From contig NW_021832228.1 in assembly GCF_006345805.1 (NCBI RefSeq), positions 1 through 64,000 of the forward strand: a stretch of 64,000 bases of DNA, read 5' to 3'. Source of the DNA: Octopus sinensis (Eukaryota). This document shows positions 1 to 64,000 of the stretch, piece after piece. The notes beneath the pieces were generated by a model. The model was not told where the DNA came from. It saw only the letters and a program-made list of their open reading frames with translations, and ran no database searches. Made by a program: the position numbers and the translations under genes. Numbering within the stretch: position 1 is the first letter of the stretch; each line of letters begins with the position of its first letter.

Positions 1-599
1 CGTGGGATTTGGCTTTTCAATACATCAAACCATTGTTCATAATTGTTCCTTGAGGGATAAATTTTTTAAAATTGGAAATAAGAGCATTAAGGTAATCGAC
101 TGCTGGAGCTGTCAAGCGAAAGCTGTAGATGTTAAAATTATTCAGAGAATTTGAGCAAGGCGATATTCGTCCCAAAAAGCTCTTTTATAGTTAATGAAAA
201 GATGGCGTACTGGGTCAATGTTAGATTTCAGAACATTCTCAATCGGAATAGCTGATCATGCGATTAACCTTTAGTGCCTTTATCCTCAATAAAGATTTAA
301 AAACGTTCTAATTATAATTTAATTATGGTCAGTAGTTAGGTCACGAACGACCTTTAGGAGGTGAAAGAGGCCAGAATAGAGGTACACAGTGAGATATTTT
401 GGAAAGAAAATGAGTTGCCTTTTCATGACATAGTTTTAGTATGAGATATAGAATTATTGAGGATAATTTAAGCATCGGAAGAAATCCGGTTTAAAGGAGG
501 GTGATTGTGAGTCTTTTGTAGTTAATTCGACAACATAGACAAACATGCTACCATTAGAAAGTCACTAACATAGACAAACATAAAAATCAACGAACCAAC

Positions 600-960
600 C
601 TGTTTAACGAAAGAGAGAGTTACGGAAATTTCAATGATTATCGGCTGAATTAAAGTCTTCGCTGAGTTCTGGTATTTGTTAGCTCTGTTTTTTGTATGCT
701 TTTGCTGCTAACCTCGGATTAGAGGCCGAGTTAGCGAGATTGAACTTCGAGAATGAGTTCCATTTTCACTGAAGAGCATAGGGGATTCCAATTAAGCTGG
801 AATGTACTCGGAATCAAAGGCGTCCTTAATGATTTTGTTGAGTGCTTTATGTCTCGGAAAATGCCCTGTACTGCGTCTACAAGAGGCATATCTGCCCAGT
901 TCATTTAGAGTCGATCCACATTTGCATCCGCGTGTGGAAAGCATATTTTCAAAATAGATG
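600..960 (-). pseudogene. CRE-clade non-LTR retrotransposon relic (zinc knuckle/RLE region)
   Basis: Minus frame CKCGSTLNELGRYASCRRSTGHFPRHKALNKIIKDAFD parallels CRCGSTVDPFGLHPLSCQRSPRRFPRHTALKDII of the CRE copy at 18.8 kb. Stops follow; left boundary approximate. Confidence 0.6.
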
Positions 961-973
961 TAGGCATATACCA

Positions 974-1130
974 AATGACCAGAGAGTCTGTTAAAGACAA
1001 TCTTTTCCATTGTCTTAGAGAAAGCACAAATGAGGCTAATTGGCCGGTAGTTCTGTGCCAGGAATGTCGATTTACCAGATTTTGGAATCATTCGAACAAT
1101 CGTATGCTTCCACGCCGATGGAAGGTGTCC
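974..1130 (-). mobile_element. 157-bp fragment of the RT region of the intact LINE at 32.9-37.4 kb
   Basis: Near-identical to about 34012-34168 (IPKSGKST.LAQNYRPISLICAFSKTMEKIVFNRLSGH). Also present near 6631, 22830 and 27421. Confidence 0.9.
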
Positions 1131-1214
1131 AAATTAATTCCATAAATTAACTTCTGTTAAAAGGAAAATAAAAAAGATTTTATATTAAAAACAAACATTA
1201 CTAAATACAAAAAA

Positions 1215-3631
1215 GGTACTGTTGCATTTTATCCTGCACGAAAATAGTTTCTAAATGAATTAATGCAAATTTTTATGAATATTAAATCGAAAATTTAAAA
1301 AATTGAACTATGCCGATTTTGTAAATTTTATTCTAATTTTTTTAAAAAAATGATACAGTTGTCATGCGAAAATTTGCAAAACTGAAGGACTATGAACTTC
1401 CCCGTACTTGAAATGAAGTCAGTTGCCTTCCTTCAAGAGGTTGGAATTTTTTCAAAGAAAAAAAATGTCAAAACAGACATTTTATGACCCTTCTCCAACA
1501 GCAGGAGAATACAACATGGGTGTGCTATAAAAGTGGGTGTCGAACATATAGTTCTATTAGAAACGGTATAAGAGAGTACTTTATTTTTAGGTACGTGGCT
1601 CGAAGGCACGAAAGTGACCTTACAGTCATGTATTCGCTTTATGTACATGTGGAGTTTCGACAGACACAGTATTTTTTTGTAGATCCGAGCACAGGTGCAC
1701 ATACACAGAATGTTGAGAGGTTCAGATAATAATTATATATGAAAATATAGAATGTGGGGGTGCGCAAAATGGCGCAATAAGAGACAAAGGGGGACCCCGC
1801 GTCACTTCATGGGTGCATATTTTGCAGGTATTAAATACTCCTGATACATTTATAAAATTTTTATGGAGAAGGCAAGTGATCCATTCAGACAACTCCTTCG
1901 ATGAGCTAATAGATGTCATCGTCAAATTTTATCCGCCGAATATCACGCTTCGTACTACTAGCTGACCTTTTTTATTGTAATAAGATTTTTTCACTGAGGG
2001 AATGATGATAAGCATCTTTATTAACCAACAACTGTGTCTTTTTAGATAGGTGGTCGTTAATAGCTCAGATTTAATTTTGTCGGCATTGTTTTGACACCAC
2101 TAAGCAGCTTAAAAATTCAAATTTTTTTAAAAAAAAATTAGAATAAAATTTACAAAATCGGCATAGTTCAATTTTTTAAATTTTTGATCTAATATTCATA
2201 AAATTTTCATTAATTCATTTAGAGCAGGGGTCGGCAAATCGCGGCCCGCGGGCCAAATTAGGCCCAGAAAGATTTAAAAATGGCCCGCAAACAAATTTAT
2301 AATACTAAGGGAATTTGGCCCGCCGACAAATTTAGTAAAGAATTACAACAGACGGGGCTCCATCTATGGTTGGGAAAAAAAGGGAACTATTACATTACTC
2401 CAAAATGAAATGGAAAAATTTGGAATTGAGCACAATTTGGTTAAGATTCACTGTATTGTTCATCAAGAGGCGTTAGTTGTCAAATCAGTCAGGTTACGTG
2501 AGACAATAAATGCTGTTTTTAATGCAGTAAATTTTATTTTATCCCGCGGCTTGAATCATCGGCAGTTCAGGCAATTTTTAATCGACACTGAAGCAGAATA
2601 TGAGGATCTTTTATATTTTTGTAATGTCAGATGGCTTAGTAGAGGATCAATGCTCAAAAGGTTTTTTCATATACGGGAAGATTTTATAATTTTTCTTGAA
2701 GAAAAGAATTATGATGCTTCATATTTCCGAAATACTGATATTTTCAAATTGGCATTTTTTGTAGACATAACTTCACATCTAAATGACTTAAATTTGAAAC
2801 TGCAGGGAAGTAATAAATTTATACCTTAAATGTATGCCGAAATCACTGCTTTTGAAAATAAATTGAAGTTGTGGGAATTACAGTTACAAAAAGGAAACAT
2901 GACGCATTTTGTGAATTTTCTTTCTACGAATCCGACTGATGTTCCGGAATATGCAAACATAGTTATGGAATTGAGATCAGAATTTTCATCACGTTTTATG
3001 GATTTAAGAATAAAATGCGCATATATAATTTTTTAGGCTCATAAAAATCTTTTCAACATTTTTTCAATCTCATTTGATGTTGAAACTGAGACAGTACCAG
3101 GGTGTTATCAAATGGAATTACTTAAAATTCAATGCGACAGTACACTTAAATCAAAATATTTTTTTGAAATGGATATTTTGAGCTTCTACAAAAATTTTGT
3201 ATGTGTCAGAAAATATCCGCAATTAACCGACAATGCTATGAAAATGGCTTGTATATTTGGAAGCACATTTTTATGTGAACAATTATTCTCTAAAATGAAT
3301 AATGTAAAAAATTGTCTGAGAACGAGGATTACCGATTCACATCTTAACGATATATTACGTTTAGAAACTAGTCAGATTAATGAGTAAAATAAATTCACTT
3401 CTTTATAATCATTTTTAACTGATGAATTTTTATTTCGTAAGAAAGTTGCAAAAAAAACTTGATAAAGAAAGATCGCAATGTGCAAACGTTGCCTTATTTT
3501 TGTGACCGATAAGGATTTTTCCCGTTTGGCCCGGATCGCATACAAAAAAAAATTTTGGCCCGCGAAGACAAAAATCCTGCCGACCCCTGATTTAGAGGAT
3601 ATTTTCGTGCAGGATGAAATGCAACAGTACC
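1215..3631 (+). mobile_element. Merlin/ISXO2-like DNA transposon, internally deleted, with nested hAT (copy 1)
   Basis: ~135-bp TIRs starting GGTACTGTTGCATT (GGNRM-type terminus); right TIR split by the hAT. Spliced peptides WVCYKSGCRTYSSIRNG/TWLEGTKVTL, VDPSTGAHTQNVER/MWGCAKWRNKRQRG, FLWRR. CAAAAAA on both flanks. Confidence 0.85.
2225..3589 (+). mobile_element. hAT (Buster/Charlie/SPIN-like) element, internally deleted, pseudogenised transposase (copy 1)
   Basis: TIR CAGGGGTCGGCA...TGCCGACCCCTG; 8-bp TSD ATTTAGAG (2217-2224, 3590-3597). Motifs HCIVHQEAL, VRWLSRG, GSTFLCEQLFSKM; in-frame stops. Confidence 0.95.
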
Positions 3632-3932
3632 CAAAAAAAAATCAAAAGTGCGCCAAAAAAAATTGTTTTTTTGATATCTTCTTTTTTTCTATTTTTATTA
3701 GAGATTCTCCCGAATTTTATACCTAAATAAATTAAAACGTATTGTAATAAGTGTTGATATCCGGGTATTATCGCGATCTATCATGATAAATTAATACAAA
3801 ATTGTCTAAATGACATTCATTTCATATAAAAATCATAAAACTAGATCAAAGACTTTGAAAATCAATCAATATATATTCGCATTACTTAAATTTACCGCAT
3901 TATTGTAATAATAAATTTTAAATAAAACTAAC

Positions 3933-4199
3933 CATCTCTCGACATTCCAGATTGGAGACATTTTGTGTATCGACAATACTTACATCTATTCCTTGTAATT
4001 TTGTCGACTACACACGCTCCATTTTTTGGACATGTATACTTTTTATCAGCATTTAAAGATTCTGTCCTGTGGAAAAAAGACTAAATGCAAGGAAACGTTA
4101 ATCTACAAAGTACCTTGCAACCATTACATGTTGCGACTCCGTAGTGATTTCCTGATGCACGGTCGCCACAAATTCTGCATGAAATTCCATAATAATTTC
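3933..4199 (-). CDS. Nuclear hormone receptor C4 zinc-finger DNA-binding domain, 2 exons (copy 1; partial gene)
   Basis: Spliced [22 protein letters not shown]^[49 protein letters not shown]. The 33-nt GT-AG intron ends in an in-frame TAG, so splicing is required. Start codon and LBD not found. Confidence 0.85.
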
Positions 4200-4702
4200 C
4201 TATATAAAGAGTTTTAGATTTTAAGTAATTCCGTCATTTAGCAAGAAACAATAAAATGACTATTAATATAATTAAAATCATTTGTATTTTTTAACACTTA
4301 TAAAAATGTCTCTAATCATTCATTTGAACAGTAAAATGTACATAAAATCAGTATATTGTGATTGCTCAATTAACACTTAAGTAGTTATTATCACACCGTG
4401 AGACTGCAATAAGTAAAAAACCTTCCATCATGTATAATAAAATGACAAATTCGCACGATAATTATATTTTTAACGATGTCATGACGGCAAACAAGGACAG
4501 ATTTACATTATTTGAATAAAAGTTCAAAGATAAATATGTTAATAAAGTGAATCATGGTATGATAATTAGGTATATTTAATTAGCAGCAGAGGATAGGATG
4601 GAATGGCACGCAAGATGGCTATTGATATGCGTTGGAAAAGCCATGTCCGTTCCCGATGATCATTTCTCCTTCTGCTTGCCAAATCCCCCAGTTTAATAAG
4701 AA

Positions 4703-6170
4703 ATTACTCCCTAAGTGGACTATTCAGAGGACTGCCTTTATAGGGGGTACATTACTCCCTAAGTGGACTATTCAGAGGACTGCCTTTATAGGGGGTACAT
4801 TACTCCCTAAGTGGACTATTCAGAGGACTGCCTTTATAGGGGGTACATTACTCCCTAAGTGGACTATTCAGAGGACTGCCTTTATAGGGGGTACATTACT
4901 CCCTAAGTGGACTATTCAGAGGACTGCCTTTATAGGGGGTACATTACTCCCTAAGTGGACTATTCAGAGGACTGCCTTTATAGGGGTACATTACTCCCTA
5001 AGTGGACTATTCAGAGGACTGCCTTTATAGGGGGTACATTACTCCCTAAGTGGACTATTCAGAGGACTGCCTTTATAGGGGGTACATTACTCCCTAAGTG
5101 GACTATTCAGAGGACTGCCTTTATAGGGGGTACATTACTCCCTAAGTGGACTATTCAGAGGACTGCCTTTATAGGGGGTACATTACTCCCTAAGTGGACT
5201 ATTCAGAGGACTGCCTTTAAGGGGGTACATTACTCCTAAGTGGACTATCAGAGGACTGCCTTTATAGGGGTACATTACTCCCTAAGTGGACTATTCAGAG
5301 GACTGCCTTTATAGGGGGTACATTACTCCTAAGTGACTATTCAGAGGACTGCCTTTATAGGGGGTACATTACTCCCTAGTGGACTATTCAGAGGACTGCC
5401 TTTATAGGGGGTACATTACTCTCTAAGTGGACTATTCAGAGGACTGCCTTTATAGGGGGTACATTACTCCCTAGTGGACTATTCAGAGGACTGCCTTTAT
5501 AGGGGGTACATTACTCCCTAAGTGGACTATTCAGAGGACTGCCTTTATAGGGGGTACATTACTCCCAAAGTGGACTATTCAGAGGACTGCCTTTATAGGG
5601 GGTACATTACTCCTAAGTGGACTACTCAGAGGACTGCCTTTATAGGGGGTACATTACCTCCCAATTAGACTACTCAGAAGACTCCCTTTATAGGGGTACA
5701 TTACCTCTATTAGACTACTCAGAAGACTGCCTTTATAGGGGGTACATTACCTCCCAATAGCTACTCAGAAGACCCCTTATAGGGGTACATTACTCCCTAA
5801 TGGACTATCAGAGGACTGCTTTATAGGGGGTACATTACCTCCCAATAGACTCCAGAAGACTCCCTTTATAGGGGGTACATTACCTTCTAATTAGACTACT
5901 CAGAAGACTGCCTTTATAGGGGGTACATTACCTCCCAATTAGACTACTCAGAAGACTCCCTTTATAGGGGGTACATTACTCCCTAAGTGGACTATTCAGA
6001 GGACTGCCTTTATAGGGGGTACATTACTCCCTAACTGGACTATTCAGAGGACTGCCTTTATAGGGGGTACATTACCTCCCAATTAGACTACTCAGAAGAC
6101 TCCCTTTATAGGGGGTACATTACCTCCTAATTAGACTACTCAGAAGACTGCCTTTATAGGGGGTACATTA
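4703..6170 (+). repeat. 48-bp tandem satellite, array 1
   Basis: Unit TTACTCCCTAAGTGGACTATTCAGAGGACTGCCTTTATAGGGGGTACA, about 30 copies, with variants CCTCC(C/T)AATTAGACTACTCAGAAGACT(C/G)CC. Confidence 0.98.
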
Positions 6171-6630
6171 CACAAAATCTCTATTCCAGAAAACAAAAGA
6201 CACATCATTTCTACTCTGGCCAATCAATGTAGATGTCTTTCAAAAATACTCTCAACCAACAACGGGAAAACTGCGAATAAACTAATCCATGACCACATCT
6301 CCACTCGTGCTATCAGGATGCTCAAAAACAACAAACTTCTCAACTCTCCCCCCCCCCGCCGGTCCACTCCTCAGAGCAATCACTCGGCAGATATCTCCGT
6401 GTCCAGCTTGCTCAGATTCGCTCGGGACATCATCCACTGATTTTCGAAACATACCGTTCCTTCACCCCTGAAGACCTTTTCCCCTGTCCTGGACCGCCTC
6501 ATTTGTCTCCGCCTATTGGGATTCGGGATCTCTGGGAGCGCCCGATCTTCGCGTCTCGCTACCTGATTGCAGCCGGCTTCCTACGTGTTAGTGAAGCCAG
6601 GGTAACATAACTAACTAACTAACTAACTAT
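6171..6630 (+). mobile_element. 3' end of Ingi/Vingi-like LINE with (TAAC)n tail
   Basis: Peptide LIHDHISTRAIRMLKNNKLLNSPPP resembles the C-terminus of the 47.5-52.9 kb element. Ends GGGTAACATAACTAACTAACTAACTAAC. Confidence 0.8.
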
Positions 6631-6870
6631 ATGACCAGAGAGTCTGTTAAAGACAATCTTTTCCATTGTCTTAGAGAAAGCACAAATGAGGCTAATTGGC
6701 CGGTAGTTCTGTGCCAGGAATGTCGATTTACCAGATTTTGGAATCATTCGAACAATCGTATGCTTCCACGCCGATGGAAGGTGTCCAAATTAATTCCATA
6801 AATTAACTTCTGTTAAAAGGAAAATAAAAAAGATTTTATATTAAAAACAAACATTACTAAATACAAAAAA

Positions 6871-9296
6871 GGTACTGTTGCATTTTATCCTGCACGAAAA
6901 TAGTTTCTAAATGAATTAATGCAAATTTTTATGAATATTAAATCGAAAATTTAAAAAATTGAACTATGCCGATTTTGTAAATTTTATTCTAATTTTTTTT
7001 AAAAAAATGATACAGTTGTCATGCGAAAATTTGCAAAACTGAAGGACTATGAACTTCCCCGTACTTGAAATGAAGTCAGTTGCCTTCCTTCAAGAGGTTG
7101 GAATTTTTTTCAAAGAAAAAAAATGTCAAAACAGACATTTTATGACCCTTCTCCAACAGCAGGAGAATACAACATGGGTGTGCTATAAAAGTGGGTGTCG
7201 AACATATAGTTCTATTAGAAACGGTATAAGAGAGTACTTTATTTTTAGGTACGTGGCTCGAAGGCACGAAAGTGACCTTACAGTCATGTATTCGCTTTAT
7301 GTACATGTGGAGTTTCGACAGACACAGTATTTTTTTGTAGATCCGAGCACAGGTGCACATACACAGAATGTTGAGAGGTTCAGATAATAATTATATATGA
7401 AAATATAGAATGTGGGGGTGCGCAAAATGGCGCAATAAGAGACAAAGGGGGACCCCGCGTCACTTCATGGGTGCATATTTTGCAGGTATTAAATACTCCT
7501 GATACATTTATAAAATTTTTATGGAGAAGGCAAGTGATCCATTCAGACAACTCCTTCGATGAGCTAATAGATGTCATCGTCAAATTTTATCCGCCGAATA
7601 TCACGCTTCGTACTACTAGCTGACCTTTTTTATTGTAATAAAGATTTTTTCACTGAGGGAATGATGATAAGCATCTTTATTAACCAACAACTGTGTCTTT
7701 TTAGATAGGTGGTCGTTAATAGCTCAGATTTAATTTTGTCGGCATTGTTTTGACACCACTAAGCAGCTTAAAAATTCAAATTTTTTTAAAAAAAAATTAG
7801 AATAAAATTTACAAAATCGGCATAGTTCAATTTTTTAAATTTTTGATCTAATATTCATAAAAATTTTCATTAATTCATTTAGAGCAGGGGTCGGCAAATC
7901 GCGGCCCGCGGGCCAAATTAGGCCCAGAAAGATTTAAAAATGGCCCGCAAACAAATTTTATAATACTAAGGGAATTTGGCCCGCCGACAAATTTAGTAAA
8001 GAATTACAACAGACGGGGCTCCATCTATGGTTGGGAAAAAAAAGGGAACTATTACATTACTCCAAAATGAAATGGAAAAATTTGGAATTGAGCACAATTT
8101 GGTTAAGATTCACTGTATTGTTCATCAAGAGGCGTTAGTTGTCAAATCAGTCAGGTTACGTGAGACAATAAATGCTGTTTTTAATGCAGTAAATTTTATT
8201 TTATCCCGCGGCTTGAATCATCGGCAGTTCAGGCAAATTTTAATCGACACTGAAGCAGAATATGAGGATCTTTTATATTTTTGTAATGTCAGATGGCTTA
8301 GTAGAGGATCAATGCTCAAAAGGTTTTTTCATATACGGGAAGATTTTATAATTTTTCTTGAAGAAAAGAATTATGATGCTTCATATTTCCGAAATACTGA
8401 TATTTTCAAATTGGCATTTTTTGTAGACATAACTTCACATCTAAATGACTTAAATTTGAAACTGCAGGGAAGTAATAAATTTATACCTTAAATGTATGCC
8501 GAAATCACTGCTTTTGAAAATAAATTGAAGTTGTGGGAATTACAGTTACAAAAAGGAAACATGACGCATTTTGTGAATTTTCTTTCTACGAATCCGACTG
8601 ATGTTCCGGAATATGCAAACATAGTTATGGAATTGAGATCAGAATTTTCATCACGTTTTATGGATTTAAGAATAAAATGCGCATATATAATTTTTTAGGC
8701 TCATAAAAATCTTTTCAACATTTTTTCAATCTCATTTGATGTTGAAACTGAGACAGTACCAGGGTGTTATCAAATGGAATTACTTAAAATTCAATGCGAC
8801 AGTACACTTAAATCAAAATATTTTTTTGAAATGGATATTTTGAGCTTCTACAAAAATTTTGTATGTGTCAGAAAATATCCGCAATTAACCGACAATGCTA
8901 TGAAAATGGCTTGTATATTTGGAAGCACATTTTTATGTGAACAATTATTCTCTAAAATGAATAATGTAAAAAATTGTCTGAGAACGAGGATTACCGATTC
9001 ACATCTTAACGATATATTACGTTTAGAAACTAGTCAGATTAATGAGTAAAATAAATTCACTTCTTTATAATCATTTTTAACTGATGAATTTTTATTTCGT
9101 AAGAAAGTTGCAAAAAAAAACTTGATAAAGAAAGATCGCAATGTGCAAACGTTGCCTTATTTTTGTGACCGATAAGGATTTTTTCCCGTTTGGCCCGGAT
9201 CGCATACAAAAATAAAATTTTGGCCCGCGAAGACAAAAATCCTGCCGACCCCTGATTTAGAGGATATTTTCGTGCAGGATGAAATGCAACAGTACC
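6871..9296 (+). mobile_element. Merlin-like element with nested hAT (7886-9254) (copy 2)
   Basis: Same TIRs, TSD ATTTAGAG and ORFs as 1215-3631. Confidence 0.9.
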
Positions 9297-9595
9297 CAAA
9301 AAAAAATCAAAAGTGCGCCAAAAAAAATTGTTTTTTTGATATCTTCTTTTTTTCTATTTTTATTAGAGATTCTCCCGAATTTTATACCTAAATAAATTAA
9401 AACGTATTGTAATAAGTGTTGATATCCGGGTATTATCGCGATCTATCATGATAAATTAATACAAAATTGTCTAAATGACATTCATTTCATAAAAATCATA
9501 AAACTAGATCAAAGACTTTGAAAATCAATCAATATATATTCGCATTACTTAAATTTACCGCATTATTGTAATAATAAATTTTAAATAAAACTAAC

Positions 9596-9862
9596 CATCT
9601 CTCGACATTCCAGATTGGAGACATTTTGTGTATCGACAATACTTACATCTATTCCTTGTAATTTTGTCGACTACACACGCTCCATTTTTTGGACATGTAT
9701 ACTTTTTATCAGCATTTAAAGATTCTGTCCTGTGGAAAAAAGACTAAATGCAAGGAAACGTTAATCTACAAAGTACCTTGCAACCATTACATGTTGCGAC
9801 TCCGTAGTGATTTCCTGATGCACGGTCGCCACAAATTCTGCATGAAATTCCATAATAATTTC
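9596..9862 (-). CDS. Nuclear receptor DBD exons (copy 2)
   Basis: Same sequence as 3933-4199. Confidence 0.85.
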
Positions 9863-10237
9863 CTATATAAAGAGTTTTAGATTTTAAGTAATTCCGTCAT
9901 TTAGCAAGAAACAATAAAATGACTATTAATATAATTAAAATCATTTGTATTTTTTAACACTTATAAAAATGTCTCTAATCATTCATTTGAACAGTAAAAT
10001 GTACATAAAATCAGTATATGTGATTGCTCAATTAACACTTAAGTAGTTATTATCACACCGTGAGACTGCAATAAGTAAAAAACCTTCCATCATGTATAAT
10101 AAAATGACAAATTCGCACGATAATTATATTTTTAACGATGTCATGACGGCAAACAAGGACAGATTTACATTATTTGAATAAAAGTTCAAAGATAAATATG
10201 TTAATAAAGTGAATCATGGTATGATAATTAGGTATAT

Positions 10238-11880
10238 TTAATTAGCAGCAGAGGATAGGATGGAATGGCACGCAAGATGGCTATTGATATGCGTTGGAAA
10301 AGCCATGTCCGTTCCCGATGATCATTTCTCCTTCTGCTTGCCAAATCCCCCAGTTTAATAAGAAATTTTTTAGTTCTGGGGCCGAGGACTCCCGATGTCT
10401 CCACTGCGATCAGAGCAAAGATGTGGCGGTGAGATAATGCACTGTATTTCTTGATTTTTAGCGTTTCGGCCAGGTTGGCTGCGGAGCCCTGCTCTGAAGC
10501 CGACGACAAGATGTTCCCGGCGGAGAAGGTATCCGTGCGAGTGGCGTCCTAGATGAGAGACTTGCCATTTTCAAATGGAAAGGTCGTTAGACCATCAGGA
10601 CGTTTACCATCCTCCCGAGCCAGCCCGACAGGTTCCAGTTGTGAAGGGAATTCGGCAGTTTCCAGGGTTTGCTTGATTATGTCCTTCAGAGCCGTATGTC
10701 GAGGGAAGCGTCTGGGACTTCTTTGGCACGATAACGGGTGCAGTCCAAAGGGGTCAACGGTCGATCCACAGCGACACCGGTGTTCCCGGCATACGTTCAG
10801 ACCTAGGCGCAGTGATATGCCGATCCTCAGGCAATCATCGTCCGATAAGGTTCCAATAGAACCCATTGGGATAGCGGTCAACCAAGCCCCCGAATATGGT
10901 TGTGAGGCAGCCAGTAAGCAAGCCAAGCGATGTTGGTTAAGCTTGGGCTTGAGGTTGTTTAACTTCTGGTCGCAGAGGATCCTGTCCCATTCGACCTGTG
11001 CGTGCGGATTCTGAGGGAGCACAAGAGACAACCCAAGCCAGCGGCTTTTTGCGGCGACTGACTCTGTGTCCAAAGAGGATTCGGAAAAGGGTTGGAGAAT
11101 CTCTTGGACAAGGGTGCTCGTGGCATGTGTGGAGGGAAGGAATGCTGGCAAAGAAAGGTCAGTGGCTGAGCGCACACCGATGCCGCCATGACTGATAGGG
11201 AGTATTGCCTGTTCCCAGCCAAGATCGTCGAATGGTGCATTACATATTGATTCGAGGCAAGTCCTAAAGGCATGGTCGAATCTGGAAAAACTCTCGGGAT
11301 TGGCAAAGCATGGTGCGCTTCTGAGGGTAAACAGTAGTTTAGGAACGGCGAAACAGTTCCTTAATAAGAACAGGGCCGAATGGGAATCGATGACACCAAG
11401 ATTACAGGACATTGACGCAAGGTTTGATGTTTTTTCTGATAAGGTAGAAACAACATTGAAGTGAAAAATTGGGGAACCCAGAATCTTGAGATTTCCGGGC
11501 GAAGTGACATGGATGTTAGGAAGTAATGACTCGATAGAACAATGGGCAACAGAGAAACAGTGGACATCATAACTGATGTTAAAGATTTCAGATTTTCGGG
11601 GATTGATATCAAGGCCAATTGCGTGTAATGCCGGGATTAAAGTTCTCAGATCGTCGAGAACGGATTCGAGTGTACCTCCGATGGTAGCATCGTCCAGATA
11701 CCAAGCATTAAAAACGGAGGATACACTTCTGGGAACGGGATCGATTGCCAGGGCGAAAAGGAGAGGACCCAGAGGATCGCCTTGTTAGCCCCGTTGCAGG
11801 AAGAGATTGAGTGGTCGCCACCGATAAGGAGGCTGGGTCGACCGTAGGCCAAAGAGACCAGACGAGCAATAAAAGGTATG
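10238..11880 (-). pseudogene. CRE-clade RT-RLE retrotransposon, 5'-truncated (left-arm copy)
   Basis: Mirror of 17735-19375. Confidence 0.88.
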
Positions 11881-12341
11881 TAGTTTTCTGAAACAAATTC
11901 TAAAACTTAAGTAAAATTATCATAATGAAGCACGATTTTGTCATTTATAAATCAATAATAAGTATGTGAATTAAGATTTTGACATCACATTACGGTTGTA
12001 TTGTACAACAAAATCTTGGGATTTTTAGTGATTTCAGTAAATATTTTTTAGCCTCTTTAAGGTTTATAGACTGTCTCTTTGAGACCATGGAATGACTAGC
12101 GACTATTTTCACACGAAGATCTATTCTCGTTTATTGTATACTCCATTCTCTTTTTATTTAGCCAATTTTAATCTTCATAGTCAAATAAATTTTCCCACAA
12201 GTGAAAATTAATGTCTGATCACTCAAAAAGTAACTCGAGTAGAAATTTTAATTATTAAAACCACGTGATTATATTGTTCTAGTGGGTAAATTAACCAGGC
12301 AGCGACTTAATATAAAAATTCATTCGTGAAAAAATTTAAAA

Positions 12342-13125
12342 ATACATAACCTAACCTTAACCCTAACCCTAACCCTAACGTTAACCCTAAACATAACCCT
12401 ACCCTTACCCTAACCATAACCCTAAACCTAACCATAACCCTAACCTTAACGCTAACCCCAACCATAATCCAGTAGGTCAGTAGCTCAAAACCATATTGGG
12501 GTCAGTAAGTCAGCTGGTGAAGGCCATAGTGGGAAAATCTAGGGACCTCCCAATATTGTGTAATATATTACGCTATTTCATACATAACCTAACCTTAACC
12601 CTAACCCTCGCTAACCCTAACCATAACCCTACACTTACCTGAACCATAACCCTAACCCTAAACATAACCCTACCCTTACCCTAACCATAACCCTAAACCT
12701 AACCATAACCCTAACCTTAACGCTAACCCCAACCATAATCCAGTAGGTCAGTAGCTCAAAACCATATTGGGGTCAGTAAGTCAGCAGGTGAAGGCCATAG
12801 TGGGAAAATCTAGGGACCTCCCAATATTGTGTAATATATTACGCTATTTCATACATAACCTAACCTTAACCCTAACCCTATCGCTAACCCTAACCATAAC
12901 CCTACACTTACCTGAACCATAACCCTTACCATAACCCTAACGCTAACCCTACCCATAAGCCAGTAGGTCAGTATGTCAAAACCATATTGGGGTGAGTAGC
13001 ATAACCCTAACACTAACCTTAACTTTAACCATGACCATAAATCTAACCCTAGCCATAACCCTAACCCTAACCTAACCTTAACCCTAACGCTAACCCAAAC
13101 CATAACCCTACCCTTACACTAACCA
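12342..13125 (+). repeat. Degenerate (CCCTAA)n telomere-like repeat organised in ~240-270-bp tandem units
   Basis: CCCTAA/CCATAA/CCTTAA/CGCTAA hexamers alternate with a ~115-bp unique module (CCAGTAGGTCAGTAGCTCAAAACCATATTGGGG...). About 3 units. Confidence 0.9.
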
Positions 13126-13322
13126 TGGAGATTTCCCTCTCGTATCCGCAAAATAATTAAAGAGCCAAAGGGGGTGTTTTACATTGAGGTCACAGCATAA
13201 GATGACCCCGTCTATCCGTGCAGGATTGGAGACAATGGATAACCAATACTATTGTTTAAATAAATTTAAGTACATTATATGTTGTTTATTCGATGTTGTT
13301 TCTTTGTTTTTTTTATTTCAAA

Positions 13323-13750
13323 AAGATCAGAATAGATCAGTAGATCAGTAGATCAGTAGATTAGTAGATCAGTAGATCAGTAGATCAGTAGATCAGTAGA
13401 TCAGTAGATCAGTAGATTAGTAGATCAGTAGATTAGTAGATCAGTAGATCAGTAGATCAGTAGATCAGTAGATCAGTAGATCAGTAGATTAGTAGATCAG
13501 TAGATCAAAAAGATCAGAAATATCAGCAGATCAGAAGATCAGTAGATCAGTAGATCAGTAGATTAGTAGATCAGTAGATCAGTAGATCAGTAGATCAGTA
13601 GATCAGTAGATCAGTAGATTAGTAGATCAGTAGATCAGTAGATCAGTAGATCAGTAGATTAGTAGATCAGTAGATCAGTAGATCAGTAGATCAGTAGATC
13701 AGTAGATCAGTAGATTAGTAGATCAGTAGATCAGTAGATCAGTAGATCAG
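13323..13750 (+). repeat. (TAGATCAG)n 8-bp minisatellite
   Basis: About 50 copies with periodic TAGATTAG variants. Confidence 0.98.
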
Positions 13751-16071
13751 ACTACTCAGAAGACTGCCTTTATAGGGGGTACATTACCTCCTAATTAGAC
13801 TACTCAGAAGACTGCCTTTATAGGGGGTACATTACCTCCCAATTAGACTCCTCAGAAGACTGCCTTTATAGGGGGTACATTACCTCCTAATTAGACTACT
13901 CAGAAGACTGCCTTTATAGGGGGTACATTACCTCCCAATTAGACTACTCAGAAGACTCCCTTTATAGGGGGTACATTACTCCCTATGTGGACTATTCAGA
14001 GGACTGCCTTTATAGGGGGTACATTACTCCCTAAGTGGACTATTCAGAGGACTGCCTTTATAGGGGGTACATTACTCCCTAAGTGGACTATTCAGAGGAC
14101 TGCCTTTATAGGGGGTACATTACTCCCTAAGTGGACTATTCAGAGGACTGCCTTTATAGGGGGTACATTACTCCTAAGTGGACTATTCAGAGGACTGCCT
14201 TTATAGGGGGTACATTACTCCCTAAGTGGACTATTCAGAGGACTGCCTTTATAGGGGGTACATTACTCCCTAAGTGGACTATTCAGAGGACTGCCTTTAT
14301 AGGGGGTACATTACTCCCTAAGTGGACTATTCAGAGGACTGCCTTTATAGGGGGTACATTACTCCCTAAGTGGACTATTCAGAGGACTGCCTTTATAGGG
14401 GGTACATTACTCCCTAAGTGGACTATTCAGAGGACTGCCTTTATAGGGGGTACATTACTCCCTAAGTGGACTATTCAGAGGACTGCCTTTATAGGGGGTA
14501 CATTACTCCCTAAGTGGACTATTCAGAGGACTGCCTTTATAGGGGGTACATTACTCCCTAAGTGGACTATTCAGAGGACTGCCTTTATAGGGGTACATTA
14601 CTCCCTAAGTGGACTATTCAGAGGACTGCCTTTATAGGGGGTACATTACCTCCCAATTAGACTACTCAGAAGACTCCCTTTATAGGGGTACATTACCTCC
14701 TAATTAGACTACTCAGAGACTGCCTTTATAGGGGTACATTACCTCCCAATTAGACTACTCAGAAGACTCCCTTTATAGGGGGTACATTACTCCCTAAGTG
14801 GACTATTCAGAGGACTGCCTTTATAGGGGGTACATTACCTCCCAATTAGACTACTCAGAAGACTCCCTTTATAGGGGGTACATTACCTTCTAATTAGACT
14901 ACTCAGAAGACTGCCTTTATAGGGGGTACATTACCTCCCAATTAGACTACTCAGAAGACTCCCTTTATAGGGGGTACATTACTCCCTAAGTGGACTATTC
15001 AGAGGACTGCCTTTATAGGGGGTACATTACTCCCTAACTGGACTATTCAGAGGACTGCCTTTATAGGGGGTACATTACCTCCCAATTAGACTACTCAGAA
15101 GACTCCCTTTATAGGGGGTACATTACCTCCTAATTAGACTACTCAGAAGACTGCCTTTATAGGGGGTACATTACCTCCCAATTAGACTACTCAGAAGACT
15201 CCCTTTATAGGGGGTACATTACCTCCTAATTAGACTACTCAGAAGACTGCCTTTATAGGGGGTACATTACCTCCCAATTAGACTACTCAGAAGACTCCCT
15301 TTATAGGGGGTACATTACTCCCTAAGTGGACTATTCAGAGGACTGCCTTTATAGGGGGTACATTACCTCCCAATTAGACTACTCAGAAGACTCCCTTTAT
15401 AGGGGGTACATTACCTCCTAATTAGACTACTCAGAAGACTGCCTTTATAGGGGGTACATTACCTCCCAATTAGACTACTCAGAAGACTCCCTTTATAGGG
15501 GGTACATTACTCCCTAAGTGGACTATTCAGAGGACTGCCTTTATAGGGGGTACATTATTCCCTAACTGGACTATTCAGAGGACTGCCTTTATAGGGGGTA
15601 CATTACTCCCTAAGTGGACTATTCAGAGGACTGCCTTTATAGGGGGTACATTACTCCCTAAGTTGACTATTCAGAGGACTGCCTTTATAGGGGCTACATT
15701 ACTCCCTAAGTGGACTATTCAGAGGACTGCCTTTATAGGGGGTACATTACTCCCTAAGTGGACTATTCAGAGGACTGCCTTTATAGGGGGTACATTACTC
15801 CCTAAGTGGACTATTCAGAGGACTGCCTTTATAGGGGGTACATTACTCCCTAAGTGGACTATTCAGAGGACTGCCTTTATAGGGGGTACATTACCTCCCA
15901 ATTAGACTACTCAGAAGACTGCCTTTATAGGGGGTACATTACCTCCTAATTAGACTACTCAGAAGACTGCCTTTATAGGGGGTACATTACCTCCCAATTA
16001 GACTACTCAGAAGACTCCCTTTATAGGGGGTACATTACTCCCTAAGTGGACTATTCAGGGGACTGCCTTTA
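13748..16071 (+). repeat. 48-bp tandem satellite, array 2
   Basis: Same unit and variants as 4703-6170, about 48 copies. Confidence 0.98.
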
Positions 16072-16288
16072 TTTTCAGCAAGATTTGCGTAATTATGCAG
16101 ATCCCTACTCAGTTCTCCACGTGTGTGATATCAATCGAGCTCATTTTTTTCAGGGGATCAGTTTGAAATATTTTAGGATAATATGCGCTTTTTACAGCTC
16201 GTCTAAAACCTTTTTATCTACTCTATTCTGGAGTTTTAACTTTTTTAACTTAAATTGCCCTAGTGATAACAATCGAGCTCATTTTTCT
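16072..16288 (+). repeat. About one diverged monomer of the 168-bp satellite
   Basis: CAGTTCTCCACGTGTGTGATATCAATCGAGCTC...AAAACCTTTTTATCTACTCTATT matches the 42.1-45.2 kb array. Confidence 0.92.
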
Positions 16289-16484
16289 TTGAAATAAAAA
16301 AAACAAAGAAACAACATCGAATAAACAACATATAATGTACTTAAATTTATTTAAACAATAGTATTGGTTATCCATTGTCTCCAATCCTGCACGGATAGAC
16401 GGGGTCATCTTATGCTGTGACCTCAATGTAAAACACCCCCTTTGGCTCTTTAATTATTTTGCGGATACGAGAGGGAAATCTCCA

Positions 16485-17270
16485 TGGTTAGTGTAAGGGT
16501 AGGGTTATGGTTTGGGTTAGCGTTAGGGTTAAGGTTAGGTTAGGGTTAGGGTTATGGCTAGGGTTAGATTTATGGTCATGGTTAAAGTTAAGGTTAGTGT
16601 TAGGGTTATGCTACTCACCCCAATATGGTTTTGACATACTGACCTACTGGCTTATGGGTAGGGTTAGCGTTAGGGTTATGGTAAGGGTTATGGTTCAGGT
16701 AAGTGTAGGGTTATGGTTAGGGTTAGCGATAGGGTTAGGGTTAAGGTTAGGTTATGTATGAAATAGCGTAATATATTACACAATATTGGGAGGTCCCTAG
16801 ATTTTCCCACTATGGCATTCACCAGCTGACTTACTGACCCCAATATGGTTTTGAGCTACTGACCTACTGGATTATGGTTGGGGTTAGCGTTAAGGTTAGG
16901 GTTATGGTTAGGTTTAGGGTTATGGTTAGGGTAAGGGTAGGGTTATGTTTAGGGTTAGGGTTATGGTTCAGGTAAGTGTAGGGTTATGGTTAGGGTTAGC
17001 GATAGGGTTAGGGTTAAGGTTAGGTTATGTATGAAATAGCGTAATATATTACACAATATTGGGAGGTCCCTAGATTTTCCCACTATGGCCTTCACCAGCT
17101 GACTTACTGACCCCAATATGGTTTTGAGCTACTGACCTACTGGATTATGGTTGGGGTTAGCGTTAAGGTTAGGGTTATGGTTAGGTTTAGGGTTATGGTT
17201 AGGGTAAGGGTAGGGTTATGTTTAGGGTTAACGTTAGGGTTAGGGTTAGGGTTAAGGTTAGGTTATGTAT
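16485..17270 (+). repeat. Degenerate (TTAGGG)n telomere-like tandem units (mirror of 12342-13125)
   Basis: GGGTTA/GGTTAG-rich hexamers with the same spacer module inverted. Confidence 0.9.
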
Positions 17271-17734
17271 TTTTAAATTTTTTCACGAATGAATTTTTTA
17301 TATTAAGTCGCTGCCTGGTTAATTTACCCACTAGAACAATATAATCACGTGGTTTTAATAATTAAAATTTCTACTCGAGTTACTTTTTGAGTGATCAGAC
17401 ATTAATTTTCACTTGTGGGAAAATTTATTTGACTATGAAGATTAAAATTGGCTAAATAAAAAGAGAATGGAGTATACAATAAACGAGAATAGATCTTCGT
17501 GTGAAAATAGTCGCTAGTCATTCCATGGTCTCAAAGAGACAGTCTATAAACCTTAAAGAGGCTAAAAAATATTTACTGAAATCACTAAAAATCCCAAGAT
17601 TTTGTTGTACAATACAACCGTAATGTGATGTCAAAATCTTAATTCACATACTTATTATTGATTTATAAATGACAAAATCGTGCTTCATTATGATAATTTT
17701 ACTTAAGTTTTAGAATTTGTTTCAGAAAACTACA

Positions 17735-19375
17735 TACCTTTTATTGCTCGTCTGGTCTCTTTGGCCTACGGTCGACCCAGCCTCCTTATCGGTGGCGACC
17801 ACTCAATCTCTTCCTGCAACGGGGCTAACAAGGCGATCCTCTGGGTCCTCTCCTTTTCGCCCTGGCAATCGATCCCGTTCCCAGAAGTGTATCCTCCGTT
17901 TTTAATGCTTGGTATCTGGACGATGCTACCATCGGAGGTACACTCGAATCCGTTCTCGACGATCTGAGAACTTTAATCCCGGCATTACACGCAATTGGCC
18001 TTGATATCAATCCCCGAAAATCTGAAATCTTTAACATCAGTTATGATGTCCACTGTTTCTCTGTTGCCCATTGTTCTATCGAGTCATTACTTCCTAACAT
18101 CCATGTCACTTCGCCCGGAAATCTCAAGATTCTGGGTTCCCCAATTTTTCACTTCAATGTTGTTTCTACCTTATCAGAAAAAACATCAAACCTTGCGTCA
18201 ATGTCCTGTAATCTTGGTGTCATCGATTCCCATTCGGCCCTGTTCTTATTAAGGAACTGTTTCGCCGTTCCTAAACTACTGTTTACCCTCAGAAGCGCAC
18301 CATGCTTTGCCAATCCCGAGAGTTTTTCCAGATTCGACCATGCCTTTAGGACTTGCCTCGAATCAATATGTAATGCACCATTCGACGATCTTGGCTGGGA
18401 ACAGGCAATACTCCCTATCAGTCATGGCGGCATCGGTGTGCGCTCAGCCACTGACCTTTCTTTGCCAGCATTCCTTCCCTCCACACATGCCACGAGCACC
18501 CTTGTCCAAGAGATTCTCCAACCCTTTTCCGAATCCTCTTTGGACACAGAGTCAGTCGCCGCAAAAAGCCGCTGGCTTGGGTTGTCTCTTGTGCTCCCTC
18601 AGAATCCGCACGCACAGGTCGAATGGGACAGGATCCTCTGCGACCAGAAGTTAAACAACCTCAAGCCCAAGCTTAACCAACATCGCTTGGCTTGCTTACT
18701 GGCTGCCTCACAACCATATTCGGGGGCTTGGTTGACCGCTATCCCAATGGGTTCTATTGGAACCTTATCGGACGATGATTGCCTGAGGATCGGCATATCA
18801 CTGCGCCTAGGTCTGAACGTATGCCGGGAACACCGGTGTCGCTGTGGATCGACCGTTGACCCCTTTGGACTGCACCCGTTATCGTGCCAAAGAAGTCCCA
18901 GACGCTTCCCTCGACATACGGCTCTGAAGGACATAATCAAGCAAACCCTGGAAACTGCCGAATTCCCTTCACAACTGGAACCTGTCGGGCTGGCTCGGGA
19001 GGATGGTAAACGTCCTGATGGTCTAACGACCTTTCCATTTGAAAATGGCAAGTCTCTCATCTAGGACGCCACTCGCACGGATACCTTCTCCGCCGGGAAC
19101 ATCTTGTCGTCGGCTTCAGAGCAGGGCTCCGCAGCCAACCTGGCCGAAACGCTAAAAATCAAGAAATACAGTGCATTATCTCACCGCCACATCTTTGCTC
19201 TGATCGCAGTGGAGACATCGGGAGTCCTCGGCCCCAGAACTAAAAAATTTCTTATTAAACTGGGGGATTTGGCAAGCAGAAGGAGAAATGATCATCGGGA
19301 ACGGACATGGCTTTTCCAACGCATATCAATAGCCATCTTGCGTGCCATTCCATCCTATCCTCTGCTGCTAATTAA
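17735..19375 (+). pseudogene. CRE-clade RT-RLE non-LTR retrotransposon, 5'-truncated
   Basis: RT motifs QGDPLGPLLFALAI and WYLDDATIGG after a frameshift; LLRNCFAVPKLLFTLRSAPCF; zinc knuckle CRCG...HPLSC; RLE DGKRPDG...LI*DAT (TGG>TAG) ...AVETSGVLGP. Confidence 0.9.
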
Positions 19376-19750
19376 ATATACCTAATTATCATACCATGAT
19401 TCACTTTATTAACATATTTATCTTTGAACTTTTATTCAAATAATGTAAATCTGTCCTTGTTTGCCGTCATGACATCGTTAAAAATATAATTATCGTGCGA
19501 ATTTGTCATTTTATTATACATGATGGAAGGTTTTTTACTTATTGCAGTCTCACGGTGTGATAATAACTACTTAAGTGTTAATTGAGCAATCACAATATAC
19601 TGATTTTATGTACATTTTACTGTTCAAATGAATGATTAGAGACATTTTTATAAGTGTTAAAAATACAAATGATTTTAATTATATTAATAGTCATTTTATT
19701 GTTTCTTGCTAAATGACGGAATTACTTAAAATCTAAAACTCTTTATATAG

Positions 19751-20017
19751 GAAATTATTATGGAATTTCATGCAGAATTTGTGGCGACCGTGCATCAGGA
19801 AATCACTACGGAGTCGCAACATGTAATGGTTGCAAGGTACTTTGTAGATTAACGTTTCCTTGCATTTAGTCTTTTTTCCACAGGACAGAATCTTTAAATG
19901 TTGATAAAAAGTATACATGTCCAAAAAATGGAGCGTGTGTAGTCGACAAAATTACAAGGAATAGATGTAAGTATTGTCGATACACAAAATGTCTCCAATC
20001 TGGAATGTCGAGAGATG
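19751..20017 (+). CDS. Nuclear receptor DBD exons (copy 3; intron 19837-19869)
   Basis: As copy 1, with one A>V substitution (NVDKK versus NADKK). Confidence 0.85.
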
Positions 20018-20318
20018 GTTAGTTTTATTTAAAATTTATTATTACAATAATGCGGTAAATTTAAGTAATGCGAATATATATTGATTGATTTTCAAAGTCT
20101 TTGATCTAGTTTTATGATTTTTATATGAAATGAATGTCATTTAGACAATTTTGTATTAATTTATCATGATAGATCGCGATAATACCCGGATATCAACACT
20201 TATTACAATACGTTTTAATTTATTTAGGTATAAAATTCGGGAGAATCTCTAATAAAAATAGAAAAAAAGAAGATATCAAAAAAACAATTTTTTTTGGCGC
20301 ACTTTTGATTTTTTTTTG

Positions 20319-22744
20319 GGTACTGTTGCATTTCATCCTGCACGAAAATATCCTCTAAATCAGGGGTCGGCAGGATTTTTGTCTTCGCGGGCCAAAATTT
20401 TATTTTTGTATGCGATCCGGGCCAAACGGGAAAAAATCCTTATCGGTCACAAAAATAAGGCAACGTTTGCACATTGCGATCTTTCTTTATCAAGTTTTTT
20501 TTTGCAACTTTCTTACGAAATAAAAATTCATCAGTTAAAAATGATTATAAAGAAGTGAATTTATTTTACTCATTAATCTGACTAGTTTCTAAACGTAATA
20601 TATCGTTAAGATGTGAATCGGTAATCCTCGTTCTCAGACAATTTTTTACATTATTCATTTTAGAGAATAATTGTTCACATAAAAATGTGCTTCCAAATAT
20701 ACAAGCCATTTTCATAGCATTGTCGGTTAATTGCGGATATTTTCTGACACATACAAAATTTTTGTAGAAGCTCAAAATATCCATTTCAAAAAAATATTTT
20801 GATTTAAGTGTACTGTCGCATTGAATTTTAAGTAATTCCATTTGATAACACCCTGGTACTGTCTCAGTTTCAACATCAAATGAGATTGAAAAAATGTTGA
20901 AAAGATTTTTATGAGCCTAAAAAATTATATATGCGCATTTTATTCTTAAATCCATAAAACGTGATGAAAATTCTGATCTCAATTCCATAACTATGTTTGC
21001 ATATTCCGGAACATCAGTCGGATTCGTAGAAAGAAAATTCACAAAATGCGTCATGTTTCCTTTTTGTAACTGTAATTCCCACAACTTCAATTTATTTTCA
21101 AAAGCAGTGATTTCGGCATACATTTAAGGTATAAATTTATTACTTCCCTGCAGTTTCAAATTTAAGTCATTTAGATGTGAAGTTATGTCTACAAAAAATG
21201 CCAATTTGAAAATATCAGTATTTCGGAAATATGAAGCATCATAATTCTTTTCTTCAAGAAAAATTATAAAATCTTCCCGTATATGAAAAAACCTTTTGAG
21301 CATTGATCCTCTACTAAGCCATCTGACATTACAAAAATATAAAAGATCCTCATATTCTGCTTCAGTGTCGATTAAAAATTGCCTGAACTGCCGATGATTC
21401 AAGCCGCGGGATAAAATAAAATTTACTGCATTAAAAACAGCATTTATTGTCTCACGTAACCTGACTGATTTGACAACTAACGCCTCTTGATGAACAATAC
21501 AGTGAATCTTAACCAAATTGTGCTCAATTCCAAATTTTTCCATTTCATTTTGGAGTAATGTAATAGTTCCCTTTTTTTTCCCAACCATAGATGGAGCCCC
21601 GTCTGTTGTAATTCTTTACTAAATTTGTCGGCGGGCCAAATTCCCTTAGTATTATAAAATTTGTTTGCGGGCCATTTTTAAATCTTTCTGGGCCTAATTT
21701 GGCCCGCGGGCCGCGATTTGCCGACCCCTGCTCTAAATGAATTAATGAAAATTTTTATGAATATTAGATCAAAAATTTAAAAAATTGAACTATGCCGATT
21801 TTGTAAATTTTATTCTAATTTTTTTTTAAAAAAATTTGAATTTTTAAGCTGCTTAGTGGTGTCAAAACAATGCCGACAAAATTAAATCTGAGCTATTAAC
21901 GACCACCTATCTAAAAAGACACAGTTGTTGGTTAATAAAGATGCTTATCATCATTCCCTCAGTGAAAAAATCTTTATTACAATAAAAAAGGTCAGCTAGT
22001 AGTACGAAGCGTGATATTCGGCGGATAAAATTTGACGATGACATCTATTAGCTCATCGAAGGAGTTGTCTGAATGGATCACTTGCCTTCTCCATAAAAAT
22101 TTTATAAATGTATCAGGAGTATTTAATACCTGCAAAATATGCACCCATGAAGTGACGCGGGGTCCCCCTTTGTCTCTTATTGCGCCATTTTGCGCACCCC
22201 CACATTCTATATTTTCATATATAATTATTATCTGAACCTCTCAACATTCTGTGTATGTGCACCTGTGCTCGGATCTACAAAAAAATACTGTGTCTGTCGA
22301 AACTCCACATGTACATAAAGCGAATACATGACTGTAAGGTCACTTTCGTGCCTTCGAGCCACGTACCTAAAAATAAAGTACTCTCTTATACCGTTTCTAA
22401 TAGAACTATATGTTCGACACCCACTTTTATAGCACACCCATGTTGTATTCTCCTGCTGTTGGAGAAGGGTCATAAAATGTCTGTTTTGACATTTTTTTTC
22501 TTTGAAAAAAATTCCAACCTCTTGAAGGAAGGCAACTGACTTCATTTCAAGTACGGGGAAGTTCATAGTCCTTCAGTTTTGCAAATTTTCGCATGACAAC
22601 TGTATCATTTTTTTAAAAAAAATTAGAATAAAATTTACAAAATCGGCATAGTTCAATTTTTTAAATTTTCGATTTAATATTCATAAAAATTTGCATTAAT
22701 TCATTTAGAAACTATTTTCGTGCAGGATAAAATGCAACAGTACC
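20319..22744 (-). mobile_element. Merlin-like element with nested hAT (20361-21730) (copy 3)
   Basis: Inverted copy of 6871-9296; hAT TSD reads CTCTAAAT on this strand. Confidence 0.9.
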
Positions 22745-22986
22745 TTTTTTGTATTTAGTAATGTTTGTTTTTTAATATAAAATCTTTTTTATTTTCCTTT
22801 TAACAGAAGTTAATTTATGGAATTAATTTGGACACCTTCCATCGGCGTGGAAGCATACGATTGTTCGAATGATTCCAAAATCTGGTAAATCGACATTCCT
22901 GGCACAGAACTACCGGCCAATTAGCCTCATTTGTGCTTTCTCTAAGACAATGGAAAAGATTGTCTTTAACAGACTCTCTGGTCATA

Positions 22987-23720
22987 TAGTTAGTTAGTTA
23001 GTTAGTTATGTTACCCTGGCTTCACTAACACGTAGGAAGCCGGCTGCAATCAGGTAGCGAGACGCGAAGATCGGGCGCTCCCAGAGATCCCGAATCCCAA
23101 TAGGCGGAGACAAATGAGGCGGTCCAGGACAGGGGAAAAGGTCTTCAGGGGTGAAGGAACGGTATGTTTCGAAAATCAGTGGATGATGTCCCGAGCGAAT
23201 CTGAGCAAGCTGGACACGGAGATATCTGCCGAGTGATTGCTCTGAGGAGTGGACCGGCGGGGGGGGGGAGAGTTGAGAAGTTTGTTGTTTTTGAGCATCC
23301 TGATAGCACGAGTGGAGATGTGGTCATGGATTAGTTTATTCGCAGTTTTCCCGTTGTTGGTTGAGAGTATTTTTGAAAGACATCTACATTGATTGGCCAG
23401 AGTAGAAATGATGTGTCTTTTGTTTTCTGGAATAGAGATTTTGTGACTTGGATGAGAAGAATCTTGTATTTCCTGTAGGAATTGGAGTCCTTTCATCGTC
23501 AGATGGTCATCGACCGGAAGGATACAGGACTCCCAATGGAGATGATCGATGGGAGTGGATGCAAGGCAGCCAGTTATTGTGCGTAGCTCTGAGTTTTGGA
23601 TTCTTTGGAGTTTTTGGAGGTTTGAATGAGACAAGTTCCATGACCATGCTGGACTAGCATAGTTCATAGATGTTCTGACAAATTGTTTGTAAACCAAAGT
23701 GAGGCATTCTTTGGCTTGGA
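22987..23720 (-). mobile_element. 5'-truncated Ingi/Vingi-like LINE 3' portion
   Basis: [17 protein letters not shown]...IQNSELRTITGCLASTPIDHLHWESCILP parallels VYKQYIRPVLSYASPSW...IQNKAMRIISGCLKSTPIDHLHCETNLLP at ~50.2 kb. (TAAC)n tail. Confidence 0.85.
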
Positions 23721-24400
23721 ACACCGTGTCGCTTGCCTCCGTGCAGGTCGCTGTGAAGGCAGCGGTGTCTGGTTAAAGGCTCTCCCTTTCCCTTCCATCG
23801 GGAACCTGTTGGACAAGGAATGCCTAAGAATTGCAATCTCCCTTCGTGTCGGGCTGAAAATCTGCCAGACGCACAAATGCCGTTGTGGGGGAACTGTTGA
23901 CGAGTACGGTTTGCATCCCCTCGCTTGCCGGCGGAGTGCCGGTCGTGCCCCCCGTCACAGTGAACTCAACTCAGTCATACAGAGAGCCCTCGCTTTAGCG
24001 GGCATCCCGTCAATCCTTGAACCTGTTTGATTGGATAGAGGGGATGGCAAACGCCCTGACGGCATGTCCACCTTCCCCTACGAGCAGGGGAAATCCCTTA
24101 TTTGGGAATCTACCTGTTCGGACACGTTCTCGCTGGGAAATCTCGCTCTGTCCGCCGCCAATCCTGGGCACGCTTCGAGGCAGGCCGAGGAGCGAAAGAT
24201 TCTCAAGTACAGCCACCTCTTCAACTCGCTGTTCTTTACTCCAATTGCCGTGGAGTCCTCCGGGATCTTCGGCCCCAAAACACTCCGCTTCCTTCACTCG
24301 CAAGGACTAGCCACGATCCAAGAGAGTTTTCTTGGCTCCTGGAACGTCTGTCGATTGCTGTGATTTGAGGGAACGGCTTCGCCATTCGCGAGGAATATTT
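23720..24400 (+). pseudogene. CRE-clade element, 3' RLE portion
   Basis: [46 protein letters not shown]...[37 protein letters not shown]...KYSHL...AVESSGIFGP. Confidence 0.88.
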
Positions 24401-24926
24401 TAATTTGAATAATGGTGACTTTGAATAATATATTTTTAGACGATTTAATAATAAAGATAATCTCTTGTTACAATATATTTTCTAAAAATGAAGATGAACG
24501 TGTTAATTTTTTTGGCACTTAAAAGTGCGAATGACTTAATATTTAAACCAGTTATAAATACGTATTAAATATTTTTAAATAGAATCCTGATCATCTGTTG
24601 GACAATTTATATTTGCTTATGAAATCTTTTTACAAAAAGCTTTATCATACTTGTTTCAAGTTTCGGAATTCATTGAGTTTTATCAAAGTGATCAAAAAAT
24701 TTTGTTAAAAAATGGTTGATTGTATTTATTTTATTATTAAGGACATTTTGAAATGTTTGTTTACTATACATGTATCAATCTTTTGATCCACATCTTCAAA
24801 TTATTCAGTTTGATAATATGTCACAGTCCGTTTATGAAACACGCCGTTAATGAAACGCCAACATCAAATTAGAAAAAAAATTGATTTTGTCAATAAAAAA
24901 TTTATAAATTGACAAATACCTGAGCT

Positions 24927-26645
24927 ATTGCTATTGAAATGTTTATTTTCTATGTAACAAACTCGTCACTAGATTAAAAGGGGAGAGAAGAGCCAAACGA
25001 AACCAAGGAGACGGAAGAAAACGAGTTTGTTTGCTGATTGGGGTCAACTCTAATGGGACACCAGATGTCCCTTCGATAAAAATAACGACCCCTTGCACCA
25101 CTATTTATTTAAGTGATGCAACAGTTTTTCAATGGATCGTACCGATCCCTCCAGCTCTGGAGTTAGTTTGGATTTTAAGTCCAAGCCATGTGCCAGTTTA
25201 ATGGCATATCTCCGCGTTTTCTCCAAAAGATCAATATGTTTCTTTCCTTCGCAGCTTCCGAACCATCCTTGAGATCCATAGATCAGGAAGGGTTCTATAC
25301 ACGCAGAGTATACGTATAAGAACGTTTCCGGTTTCAGCTGGAATCGCATCAGAGCTTTCAACATTTGGGTAGCCTTGTTCTTTCTCTTCCTTATATACAT
25401 CTTGAATGAACCAGTTGCATCCACAACTATTCCAAGGTATTTAAGATCATCCACGGGTTTTATCGCTCCGGTGTTAATACAAACATCAGGTTTCCTTCTC
25501 CTTTTACCAATCCAGCAAACAGTGCTTTTTTCAAAAGATAAAGACAAGCCTTTATCCTGGCACCATTTGCCAATTTTTTCGATATGACTGTGGGTTCTTT
25601 TCCACGATATTGATTTGCTCATAGAGAAATCCATAATTAAAATATCATCTGCGTAAATGACCATCTCCATGCTAGGGAGATCCACTTGAGGGATGTCGCA
25701 CATCACACAGTTAAATAAAAGGCCCGCTTTCTAAGAGAGCGGGCATTGATCAGGGTTATCCTGATTACTTCTGATTTTTTTTGGTGGCTGATCCCTTTTC
25801 TTAGAATCGCCACCAAATCCAGTAAAAGCTTCGTATCCTTTTTTGTTTTCGTTACTTCTATAATGCTTTTTTCTAATTTCTCCAAATTTTGTGAGTAATT
25901 GTGCTGAGATTTTATTTTTGTCCTCTTCTGCAGGTTCTTCTGTCTGCGTAGTAGCATTTTCTGCCTTCTTTTCGACCGCTGCAGTATTCCAACTAATCCG
26001 TCCATTTAGAAAATCAAGTTTAGCTTTCTTTGGAATATTATTATTTCCTAATCTGGCAGGTTCTTTATCTTCTTTATGTGAGATTCTTGGCTTCTTCACA
26101 AATTTCTTCATCTTCTCACGACGAGCTTCTAATGCTTTCGGACAGCCTCCATAATTTGCCAGATGTGTAGTCGATCCACAATTAACACATTTTCTCAAAT
26201 CACATGGTTCTTTACATTCCGATTTTTCCAAGTTCTTGCAAAACCGAGCAATGTGTCCAAACTGCTGACAACGAAAACATTGAATTTCTCGTTTTATGAA
26301 CCATTCTGCCTTTATCTTTAAAAATCCAATAATCAATCCCAATCTGATTATGGATTCTGCTTCTCCCCTGCTTGTTAAAACAAGAAATTTTGTTTTGAGA
26401 AAATCTCTTAATTCATCCATCTCTATCCATGTCGGAACATTTTTTAGAATAATAGAGGAAGGAGGAAGCTTAACTTCCGCCCCCTCATGTCCACCTTGTC
26501 CAAAGGGACTACTAACCTCCAAAGATTGTTTGAACTCTTCAAGGTCGTCCAAATTCTTAAACTGCAGAATAAAATCGCCAGTATGCCGTCGAGAAATCCT
26601 CGCTCCTGGATGGCCCGCCCTCATGATCGGGACAGACCAAAGCAG
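24927..26645 (-). mobile_element. Internally deleted Jockey/I-group LINE (intact ORF1, ORF2 mostly deleted)
   Basis: 13-bp TSD AAATACCTGAGCT (24914-24926, 26646-26658). ORF2 start ITLINARSL is joined directly to the late RT segment VIYADD...KYLG. AATAAA near the 3' end. Confidence 0.9.
25731..26624 (-). CDS. LINE ORF1 gag-like protein with CCHC knuckles (297 aa)
   Basis: CFRCQQFGHIARFC and CVNCGSTTHLANYGGC; N-terminus similar to ORF1 at 35611-36651. Confidence 0.85.
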   Translation of the reverse strand: MRAGHPGARISRRHTGDFILQFKNLDDLEEFKQSLEVSSPFGQGGHEGAEVKLPPSSIILKNVPTWIEMDELRDFLKTKFLVLTSRGEAESIIRLGLIIGFLKIKAEWFIKREIQCFRCQQFGHIARFCKNLEKSECKEPCDLRKCVNCGSTTHLANYGGCPKALEARREKMKKFVKKPRISHKEDKEPARLGNNNIPKKAKLDFLNGRISWNTAAVEKKAENATTQTEEPAEEDKNKISAQLLTKFGEIRKKHYRSNENKKGYEAFTGFGGDSKKRDQPPKKIRSNQDNPDQCPLS

Positions 26646-27290
26646 AAATACCTGAGCTGGTATTTGGGTTTAAATATATTCAATTACAAAAATTAAAATC
26701 GATGCCAAAGCAGAATGTGCTTTAAAACCGATTTCATAAATAAAAATAATATTTTAAAATTAATAATTGATATTTTAGAATAATGAGAAAAAATTCTAAA
26801 TGTTTCATAATGTATAAAAATGTCAAAACAAGAATCTTCTAAAGGAGCAAGCCTGTCTGCACAGTTCATTTGTGATTAGAAGACCTAATTTTAGAGATTG
26901 AAACGAGAAATAGCAATGAGATCTGTCAAATTATTACCCCCTTCACAACCTAAACCAAATTAGCGTTAAGTATTCATTGATTTTACTTTTTCTATTAAGG
27001 TCTACTTATAAATTATTTTATGGGATTCAATGGAAAATTTAAGTTATTTCAATTTTAATTTTAAATCATGTTAAAATTTAAAATCATTTTATAAATATAT
27101 TTTTTTACTTTACCTTGTTACCCTATTCAAAGCACCTAGTGTCCATTTAACGGCATGTCCATTCTATGGACGGTCACATTTATAACTAATTAATCATTTC
27201 CGATGACGATTTGTATTAATTTATCTTTTTTTCGATATGATTTTTTGTCAATTTGATGTTGGCGTTTCATTAACGGCGTGTTTCTTTATC

Positions 27291-27679
27291 GGACCGCCTC
27301 ATTTGTCTCCGCCTATTGGGATTCGGGATCTCTGGGAGCGCCCGATCTTCGCGTCTCGCTACCTGATTGCAGCCGGCTTCCTACGTGTTAGTGAAGCCAG
27401 GGTAACATAACTAACTAACTATATGACCAGAGAGTCTGTTAAAGACAATCTTTTCCATTGTCTTAGAGAAAGCACAAATGAGGCTAATTGGCCGGTAGTT
27501 CTGTGCCAGGAATGTCGATTTACCAGATTTTGGAATCATTCGAACAATCGTATGCTTCCACGCCGATGGAAGGTGTCCAAATTAATTCCATAAATTAACT
27601 TCTGTTAAAAGGAAAATAAAAAAGATTTTATATTAAAAAACAAACATTACTAAATACAAAAAAGGTACTGTTGCATTTA
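27291..27679 (+). repeat. Additional copy of composite cassette (Vingi-like tail + LINE RT fragment + Merlin TIR start)
   Basis: Matches about 6494-6886, including the (TAAC)n|ATATGACCAGAG junction. Confidence 0.9.
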
Positions 27680-27706
27680 ATCACGGAATAATACTTTTTG
27701 TGTTTT

Positions 27707-27909
27707 TTTATTATTATTATTATTTAAAGACCAAACACGGGCAAAACCAGTTAATTATAGTTATTCCCGTGATCGCCGATCCAAACGAGGGAGATCCTTC
27801 TGAAAGGTTCAATCCTTCCTGCAAGATCGGCCTGAGACGACGATGTCCCAGGGTCTGAGAAGCTAAGAGTCCTTTTTTTGGTAGGTGCTCTAAGTGCCTC
27901 CTGAGCGTT
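27707..27909 (-). mobile_element. 3' half of the SINE family seen at 53477-53917
   Basis: Reverse complement of about 53725-53917, with (TAA)n tail. Confidence 0.85.
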
Positions 27910-28129
27910 AAAACATGGAAGCAAACGTAGATTTTATCTTCCAAGAGACTGACTAGAAAGAGGATTGGTCATTGTGATGCATTAAAGCGACCGAATACTT
28001 CCTAAAATTCTCAAGGATATTGAGATGAAGACTTCCTATTGTTTGAGAAGAGAAAGAATCCTGAAGGCCGCGAGATCAAAAACACACATGGCCACTAAAA
28101 GGTATTCTTATGCAGAAAGTACCAATTTG

Positions 28130-28900
28130 CAACTCCGGAAAGCCTCAAACTGAACGTTTTAAAGGATTTTTAACGAAAGTACATAACTGAGCAGATACGA
28201 AGAAAGCCTCTTAACTTGATTTAGTTTATTTTCCATTATGATTTGGACGTGGATCGGAAGGAATCGTCATGGTGGTTATCGCATGGTAAAAAGTCTCCAA
28301 GGTTGGAGGGAATGCTGTTTATGTATCAGGACTTATTCTTTGACAACGGTGATAGTAGTTTCAATTATTGCAACACCGCCAAAAAGGCCCGCTCATTTTG
28401 CTACAAGATGTGGCAAAATGTTGAACAGCAATTACCTGAGTCGCCACAATGAGTTGGTAAGGTGCATTCATTTGCACATTTGCAGACTATATGGGAGAAA
28501 ACAGTCTAGGAAGTTAAAAATCCACTCTGTTTTATCGACTGTCTCTAATGAAGTGGTTGAAATACAAGTGGACACGACGATACTGAAATCAATAATAATA
28601 ACGCGGACATTTTTATCTAAGACAAAGTTCGGAACATCCTTACACTGATCGAAGTTGGGATTACTTCTCAACAATCTTTGAAGCATGTGGAATTTGAGAA
28701 ATTACATAAATACGATCTTTCGACAAGCGGATTGAAGTGAATGCACAATGAAAATGTGAACGTCTGGGATGGAATAGTATCTTAATTTTACAAGAATCAC
28801 CAAAACTCTCTAAAAGTTGAGGATTCAACTCATGCCTATGTCCAGACGATTGTGATTAAAAAGACATTAGAGAGCATGCATCTGAAATAAAAAATCTCAA
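28130..28900 (+). pseudogene. R4/Dong/NeSL-like RLE retrotransposon C-terminal relic
   Basis: HFATRCGKMLNSNYLSRHNELVRCIHLHIC, DTTI...DIF...LIEVGITS...KYD; frameshifted. Confidence 0.75.
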
Positions 28901-29399
28901 GTACGGCAGCGAATCCCGTAACAAGTATTTCAATGAGTGTTGGTGCAAAAATGAGCAATTGAATGGAGGAATTACCCACCACGACACATCAATGAAACTT
29001 TTCGAGAACACCGACTCCGTATCCCGGCCCATGAGTCTAGCAGAAGGAGGAAGATTGGAGACGAATAGGAGGAAACCGGAACTAAAATTATCCGGATAAG
29101 ATATTTCTCCAGTTTGATTAATTTTCTAATTCGAACCTTTTGAATTAACCTAATAAACGAATAAAATTTTTTGTGGTTTTTAAGTTTTCTTAGCTCTTTA
29201 TTGAGGACAGGATTTATTCACAAGCCAGGTTTCACCACTCAAGGTCTCCACTTAAAAATTTCATCGTTTTTGAAAAAGTAGAACCAGGGTAGTAATTTGA
29301 CTAGGATTAAAGTTGGTGGAATAGATGCTAAGAAGGTAACTCTTAAGTATCCAGATAGAGGTAAAGTTTCGATTTTACTGGAAATATATTGGTAAAAAT

Positions 29400-31472
29400 C
29401 AGGGTTGTTAAAAATCATGATTTTTTTCAAAAAAATCAAAAAAATCTGATTTTTTTGATTTAATCACGATTTTTTTGATTTAAATCAGATTTTTTTGAAT
29501 TAAATGATCTTTATTTCAAAACGACCCTTTCCACCTGGCTTATCAGAGAACCTCTCTCTTTGTACATAAACACTGAAAAACGGCCACGCAGAACGATCTA
29601 TCGTAGTTCCTTATGTCCACCGGGATCACTTAACTAGTTTGCATTACGCTTTCTTTCTTTGTGGTCTTCGGGTTAATAAATAAAAAAATATTTCAAAGCG
29701 AACTAAAATAAAAAACAAAAACAATGGAAATCGTTTTTATTTATTTAAAAGCTTGTAAATGGAAACAAGTTTGGCTGCTTTTTCGATCCCCAGCCTATTG
29801 CGTACATTTGAATGTAGAAATCCGAATGTTGAAAAGATTCTTTCTATTCCACCTGTCGAAGCAACTGCTCCAAGAATTTTTTTGCATAGTGAAATTACTT
29901 GTGAAGGTAACTGGTATGAATTCGACTCCCACCAAGCTATAGGTGATACTTTACTCAATAAATTCGGAGCAAACATGTATTGTTTAAATGGATCAGCTTT
30001 TGCTCTGAAATTAATCAGAGTCGGAAGTGCATATTCATAATTTTGAGCACAATAACTCAATGCAATGTCAATCTCAACATTTGAAAGAGATTTCCCACTA
30101 CATGTCGGGTCGATCAAATTCGCAAGTAAGTGGAAAGGTGTTAATGCTTGTTTTGCTCAAATTCTCACTTTTCCTAAAATATTCGTACATCCATTGTCAA
30201 TATATGTCTGTTCAAGTTCTTTCCAAATTTCTACAGCATGACTAATCGTGGTAGAATCATTCTGAATTTTATCTAAAGCGACAGCAATTGGTTTAATAAG
30301 CATCAGATATTCTTCAACGCGTCGTTTTAGGGAAATATTTTGGACCTTGGAAAAAATCTCTGTATCAATATCCGTTCTGTGTTCCTCACAAGTTCTCAAA
30401 ATAATAGACCAATTATCCAGATAAGATTGAAAACAGTCTGATAAAGTGTTCCACCGTACATCAATCGGAAGAACGAGTTTTTTTCCTCCAGCAGATTTGT
30501 ACCATGCAGCTGGAAGATGGACGTTTCGGAAATATTTATTGATTGTTACAATAGTTCCTTTAACGTCCGCTACCTCGACATCCTTCGCAAGAAGGTTGAG
30601 ATAATGTGCCGAGCAACCATAAGTAATTATTTCATTGCCATCTTCCATCATTATCCGTCTCATTTTAGTCATGTTGGCAGCATTATCCGTTACAAGACTG
30701 CCGATTTTACATCCAAACCGTTGTTCAGCCAATTGTGCGGAGGCTAAAGCAACAGATTGAAGATATTCCGCAGTGTGGCTATATCCAGAAGTGTCCACAG
30801 TGTCAATGAGATAATTTTCCCCATCTGATGTCACAACCGAGACACAAATAACGGGTTCATTATGAATGTTGCTCCACCCGTCCAACATCATAGACACTGT
30901 TTTGTCCTGGAGTCTTTGTCGACAGTCTTCATGTATTTGGTCGTACACATGATCAAGTAATGTACCACCAATTTGATGACGAGAGGGTAAACGATACCCA
31001 GGAAGAAGCATTTGGACGAATTTGACAAATTCGGGATGTTCTACAGCAGCAAACGGAGTGTTTGTAGAAAATATGTATCTAGCGAGTTGCAGATCCATCA
31101 AATCTTTCTTAGATGAAGTCGTCGTAGTTACGAAATTGATTAATGAATGGTCCTTCATCCTTGGAGGAAATTCGCTTTCAGGTCTCGGCATATTTTCAGG
31201 GATATCAATATTACTTCGACATAATAAATGATGCTGCCTCATCCGAGATACAAGACCTTGTATGTCCTTCCCACAATTACGACATCTGGCACGGCTTCCG
31301 GTCTTTCCAGGAATAATACGTTTATCAAAATAAGCCCACAAAGAATCACGCTTTCTTCCAGGCATTTAAAAAAATTTAAATGATTTTTTTGATTTTTTTG
31401 ATTTTTTTAATGATTTAAATCATTGATTTTTATTGTTGATTAAAATCAAATGATTTAAATCTAACAACCCTG
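29400..31472 (-). mobile_element. hAT (Ac/BED-finger) transposon, nearly intact
   Basis: TIR CAGGGTTGTTA...TAACAACCCTG; 8-bp TSD GTAAAAAT. ORF 31365-29737 has a BED finger (LWAYF...CRNC...H), DGWSN, CSAHYLNL, RWN and ERIFS, broken by one in-frame TGA at ~30157. Subterminal GATTTTTTT repeats. Confidence 0.95.
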
Positions 31473-31791
31473 GTAAAAATAAATAATAGAATGGACGATT
31501 CATTTTCAGAACTTCATTTTAGGAAGATCGACATCCATGAATATCCTTTTGTCGACTCCACTAAAATACTGCAAAAATATTCTTCTAAATTTCCACTAGC
31601 AGTTGCATCGAGGTATTGCAAACTACAAGCCCAGGTCGGTAGATTTAGAAGGAGCCCAAAAATGCTTAAACGCTTGAATCGGGAAAAGTACTTTCGTGAA
31701 ATACTGATCATTCCTTGCGACAAAAAACATCATTTTGAATGTATTATCGTCCAATGCATTTTGTAGTCTTGAAAAAATTAAATAATATTTT

Positions 31792-32536
31792 GGTACTTTT
31801 GTCGAAGTGGTCGCAGTTTTTTTAGAAGATAATTAAAATTAATTAATTTTTTTAGTGAAAAATAGATTATTTAATTTATAACCCTCTATCAATAATTTAA
31901 ATGGTTATTAAAATTATTTAAAAATTTATTTAACCAATTTAGTCATTTTTAGTACGCGGCATCCAAATTCAATGTATGTTCACCCCAATTGTATTCGTGA
32001 TGAAGCCATTTGAAGGTATGCCTATCGTAACTCCATAAGTATATGTAGGCGATGACATCCTCAAATGGCAATCTACAATTCTCTAACCAGGTATCTAGAA
32101 TTATTTGAGAGAAATTATACCTTTTTTAATAGAACATTGGACTCTACAACCAACTCTTGAGCATTTCCAATTGAGCTTCGGTCCCAAGACTAATTCCATC
32201 TGATGTCCCTTCGGACATATACGTGATTTTGAAAGGATATCCACATTTTGCAGAAAATGCACTGCATCCTCCTTACTTATTGGGAGCTGTCGGAATTTGA
32301 TGTTGCATAAGTCCACAACAGAATTTTCCATGTGACCTATAGTGCCAGTTTATATCAATATTAGGTACATGCTCGCCATAATATTAAAAAAATTAGAAAA
32401 TAAATTAGTAAAAAATTTAATAATATTTTAAATTATTGATAGAGCGACTTAAATAAAATATAATATATTCCACCTCAAAAATTATTAGATTTTTTAAAAG
32501 GCCTAAAAAAACTGCGACCACTTCGACAAAAGTATT
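31792..32536 (-). mobile_element. Second Merlin-like family, deletion derivative
   Basis: TIR GGTACTTTTGTCGAAGTGGTCGCAGTTTTTTTAG with inverted partner. Peptide CPKGHQMEL...WKCSRVGCRVQCSIKK^DTWLENCRL with a 26-nt intron (32095-32120). Confidence 0.8.
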
Positions 32537-32689
32537 TTTTATCGGTTATAATTTATGAAACTGTCTATGTCTCATATAATATTTAAGATTAATTGCTCGA
32601 TGACTTAATTGTGCCCACGGCCGCACATTCATAGACTCACGGCCGCACTTGCGCACCCCTGATCTAGAGTATTTCTAGAATGAAACTCT

Positions 32690-32910
32690 AAAAAACTGGC
32701 ATATGAAGCAATAAACTTACATCAACGAGTTACCAAAATGGCTTGCACTGGAATGGGGATTGACCGTCATTTATTCGCTCTTTTCATTGTTTCGAGATTT
32801 TTGGTGGGAAAATCGGAATTTTTGGAATGCGTTCTTCAAGAGACATGGGGAATGTCTACTAGTCAAGTAAAACAAATGTGTTTTGTCACAATCAGACTCC
32901 AGTTTCTCAG
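32690..32910 (+). pseudogene. Carnitine O-palmitoyltransferase (CPT1-like) C-terminal fragment truncated by a LINE
   Basis: MACTGMGIDRHLFALFIVSRFLVGKSEFLECVLQETWGMSTSQ^TPVSQ resembles the CPT1 GIDRHLF...LSTSQ segment. 29-nt intron at 32867-32895; LINE tail follows immediately. Confidence 0.75.
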
Positions 32911-33037
32911 AGAATAGAATAGAATAGAATAGTGTTTATTGAGCAAAAAGAAAAAGAAAAACAAGGAAGAAATCATCGGCGGGGAGATAAAAACAAGGCA
33001 CCGAAGTGTCTCTTTCCACGCGTATCCCCAATACTAG

Positions 33038-35635
33038 TCATGTTTGACGACAATTTTCCAAGACCATCCGGATCGTGGGCACAGAGGATTCTTGTGAGTC
33101 TTTTAACCTTCCGTCAAGTTGTACTCCGTAAGCCAATTTCATAGCGAAACGTCTTGTCTTTTTCAACTGTTCGATCAGGTAGTCACTCTCCTCCGTACCG
33201 TACCAGCCCTCGTAGCCATATGTGAGGACTGGCTGCACACACGTTTTGTATACGTAAATGTACGTTTCCGGATCCAGATGGAACCTGGTTAAGCTTTTGA
33301 GGATCCTCACACTCCTCTTTCTCTGATTTGCTATATGCTCTACGTACGAGCCACGACAGTTGATGGTTGCTCCCAGGTAAGAAAGATTTTTGCTTTTCGG
33401 GAGATCCATCACATAGCTACTCATCGCATATGCACACGACTCTGCATAGCGACTCCCTCGCCGCAACCATGAAATGGTGCTCTTCTCCGGTGCTAGGGTC
33501 AAACCTTTCTCTATAGTCCACATCTTTAGCGTTGCAATGTATGATTTCAGTCGTCTCCAAGACTGCGATATCCTTTTCGAGGTATCCATGACCAGGATAT
33601 CGTCAGCATAGATAACGAGCTTGCCAGTACGTGTCGACGGCAGAGGAATATCCGCCAAGAAGAGGTTGAACAGAAGTGGACTCAAGATAGATCCCTGCGG
33701 GACTCCCCTTCTAAGTTCCACACACCCCGATAGGCGGTTTCCACAGCGGACAAATGATTGTCTTCCTGACAAGAAGCTCTCCAGCCATCGATAGGTCTTT
33801 ATCCCGGCTCCGATGTCATGGATTCTGGAGAGTAGGCCCAGGTGCCACACGCTATCAAACGCTTTGGCCAGGTCCAGACACACCACAGTTAGCCATGCTT
33901 CATTTCTGTCAGCACGGGATAATTGGTGCTCTAACTCCCTGAGGCAGTCCCCTGTGGATCTTCCTCCACGAAATCCCCATTGTTCGGGTAAAAGCAAATT
34001 TTGTGATTCTATATGACCAGAGAGTCTGTTAAAGACAATCTTTTCCATTGTCTTAGAGAAAGCACAAATGAGGCTAATTGGCCGGTAGTTCTGTGCCAGC
34101 AGTGTCGATTTACCAGATTTTGGAATCATTCGAACAATCGTATGCTTCCACGCCGATGGAAGGTGTCCGAACGCCCAGCTGGCGTGAAACAACATAGTCA
34201 ATGCTCGTATCAAGATTTCAGGGGCCTTCTTTAACAACTTCGGAGGGATGTAGTCGAAGCCAGGCGCCTTGTTCTTCAACCCAGCAATTGCCCTTTCAAC
34301 CTCTTCCTGTGTTATCTCCCCACATAATGGTCCCTCCGATAATTGCGAAGAGCCAAGCTTCTTCACAATTCGGTCATAAGTCCCTCGTGGAACGGTGGAT
34401 TCGACCTCTTGAACCTGACTAAGTTGGTTCCTGAGTACCTCCGGGATACGATCAGAGGAGATATATTTCCCGTCTGCTTCTTTTAGTGAAATTTCAAATC
34501 CTTTGGCATCATTTCTGGTAAGGCGTTGATATGCTTTCCAGAAATTAGGGTTTCGCTTATCCAGTTTTCGGCATTCAGACCTCCATTTACTTTCGACCTC
34601 AGTCTTGGCCATTTTTGCAATAGTAGATTTTATCTTGTCGATCTCCAATTTCAGGCGGCATTTGATTGACTCAACCCGACATCTTCTCCTGCGATTTTCC
34701 AGGGTACCTTTCGTTCTGATCAGAGTGACAAGTGTCGAATTCATCCGCTTTTGCGTTCCTTTGGGTTTCCATACATTTTTTAATGCATAAACATCCAGGA
34801 ATTTTACGATTGACGATCTAAGGTGATCATCGAGATTGTCAATATCATCTCTGCTTCTCAGAGGCTGGGACACGACATTTCGAAGAGAATCCCGCATATA
34901 TGATTCGAATAAACTCCAGTTCATGTTCACGAGGTTGTAACCAATGAACAAGTCCTCCGTAACATTCATAGTCATCTTTATCAACATCGTTTGCGGCACG
35001 TGGTCAGAGCCAATGTCCGCTTCCAACCTCGGTATGTAACATAAAGGACTAATTGATGCCGAGCATAGAAAGAGACCCAAGCGATCAGCCCTGCCTCTGT
35101 CTGCATAATGATTCAGTTCTTCCGATGTAAAGACCGAAAAACCCAAGCTACTGGCCAAGTCCTCAAGGACAGTTCCATCCATATTCGTAGTTTCACATCC
35201 ATAACTCACATTTTTGGCATTAAGATCTCCTGCTAGGATTGACAGGCAATTTTCCTCAAAGAACGTCCCAATAACGTTTGAATAGCGCCTTAGCGACTTT
35301 GAATACATTCCCCCGACGGTTAGCCAGCCAGCGGTCGTGTGCAGCTCGAGCACAATAAGTTCACAGAGTGACTCCTCCACAATTCTGATGTTTCTTACCT
35401 TAAGGTTCGCCCTGTAGTAGACTGAGGTTCCTGTCCCCGCCACTGAGTTTATTTTCCATGGTATATTAATAGACTTATAGCCTTCGAATTCCACCCTCGT
35501 AGCTTCCTTCAGCTTAGTCTCATTGATAATCAATATGTGAGACTTCGCTGTGGCCAGCAGGAGCCTCAGCTCCGATACCCGTCTCGCAAGCGAGCGGGCA
35601 TTTAGAATTGTCAGAGCAAGGAATCCTTCCGACAT
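33038..35635 (-). CDS. LINE ORF2: APE endonuclease + reverse transcriptase (865 aa)
   Basis: LNARSL, INETKL, GDLNAK, SDHVP; YRPISL, DLAKAFDSV, GVPQGSILSPLLF, YADD, YLG. Confidence 0.97.
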   Translation of the reverse strand: MSEGFLALTILNARSLARRVSELRLLLATAKSHILIINETKLKEATRVEFEGYKSINIPWKINSVAGTGTSVYYRANLKVRNIRIVEESLCELIVLELHTTAGWLTVGGMYSKSLRRYSNVIGTFFEENCLSILAGDLNAKNVSYGCETTNMDGTVLEDLASSLGFSVFTSEELNHYADRGRADRLGLFLCSASISPLCYIPRLEADIGSDHVPQTMLIKMTMNVTEDLFIGYNLVNMNWSLFESYMRDSLRNVVSQPLRSRDDIDNLDDHLRSSIVKFLDVYALKNVWKPKGTQKRMNSTLVTLIRTKGTLENRRRRCRVESIKCRLKLEIDKIKSTIAKMAKTEVESKWRSECRKLDKRNPNFWKAYQRLTRNDAKGFEISLKEADGKYISSDRIPEVLRNQLSQVQEVESTVPRGTYDRIVKKLGSSQLSEGPLCGEITQEEVERAIAGLKNKAPGFDYIPPKLLKKAPEILIRALTMLFHASWAFGHLPSAWKHTIVRMIPKSGKSTLLAQNYRPISLICAFSKTMEKIVFNRLSGHIESQNLLLPEQWGFRGGRSTGDCLRELEHQLSRADRNEAWLTVVCLDLAKAFDSVWHLGLLSRIHDIGAGIKTYRWLESFLSGRQSFVRCGNRLSGCVELRRGVPQGSILSPLLFNLFLADIPLPSTRTGKLVIYADDILVMDTSKRISQSWRRLKSYIATLKMWTIEKGLTLAPEKSTISWLRRGSRYAESCAYAMSSYVMDLPKSKNLSYLGATINCRGSYVEHIANQRKRSVRILKSLTRFHLDPETYIYVYKTCVQPVLTYGYEGWYGTEESDYLIEQLKKTRRFAMKLAYGVQLDGRLKDSQESSVPTIRMVLENCRQT

Positions 35636-36651
35636 GGGTGGCTGACCTCCCGTGGGAGCGCCACCTTTTTCGGTAAAGGGGGTCTGCCTGCTTTCCGTTT
35701 GCCACCGGTTTCAGCCGGCTCTGGAGGCGTCCCATCGTCCTCCAGCCGGGCTTCGGGGCTTGGCAGCTGAGCTCCAGATTTTGCTACTGCAGTTTTCTTC
35801 ACTGCTCTCGCCTTCGGGGCGGCGGGTTTTGTTTCTGGGCATGGGTCCGTTTGAATTCCTGTGTTAATGAAGCAGGTCTGACTTCCGGATTCGATCAAGT
35901 TCTTGACGATAACGTCAGTTTGAACACCAATATCGCATTTCGGATTAAGTAACTTCTTCGACCAAGACATTTGTATGCCAGACATTTGTATTGCATTTAC
36001 ACGATTTCTCTTAGTGGGAGTCACTTCCAGTTTCTTCTTTGTCGATTGTTTCGCCACCGGACAGCCCAACCAGTTCGCCCGGTGTCCATGTGATCCGCAG
36101 TTGATGCACGGGAGTTTGGCGTGTGTTCCGATCGTACATTGGGTGCGATCGTGTGCATCACCACACAACAAACAGCGCACTGTCTCCTTACAGTATAACG
36201 AGATGTGTCCAAATTTGTAACATCGATAGCATTGCCTCTCGGGATTTTTGTACCAGGTAAAACGGATTTGGTTGAAGCCAATTTTAAGACCTAGGGTGAT
36301 CAACGACTGTGCTTCGTTTCTGTCCTGGATAGTAAGCTTGCCAAGTGGCAGATATTTCCCATTTTTACTAAATCTCTCCAGTTTGAACCCTGGAGATAGC
36401 ACTTTCGACAAAAGCCTGTGTAAATCCTCGTTATCAACCCAAAAAGGTAGATTCCTCATCATTAAGGTCGAATCCCTGGGTGTTCGGTGCTCTATTGTGT
36501 GCCCATTGTCACCAAAAGGAAGCTTCATTTCCCAATCGTTTTTAAAAGACTCGAAATCCATTTCCGAATTGAAGACAAGTTCGTATGAGCCATCAAAGCG
36601 ACGGGAGATTCTCGCCTTGAGGGCAGTTTTTGAAAAACTATTTTGTTGCAT
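35611..36651 (-). CDS. LINE ORF1 gag-like protein, three Cys/His knuckles (346 aa)
   Basis: CYRCYKFGHISLYC, CLLCGDAHDRTQC, CINCGSHGHRANWLGC. Confidence 0.93.
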   Translation of the reverse strand: MQQNSFSKTALKARISRRFDGSYELVFNSEMDFESFKNDWEMKLPFGDNGHTIEHRTPRDSTLMMRNLPFWVDNEDLHRLLSKVLSPGFKLERFSKNGKYLPLGKLTIQDRNEAQSLITLGLKIGFNQIRFTWYKNPERQCYRCYKFGHISLYCKETVRCLLCGDAHDRTQCTIGTHAKLPCINCGSHGHRANWLGCPVAKQSTKKKLEVTPTKRNRVNAIQMSGIQMSWSKKLLNPKCDIGVQTDVIVKNLIESGSQTCFINTGIQTDPCPETKPAAPKARAVKKTAVAKSGAQLPSPEARLEDDGTPPEPAETGGKRKAGRPPLPKKVALPREVSHPCRKDSLL

Positions 36652-37454
36652 AATTATTCATTGAATAAGAAATTAATTAAACGAATTTCCAGCTTAATAG
36701 ACCATTCTCCTCTTTGCCCTAACACGGACAACCTTGACCGGTCTCCAAACTTCTTTTAGGCAATCTAAAGGATCATTCTTCTATTTCCGGATGAGACGAC
36801 TTTCATCAGGTTCAATCAAAACTATAATTTAAATTTGAGCAATTATGTTAATTGGCACTATTCTAATGATCTTAAAATGACACAAATTACTTAGTTCTTT
36901 TTATTAACAATTCATGAGGCCAAAAGATTAATTGGCCGGAACCCTTTACCAACACCCTAAAAGCAGTTATTATAAAAAGGCAACAAAAAATGGTGAAGAA
37001 AGCCTTTATTCCTGCGAGTCCCCTATACGAACTTTTGTTTAACTACCTCAAAAATTGTCCCCGTTTTGAGCTATCGACATGCCCTTGCTGGAGAACTGTC
37101 TAGGACTCTTGTTCACATCAGACAAAACCTCTATTGCTATGGTCTGGGATCACTTAGTTAGCTAGGACTCCTCTTTTTTTCCTTATAATTCGGTGATCCT
37201 GGGGTAACAATAAATAAATAAAATATTAACAACACACAGCTAACGCACCGCAAAACCAAATAGTTGTTTCCCTGATGACCTCCATCAAGAAACCCCGAAA
37301 CAACCACCGGTCTCACGAGGGTCTTTAGTGCACACAGAGATTAACAAACCAATCCTTCTGACAAAAGGGAAAGTGGATAGTCCAAAAATTCCGGAAGTTA
37401 TCACGATTTTTCCCGTTCTCTGTTTCTCTTTGGGAACTTAACTGCATTGTATAA

Positions 37455-38310
37455 AAAAAGATGGCGAAATCAGACTTTGTTGGTAATGTATTTAGAAAGC
37501 CTGCCGCAAAAATTGGGTGTGCAAGATCATCTATTCTCGTTCTACAAATTTTTCAAAACATTTAGCTAAGCATTGAAATTAAGGCTGGCTATAAAGCTTC
37601 CGTCCACGTTGTAAGAAACTATTGAGTTTGCCCACATATCTTATTTGATTTGCATCCTGATAAAACTTGAGATGAAGAACGCGTTTAATTGTATTAACCA
37701 TACATGTTTTCTGAACAAATGTTGGCTCAACATGGCTGACTTATTGCTTCTGGCAAACATCTGTGATAGGAGTTGCTCTGATCTCCCTATTAGAGGAAGA
37801 ACGATTAGAGTTCAACACGGTGACCCTCTCGGGTCATTATTGTTCTCTTTCTGACATTCCTCCAAATAATAAATAACCTGCAAAATATAACCAAACAACC
37901 ACCGTCTCTTTCATGTTCTGCTCAATCAGGGACCTTCCCTTATTCCCAGTGATCTCTGGCCACGCCCTCTGAGCCAACAACCTGACTCCCTCTCCCAAAT
38001 AGTGCCTATTAAAACACAAAGGTGTCAATAAAATCAATAAATATTGATTTTGCATTGATAAATTAAAACAGCTTACTACAGTTGACACAGTACTTGGACG
38101 CCGTTTTATATTCGTACCAATTGCTTTGGAGACATCGGGCGTTGCAGGGCCTCTAACTTTGGCTTTCATCAGCGACATCGGGAGGAAATTGGCCCACAAG
38201 ACGAAAGAGCCACGCGAGGTTTCGTGGCTATTGCAGGGGATGTCCATCGCCATTCTCCGTGGCAACACGCATGCGGTACTTTCCGCAGGAGGGTGCGTGC
38301 TTTAGCCCCC
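37455..38310 (+). pseudogene. Decayed CRE element (RT and RLE remnants, internal deletion)
   Basis: KDGEIR/VGNVFRKPAAKI, MKNAFN, QHGDPLGSLLF, FVPIALETSGVAGP...MSIAILRGNTHAV. Confidence 0.75.
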
Positions 38311-38464
38311 CAGAATTTCCCCTCTGTACATTCCTAACTTAATTTGTTTTCTCTCGAATTAAAACATATTTTTTACAATAATAAACTAACAATTATTTTT
38401 TGATATAACTTTTGGTTAACCTACTAATTTATAAAATCTAAATCTAATTAACATCGACGCTACA

Positions 38465-39756
38465 ATGCTTTACAATCGATGCCATAAAGAAGGACAAGAT
38501 GATGATTCAGGTTGTATTTAATCACTATTTTTTATTTAGAATGGAACTTAAATACCTATTCTATACTAGTTGATCGGGTTAGATCAAAATTAGCAAAGAC
38601 TTCTTCTTCCTATAAAAAGTCCCTTAATCGAACAAACTGGGACGAAATTGCTTTTGATGGGTACTCTGGTGCCGAATGTAGACAAAAAGTCGAACTCCTA
38701 ATTTCTAGAGTTAATAACTGCCTATTATTTTTTAGACAAAAAAATTCCGGACCTTAGAAAGTCTTTTGACAGAAGTCAGTTCAAAATTGAAGAATGTAGT
38801 CAACAGAATTGTAAATTATCCTATATAGCATAAATAGAGTGAGGGGCCTGTTTTAAATGCTTACAATTTATTTGTCAAAAATAACTATAGCCGATTTCGA
38901 GCTGAGCATCCTGATATTCATATGATTGAGTTGACTAAACTAATGTCTCATCATTACAAAGGACTAGCTTCAGAACAAAAAGTATTTGTTAATCTAATTC
39001 AATAATAGCAAAAATATATCGATCAAGAATATCAGAATAATGCAAACTACCAATGCAACGACGAGTTTAGTAATTATTATTTAAATTAGACCAATTTCAC
39101 CCCCGAAACTTCCCAAACGTGCTTGGGAGCTGTTTATTTCAAAAAAAGTCAAGAAGAATCTGAAGAAAAACCCAAATGTCTGTGAAATATTTGATTATGA
39201 TAGATTTCGAAGGATGTTTTAGAAATAAGATTTGCAGAAAAATTTAAGAACCTAACCATTAAACAACAGTTTCACTATGTTCTGAAATATGAAAAACTAA
39301 GGGGACGATACGAAGTAATAAATTGATTTTTTACATTATAGAGAATATGTGAGGAATATGTGGCCTCAAATCCAGGCGCAAAACTTGAGAAAATATTAAC
39401 CCGTGATCTCAAAAGAGAGCGTGAAATCATTTTTGAATATTTAAATGTCCCTAATAAACCTTCAGTGTAATTAATTCTAAAGACATAATAAAATATTATA
39501 GTTCCTCTTTCGATTTATTTTTCGCGGAAAATGCATCTGAAGGTATGCAGAATGCCAAGATGCTATGGGATCAGTTGTCAGCACAAGAGAAACAAGAAAA
39601 GCAGGCACTGGTTTCAACGGTTGCTCTAATTTGTTGATTTTTTAGATGAACATAAATTATTCGAAAGCTTTTGAAGCATGTATCTCGAAACTCGATGACT
39701 ACCATTCATCACTGGTTATGAAATACTCATTTTTTGATCAAAAGCCTAAGGTTTAG
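38465..39756 (+). CDS. UBTF: Upstream binding factor (UBF)-like multi-HMG-box protein, ~350 aa, 10 exons
   Basis: Nine GT-AG introns (38511-39, 38710-35, 38811-37, 38982-39008, 39065-89, 39178-203, 39315-41, 39467-501, 39620-45) give one stop-free ORF. WNLNTYSIL...NWDEIAFDGYSGAECRQKV...KKFRTL matches the UBF N-terminal domain (DWEKVAFKDFSGDMCK...RKFRTL); three HMG-like boxes follow. Confidence 0.88.
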
Positions 39757-40599
39757 TAAATTTCCTATAATAAATACAGTCAAATTTCTCTAATTTATGA
39801 TTTTAATGATTTTCACTCTCTTTATTTCCTAAAAAATGAAGTTCTGTTTTTCCCTTATGTTTTCTATATCTTACCATTTTTTATTTTTTACCATTTTTTA
39901 AAATTAATTTTAAGTTTTTATTAATTAAATTAGTTAGATGCTTAATTATTTGATTAAGAAATGAATTACGTGTTTTTGTCTCGTGTTTTGGTAAATCATG
40001 ATGTTCTTTATATGTAACTTAATCAAAATATCGCTGATAATTAAAAGAAAAAATGGCTATTATTGAAAACTGCAAAAAAACTAACATGTAGAACACAGTA
40101 AAGTTTTCGAAATATTTTCCGTTCTAATCAAGAAGAAAATCAAACATCGAAATTTGAATTCTACACCACGAAATTTAAAATTTAAAAATATTGATTTGAG
40201 TTAAAGGAATGCGTTAATATGGTTAAAGCCCGCGATGACTCTTATAATGATGCAATCCTCCAGGAAAAAGCAAAGTTATTATATGGAAATGGAAATAGGT
40301 GTTCTAATTCAAATTAAACTAAAGTATTTAAAAAAACTAATGACTGGGTGTCGAAATTTAAAAAACGTCACAATATTTATATGGGAATTTCAGATTTTTG
40401 TAGATATTTATACAACCAAACTTCGTGGATGACTTCAAAAGAATTCAATTTATGGTTGATGGATATACAGGCAAAGTCATTAACTAGGGAAATTATGTTA
40501 ATTCCCTGGCATTAATGTTAATTTAATAGGACAAACTCATTGTTTAATTTTATTCTCCCGTTATAATTTTTAAATCATTCTTTGCGTAATTTTTAAATC

Positions 40600-41030
40600 A
40601 TATTCTTGGAGTGACATTTCTTGTAAGACGATCAACAATTGTTGGAATAAAACATGCCTCATGAGTAGAATTATTGCTCAATGTTCGTTATATTGCATGG
40701 TCCACCGTCATGCATTGATGATGAAAACGATACTTTGAAAATTTTCATGAATGTAGTAATAACAACGATAAACTATTTAAAGCCAAAGCACTCAATTCGC
40801 GTCTCAATTTTTAGATATTTTCTTGATATTTTGGATCTTAATAAATATTATTGTTTTTAAACAACCCATTTTCAATTTCAGTTGAAAATCTTTTTCCTGA
40901 AAATTGTATAATTCAGGAAGAATTCATCGACATGAAAAATAATGGATATGAAAAAAACGTATTCACTGAAGTTTCGCGAAGCAATTTCTGGGTTATCCTA
41001 TTAAGTTTGAGTTGATTCGTTGCCTTCTCA
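40600..41030 (+). pseudogene. Buster/ZBED5-type hAT transposase relic
   Basis: CMVHRHAL, INYLK-KALNSR, NPF...QEEFIDM...F...FW fragments. Confidence 0.6.
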
Positions 41031-42086
41031 ACCAACCTGTGAAACCATTTTGTGAAACCTGATTTTGCACGCGAACTTTTCTTTTCTGTCAATTTTACTG
41101 CTCTTAAAAAAAAAGATCTCGGACACGTGTCAAGGCAGGCCAAAATCACAAGTTTCTCAAGTACGGTCACCTTCCAAACTAGTTGTTTACTCCAATCGCT
41201 TTGAATTCTTTTGGCATCTTCGGTCCCAAAACGGTTCGTTACAACAGTTCAGCTTTTCAAATTTGTTAATTGACAGATTTTTAATATGTTTAGGGAATTT
41301 GTTAATGTATTCTAGAGATTTTATCAATAAACTGCATAATTCCAGGCCTCTTCTAGAAGGGTGTTCATGGATAGGCCATTAGCATACATTGTAGTAGCCT
41401 ATAAAGAATCTAAGGTCTAGGAACGTCTGACTCCAGTTTTGCGTGCAAAAACGTTCATAAAACATCAAAATTGATATAACAATATTATTAATTTATTTAG
41501 TTTCTCATTTTCATTGTAAGTCTGACATCTTAAGTTACATCGTACATGGTTCCTTAGTTTGAGATAGTAAAAAGGTTTAGAGGAGGTTGAACAAGTTAAT
41601 ATAGTAGACGATCAAGGGAGGCAGTTGTCCTGAAAAAATCAGGTCGATTGGTTGCACACAAGTGGAGATCTCGCGTTTATTTTTGGTGAAAATAAAAACG
41701 CATTTTTAGATTTAAATAAGAACGCTATTATTTTAGAAGTGATTTATTATGTTTCTTGCCACTAAGGTAAATTTTGTTGACGTATTTGATCAAATTGAGT
41801 AAGATACTTGCTGTTTGATATATTAAAATATGAGACTTAAATAGATCCGACGTTGACCCTGAATGCCATCACACGTGGTGCACCCACTAGAAACAATTAA
41901 CACCCAATAAATTTAATAGATTTAAAACATAATAATTTATAACTAAATTAACTAAAATTTGCTCAGAGTTCGGATAGCACCTCGGTTTTCTCCTCAGACC
42001 TTCTTATAGAAATCAGAAACAGAATATATAACTCTCTCTAGGAAGATCTGATGAGATTTCTGAATACAGAAATGAATTTAGAACGT
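41030..42086 (+). mobile_element. ~1.05-kb non-autonomous composite element carrying a CRE-RLE fragment
   Basis: Same start (ACCAACCTGTGAAACCATTTT) and end (TTTAGAACGTCA) as ~56600-57847. The 5' part encodes frameshifted GHVSRQA...KYGHL...FGIFGPKTVR. Terminal hairpin ATTTCTG-AATA-CAGAAAT. Confidence 0.75.
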
Positions 42087-45000
42087 CAGTTCTCCACGTG
42101 TGTGATATCAATCAAGCTCATTTTTTCAGGGGTTAGTTTTAAATATTTTTCGATAATATGCGCTTTTTACAGCTCGTCTAAAACCTTTTTATCTACTCTA
42201 TTCTTGCGTTTTAAAATTTTTAACAAGATTTGCGTAATTATAAAGATCCATACTCAGTTCTCCACGTGTGTGATATCAATCGAGCTCGTTTTTTTCAGGG
42301 GATCAGTTTTAAATATTTCTCGATAATATGCGCTTTTTATAGCTCGTCGAGAACCTTTTTATCTACTCTATTCTTGCGTTTTAAAATTTTCGACATGATT
42401 TGCGTAATTATAAAGATCCATACTCAGTTCTCCACGTGTGTGATATCAATCGAGCTCGTTTTTTCAGGGGATCAGTTTTAAATATTTTTCGATAATATGC
42501 GCTTTTTATAGCTCGTCGAAAACCTTTTTATCTACTCTATTCTTGCGTTTTAAAATTTTCGACATGATTTGCGTAATTATAAAGATCCATACTCAGTTCT
42601 CCATGTGTGTGATATCAATCGAGCTCGTTTTTTCAGGGGATCAGTTTTAAATATTTTTCGATAATATGCGCTTTTTAAAGCTCGTCTAAAACCTTTTTAT
42701 CTACTCTATTCTTGCGTTTTAAAATTTTCGACATGATTTGCGTAATTATAAAGATCCATACTCAGTTCTCCACGTGTGTGATATCAATCGAGCTCGTTTT
42801 TTTCAGGGGATCAGTTTTAAATATTTCTCGATAATATGCGCTTTTTATAGCTCGTCGAGAACCTTTTTATCTACTCTATTCTTGCGTTTTAAAATTTTCG
42901 ACATGATTTGCGTAATTATAAAAATCCATACTCAGTTCTCCACGTGTGTGATATCAATCAAGCTCATTTTTTCAGGGGTTAGTTTTAAATATTTTTCGAT
43001 AATATGCGCTTTTTACAGCTCGTCTAAAACCTTTTTATCTACTCTATTCTTGCGTTTTAAAATTTTTAACAAGATTTGCGTAATTATAAAGATTTATACC
43101 CAGTTCTCCACGTGTGTGATATCAATCGAGCTCATTTATTCAGGCGTCAGTTTTAAATATTTTTCGATAATATGCGCTTTTTACAGCTCGTCTAAAACCT
43201 TTTTATCTACTCTATTCTTGCGTTTTAAAATTTTTAACAAGATTTGCGTAATTATAAAGATTCATACCCAGTTCTCCACGTGTGTGATATCAATCGAGCT
43301 CATTTATTCAGGCGTCAGTTTTAAATATTTTTCGATAATAGGCGCTTTTTATAGCTCGTCGAAAACCTTTTTATCTACTCTATTCTTGCGTTTTAAAATT
43401 TTCGACATGATTTGCGTAATTATAAAGATCCATACTCAGTTCTTCACGTGTGTGATATCAATCAAGCTCATTTTTTCAGGGGTTAGTTTTAAATATTTTT
43501 CGATAATATGCGCTTTTTACAGCTCGTCTAAAACCTTTTTATCTACTCTATTCTTGCGTTTTAAAATTTTTAACAAGATTTGCGTAATTATAAAGATTCA
43601 TACCCAGTTCTCCACGTGTGTGATATCAATCGAGCTCATTTATTCAGGCGTCAGTTTTAAATATTTTTCGATAATATGCGCTTTTTATAGCTCGTCGAAA
43701 ACCTTTTTATCTACTCTATTCTTGCGTTTTAAAATTTTTAACAAGATTTGCGTAATTATAAAGATTCATACCCAGTTCTCCACGTGTGTGATATCAATCG
43801 AGCTCATTTATTCAGGCGTCAGTTTTAAATATTTTTCGATAATATGCGCTTTTTATAGCTCGTCAAAAACCTTTTTATCTACTCTATTCTTGCGTTTTAA
43901 AATTTTCGACATGATTTGCGTAATTATAAAGATCCATACTCAGTTCTCCACGTGTGTGATATCAATCAAGCTCATTTTTTCAGGGGTTAGTTTTAAATAT
44001 TTTTCGATAATATGCGCTTTTTACAGCTCGTCTAAAACCTTTTTATCTACTCTATTCTTGCGTTTTAAAATTTTTAACAAGATTTGCGTAATTATAAAGA
44101 TTCATACCCAGTTCTCCACGTGTGTGATATCAATCGAGCTCATTTATTCAGGCGTCAGTTTTAAATATTTTTCGATATATGCGCTTTTTATAGCTCGTCG
44201 AAAACCTTTTTATCTACTATATTCTTGCGTTTTAAAATTTTCGACATGATTTGCGTAATTATAAAGATCCATACTCAGTCTCCACGTGTGTGATATCAAT
44301 CAAGCTCATTTTTTCAGGGGTTAGTTTTAAATATTTTTCGATATTGCGCTTTTTACAGCTCGTCTAAAACCTTTTTATCTACTCTATTCTTGCGTTTTAA
44401 AATTTTTGACAAGATTTGCGTAATTATAAAGATTCATACCCAGTTCTCCACGTGTGTGATATCAATCGAGCTCATTATTCAGGCGTCAGTTTTAAATATT
44501 TTTCGATAATATGCGCTTTTTACAGCTCGTCTAAAACCTTTTTATCTACTCTATTCTTGCGTTTTAAAATTTTTAACAAGATTTGCGATTATAAAGATTC
44601 ATACCCAGTTCTCACGTGTGTGATATCAATCGAGGCTCATTTATTCAGGCGTCAGTTTTAAATATTTTTCGATAATATGCGCTTTTTATAGCTCGTCGAA
44701 AACCTTTTTATCTACTCTATTCTTGCGTTTTAAAATTTTCGACATGATTTGCGTAATTATAAAGATCCATACTCAGTCTCCACGTGTGTGATATCAATCA
44801 AGCTCATTTTTTCAGGGGTTAGTTTTAAATATTTTTCGATAATATGCGCTTTTTACAGCTCGTCTAAAACCTTTTTATCTACTCTATTCTTGCGTTTTAA
44901 AATTTTTAACAAGATTTGCGTAATTATAAAGATTCATACCCAGTTCTCCACGTGTGTGATATCAATCGAGCTCATTTATTCAGGCGTCAGTTTTAAATAT

Positions 45001-45243
45001 TTTTCGATAATATGCGCTTTTTATAGCTCGTCGAAAACCTTTTTATCTACTCTATTCTTGCGTTTTAAAATTTTCGACATGATTTGCGTAATTATAAAGA
45101 TCCATACTCAGTTCTCCACGTGTGTGATATCAATCAAGCTCATTTTTTCAGGGGTTAGTTTTAAATATTTTTCGATAATATGCGCTTTTTATAGCTCGTC
45201 TAAAACCTTTTTATCTACTCTATTCTTGCGTTTTAAAATTTTC
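42087..45243 (+). repeat. 168-bp tandem satellite (19 monomers)
   Basis: Period 168 (e.g. 43101, 43269, 43437, 43605, 43773, 43941); three monomer variants. Confidence 0.98.
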
Positions 45244-45750
45244 TCGTGCCGTTGAGTGTCCTCCATGTATGGTAGATTGTAGAGGAGCATCTTCAGGCCG
45301 AACAAGACGAAATAGACAAGTATAATCAGTTGCTTAGCAATCTTTTATAACTGGTGTGTTTTTCATTAAGTTTTTGAATTGTTTAGTTCATACAATATTG
45401 AATGGACCTAGTTGGCCGGTTTGTTGTGGTTTGATTGAGTTTGTAAACATATGTTTGCAGTATGAAGAGGAAGACTTGTACTGATAAGTGCATGTAGGGG
45501 GAAATGCACATTACTCAAATTGAGGGATTAACTATATTGAAGTGTTCAAAGCGATCAAGAAATACTAGAGGGTGTTTGAGCATCCAGATTCCTCAGTTAG
45601 GAGTCAACTCGGACTTGTCTTAACGCATAGAAAATCCATGTTTTTTCTTGATGCTGCTCTCGACTGTCCTCACAGGGGAAAAGTCCTTCCAACTCGTTTT
45701 AGTATGTCGAATCGTTTTTTAATGCAAATTTCAACTTTATAAATAATAAA

Positions 45751-45965
45751 TGTCACAGTCGGTTAATGAAACACGCCGTTAATGAAACGTAAACATCAAA
45801 TTGATAAAATCCAATAAAATTCTTTCAATAAAACCAACATACTTAGATAATCTGGAACAATAAACTCCCTCGATCATCTCCCCATCTTCACTTTGGATCT
45901 TATATATATTGTTTGCCTTCTCCAGAACTCTGAATTTTCTTATTTCGACTCCATCAAACAAAGGA
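45751..45965 (-). mobile_element. Ginger-like element 3' end (TIR + integrase-like C-terminal fragment)
   Basis: TGTCACAGTCGGTTAATGAAACACGCCG terminus; KFRVLEKANNIYKIQSEDGEMIEGVY. Confidence 0.5.
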
Positions 45966-46134
45966 AATTTTTTAGTCCAAAGCTTTTCAAAAAAAAATTC
46001 TCGCGGCACACTAATCTTAAAAAAAATAATCCACGGCACACATTAAAAATAAAAAAAATAAATTTTTAAGATATGTAAAACTAAGTACAAAAATTGGTAA
46101 TTTAATGCCCAAATTTTTATTAATAATGAAAATT

Positions 46135-47325
46135 CTTTCCCTGACACACTGTTCTGAACGACATAGTTAAGCGGACCCTCGAAAATGCCGGATTCTCATC
46201 ACAGTTGGAACCGGTCGGCCTGGTTCGGGAGGATGGTAAACGTCCTGTTGGTTGCACACAAGTGGAGATCTCGGGGGGTGTTTTGTGGGGAAATAAAAAC
46301 TCATTTTTAATTAGAAATATCTAAGGTTCAGACAGTTCAGTTCCTTAGTATGAGATAGTAAAAAGGTTTAGAGGAGGTTGAACAAGTTAATATAGTAGAC
46401 GATCAAGGGAGGCAGTTGTCCTGGAAAAATCAGGTCGATTGGTTGTACACAAGTGGAGATCTCGGGGGGTGTTTCGTGGGGAAATAAAGACTCATTTTTA
46501 ATTAGAAATATCTAAAGTTCAGACAGTTCAGCTTTTCAAATTTCTAAATTGACTGATTTATAATATTTTAGGGAATTTGTTAATGTATTCTAGAGATTTT
46601 ATCAATAAACTGCATAATTCCAGGCCTCTTCTAGAAAGGTAATTTTTGATAGGCCATTAGCATACATTGTAGTAGCCTATAAAGAAACTAAGGTCTAGGA
46701 ACGTCTGACTCCAGTTTTGCATGCAAAAACGTTCATAAAACATCAAAATTGATATATAACAATATTTTTAATTTATTTATTTTCTTATTTACATTGTAAG
46801 TCTGACATCTTAAGTTACATCGTACATGGTTCCTTAGTATGAGATAGTAAAAAGGTTTAGAGGAGGTTGAACATATTAATAAATAGACGATCAATGGAGG
46901 CAGTTGTCGTGAAAAATCAGGTCGATTGGTTGCACACAAGTGGAGATCTTGGGGGGTGTTTTGTCGGGAAATAAAGACTCATTTTTAGTTAGAAATATCT
47001 AAAGTTCAGACAGTTCAGCTTTTCAAATTTCTAAATTGACTGATTTATAATATTTTATGGAATTTGTTAATGTATTCTAGAGATTTTATCAATAAACTTC
47101 ATAATTCCAGGCCTCTTCTAGAAGGGTCCTTATGGATAGGCCATTCGCATACATTGTAGTAGACTTTAAAGAAACTAAGGTCTAGGAACGTCTGACTCCA
47201 GTTTTGCATGAAAAAACGTTCATAAAACATCAAAATTGATATATAACAATATTTTTAATTTATTTATTTTCTTATTTACATTGTAAGTCTGACATCTTAA
47301 GTTAGATCGTACATAGTTCCTTAGT
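46135..47325 (+). repeat. CRE fragment followed by ~488-bp tandem copies of the internal part of the composite element
   Basis: [34 protein letters not shown] at 46140-46235. Period 488 (AAAGTTCAGACAGTTCAGC at about 46514 and 47002). Confidence 0.8.
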
Positions 47326-47780
47326 CGCATTTTGCATTTTGGAAGCCGGGAGTTCTTGGTTACCGTAGCTCTTCACTATATTCTGATGGTCCATTAGGGT
47401 TGCAATTTTTTTCTCCGTAGCTTCAACCCAGTTAGAATTAGTCCTCATTGCGAAATCTCGTCAATTCTTCTATGGGGAGTTGTTGTTGTTGTTGCATAAC
47501 CCCGGTCTCACATTAAAGTATGAGTGATCTTCGGCACAGCAGAGGTTGCATACCGGGGAGATCACGGCGTTCAATGAGTGAGCGTAGGAGTTTAGTGAGT
47601 GGTGGTGGCCCGAGCGGAAACGAGCAAGGTTGATCTGAGCGGAACGCTCCAGAAGCATTTCGGAGGGGTGAACTTCCGGAGGAAGTTTGTTGAGGACAGA
47701 GTTAGGCTTCAGCCTTAGAATGGACGACGTTGAAATGAAGTCATGGATTTTTTTCATTGGCTGTGAACATTGGTTTAGGC

Positions 47781-49948
47781 CAGACGTCACCAAACTACGG
47801 CCCGCGGGCCGGATCCGGCCCGCGACAACATTTTATCCGGCCCGCGCACTATTTCGAGATATTCAATTAATACCTTAATAATTAACTTAAATAAAAACTT
47901 TAATTAAAAAATTAAACTATTTTGCAAGATTTAATTCGAAAAAAACTTATCAGCATTAACGTTAAATTTTTCTTTGTTGCTATGTCTAATATGAAAAGAA
48001 AGGTTGACCGCGAATGCCGTGTATTCAATAAATTATGGGAATTGAAGTATTTTTTTGCGAAAGATGAATTAAAGCAGAAAGCTTATTGTTTAATATGCCA
48101 CGAACATCTCTCTGTTATGAAGGAGTATAACATTCGACGTAATTATGAAACGAATCATGCTCCGATATATTCCAAGTACACTGGAAAGCTACGTGAGGAT
48201 AAAGTTGAATCACTGAAACGCACTTTACAAATTCAACAAGGCCTTATAAAAAAAAATTTTGAAAATAATAAAAATGTAACAAGAGCTGGATACGAGATAA
48301 CGAAAATTATTTCACAACACGGGAAACCCTTCAGTGATGGGATGTATATCAAAAATTGCATTATTGAAGCAGTTAATTGTTTGTGCCCACTAAATTCTTC
48401 CTTATTTGATGGAATAAGTTTGTCGGCGAGTTCTGTATCACGGAGAACTGAAGAGCTTGGAAAAAATATATATTTACAAATTTGTGAAAAGACAAGTAAT
48501 ATGTTGTGGTATTCTCTTGCATTGGATGAGTCAGTTGACATTTCGGGAACATCGCAACTTCTTATTTTTATTCGTGGAGTTGATGAGAATTTTCCATAAC
48601 TGAAGAACTGGCATCTGTTTGTTCTATTCATGGAACAACCACTGGAAAAGATATTTTTGATGAATTGGAACAAACTATAAGTGACTATAACCTTGAATGG
48701 GAGAAACTGAGTTGTGTTACGATTGACGGGGCAAAGAATATGGCTGGTTCTAAAAAGGGTCTAGTTGGGCAAATAACTAATAAATTGGAGGAATTACATA
48801 TTTCAAACACTTTGTTCATTCATTGCATCCTTCATCAGCACGCACTATGTGCGAAGGCTCTTAATATTTCATGTGTGTTGAATCCAGTTATTCGCATAAT
48901 AAACTTTGTTCGAGGGAGCTCACTTAATCACCGTCAGTTTAAAGTTTTACTTGACGATTTTGGATCTGAATATTTTGACTTACCATATTACACTGCAGTT
49001 AGATGGCTTAGCTGTGGTAATGTATTAAATAGATTTTATAAACTCCGAAGTGAGATTGATATTTTTCTAACCAGTAAAAATAACTATTATCCCGAATTAT
49101 CAGATCTTGCTTGGCTATCAAAATTATCATTTTGGTTGATGTTACAACTCACATGAATGAGCTAAATCTGAAATTACAAGGAAAGGAAAACTTAATTTGT
49201 GATTTCTACAGGATAATTAAAGCATTTCGACAAAAATTGATGTTATTCGAGTCACAACTTGGAGTACGTCAGTTTTCACACTTTTCTTTTTAAAAGTTTT
49301 TGTGAGGCAAACTGTAATGAGATCGACATTACTTTCCAAATTGGAATTATCAAAGAATTAAAACATCATTTTTTACATAAGTTTTCTGAACTTGACAAAA
49401 TTGAAAGCGATATAATTTTGTTCGAAAATCCATTTTCTTGTAATGTTGAAAATGTTCAACATGAATTACAATTAGAAGTTATTGACTTACAATCAAATGA
49501 AGAGCTCAAAGATTGTCACAGACGGACCAAACTCGCTGAGTTCTACGAATATCTCAAGCATGATGAGTTTCCGAGACTAAAGAATTTTGCGATAAAGATG
49601 ATTTCTATATTTGGCACAACTTACCAATGTGAGCAAACGTTTTCGAGGATGAAATATGTTAAGTCTGCCCATCGTGCAAGATTGACTGACGGACTCTTAA
49701 AATCAATTCTCATGATAGGATGCAGCAATTTAAAACCAAATATTGATGAACTTGTCAAAAAAAGATCACAGTTCCATAGCTCTCATTAAAATTTTTGTTT
49801 ACTTTATTTTTGTTTAAATTAGTTTTTATTGTAAAAAACACACTTATGAATTTCTAGTAAAATTATAATCCTATGCACGTGCTCCGGCCCGCGTTCATTG
49901 TGTTGGGGTCAATCCGGCCCGCGAGTGCAAAAAGTTTGGTGACCCCTG
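47781..49948 (+). mobile_element. hAT (Charlie/SPIN, GTF2IRD2-like) transposon inserted in the LINE; frameshifted transposase 47982-49789
   Basis: TIR CAGACGTCACCAAACT / AGTTTGGTGACCCCTG; 8-bp TSD GTTTAGGC. CLIC...H zinc finger, LDES, TIDGA, HCILHQHAL, VRWLS, TTYQCEQTFSRM. Confidence 0.95.
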
Positions 49949-52678
49949 GTTTAGGCCATTGATTTTGGCAAGTACCCGGGAGTATAGTTTGGCAGGCGTG
50001 TTCTTTAGTGCACGGCCGTTGTCATTTAGCGTGTTTAGGGCAGTGCAAGGGTGGTAGAGTTTTCGCGAAGCGAATAGGAATTGTGCTCCTCTTATGTTTA
50101 GATGTTCCTCAATCGGGAGGAGGTTGGTTTCACAGTGCAGATGGTCGATGGGTGTTGATTTCAGGCACCCGGATATGATGCGCATGGCTTTGTTTTGAAT
50201 TGATTGGAGAGCCACAGAGGAGCTCATAGAAAGACAGGGAGCCCAACTCGGACTCGCGTAGCTTAGGACAGGGCGAATGTATTGTTTATACACACGTTTG
50301 AGAAGTGGTTTCTGCGCACCAGTGATGTGACCACTTATTGGTTTCAGGATATTTGTACGCCTGTTAGCCTTGTCAGAGATCTTCGAGGCATGTTTGTTGA
50401 AGGACATCGTTGGGTCGAAGGTTAGTCCGAGAACAGTTGGGTGTTTTGATAGTGGGAGAACAGAGCCAAAGAGAGATAGGTTGGGATGTATGTTTGATTG
50501 TCTTCTGTCGGAAGATAATAGGGTGACCGAGAACTTGGAGGACGAGGCCTCGAGCCTGTTTTCTCTGAGCCAATTCTCAACGGAGTGGAGTTGTTGCTGA
50601 AGGTTGAAGGAGGCAGCTTTATAGTCTTCGTGTTTTGAGGCAATAATAATGTCGTCAGCGTAAGATAGTGTCAAGTTGTTAGGGTCGTTTGCCGGGAAGT
50701 CATGCAAGTAAAGATTGAACAGGGATGGAGACAGCACGGAACCCTGCGGTACCCCGTTTGGAAGATAGCGTTGTTTGGAACAATGGTCCATGAGGGAGAC
50801 GTAGCCCATGCGGCCTGATAAGAAGTTAGCAAGTCAGGATTTGTAGTTTGAGTCTAGGCCGGTCGTGAGAATTTTCTTGGTGAGACCGCAACGGGGGACG
50901 CTGTCAAAAGCTTTAGATATGTCGATGGAAGCTAGAACTGTTCGTTTAGGGGGCCTCTTCACATTGAAGCCGTCCAGGACGAATTGGGAAAGCGTTGTTA
51001 AGTGAGTGGTTGTTGAGTGCAGTGGTTTGAAGCCATGTTGGGTGTGGGATGTTGGTAAGTGCTTCGAGACTCGTGAAAGGATTAGTCTTTCGAGGATTTT
51101 AGATAGCGTGCACAAAAGAGAGATTGGGCGGTAGGAGCTTGGAATGCCAGCCGGTTTGTTCGGTTTGATTAACGGGATGATACGTGATTTTTTCCAAAGA
51201 GATGGAATTTCGTTTTTTACAACGGAATTGTTGAAAATAGACACTATAGCGTTGATTGCGTTAGGGCCAAGTCTTTTAAGGTGGTGGATAGAAATGTTGT
51301 CAGGCCCCGTGGCGGGGGAATTCTTCGAGTTTTTTATACACTGCGAAACTTCGTCTGCAGTGAAAGGCGGTAAGGATTCCGTGCGAGGTAAGCTCCTCCG
51401 AGATTTGGCGACCTTCCGATCGTTTTTGTTTGAGGTTTTGTGGCTTAAGGAGGCGTAGTAGTTCATGAGCGAGTTTGCCTCCTGAACCGGATTCAGTGGG
51501 ATGTTTGAGTTAGAAGTGGCAGATTCGTGGGACTTGGGCTTTTCATAAATCAAATCATTCATGTCCTTCAGGGTCTTCCAGATTTTGGAGCTGTTAGATC
51601 TGTAGTCGATTGAGGTGATAAATTCGGTCCACTTAGAATCTGCGTGCAGGTTAATGGCAGCGGTGATTTGTTTGTTTAGGTTAGCCAATTCAATGGAGGA
51701 CTCGGCAGAGTGCCTTGATATCTTTTTCAGTTTGTTGCGAGTCTTTATGAGGGATTTCACTTCATGGCTGTAGTTAGGGCGGAACTTTTTAATTTTTCCT
51801 TGGGGGATGAAATTTTTAGAGGTGGAAGTGATGAGAGCATTAAGGTGATTGACTGCTGCATCAGTCGAGCGAAAGCTGTTGATGTTGAAATCATTCAGAG
51901 AGTTTTCTAGGGCAAGGCGGTATTCGTCCCAGGAAGCTCTTTTGTAGTTAGTGTAACAGCGGCGTTGTAGGTCAATGTTAGATTTTAGCGCATTCTCGAT
52001 TATGATTGGGTTATGGTCACTGGTTAGGTCGTAAACCACCTTCCAGGAAGTAGCAGAGGCCAGAATGGGAGTACACAGTGAGATGTCGGGAGAAGAGATT
52101 GCGTCGCCATTTCTTGACGGGGTTTTGGTATGGGATGAGGAGTTGTTGAGGATGACTAAACCGTCAAGTTGATCAAGTAGAAGAGTTCCTCTTGAGTTGA
52201 GGCATTGATTTTTAAGCCAAATCGGGCTCTTTGCATTCATATCACCACAGATAAAGACATTACTGAGGGACTGGAGGTTTTGTATTGAAGGGGTCCAACC
52301 GTGAGGACAGGATGAACACGGAGGGATGTACATGTTGATCAGCCTTCTGGTTGAGCGCCCTGTAGAGACCGTTATAGCCGTCAGCTCAATTACAGGGTCG
52401 TTATCGATTAGTGTGTAAGCTTGTGATGTACAGTTAGAGAAAGGGATTGATTTTCTGATAAGAGTTAAAAGGCCCCCGCCATTTACGGAGTTCGGTCTGT
52501 CTCGCCGGATGTATGAGTAACCCGGGAAATCGGGCAGACGGTTTTTGGGCGAGAGCTTCGTTTCCTGCACCAAAGCAATGTCCACGTCGTACTTCTCCAT
52601 GAAGGAACAGAGTTCAGTGGTCTTGTGGGCGATCCCATTAATGTTTACTTGCAGGATACGAAGTAGGTTCTTCCTGGC

Positions 52679-52717
52679 GGGTCCAGGGTTTTGTTCGATG
52701 TCTCCGGAGAGGAGAAG
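52679..52717 (-). other. 2A-like StopGo ribosome-skipping peptide LLLSGDIEQNPG/P
   Basis: Matches the D(V/I)ExNPGP consensus, in frame immediately before the APE domain (residues 44-56 of the ORF). Confidence 0.92.
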
Positions 52718-52819
52718 GGCGAGTTGGGAGTGTAAAAGAGAGGTCCTTGGGAGCAACGGCTTCGCGCCTGCTCTGCTGCCACCGACGTCACGGAAGGTAT
52801 CCGATCCGACAGGGGGGGT

Positions 52820-52894
52820 TGTGGGTCTTTTGGTAGTTAATTCCATGAGAAACTATCATTTGCCACCACGAGAAGGTGACCCACATCGACAAAC
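52820..52894 (-). ncRNA. HDV-like self-cleaving ribozyme (predicted)
   Basis: GUUUGUC-GA-UGUGGGUC-ACC-UUCUCGU-GGU-GGCAAAU-GA-UAGUU-ucucAUGgaauu-AACUA-CCAAAA-GACCCACA. P1 7 bp with G1.U37 wobble, P2 8 bp perfect, P3 3 bp, L3 fits UYCHCGY, P1.1 G-C/A-U, P4, J4/2 C. G1 abuts the TSD. Confidence 0.88.
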
Positions 52895-53119
52895 CTATGG
52901 GGAGTAGACTTAATAAATGCCGAATTTAGCCCTTGGATTATTTTCAGTTTAAGGAATTTCCTTTGTATCTTAGAAGTTAGTTTCCGAGACTCTTTTAAGA
53001 TACCTTTCACTTTCTCAATTTGTACATTTAGATTCTCAAGACAAGCTTTAAATTTATAAATTTCCACGTTCAAATGTGTTACGTTTTCTTCCTTTTGGCT
53101 GATCGTCTTTATCGGCCTT

Positions 53120-54340
53120 CTATGGAATCATCAGTTTCTTGACATCTCCAATATTATCAACAAGTATCATATCGGTAGTTCCGCTCACACTAAAAGGATT
53201 ATCAGAAGTGACTACGATAAAATCTCCGTAGTGAAGAATTCTATATTGCAGAGCAAAGCAAATTGCTATAGCCATTCTTTGTTTTACATTTTCAACAGGA
53301 GTATGAACAGGTACCCAACAAAAAGTCAATTGGTGATAGGTGCTTTCTTCTGGAGTAATGGAAATAATTGGCATCTTACGACGAAAGCGAACCATCACAC
53401 ATGCTGTGAACTTAATTGCTGTTAAAGCAATGACTGCTTTTCCATGTTCCGTATAAACTGTCTTAATAGCCGCAATTATTATTATTATTATTCAGCCCCC
53501 TTGGCTGAAGACTAAGCTATGGATAATGGATTTGTATGGTCGTGAGTTCGATTCCGAAGGAGGACAGTTTTCATCCTGGGGCTAATTCTCGTTATCGTTC
53601 CCCTGCCCGTGAGGCAACGAGTACTTCTGGCACGACACAGTTGGAAATGGGGATCTCTTACCTTCCGGGCTTAGCGTGGCGTTACGGGGTCCACCATGTC
53701 AGTTGGAAATTCCTTCGGATATGGCAACGCTCAGGAGGCACTTAATGCCTACCGAAAAAGGACTCTTAGCTTCTCAGACCCTGGGACATCGTCGTCTCAG
53801 GCCGATCTTGCGGGATGGATTGAACCTTTCAGAAGGATCTCCCTCGTTTGGATCGGCGATCACGGGAATAACTATAATTAACTGGCTTACCCGTATTGGT
53901 CTTTAAATAATAATAATAATAGCCGCAATAGAAACCTAAGAAGAAATATCTTTAAAAACGCGATGCGCTACGTCTTTGTAAAAGAATTTTTCATAGTTAA
54001 AATCATTTTCCGTAGCAATCACTGTATTTTTCATTAGAAGAACTGTTTCAACAGGATATTTACCTACCGTCATTTCACCAAACATCATTTTTTGAAGTTT
54101 TGGAACCTGAATGGGTAATTTTCCCCTAGGTCTTCTCAACAACCATGATCTGTTCTGATGCTTGTAGGATGCTATCAAAGTTTTTTAGTCCTGAAGCATT
54201 TTTAATTTTGGCAATAACAAAAACGTGACTGGAGTTTTGATCAGCTAAAAGTTTTCAATTTCCAAAATATGATCAGCACTGCGAAAAAAGAAAGCAGGTA
54301 AAAAGTCTATCTCCTGCTCATAACAAAAATGATGCCTTAA
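53120..54340 (-). pseudogene. pyk: Pyruvate kinase pseudogene, intronless, bacterial-like; split by a SINE
   Basis: RSADHILEI-KLLADQNSSHVFVIAKIKNASGLKNFDSILQASEQIMV...VPKLQKMM / GKYPVETV...TENDFNY...VSIAA[SINE]IKT...KMPIISITP...GDFIVVTS...SGTTDMILVDNIGDV. Frameshifts and a deletion of about 45 aa. Confidence 0.85.
53477..53917 (+). mobile_element. SINE-like element (tRNA-like head, (TAA)n tail)
   Basis: 12-bp TSD AATAGCCGCAAT (53465-76, 53918-29); B-box GTTCGATTC at 53546-54; weak A-box TGGCTGAAG; second partial copy at 27.7 kb. Confidence 0.8.
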
Positions 54341-54925
54341 TTTTTTCGATCACATGCGAGGATCAGGAGGATTCAAGCTAATTGTCTCTTCAGACGCTTC
54401 AACATGATTACTGAGAGTCTTAATACGATGGACCATGTCTGAATTCTTTTAAATTTCGGAGAACTTGTGATAATAATCTTTACTTACGAAGATGTGTCTC
54501 AGACTAAGAAGTGTCTCGAGGGGAGCTAACAAGAACTTCAGGAAAAAGCCACCCTGTAATTATGGAGACCGCATTCTTCATGATGTTCACGAATCTAAAT
54601 GAAAAAAGCAGTCGAAAAAAACAGCAAATCCGAAAAAAAATCGTACTTTAAATATTCATTGATAATCCTAACGTTTCTAGTCACATAGATCTGAAAGTCT
54701 TTGGTAAAGGCTTGGATAAACCATATTGACACGTGCTGAAATTGGGACTAGTGGTTCTCCACGAAAACCCATCAATCCTTTCAATACTTGATAGAAAAAT
54801 TGGTTCATCGGAGACTCTTTCAGGAAAATACTGCCTCGAGTTTAAAATTCTATTTTATTTATTATTATTTATTATTAATCAAATATAGTTTAATATATAA
54901 TCATTTAACTAATATTTTGAAGCAC

Positions 54926-55864
54926 ATGTTTTCCCATCAAGGTGCGTTTTCCAAAGTTACTGTCAAGAAAGACCCACGATGGAGTTTCCTCGTGTGTGTA
55001 AAGACTCGAACAAATAAGAATTATAAGTAAAAATGTAATAATATATTTTTATAGTTCCCTTGGTAGAGAAATGCGGATTTTGGCCCACTGCTGTCATCCC
55101 TACGTCGTGAGGATCCTCAGTACGGATGTTAGTGAGGGAATAATCACAGAGTACTATGAGAACGGTATTTCCTGATAATTGACAGTTAGATCTCTACAAA
55201 TATTTCCAATCCGATGAAGTGAAGATCGCATGTCCTGCCAGTCTAGAGCGAAGAGCCTCCTTGGTCATCGGAGACTTGCTATCGGCTCTCATCCGCATTG
55301 TTTATTTATCTATTTAATTTTAGCATAAAATGTATTTTCATGGGGACCTCAATTCTCGAAATATTTGTCTTGCCTTCGATGGTTCACCAAGGATCATAGA
55401 TTTTGCATCGGCCGGTGCCATCCACAGCGGCATCTCCAAAGTGCCTACGGACACAACCTTTCATTACATGGCTCCAGAACGGAGGAAGAGGATTGGGACA
55501 TACACCCCTAAGGTATTCCCCACCAACATTTCAGTTGGATATTTATTCTTTGGGGATTATATTCTCCCAATATTTGTTCAGAGGATGGAACCCTCTTACT
55601 CAGGTTTGTACTCATAGTTGGATTTGCAGTACTCCGTGGAACAACTCATTATTCAAGTGAACGAAATAGAGATCTGTCCTCCCAATGTTTTTTCGGATGA
55701 GGCCAAAGATTTGTTAAAAATGTAATTCCGTTTCTATATTTGGTAGGATGTGTGACAACGATCCACTTAAAAGGTGGAGTGCCGTCCAGTTAATCGAGCA
55801 TCCTTTTATTACAAAGTATTATTCATTTCATTAACATTTCAGGTATAGAAAGTCTGTTTATTGA
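54926..55864 (+). CDS. Divergent Ser/Thr protein kinase, 8 exons (start codon tentative)
   Basis: Seven 22-28-nt GT-AG introns give QGAFSKV, VCVK, REMRIL...HPYVV, HGDLNSRN, IIDFA, YMAPE, LDIYSLG, EAKDLL...DPLKRWSAVQLIEHPF, then TGA. Confidence 0.85.
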
Positions 55865-55949
55865 CTGGCCGTGAGTCATTAAGTTGTTCTGATTAGATTG
55901 TCTTAACTAGTTATTTGTGTGAAATTAATTAAATTTATTCGCTAATTTT

Positions 55950-56200
55950 GAAAATCAGGATTCGGCAGTGGCCGCACTTCGGAAAGCAAGCGAGTTACCT
56001 CTCTAGATTGCTATCAATGTCCTCTGGTACAGTCAGCTGGTTTCCCGAGAGTCATTGGTTTTCTTTCCAATGTGCTTCACGGTCGACGAAAAATCATTTT
56101 TTCCTGAGGCCCAATCACGCCGCTCGTCTCCACGGCGATTGTACGAAGTGGCAGGCGTCTGGAAGCGATGTTTCGGTCCGACTTTCATTATCTAATCAAT
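55950..56200 (-). pseudogene. CRE C-terminal relic
   Basis: Frameshifted FV.IAVETSGVIGP...DSRETS*LYQR...IAI*RGN. Confidence 0.55.
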
Positions 56201-56599
56201 GACCGTGCTTGGACATGCGCAGTTGCGGTCGACCATTTTAAGTTGAAATAATTCAATTTTTCAATAATGCCGCAATCCGGTTCTTGTTATTTATCATGGA
56301 AGACACGTTCGATGAAATTGGACAGCTGCAGTTTCCAGAAGAATTTCAATGTCCTTTCAATTAGAACGGATAGCATAATTTGCCAAGACTTCCATGCAGA
56401 CTAAACATTGAGGTAGTTTATTTTTATCATTGCATATAAATCCAAATGCTCGACATCCACCGTTTTGAATTCGCTTAGAGAAAAACATTCTTATCAGCCC
56501 AATGACTTCACATCTCAGCCGTGCTCTTTTATTCTCACTGTCAATCCCTGAGTAATCTCGAAAGCTTTCGTTCTGTCACCGCTGAAGCTTATTACGGTC

Positions 56600-57847
56600 A
56601 AATACCAACCTGTGAAACCATTTTATCTCCGGTTCTTTACCTGATTTTGCACGCGAACTTTTCTTTTCTGCCAATTTTACTACTCTTAGGAAAAATGATC
56701 TCGGGCACGTGTCAAGGCAGGCCAAAATCACAATTTTCTCAAGTACGGTCACCTTCCAAACTTGTTTTTTACTCAATCGCTTTGGATTCTTTTGGCATCT
56801 TCGGGCCCAAGACGGTTCGTTCAGACAGTTCAGCTTTTCAAATTTTTTAACCAATTAATTAATAATATGTTTAAGGAATTTGTTAATGTATTCTAGAGAT
56901 TTTATCAAAAAACTGCATAATTCCAAGGCTCTTGTAGAAGGGCCCTTATAGATAGGCCTTTAGCTTACATTGTAGTAGCCTATAAAGAAACTAAGGTATA
57001 GGAACGTCTGACTCCAGTTTTGCATGCAAAAACGTTCATAAAACATCAAAATTGATATAACAATATTTTTAATTTATTAATTTATTTATTTTCTTATTTA
57101 CATTTTAAGTCTGACATCTTAAGTTCGATCGTACATAGTTTCTTAGTTTGAGATAGTAAAAAGGTTTAGAGGAGGTTGAACATATTAATATAATAGACGA
57201 TCAAGGGAAACAATTGTCCTGGAAAAATCAGGTCGATTGGTTGCACACATGTGGAGATCTCGAGTTTATTTTTGGTGAAAATAAAAACGCATTTTTAGAT
57301 TTAAATAAGAACGCTATTATTTTAAAAGTGATTTATTATCTTTTTTGCCACTAAAATAAATTTTGTTGACGTATTTGATCAAATTGAGTAAAATACTTGC
57401 GGTTTGATATATTACAATATGGGGCTCAAATAGATCCGAAGTTGACCCTGAATGCCATCGCACGTGGTGCACCCACTAGAAACAATTAACACCCATTAAA
57501 TTTAATCGCTTTAAAACATAATAATTTATAACTAAATTTATTATTTTTTTTTTAATTTATATAATTTGATTGTTAATGGTTTTAATCAATTAAGAGAAAT
57601 TTAACCAGAGGCAACGCAACGTCAATTATGTTGGCGGGGTCCACTTCGGACCGGTTAAATTTCTCTTAATTGATTAAAACCATTAACAATCAAATTTATA
57701 ACTAAATTAACTAAAATTTGCTCCTGCGTTGGAAATCACCTCGGTTTTCTCCTCAGACCTTCCTAAAGAAATCAGGGACAGAATTCATAACTCTCTCTAG
57801 GAAGATCTGATGAGATTTCTGAATACAGAAATGAATTTAGAACGTCA
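56600..57847 (+). mobile_element. Second copy of the CRE-fragment composite element, with foldback insert
   Basis: Colinear with 41030-42086; partial third copy at 58060-58190. Confidence 0.78.
57563..57696. repeat. Perfect 44-bp inverted repeat around a 46-nt GC-richer loop (MITE-like foldback)
   Basis: 57563-57606 is the exact reverse complement of 57653-57696; absent from the 41-kb copy of the host element. Confidence 0.85.
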
Positions 57848-58204
57848 AGATTAACATTTATATATATTTTTTTAATTGCTAATTATGTATTTCTGATTTG
57901 TTTAGAATTAATATGTTTTATTACATGTTCCCACTAGAAACATGTTATATCAGTCAAATTAAATTTAAATATTACACAATTAAGTTGTAATAAAATATAA
58001 CTATATTAGCTAAAATTTTCTGGCGAACTCAAAAAACAAGTTCTTTTTTATGACTCTAACTTTCTCTAGGGAATTTGTTAATATATTTTAGAGATTCTAT
58101 CGATAAACTGCATAACTCCAGGCCTCTTGTAAAAGGGCCCTTATGCATAGTCCATTAGCATACATGGTAGTAGCCTATAAAACTAGACACTTTCCACAGT
58201 CCTC

Positions 58205-59030
58205 TTAAGAACAGTTGACCGTATATAAGCCTGTAGAGACTTGTCTACACCCAGCTGTCTTAATTACTGCTTGTGGTATTTGGTGACCAGTCCATTTCAT
58301 CACACACGGGATGACATACTTCCTCCTTTTCTCCACTTCCACTATCTGCAAACGGTCAAGGCCCTCCTTCGTCTCTCCGTGCAACCGACGATAGAACAAC
58401 CTGCGATTAAACCCTCCACTACACACTTTCTCGTTCCGGGTGTGATTAATGAGGCTGGACTCTCAACCACACCAAGTTATACCCTTGGTGTTCCTCCAAG
58501 ACTAGGTTACCGCACACAGGGGTGTTAGTCGCCGACTTGCCCAAGACGGTTCGTTAGGGTTAGGGTAGTTGAGCTCCAGACTCACGGCCTTCATGAAACC
58601 TTCCAAGACTTTGCCCATCGAGTGGAGGATCTCTGAAGACCGAGCGAACAGCTTAATGTCGTCTATGAACATGAGATGGTTGGTGCTAAAACACCCTCCT
58701 TCAGGTTCGATCGACATTTGTTCGAATGGGCAGTGAGGACTCTACTCAGCGGTTCTAGGCAGAGGACAAACAGCAGCGGAGACATGCTGTCGCCCTGTAA
58801 TATGCCCCTCTCTAGCTTCACCTCGCCTATATCGCATTTGTTGTAATCTAGATGCACGTTCCACCTTGTCCATCACTGTTGCAACAAATTTGATAACCAC
58901 ATTGGCAACTTAAGCCTTCGCAGACACTCACGAGGTAGGCATGATCAACGAGTCATATGCCTTCTTCACACCCACCCACATCGACACTAGTGAGTTTCCG
59001 TGGGCTCTCGCGAGGCATTTGTGTTGGGGA
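58205..59030 (-). pseudogene. R4/Dong-like RT relic
   Basis: WVGVKKAYDS, LERGILQGDSMSPLLFVLCLEPLSR, NHLMFIDDIKLF, KSATNTPVCG; frameshifts. Confidence 0.8.
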
Positions 59031-59274
59031 ATCAATTTCGTTCACAACATGAGAGAGTAAATAATGATTATATCGAGACTTGAAGCACTTAATTATTCCG
59101 GTATCTAATGGTTGTGATCTTGTTGTTTAGTTTTTCGGAAAGAACAATAGCTCAATAAATTTACTGTAATTACTAATTTTATGGTTTAAAAGGTTTTAAA
59201 ATATTAATAAATTTTAATAAAAATTACATTTCTGAAGTTCTCTGGTTGTTCTTAAAGTGACCCGTCCTCCGAAA

Positions 59275-60103
59275 ATGTTTTATTCTTCTCAAAAGGTGAC
59301 TCCTTCAAAATTGCTTCCTTTCCCCCAAAGAATGTATTATTCGCCCCACAGAGTGACTCCTCCAAATGTTTTTTATTCCCCCCAAAAAGTGAGTCCCCAA
59401 ATAACCCCGACTGTGGAGACGGTGTCCCCCATAGCCCACACAAGAGTGACTGCCATCAGAGTAGAGCCCGCCAGAGGGGAAAGATATTTGGCCTACCAGG
59501 GACTGCTTAAAAGACTGAAAGACCGTGGACGGTTAGAGTTCAGTTGTGGTGGTCCCGGCTGTTCTTCTGAGTGTCATCGCATGGACAATGTGACTGCGGG
59601 TTTTTGCGATGAGTCGTGGGATGGTGTGAGGGAATATTTTGAGTTGGTGGATGCAGTGACTGATGGGACTGACAGCATGACAGAGACTTTCCATTTGGGG
59701 GAAGCACTGGTCCCTCCACACGAGGAAGGTTGGACTGTTATTAGAGTGTGTAGATGACTGTGGGGAGGAGAGACTGGTGGTCGTCAACTACTACGAAAAC
59801 CGTATTCCTGGGATAAAGAGAGACTGTGGAGTGTTTGTGCGATTGGCCGACATTAACAGTGTCCTCGTCAATTCAAAGGACACACGTTTCCTCCGGAATA
59901 AGTGCAGAAAACTGGACATCCCAGTTAGTAGGTTGGTATAGTGGTAGTTGGAGTACTGCACTGAGTGTGAAGTGAATATGCTCGTCAACTTTGCTAATTC
60001 CTCGCATCCCAGAAGTCGTCTTGTGATTGACCTGGCTGGCACTGAGCGCCTTCTCGACTCGATCTTTTATGAACAGAACCCCAGTCGTGTGTCCAGACGG
60101 TAG
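59275..60103 (+). CDS. Putative divergent Ski/SnoN/Dachshund-homology domain protein
   Basis: Removing 25-nt (59729-53) and 24-nt (59924-47) GT-AG introns gives one ORF ending ...LADINSVL...CRKLDIPLEYCTECEVNML...SRLVIDLAGTERLL, resembling the Ski QILNSVL...CDELHIYCSRCTADQL...LITKTDAERL motif. N-terminal YSPxKVTP repeats. Confidence 0.5.
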
Positions 60104-60429
60104 AGTTTATACAATTTGTGAATATTCTTTATGTTTGTACAGTCTTATTTCCACTTATTTAAAATGACTAATAAAATATCTCACCTTCCTGTTGGGAAAA
60201 TCCGAGACACTGGAGGATTGAATGTCGACAGTGGAGGCACACTTTTCTAATTACCAGAATCTAAACAGATTCGACTTTTTTAGCGAAGTTATCAAATGTC
60301 ATTAATTTCCAGCTGAATTATGAAATCACTAAAATATCTCGTCATTTCTGCAGCAAGCAAAAGCAGATAAACCGACGTCACTTGATAAAAATAATCAGCA
60401 AAGAAAAGGGGATATCCTCCAGTTCTACT

Positions 60430-60950
60430 CAGTTCATACGCACGTGGCCAGGGGGGACGCTCCCGAATCTTCCGGAGACTACGATCAAAAAGACGTGAAC
60501 AACCTCATCAAATTCTATGCGAAAAATGCACACAAGGACCACAGGAAATCCAATTCACTCCCCTCTTACAGAATCCTAAAGAAACGGGCGGAACTCTCCT
60601 CCTCTCAGTAAAGGAGGTGGAAGATACCTTGCACTCCACAAAATCATCGTGTTCTCACGGCCCGGATAAAATCCCGGTCATTCTATTAAAAAACATTGGT
60701 GTCGAAGGAGTCTCGTTTCTAACATCTATCTTCAACTATTCAATCAACAACAATGTGATTCCGTCATTATGGAAATAGGCACTAATAATGCCGATACTGA
60801 AGCCTGGAAGACCAAGAGGGGACCCGGCATCTTTCAGGCCGATTTCTCAGTTATGTTCGATGTCAAAAATTCTGGAAAGACTGGTTCTTGGCAAAATAAA
60901 AAAATTCTTTCCCGAAAGACCTTTTCAAAATGGGTTTAAAAAGGCTAAGT
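60430..60950 (+). pseudogene. Vingi-like RT N-terminal fragment
   Basis: SVKEVEDTL...GPDKIP...LWK*ALIMPILKPG...SFRPISQLCSMSKILERLV. Confidence 0.75.
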
Positions 60951-61439
60951 GATGAAAAGTCAAAGCTGCTGGGCTCCGCCCACTCCCGCATTTAAAGTTA
61001 TATTGTAATCATAAACAATATCGGCCAAAATATCCAGAGAGACACTTGTTGAAAATATCCACCGTTTTATGCATTAGTTGAAGCTTAAAAAAATCAACGG
61101 GCAAACCTCTCTACTTGAAATTGTACCCGGGCGCTCGTGCCCTACTACGCACATTCATAGACTTCATCAATTAAAGAATTATTTCTGCTTGGAGGATGAT
61201 TGGTGGTCATATGTAATGAAGGATAATTGGTGGTTGTTGTGTTATGTTGGGATTGTCGTCTAATGTGTTTTCTTCTTGATTTTCTGTGATTTTTTTGATT
61301 TTTTAAAGAACTTTGCTAAGCTTCACAATACGCATAGTTCCACTTATTTTTTTTGTTTTTAAGCATTATAATCTTTCACTAAAATAGATAACTAATTGTT
61401 AATATTGATGTATAAAATGACTATTTATATATTTCGCTG

Positions 61440-61960
61440 TATATCGCTGTCGTTTTTCCACACCATTAAAAGTTGGCGATGAGCAAAATCATATTGTTGC
61501 AAATCTTCCAAATGAAAGATATCAGATATATTTGATAGATCTAAGGAGGTAAAAATTTTAAAATTTATCTTTATCAAATTTTAAAATTTATTTTCATGGT
61601 TACTCACAATTATCGACGTTTATTCTATGTATGCCTACACAAGGAATTTGCGGAATAAGAGTGGAAAAGAAGTTGCGGAACAACTTAAAGATTTATTTTT
61701 TGAAAACGGACCGTGCAAATATCTTCAATCGGATAATGGGACAGAGTTTAGAAATTTTTACGTACGGGAGATTCTTCAAAAATTCCAAATTCGGGACCAA
61801 CCCAACACTATCGTTGAAGAAATTTGAAAGCATTTATAGCGAAGAAGGAACAATACAAAAATATTCGCACACAATGTTGTAGAGGTCGAAATGCAAGATG
61901 GAAGACAATAAAAACACCATGAAGAGAATTAAGAAGACGACTTAATTGAGATTTTAACAT
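61440..61960 (+). pseudogene. Ginger/GIN-type (rve) integrase relic
   Basis: ERYQ...DLR, YAYTRNLRNKSGKEVA...LQSDNGTEF; frameshifted. Confidence 0.7.
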
Positions 61961-62869
61961 GATTTAAAATTTTAACATGATTTAAAATTGAAATAAATTA
62001 AGTTTTCCATTCAATTCCATTTAAAACCAAATACCAGCTTCTCTATTTGTCAATTTATAAATTTTTTATTGACAAAATCACCTAAAAATTTTTTTTTTTA
62101 TTTTTTTTTTTTTTTTTATTTTTTTTTATTTTTTTAAACAAGAAAGAAATTAAAGATAGCCCTAACCCTAACCCTGAGAAATTAAAGTTGAATTTTATGG
62201 TCAATTTATTTCCAAGTCCACAAATGTAATTCGTCCGGCTCGGTAGCTTATTCAGCTCGTGACATATTACTAGTCATTCGTGCATTTTTAGACGCATCCT
62301 ATATAATCTATATGTATAATTTAAAATCATAATCCTCAGTTCTTATATTTTTAAGGCATCTGCATGATTTGTACATTCTAATAACCAAAGGTCTTAACTT
62401 TTCACCTTTAATACAACAACATAAAAGGATTGTTGGTTTTGTTTACAAATTTTTCTACCGAAGAAATTTTCATCTTAAATGATTTATTCGGTTCTTTTTA
62501 ATGAAAAGGCAGGTTTTGTCACAATTAAAAATGTCTTCCATGTTGAACTTATCATAAAGTCATCATACTCTTCGTAAAATTTGACCATTCGCCTCACGGG
62601 TTGGAAGGGTGACAAGACTTGACCCAAGCTGGAAACTTGCTTCTTTCGGAATAGAACCCACGACATTCATATTCCAACATCCATAGCATAATCTTCTCAC
62701 TTGATCACTTACCAATGAAAAATCTTCAGTATGTAAAACCCTTCCGGAAACAAATGACGTGAGGTGAGCGACGGTTGGAGGCTAACAAACGGGTACTGGG
62801 CAAACCAGATATTCTCCACCTCTCTTTGAATCCGGAAAGCTGTATTGAAGATTTGGAGGCTAATGTTGA

Positions 62870-63070
62870 TCAGCACGGACAGAAAATCCAAAATGATTCT
62901 ACAAACATTTGCCATGCTGTAGAAATTTGGAAGGTACTTGAACAGACTTATATAGACTATGAATTTACGGCTATTTAAAAAAATGTGGAAACTCGAACTG
63001 ATAAAGCATTAAAACCTTTTTGCTTACTTCCAAATCTAATGGACCCAGCCTGTAGTGGGAATTGATATCG
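62870..63070 (+). pseudogene. Fragment of the BED-hAT family seen at 29.4-31.5 kb
   Basis: KIQNDSTNICHAVEIWKVLEQTYID...ALKPF.LL.NLMDPACSG matches KIQNDSTTISHAVEIWKELEQTYID...ALTPFHLLANLIDPTCSG. Confidence 0.75.
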
Positions 63071-63139
63071 CTTTTTAATATTGAGTCGTAAAAAATCCCT
63101 GTACATAAAGGGATAATTAGCAGACAACAAATTAAATTC

Positions 63140-63459
63140 ATTTAGAAGAGTCCTTGTCCAAGACAAATATGTTGGAAAGTGCCTGCAATGCTGGCACAGC
63201 TGCGGATAGAGCAGAAGACATCAAGAAGAGGAAATATGATGGGCTCACCGATCGTTTCGTTTTCCGGCCGGTTGCTGTCGAAACCCTGGGATCGATTGGG
63301 AAGGAGTCGTTGCGCTTCCTCATGTGTATTGGACGTCTTAAGACCCTGAGAACGCACAATCCTCTGGAGACGAGATGGCTCCTCCAGAACGTGTCCCAAG
63401 CAATAGTGAGGGGAAACTGGATCGCCATCAGTTCTTCTGCTTTACATACATTAGTCTAA
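63140..63459 (+). pseudogene. CRE 3' end (RLE C-terminus)
   Basis: AADRAEDIKKRKYDGL...FRPVAVETLGSIG...WLLQNVSQAIVRGN. Confidence 0.8.
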
Positions 63460-63639
63460 CCATAATGAAAAACTGAAAATTAAATTAATTATTTTAGAAG
63501 AGTATAAAAAAGAAACCTCAAAAGAGGCACAAAAATATAAGAACCAGATAATCCCTATACACGGAAATCTTTAGTAAAAGGCAAAGATTTATACGCTTTG
63601 CATAGGAATCAGATTACCTTTAGGAAAGAAAAATTTTAT

Positions 63640-64000
63640 TTTAAATAATTAGTTAGAGAGGCTGTTAGTGAGGTAACATAAGGAGACCTTCGGCATTCCT
63701 GCCTTTTCGGTCCAGCACACACGCTCGCCTCTCTACACAACCACAGGTTAGGACTTACCGTCTTACCTGCCACCCAGTCATTATCTTCTCTAGGACCTCA
63801 GGGAGGCCTTTGAGGGACAATTCCTGGGCGTTGGAGAGCTCATCACGCCATCCTAAGCCATAGGCTAGCCGGATGGCTCGTCTTCTTACTTTCTTAAGCG
63901 CGTCAACGTACTTCTCCCTGTCCTCGCAGAAGTGCCAAGCGTGCACGCCATAGGTTAACACGGGTAACACCATGGCGTTGAACACACGGAACCAGGCACC
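63640..64000 (-). mobile_element. 3' end of another Jockey/I-group LINE (runs off the window)
   Basis: FNAMVLPVLTYGVHAW...LKKVRRRAIRLAYGL matches the C-terminus of ORF2 at ~33.2 kb. Confidence 0.8.

Follow-up and report, generated by a model that had tools for sequence, protein, structure and literature searches.

A predicted HDV-like ribozyme followed by a 2A/StopGo motif at the 5' end of a single-ORF APE-type LINE

The LINE and its neighbours

The window analysed here, a stretch of 64,000 nucleotides, is rich in animal-type transposons. On its minus strand lies an APE-type LINE with the features expected of such elements: one ORF that encodes both an APE endonuclease and a reverse transcriptase, a 3' tail of simple repeats, and a duplicated target site. 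The features of the locus are as follows.

40..464, (-): a further copy, diverged and from a related family (blastn, 74-80% identical to element nt 742-1105)
47470..47480, (-): 3' target-site duplication ACTCCCCATAG, an 11-mer identical to the 5' copy
47481..47494, (-): (CAA)n 3' tail
47497..47772, (-): ORF, C-terminal part, containing the Cys/His motif CNLCCAEDH...C
47781..49948, (+): nested hAT DNA transposon, 2168 bp (lesion 2)
50489..51157, (-): reverse transcriptase domain, split by a nonsense codon (Pfam RVT_1, 1.2e-11 and 6.1e-17 in two ORF pieces)
50834..50836, (-): in-frame TGA (lesion 1), Trp in relatives (consensus NYKRWLANFLSGR)
52013..52654, (-): APE endonuclease domain, residues 65-278 (Pfam Exo_endo_phos 3.9e-10, Exo_endo_phos_2 3.3e-11)
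52679..52846, (-): leader M1-G55 plus Pro56
52702-52679, (-): 2A/StopGo motif D49-P56 (DIEQNPGP)
Gly55 (52684-52682) to Pro56 (52681-52679), (-): predicted skip between the two residues
52844..52846, (-): AUG that opens the ORF, the first in frame, located in the P4 loop (ribozyme nt 49-51)
52820..52894, (-): predicted HDV-like self-cleaving ribozyme, 75 nt (pairs verified, strict descriptor, folds in six relatives)
Between 52895 and 52894, (-): predicted scission point
52895..52905, (-): 5' target-site duplication ACTCCCCATAG (plus strand: CTATGGGGAGT), directly adjoining ribozyme G1

Net of the nested hAT transposon, the LINE measures 3238 bp. Its size of about 3.2 kb, its APE-RT organisation and its single nonsense codon are as a sequence-only reading of this DNA had proposed. 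Its ORF has 61,751 protein relatives, and RNase H is absent both from all ORF pieces (Pfam) and from the closest relatives. The (CAA)n tail is common to nine relatives (L001, L002, L003, L006, L008, L011, L087, L090, and L091). That the element is metazoan is indicated indirectly, by the animal-type transposons around it and by one relative from assembly GCA_006345805.1, which we take to be that of an octopus.

The hAT insertion had been recognized in the same reading, and we corrected its coordinates to those listed above. It has inverted terminal repeats (CAGGGGTCACCAAACT and CAGACGTCACCAAACT), is flanked by 8-bp duplications (GCCTAAAC, at 49949-49956 and 47773-47780), and encodes a degenerate transposase spread over three frames (Pfam Dimer_Tnp_hAT 1.3e-06, zf-C2H2_12). 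The reading frame of the LINE is unbroken across both the TGA and this insertion. A third lesion had been overlooked: within the element the ORF meets no stop, and it reads into the tail. Compared with its relatives, the copy lacks approximately 27-43 C-terminal residues, the stop codon, and a short 3' UTR.

This third lesion bears on how the copy arose. It is possible, although we consider it rather unlikely, that the ribozyme and the 2A of the family are functional and that this particular copy is aberrant: 3'-deleted, non-stop, mobilised in trans, and never derived from a competent master, in which case it would not show the family to be recently active. In keeping with such an origin, the ORF runs through the (CAA)n tail to its first in-frame stop, a TAG within the flanking 3' duplication, the residues that relatives carry after the Cys/His motif are missing, and the 64 kb hold only one full-length copy and one diverged fragment. 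However, the authentic 3' end is present, since the bases just ahead of the tail (GGGGTTATG-CAACAA) are similar to those in relatives such as L090 (GAGGTTAAA-CAACAA). Moreover, approximately 1065 codons are open without a frameshift, the one TGA aside, and the duplications match at 11 of 11 positions. In our reading, the copy gained the TGA, the hAT insertion and, probably, a deletion of about 100 nt near the 3' end once it had inserted. The identical duplications and the nearly intact ORF suggest a recently active family, although this copy lacks the stop and the C-terminal residues.

The diverged copy at 40..464 runs off the window edge, and blastn found no similarity in it 5' of element nt 742.

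A conserved double pseudoknot at the 5' end

The first 75 nt of the element fold into a nested double pseudoknot, P1-P2-P3-P1.1-P4, in the canonical strand order. Every base pair named in the sequence-only reading is present (25 of 25 pairs). The parts are listed below; on the minus strand, nt n lies at window coordinate 52895-n.

52894-52888 with 52864-52858, (-): P1, nt 1-7 GUUUGUC with nt 31-37 GGCAAAU
52885-52878 with 52827-52820, (-): P2, nt 10-17 with nt 68-75, eight Watson-Crick pairs
52877-52875 with 52867-52865, (-): P3, ACC with GGU
52874-52868, (-): L3, UUCUCGU
52873-52872 with 52857-52856, (-): P1.1, C23-G38 and U22-A39
52855-52851 with 52838-52834, (-): P4, UAGUU with AACUA
52833-52828, (-): J4/2, CCAAAA

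P1 contains two wobbles, G1.U37 and U6.G32. The catalytic-core nucleotides are in place: the C that opens J4/2, the G1.U37 pair, an HDV-type L3 (U...CG), and the P1.1 C-G pair. The position of the fold also fits self-scission. The 11-bp duplication does not reach into the element, which opens with G where the 3' copy is followed by A; the boundary is thus unambiguous and falls at the predicted cleavage site, as had been claimed. This coincidence was seen in one copy, that of the window, and no target-site duplications of relatives were recovered in the metagenome contigs.

Might the fold be a chance resemblance within a structured, C-rich 5' UTR? Loose HDV descriptors are indeed unspecific (1.25 matches per 128 kb of random sequence), and a relaxed one gave 165 matches in 623 kb. 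The pseudoknot-free minimum free energy is ordinary (z = -1.39) and holds a competing helix of nt 27-32 with nt 59-64. Descriptor and model searches, which the sequence-only reading had suggested, gave a mixed outcome. The Rfam HDV-type models matched neither the window ribozyme nor any of six related loci (E<=10); these models cover particular sequence families and cannot model a pseudoknot, so their silence points to a separate sequence family and is not counter-evidence to the fold. In contrast, a strict descriptor (a 7-bp P1 that includes G1.U, P2 with 7 bp or more, P3, P1.1, P4, and J4/2 starting with C) had a single match in the real window, the only one in 128 kb, at 52894(-), the exact base after the duplication. 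By chance it is expected at approximately 6e-7 per position, a mean of 0.073 matches per 128 kb in 300 first-order Markov shuffles.

The relatives provide independent evidence. In six of them, at 34-41% protein identity, the same fold lies upstream of the 2A. Among the seven ribozymes, P3, L3, and J4/2 are conserved (invariant are L3 positions 1, 5, and 6, and the J4/2 C with the A-A after it), whereas P1, P2, P1.1, and P4 covary. In the alignment of the seven sequences, compensatory changes affecting both partners occur in 17 of the 24 pairs. Covariation scored 0.863, compared with 0.238 for shuffles (none of 500 reached 0.863) and 0.08-0.18 for slid partners. Paired cells amounted to 98.7%, a figure that is high partly by construction, as the structure guided the alignment and a pairing descriptor served to choose five of the seven members. 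The P1 and P2 covariation, whose absence the sequence-only reading had named as refuting, is therefore there in full, together with that of P4. The related loci are neither artefacts nor near-copies of one sequence, as P1, P2, and P4 differ throughout. The cleavage-site pair is G.U in five ribozymes and G-C in two, P1 has 6 bp in six of the seven, and the second P1.1 pair, U-A in the window, varies across the clade. J4/2 had been singled out as one nucleotide longer than in HDV; the CCAAAA seen here is no anomaly, since 5-6 nt (CAAAU, CCAAAU) are normal in the clade.

To avoid circularity, we searched for the 14-nt core RCCTNCNCGNGGTG in 629 kb (window excerpt and related loci). It occurred seven times against 0.3 expected, each time on the sense strand and upstream of the ORF. 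At six of the seven cores the whole descriptor was completed, a result that shuffled flanks reproduced in at most 2 of 2000 trials. Scans found no ribozyme in six relatives with 5' sequence (L002, L005, L011, L087, L088, and L091), and two further relatives, L001 and L004, have degenerate ones. The contigs of L008 and L009 start 17 nt and 2 nt upstream of the ribozyme, respectively. A fold kept through compensatory mutations in relatives from other organisms is a real feature; chance resemblance, which we regard as having almost no probability, is effectively refuted by the covariation, the RCCTNCNCGNGGTG core test, and the strict-descriptor statistics.

A real and conserved structure could still be non-catalytic, serving to promote transcription internally, to act like an IRES, or to bind the protein that the element encodes, with the 5' end set by transcription initiation at G1, as by Pr77 for L1Tc, and without scission. 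We judge this improbable. A structured 5' end can have other roles, as in L1Tc, where according to PMC3383444 the same 77 nt act as promoter and ribozyme, and several relatives have their start codon in or beside the fold, which hints at a function in translation. Yet it is the HDV catalytic core that is conserved (L3 U...CG, P1.1 C-G, J4/2 C, and the cleavage-site G.U), while the helices merely covary, and neither a promoter nor a protein-binding site needs the P1/P2 pseudoknot topology. The non-catalytic roles are, moreover, compatible with cleavage rather than exclusive of it.

Leader, 2A motif, and a proposed life cycle

The ORF begins within the ribozyme. Its AUG in the P4 loop, already proposed as the start, is the first in-frame AUG after a UAG at nt 40-42; two out-of-frame AUGs (nt 9 and nt 36) lie upstream of it. 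Across the clade, the start codon is embedded in P4, J4/2, or P2. Translation confirmed the proposed 55-residue leader ending in DIEQNPG/P, with the APE domain downstream. The 2A peptide, QLALLLSGDIEQNPG|P (residues 41-56), has the canonical D(V/I)ExNPG|P motif after a hydrophobic tract, and an N-terminal ...GD[IV]ExNPGP motif recurs in 48 of the 150 best protein relatives. The motif and its homology are established by these data; a 2A motif by itself is no guarantee of skipping activity (Odon et al. 2013).

Taken together, we consider it very probable that the locus holds one dead copy of a single-ORF APE-type LINE from a widespread (CAA)n-tail clade, whose 5' module consists of an HDV-like self-cleaving ribozyme and, after it, a 2A/StopGo. 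In the life cycle that we propose, the element would be co-transcribed from upstream DNA, or transcribed from a promoter of its own. The first 75 nt would fold as the double pseudoknot and presumably cut the RNA 5' of G1, leaving an uncapped 5'-OH RNA that starts at element nt 1. Cap-independent translation might then begin at the AUG in the P4 loop, by analogy with the R2 and L1Tc ribozymes, for which such translation has been reported (review). At DIEQNPG|P, the ribosome would skip one peptide bond, freeing the 55-residue leader from the endonuclease-RT protein. Finally, target-primed reverse transcription would begin on the (CAA)n tail and copy the RNA to its very 5' end, which would explain why the duplication abuts G1 in the one copy.

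Relation to known ribozymes and LINEs

Ribozymes of the HDV/CPEB3 class are nested double pseudoknots with a G.U pair at the cleavage site, a 3-bp P3, a P1.1 C-G pair, a C opening J4/2, and a U...G pair in L3. The octopus ribozyme shares all of these features with HDV (genomic and antigenomic) and CPEB3. It differs in that J4/2 in its clade has 5-6 nt, (C)CAAAU/A, that the second P1.1 pair is variable, and that the start codon sits inside P4, J4/2, or P2. In addition, P1 of HDV has 7 bp, whereas six of the seven clade ribozymes have 6 bp.

The HDV-like ribozymes at the 5' ends of R2, R1, R4, RTE, and LOA (baggins) have the same proposed job, that of freeing the element RNA from a co-transcript precisely at its 5' end, and may likewise help cap-independent translation. 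These elements, however, come from different LINE clades, for which no 2A is reported. The ribozyme-bearing clades listed in 2018 were R1, R2, R4, RTE, and Ingi, as well as LOA; the clade of the octopus element is not among these six. Conversely, Odon et al. (2013) describe metazoan LINEs that bear a 2A (Rex1, Crack, L2, L2A, CR1, and, from Aplysia, Ingi-1_AC), in a paper where a ribozyme is nowhere mentioned (0 occurrences). There, the 2A lies 40-80 residues from the N-terminus, a range that includes residues 49-56 of the octopus element, usually in a single ORF. It directly precedes either the APE or a Cys-rich (PHD-like) module, and both arrangements occur among the octopus element's relatives.

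Vingi elements, as reported in two papers, have a single long ORF (993 residues) and are approximately 3.1 kb long (Vingi-2_Gav, 3128 bp), and their first ~74 nt are kept as a block in a SINE. By this published description, the octopus element resembles them in its length, its one ORF, the lack of an ORF1, and its 75-nt 5' module; it differs in its ribozyme and 2A, since no ribozyme is listed for Vingi in the published accounts and a 2A was looked for there and not detected. Lacking RNase H, measuring 3.2 kb, and having one ORF, the element fits Vingi better than Ingi; these traits are consistent with such a placement rather than defining it. Ingi/L1Tc proper is disfavoured by the absent RNase H and by the (CAA)n tail.

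A close parallel in architecture is L1Tc (and Ingi) of trypanosomes, with the HDV-like ribozyme L1TcRz and a 2A peptide. In L1Tc and in the octopus element alike, the ribozyme fills the first ~75-77 nt from nt +1, beside the target-site duplication, and a single ORF encodes an N-terminal 2A just ahead of the APE, and then the RT. The P3-L3-P3' core of the octopus element (ACC UUCUCGU GGU) is almost identical to that of LmSIDER2A, a related element from trypanosomatids (ACC UCAUCGU GGU). L1Tc differs in having an RNase H, a C-terminal nucleic-acid-binding domain, and a poly(A) end, and in a P1.1 of 1 bp in L1TcRz as opposed to 2 bp. Those trypanosomatid Pr77 elements that a published supplement lists begin with C, whereas the octopus ribozyme has G.U. 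Furthermore, the host of L1Tc is a kinetoplastid, whereas the clade of the octopus element includes an animal assembly. The components, an HDV-like ribozyme, a 2A, and an APE-RT LINE, were each already known; the octopus element combines them as L1Tc does, in a clade with an animal (octopus) assembly among its sources.

Boundaries, fold and coding capacity of the element

The LINE is flanked by identical 11-mers. This duplication cannot slide into the element, since the element opens with G52894 and an A follows the 3' duplicate; this makes the 5' junction exact. The sequence-only reading had placed the duplication directly against G1, and indeed the integrated 5' end of this one copy coincides exactly with the predicted ribozyme cleavage product. 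Ribozyme nucleotides (nt) are numbered from G1, on the minus strand.

Features of the element and of its ribozyme
52894-47481, minus strand: the LINE
52905-52895 and 47480-47470: target-site duplication ACTCCCCATAG, 11 bp, both copies identical
47494-47481, minus strand: (CAA)n tail, the 3' end of the element
52846-52844, minus strand: AUG of the ORF, at nt49-51 in the P4 loop
50834-50836, minus strand: in-frame TGA (first lesion)
47781-49948: hAT of 2168 bp interrupting the ORF (second lesion)
G1-C7 with G31-U37: P1, including the wobbles G1.U37 and U6.G32
U10-C17 with G68-A75: P2, eight Watson-Crick pairs
A18-C20 with G28-U30: P3
UUCUCGU: L3
C23-G38 and U22-A39: P1.1
U40-U44 with A57-A61: P4
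CCAAAA: J4/2

Every base pair that had been proposed is present in the sequence. The HDV-descriptor search suggested along with the fold was run with our own strict descriptor (7-bp P1 with G1.U, P2 of at least 7 bp, 3-bp P3, 2-bp P1.1, P4 and a C-initiated J4/2). It returned a single match in the real window, at 52894(-), compared with 0.073 matches per 128 kb, or ~6e-7 per position, in 300 Markov shuffles. A match beginning on the base right after the duplication, at this rate per position, is far beyond chance. Looser descriptors were not relied on alone, since they are unspecific (the relaxed form gave 165 matches in 623 kb). A three-copy repeat (22457+, 7158-, 1500-) that passed a loose descriptor was judged a chance match within palindrome arms; it begins with U and has a GU-rich P1, a 5-bp P2 and no L3 core. 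Two standard methods, both unable to score this pseudoknot, gave no HDV-type match even at E<=10 (Rfam cmscan of the window ribozyme and six relatives) and an ordinary pseudoknot-free MFE (z = -1.39, with a competing helix present).

The ORF starts within the P4 loop, as had been proposed, with an in-frame UAG directly 5' of its AUG (nt40-42) and two out-of-frame AUGs at nt9 and nt36. Its translation yields the anticipated 55-residue leader, MELTT...QLALLLSGDIEQNPG|P, in which the Gly of the 2A is residue 55; the 2A motif is canonical and homologous to that of the relatives. In Pfam, residues 65-282 match Exo_endo_phos and Exo_endo_phos_2, and RVT_1 is matched on either side of the in-frame TGA. 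Without the hAT, the LINE measures 3238 bp, and the frame is unbroken across ~1065 codons (670 + 1 + 295 + 100). An exact look-up of the encoded protein returned no matching record. Overall, the original observation is confirmed and its interpretation supported.

Two lesions had been reported, a nonsense codon and a hAT insertion. Both are present, but a defective 3' end brings the count to three, and the limits of the hAT had to be corrected to those listed here. The hAT is edged by 8-bp duplications GCCTAAAC and 16-bp terminal inverted repeats; its transposase is decayed, with the hAT dimerisation domain still recognisable. At the 3' end, the ORF runs through the tail to a first stop in the TAG of the flanking duplication and is without the ~27-43 residues found in relatives past the Cys/His motif, although the bases just before the tail are similar to the relatives' ends. 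The cause is either a deletion of ~100 nt or a 3' end that is short across the family. The absence of ORF frameshifts outside the lesions and the identity of the flanking duplications indicate an insertion that is young on an evolutionary scale. At 40-464 there is a diverged fragment from a related family.

Other features of the window include a full-length U5 spliceosomal snRNA gene at 63513-63617 (-) (Rfam RF00020, 66.1 bits, E = 7e-09), the sole Rfam match above gathering score. A very large near-perfect palindrome occupies ~6171-23445, centred near 14.8 kb, with more matching arms at 1447-4705. The arms, several kb in all, match at 99-100% identity (6815-9495 pairs with 20120-22800 and 10019-12318 with 17295-19594, among others) and hold mirror copies of hAT-like and other transposon ORFs; the palindrome may have arisen by recent inverted duplication or be an artefact of assembly. 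A LINE of another family, at 33038-36651 (-), appears intact, with an ORF1 of 346 residues carrying Cys/His knuckles and an overlapping ORF2 encoding an 865-residue APE-RT; no 2A is apparent in its listed ORF translations. A LINE remnant is found at 25101-26624 (-). At 23176-23724 (-), partly within a palindrome arm, is the C-terminal piece of one more LINE, which is related to the post-RT region of the element (motif ...TGCLASTPIDHLHWES...). The 402-residue ORF at 30157-31365 (-) encodes DUF659 and a BED zinc finger; it resembles a hAT-type transposase, of another family than the hAT inside the LINE. Satellite-like long tandem arrays, with periodic peptide repeats in the ORF list, lie at 42738-45255 (+) and 14131-14637 (+).

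Relatives and conservation of the ribozyme

An exhaustive HMMER search recovered 61,751 relatives, the best of them 39-41% identical; word-indexed protein searches returned distant jockey-like matches and one close relative, and nothing more. Looking up the clusters of the 10 closest proteins yielded neither names nor organisms. Among the best 150 of the 61,751, 48 carry an N-terminal ...LLLxGD[IV]ExNPGP. In relatives, this 2A is followed either directly by the APE, as in the window element, or by a Cys-rich module. We obtained the DNA of related loci from ENA, Logan, NCBI and JGI assemblies, and six loci contain clear HDV-like folds, all on the sense strand and 185-259 nt 5' of the Asn codon of NPGP.

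HDV-like ribozymes in related loci (L numbers are our handles for loci fetched as DNA; coordinates are those of each locus)
L003, 351-416, sense
L007, 100-180, sense
L008, 18-94, sense
L009, 3-100, sense
L086, 100-192, sense
L089, ~163-240, sense; found by eye, second P1.1 pair imperfect

Degenerate versions occur in L001 and L004, the latter from a record whose assembly, GCA_006345805.1, we take to be octopus. L002, L005, L011, L087, L088 (with just 164 nt 5' of NPGP) and L091 showed no ribozyme in our scans, and the contigs of L006 and L010 end before reaching the element 5' end. At ~230-310 of L011, 5' of a 2A, lies a candidate divergent HDV-like fold (P1 UGGAUGU/ACAUCUA, P2 GGCAG/CUGCC, P3 GGG/CCC, P4 CCCAC/GUGGG) whose first base is U, whose J4/2 is long and in which P1.1 is not clear. 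The contigs of L008 and L009 start 17 and 2 nt 5' of their ribozymes, as expected if assemblies break at a repeat boundary. No target-site duplications were found round related elements in the metagenome contigs, whose flanks are probably collapsed or chimeric. A (CAA)n tail ends the window element and likewise L001, L002, L003, L006, L008, L011, L087, L090 and L091, which marks them as one coherent clade.

Across the ribozymes, P3 (RCC/GGU), L3 (U-N-C-N-C-G-N) and J4/2 ((C)CAAAU/A) are kept, and P1, P2, P1.1 and P4 have unrelated sequences with pairing maintained. To quantify covariation among the seven ribozymes (that of the window and six relatives), we adopted a structure-registered alignment padded with N, since plain MAFFT misaligned the helices. 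In this alignment, which is fitted to the structure, paired cells amount to 98.7% and both-sided changes occur in 17 of 24 pairs. The covariation score is 0.863, compared with 0.238 for shuffles (0/500 reach 0.863) and 0.08-0.18 for slid partners. P1 and P2, for which a lack of covariation had been named as evidence against the ribozyme, both covary in the relatives.

Because the alignment was fitted to the structure, we added a core test that is independent of pairing. The 14-nt core RCCTNCNCGNGGTG occurs seven times in 629 kb, where 0.3 occurrences are expected, each time on the sense strand and 5' of an ORF. The full descriptor is completed at six of these seven sites; with shuffled flanks, no site completes it more than twice in 2000 trials. 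Our own covariance model R1 (P1+P3+P4) recovered all seven seeds. Its only non-seed match below E = 0.01, in L040 (E = 0.0065), is on the wrong strand and shows no fold by descriptor; it was taken as chance, as were the remaining extra matches (E ~0.8 or more).

Start codon position and a proposed mechanism

The start codon lies within the ribozyme in the window element (nt49), L003 (nt58, spanning J4/2 and P2') and L007 (nt11), and shortly 3' of it in L089 (nt81) and L008 (nt128); L009 and L086 have no start codon, and their frame is open through the ribozyme. These positions among relatives suggest a coupling of initiation to the ribozyme region, as opposed to cap-dependent scanning.

A run of 5-6 U is present 74-78 nt 5' of the NPGP Asn codon in 8 of 15 related loci (L001, L003, L009, L011, L086, L087, L088 and L089), including two, L011 and L088, in which an in-frame stop sits a few codons 5'. 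Its codons read [V/I/L]-Phe-x, with Phe always TTT and the following codon T-initial in 7/8; the window counterpart is just TTTT (52737-52734, at -47). The run may be kept at the level of either the protein or the RNA. A 'VFS...PA' motif considered as the ribozyme read in protein was rejected: its place, ~75 nt ahead of the NPGP codons, is well 3' of the ribozyme.

In the mechanism that we propose, the element RNA would be co-transcribed and would cleave itself 5' of G1, leaving a 5'-OH RNA. Initiation at the AUG in P4 would be cap-independent, and StopGo would release the 55-residue leader. Target-primed reverse transcription would then start at the (CAA)n tail and reach the RNA 5' end.

Relation to known elements

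The L1Tc-type design of 5' ribozyme and 2A is carried beyond trypanosomes, in a clade represented in at least one animal (octopus) assembly and by numerous members in marine and other metagenomes, and with a covariation-supported HDV-like ribozyme family that current Rfam models miss. Tentatively, and with the balance of our judgement somewhat against it, we suggest that these elements form a large undescribed LINE grouping with a conserved 5' module that is ancestral or has moved between kingdoms. The grouping may be eukaryotic and at least partly metazoan, its members single-ORF and (CAA)n-tailed. Its module may combine a start codon in or beside an HDV-like ribozyme with a StopGo 2A, and may be the same as that of kinetoplastid L1Tc/Ingi. 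If so, the whole Ingi/Vingi-type lineage would have inherited the module from its ancestor, or the module would be a cross-kingdom mover; in neither case would it be a trypanosome peculiarity.

These elements offer a compact natural system for asking how an uncapped, ribozyme-processed RNA is translated with its start codon inside the ribozyme, why a short leader is shed by StopGo, and whether the module explains LINE 5' ends that survive as SINE blocks. A new HDV-like ribozyme family could well be seeded from the comparative set, which also lends itself to experiments on ribozyme-coupled translation. In annotation, full-length ends can be recognised by the 14-nt core plus the (CAA)n tail.

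HDV-like ribozymes are established at the 5' ends of R2, R1, R4, RTE, LOA and Ingi/L1Tc LINEs, and a 2A 40-80 residues into single-ORF LINEs is known from L1Tc/Ingi and from metazoan Rex1, Crack, L2, L2A, CR1 and Ingi-1_AC. Their combination has been described for L1Tc. In the searchable library, a T. cruzi review was the only paper joining '2A-like', 'ribozyme' and 'non-LTR', and some members may have been described before; Odon 2013 does not mention ribozymes. The core of the trypanosomatid LmSIDER2A, ACC UCAUCGU GGU, is close to that of the window ribozyme, a likeness that general HDV constraints could explain. Unlike Ingi/L1Tc proper, the window element has neither RNase H nor poly(A), which counts against membership. 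Vingi is reported to have an ORF of 993 residues, and there is no report of a ribozyme or a 2A in it; Vingi-2_Gav is 3128 bp long, and its nt 2-74 are retained as a block in a SINE. Compared by published description, the 3.2-kb single-ORF layout and the 75-nt 5' block of the window element speak in favour of a Vingi-like element.

Follow-up and report, generated by a model that had tools for sequence, protein, structure and literature searches.

The 64-kb window, by which we mean the whole stretch of DNA analyzed here, contains a bacterial gene fragment that is very probably a non-functional nuclear integrant of Simkaniaceae-type chlamydial pyruvate kinase (pyk) DNA in the germ-line chromosome of an animal. 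The pyruvate kinase (PK) reading lies on the minus strand, running from position 54338 down to 53141, and represents an internal piece of a pyk gene; about 750 bases of PK sequence are retained and are interrupted by a 441-bp host insert. Translation of positions 53000-54700 placed all of the PK-like peptides quoted in the initial annotation on this strand, namely LLADQNSSHVFVIAKIKNASGLKNFDSILQAS, VPKLQKMM, GKYPVETV, PIISITPEESTYHQLTF and SGTTDMILVDNIGDV. Nucleotide identity to a bacterial pyk gene is approximately 70% over 54338-53142.

The domain content of the fragment was analyzed using a repaired translation, in which the insert was removed and the frames were joined. This translation scored 46.5 bits (cut-off 30, E value 3.6e-12) against the PF00224 barrel at positions 183-277 of the 328-position model, and 63.5 bits (cut-off 28, E value 2.3e-17) against PF02887 (PK_C) over nearly its full length. 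Solved pyruvate kinases in the PDB were matched down to an E value of 1e-24, the best being bacterial (Geobacillus). We also built a 595-position profile from 13 full-length chlamydial PKs and used hmmsearch to query both the region and, in six frames, the entire 64 kb. The matches were confined to profile positions 178-262 and 309-475, and the fragment is therefore internal to the gene. Its upstream half (53918..54338, minus strand), delimited by hmmsearch and by nucleotide alignment to the chlamydial loci L001 and L004, covers profile positions ~178-364, comprising the end of the barrel and the start of the C-domain, and holds a frameshifted stretch, a 144-nt deletion and a TAG codon. The downstream half (53141..53476, minus strand) covers profile positions 360-475 in the PK_C alpha/beta domain and is 70% identical over 110 amino acids to protein P0001. 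Homology has a firm start at ~54338 and ends abruptly at 53141/53142, after ...DNIGDV; the fragment lacks ~177 codons at the N-terminus, 46-48 in the active site and ~120 at the C-terminus. A possible degraded N-terminal extension (54339..54430, minus strand) consists of patchy nucleotide matches that are not significant; beyond 54338 only a tblastn drift alignment was obtained, with no profile match. Profile positions 476-595, which form the C-terminal extension, had no match anywhere in the 64-kb window. What is present is a piece of a PK gene and not the gene itself.

Judged from its sequence, the fragment is chlamydial and of Simkaniaceae type, and not metazoan. A protein search produced 14 matches, and all of the named ones are from Simkania, Simkaniaceae or Chlamydiae, the best being P0001 at 69-70% identity. 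A scan of 185,579 species genomes, with one genome for each bacterial or archaeal species, confirmed 452 relatives. Chlamydiota fill the first 27 places, with Ca. Neptunochlamydia sp. SimkCsp1 in the lead; two of the 27 are MAGs that bear the label Verrucomicrobia and group with the chlamydiae in the tree. Below these 27 the scores fall to Firmicutes with identities of 36% or less. Across the 247 columns retained, L001 was the sequence most similar to the fragment (70.5% identity), ahead of the protein P0003 from Tara Oceans (60.7%), Ca. Neptunochlamydia (L004, 57.6%) and a Simkania negevensis MAG (L006/P0002, 53-56%). Other chlamydiae showed 40-48% identity and non-chlamydial bacteria at most 36.5%, with E. 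coli PykF at 32.1% and human PKM2, whose sequence was verified against PDB 3u2z, at 29.2%. A Neighbor Joining distance tree of the 247 columns, with 200 bootstraps and one metazoan and one E. coli outgroup, placed the fragment within an all-chlamydial clade (99% bootstrap). Inside this clade it grouped with L001, Neptunochlamydia and Tara P0003 (100%) and was the sister of L001 (66%). The affinity to chlamydial PK that the initial annotation had proposed is thus borne out by the 27 top-ranking genomes, by the tree and by the 29% identity to PKM2. The same annotation had named two results that would speak for a host gene, and the data point the other way on both: the fragment nests in the chlamydial clade rather than within metazoan PK, and its 29% identity to PKM2 compares with 70% to a chlamydial contig, which is not the pattern of a processed host copy.

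The closest relative, L001, is a 7.8-kb metagenomic contig from ENA analysis ERZ25068685 that bears P0001 and has uvrA divergently upstream of pyk. Since this divergent uvrA-pyk arrangement is common to at least 10 chlamydial MAG loci (UvrA identity 58-75%), L001 is a genuine piece of a chlamydial genome. It is a noisy long-read contig, with frameshifts and a "1x" name, and nucleotide differences measured against it are slightly inflated. No remnant of uvrA was found within the 64 kb of the window. The C-terminal extension of the chlamydial homologues (…VLVRG…ILQNHP(D/E)D…RAD…TLDP.KG) is also absent from the fragment; this reflects its truncation and is no evidence against a chlamydial origin.

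Lesions were read from a nucleotide alignment to the intact Ca. Neptunochlamydia gene (L004) and to L001, and this alignment confirmed that the PK reading carries frameshifts and a deletion, as had been proposed. An out-of-frame stretch of ~130 nt (54111..54254, minus strand) changes frame from f1 to f0 and back to f1, with 1-nt deletions near 54254, 54138 and 54123 and a 3-nt deletion near 54111. The junction of the 144-nt (48-codon) deletion lies at 54074..54083 (minus strand), where the alignments lack profile positions 263-308; the deletion takes out ...IRKC...TATQMLESM...PTRAE..DVANA...AVMLS, part of the active-site region, and no intact open reading frame with the active-site segment (…TATQMLESM…PTRAE…MLSGE…) is present. 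A further 6-nt deletion (53297..53315, minus strand) removes two codons of the conserved ...WG(V/A)VP... in the nucleotide alignment, and an in-frame nonsense TAG (53936..53938, minus strand) replaces a TCT (Ser) codon of the relatives within ...DISSSV.... The fragment has no plausible enzymatic function and does nothing as a pyruvate kinase, so that host metabolism is unaffected by it. All deletions of at least 3 nt are multiples of three (3, 6 and 144), and the three 1-nt deletions total three. A pattern this much in frame is expected about once in 27 under neutrality, which is mildly unexpected for pure neutrality and leaves a small probability that the reading frame was kept open for some time. 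The substitution pattern, described below, argues against a temporarily maintained frame.

Compared with the intact gene of Neptunochlamydia, both the window (at ~54254) and L001 (at ~5395) are one base short in the same A-run. This common deletion was considered as a sign of shared ancestry and rejected; it is probably due to independent homopolymer slippage or to a read error in the 1x contig.

To separate changes on the fragment's own branch from those on the branch to L001, Neptunochlamydia was used as the outgroup. There were 48 amino-acid changes specific to the window and four specific to L001 (binomial p=1.3e-10), which suggests that the donor was very close to the L001 lineage and that nearly all of the protein divergence arose after transfer. 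Window-specific nucleotide changes were spread uniformly over codon positions 1, 2 and 3 (32/26/35; p=0.50), while those specific to L001 were concentrated at the third (8/7/55; p=1e-14 against uniform), and the two distributions differed (p=1.3e-6). The GC content of the fragment has moved towards the AT-rich host background: it is 35.2%, with a GC3 of 26%, compared to 42-46% and 36-44%, respectively, in the relatives. Codon positions, amino-acid changes and GC3 all show that purifying selection was lost after transfer. The window branch has a Jukes-Cantor-corrected length of 0.13-0.16 substitutions per site of neutral decay, which only a host mutation rate could turn into a date; of the "ancient insertion" that had been suggested, the insertion stands and its great age is not established.

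The two halves of the fragment are separated by a non-autonomous, SINE-like retroposon of 441 bp (53477..53917, plus strand), which is antisense to the PK reading. It is bracketed by an exact 12-bp repeat, AATAGCCGCAAT, with the left copy at 53465..53476, where it encodes IAAI of PK, and the right copy at 53918..53929 (2 matches versus 0.03 expected). Removal of the insert together with one copy of the repeat restores the PK reading (…ISS*VSIAAIKTVYTEHGKAV…). By eye, a box-B-like sequence, GAGTTCGATTCC, is present near the 5' end of the insert, and the 3' end carries an (AAT)5 tail. The 3' 197 bp recur at 27713-27909 as a 93% identical, 5'-truncated copy with the same (AAT)n tail, and a weaker third copy, of the head and core, is found at 62591-62696. 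The insert is thus short and non-coding, with dispersed copies, a 12-13 bp target site duplication (TSD) and a LINE-type 3' tail, and it behaves as a LINE-mobilized, SINE-like host repeat. A tRNA or Pol III head was searched for in the insert, and neither ARAGORN nor Rfam (E value up to 1) gave a match. Where the initial annotation had described a host SINE with a TSD inside the coding sequence, the retroposon and its TSD are borne out and a tRNA origin is not confirmed. At the 5' edge of the insert (53477-53492) there is a (TTA)5 run that is the inverted complement of the (AAT)5 tail (53903-53917); twin priming and insertion into a pre-existing tail are both possibilities for its origin.

Host elements lie within 300-600 bp on both sides of the fragment, making the bacterial sequence contiguous with host sequence as well as host to a mobile element. 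On one side, a LINE with an APE and RT open reading frame in two pieces (49895..52846, minus strand; interruption at 50810-50833) lies ~300 bp away in the same orientation as the fragment. A search with an 865-aa LINE ORF of the window gave matches at 21-33% identity only, and exact look-ups of two window ORFs had no match. The LINE ORF at 50834-52846 (minus strand) carries, ~50 residues from its N-terminus and before the endonuclease domain, what we take to be a 2A-like "ribosome-skipping" motif (…LLLSGDIEQNPGP). Between the fragment and ORF2 there is also a 78-aa ORF (52837-53073, minus strand), coiled-coil-like by eye, whose stop overlaps the ATG region of ORF2. It may be a short LINE ORF1, in which case the 5' end of the LINE would lie within ~70 bp of the PK fragment.

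On the other side, ~560 bp from the fragment, begins a host protein-kinase gene (54902..55834, plus strand), which becomes a single 260-aa ORF only once six GT..AG introns of 28, 25, 24, 22, 26 and 25 nt, or approximately one per 130 bp, are removed. The spliced ORF contains the motifs VCVK, HGDLNSRN, DFA and APE. It had no relative with more than 25% identity among 5.8 billion proteins, suggesting an extremely divergent lineage. In the nucleotide alignment, the PK stretch has no insertions besides the retroposon, and none of 20-30 nt, and therefore contains no intron-like feature. The contrast drawn earlier between a PK stretch free of micro-introns and an intron-dense neighbor accordingly holds.

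We weighed four other explanations for these data. One is an assembly chimera or symbiont contamination, with bacterial reads mis-joined to host sequence, and chlamydial contigs do occur in host-derived assemblies, L001 itself being such a low-coverage contig. A living bacterium would not have a pyk that is truncated, frameshifted and missing 144 nt in the active site, nor would it have a host retroposon with its TSD inside the gene, substitutions that are blind to codon position or a GC3 of 26%. Nor does any other bacterial sequence adjoin the fragment: tblastn (443 ORFs, 28 chlamydial loci) and the six-frame PK profile search found no bacterial remnant in the 64 kb outside 53.1-54.5 kb. Contamination is very improbable and already essentially refuted. 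The view that this is integrated DNA, which had been based on the SINE within the coding sequence, is strengthened by the neutral decay, the GC shift and the host elements on both sides, and physical linkage to host DNA would follow from the sequence logic of this one assembly. Least probable of the four is that the host's pyruvate kinase gene was retro-copied to give a processed pseudogene. The lack of introns in an intron-dense genome would fit such a copy; an identity of 29% to human PKM2 versus 70% to a chlamydial contig, ~70% nucleotide identity to bacterial DNA, and nesting within Chlamydiota at 99% support do not, and neither a poly(A) tail nor a TSD was found around the fragment. Among the sequences available, which did not include the host genome, no intron-bearing host PK closer to the fragment than L001 turned up.

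The position of the fragment beside a LINE raises the idea that bacterial RNA was captured by the reverse transcriptase of that element through template switching and inserted as a chimera. The fragment lies directly upstream of the LINE 5' end, ~295 bp from ORF2 and ~67 bp from the possible short ORF, and the shared orientation gives the geometry of LINE chimeras. Against this, the 2.9 kb of LINE coding sequence has one interruption versus ~14 stop codons expected at the divergence of the PK fragment. The LINE is therefore much younger, and this gap in age rules out co-insertion by template switching; we rejected it on these grounds despite the suggestive head-to-tail geometry. In addition, no convincing TSD was found around either the whole PK fragment or the fragment plus the LINE, the sole 13-nt repeat (D16) lying inside a hAT ORF. 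LINE capture can be regarded as very unlikely. A once-functional, horizontally acquired PK gene that was later pseudogenized in the host is unlikely too, if less remote than these. The in-frame deletions of 3, 6 and 144 nt and the frame-restoring 1-nt deletions could hint at selection, but the uniform substitutions on the window branch leave no visible phase of purifying selection and the active-site region is deleted. Moreover, ~177 N-terminal and ~120 C-terminal codons are absent with no remnant elsewhere in the window, and no intron has been gained in a setting where the neighboring host gene has about one per 130 bp. An integrant of chlamydial pyk DNA that decayed without function is the reading that we prefer.

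The integrant would have originated in a Simkaniaceae-type chlamydia closely related to the L001 organism, as a piece of pyk measuring at least 0.9 kb that entered a germ-line chromosome of the host. The donor presumably resided inside the host or its germ-line cells, and the most likely route would be the release of DNA from an intracellular bacterium followed by end-joining into a chromosomal break. Chlamydiae are obligate intracellular bacteria. The earlier label "endosymbiont-derived" is deduced from this obligate lifestyle and describes a presumed endosymbiosis. Either only an interior part of the gene was integrated or its ends were lost soon afterwards, and the sequence would never have been under protein-level selection in the host. 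Long neutral decay would then have brought a drift to the AT-rich host composition, the loss of ~156 nt by deletions and the gain of a stop codon. The events can be put in a probable order, with pyk integration followed by neutral decay, then by insertion of the SINE-like element, whose copies differ by ~7%, and then by insertion of the LINE at 49895-52846.

The window as a whole is repeat-rich and of metazoan type, with several APE/RT LINEs, hAT transposase ORFs, satellites and a U5 snRNA. Introns as short as those of the kinase gene were described, in a survey of 51 animal genomes, only in myxobolid myxozoans and in Dicyema japonicum (PMC13644364). Their length of 22-28 nt in the window makes a dicyemid or a myxobolid myxozoan the probable host. 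D. japonicum has a GC content of 36.7% and 49% repeats, with LINEs (PMC6736024), and the GC content of the window (~37-38%) and its LINE load fit this species; they fit less well with Henneguya salminicola, which has a GC content of 29%, or with the LINE-poor Myxobolus honghuensis. This is a lean towards a dicyemid host, not a finding. We found nothing in the literature that connects chlamydiae with dicyemids or myxozoans.

Several other features of the window were observed. Positions 6171-23445 form a near-perfect inverted duplication, with arms that are 99-100% complementary and a center near 14.8 kb, and include duplicated hAT and LINE ORFs; this could be a real palindrome or a fold-back artefact of long-read assembly. 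Degenerate telomere-like CCCTAA/TTAGGG blocks with a period of ~271-273 lie symmetrically within it, at 12350-12954 and 16656-17262. Near them are a (TAGATCAG)52 array (13333-13750) and 48-nt tandem arrays (4703-6171 and 13750-16072). A 168-nt satellite at 42086-45243 (18.8 copies, 94% matches) reads through as a spurious 503-aa ORF, and the U5 spliceosomal snRNA gene lies at 63513-63617 on the minus strand (66 bits versus a gathering score of 40). By eye, we also noted a carnitine/choline-acyltransferase-like stretch (…GIDRHLFAL…) at 32684-32914 on the plus strand, adjoining a LINE, and two HMG-box-like exon candidates at 38838-39002 and 39458-39634, also on the plus strand; these are possible host genes or fragments of them.

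Although non-functional, the fragment is of value as a molecular fossil that records an association between a chlamydia and its host. It marks a past intimate infection and is firm evidence of former access by a Simkaniaceae-type bacterium to the germ line of this animal. It also serves as a neutral clock, to which the nested, younger SINE and the LINE add a relative chronology, and it flags a donor lineage, L001 and Neptunochlamydia-like, that may be sought in the living host. For those working with symbiont-rich assemblies it is a clean example of how integration and contamination can be separated. More tentatively, and on balance with some doubt on our part, this may be the first trace on record of a Simkaniaceae infection with access to the germ line of a parasitic animal with ultra-short introns (dicyemid or myxobolid), with a close living relative of the donor, the L001 organism, still circulating. 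If true, many more chlamydial pieces would be scattered through the host genome, and that genome would hold a record of the chlamydia-parasite (hyper)symbiosis that can be dated.

When compared with known PKs, the fragment falls in the same clade (100% bootstrap) as those of Simkaniaceae and environmental Chlamydiota (P0001/L001, L004 and L006/P0002), with 53-70% amino-acid identity. It differs from the chlamydial PKs P0001-P0007 in lacking their C-terminal, PEP-utilizer-like extension of ~120 residues (marked as PF00391 in some), and from chlamydial pyk genes in having neither the uvrA neighbor nor an intact frame. Metazoan PK, represented by human PKM2 (PDB 3u2z), shares the enzyme family and fold, but as the root of the tree it lies outside the bacterial grouping that holds the fragment, at 29% identity. 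Wolbachia and a few other symbionts of the germ line provide well-documented cases of bacterial DNA transfer to animal nuclei; for chlamydiae, such cases are, to our knowledge, hardly documented. The Wolbachia "nuwt" fragments, with NUMTs as an analogue, are likewise integrated, non-functional, neutrally decaying, truncated and later hit by host transposons. The present case differs in that the donor is a Simkaniaceae-type chlamydia rather than an alphaproteobacterium, a single fragment of ~0.9 kb is found in 64 kb, and the host apparently belongs to a parasite lineage with ultra-short introns. Fossils of bacterial DNA in animal nuclei are of a known kind; unusual here are the phylum of the donor and, probably, the lineage of the host.
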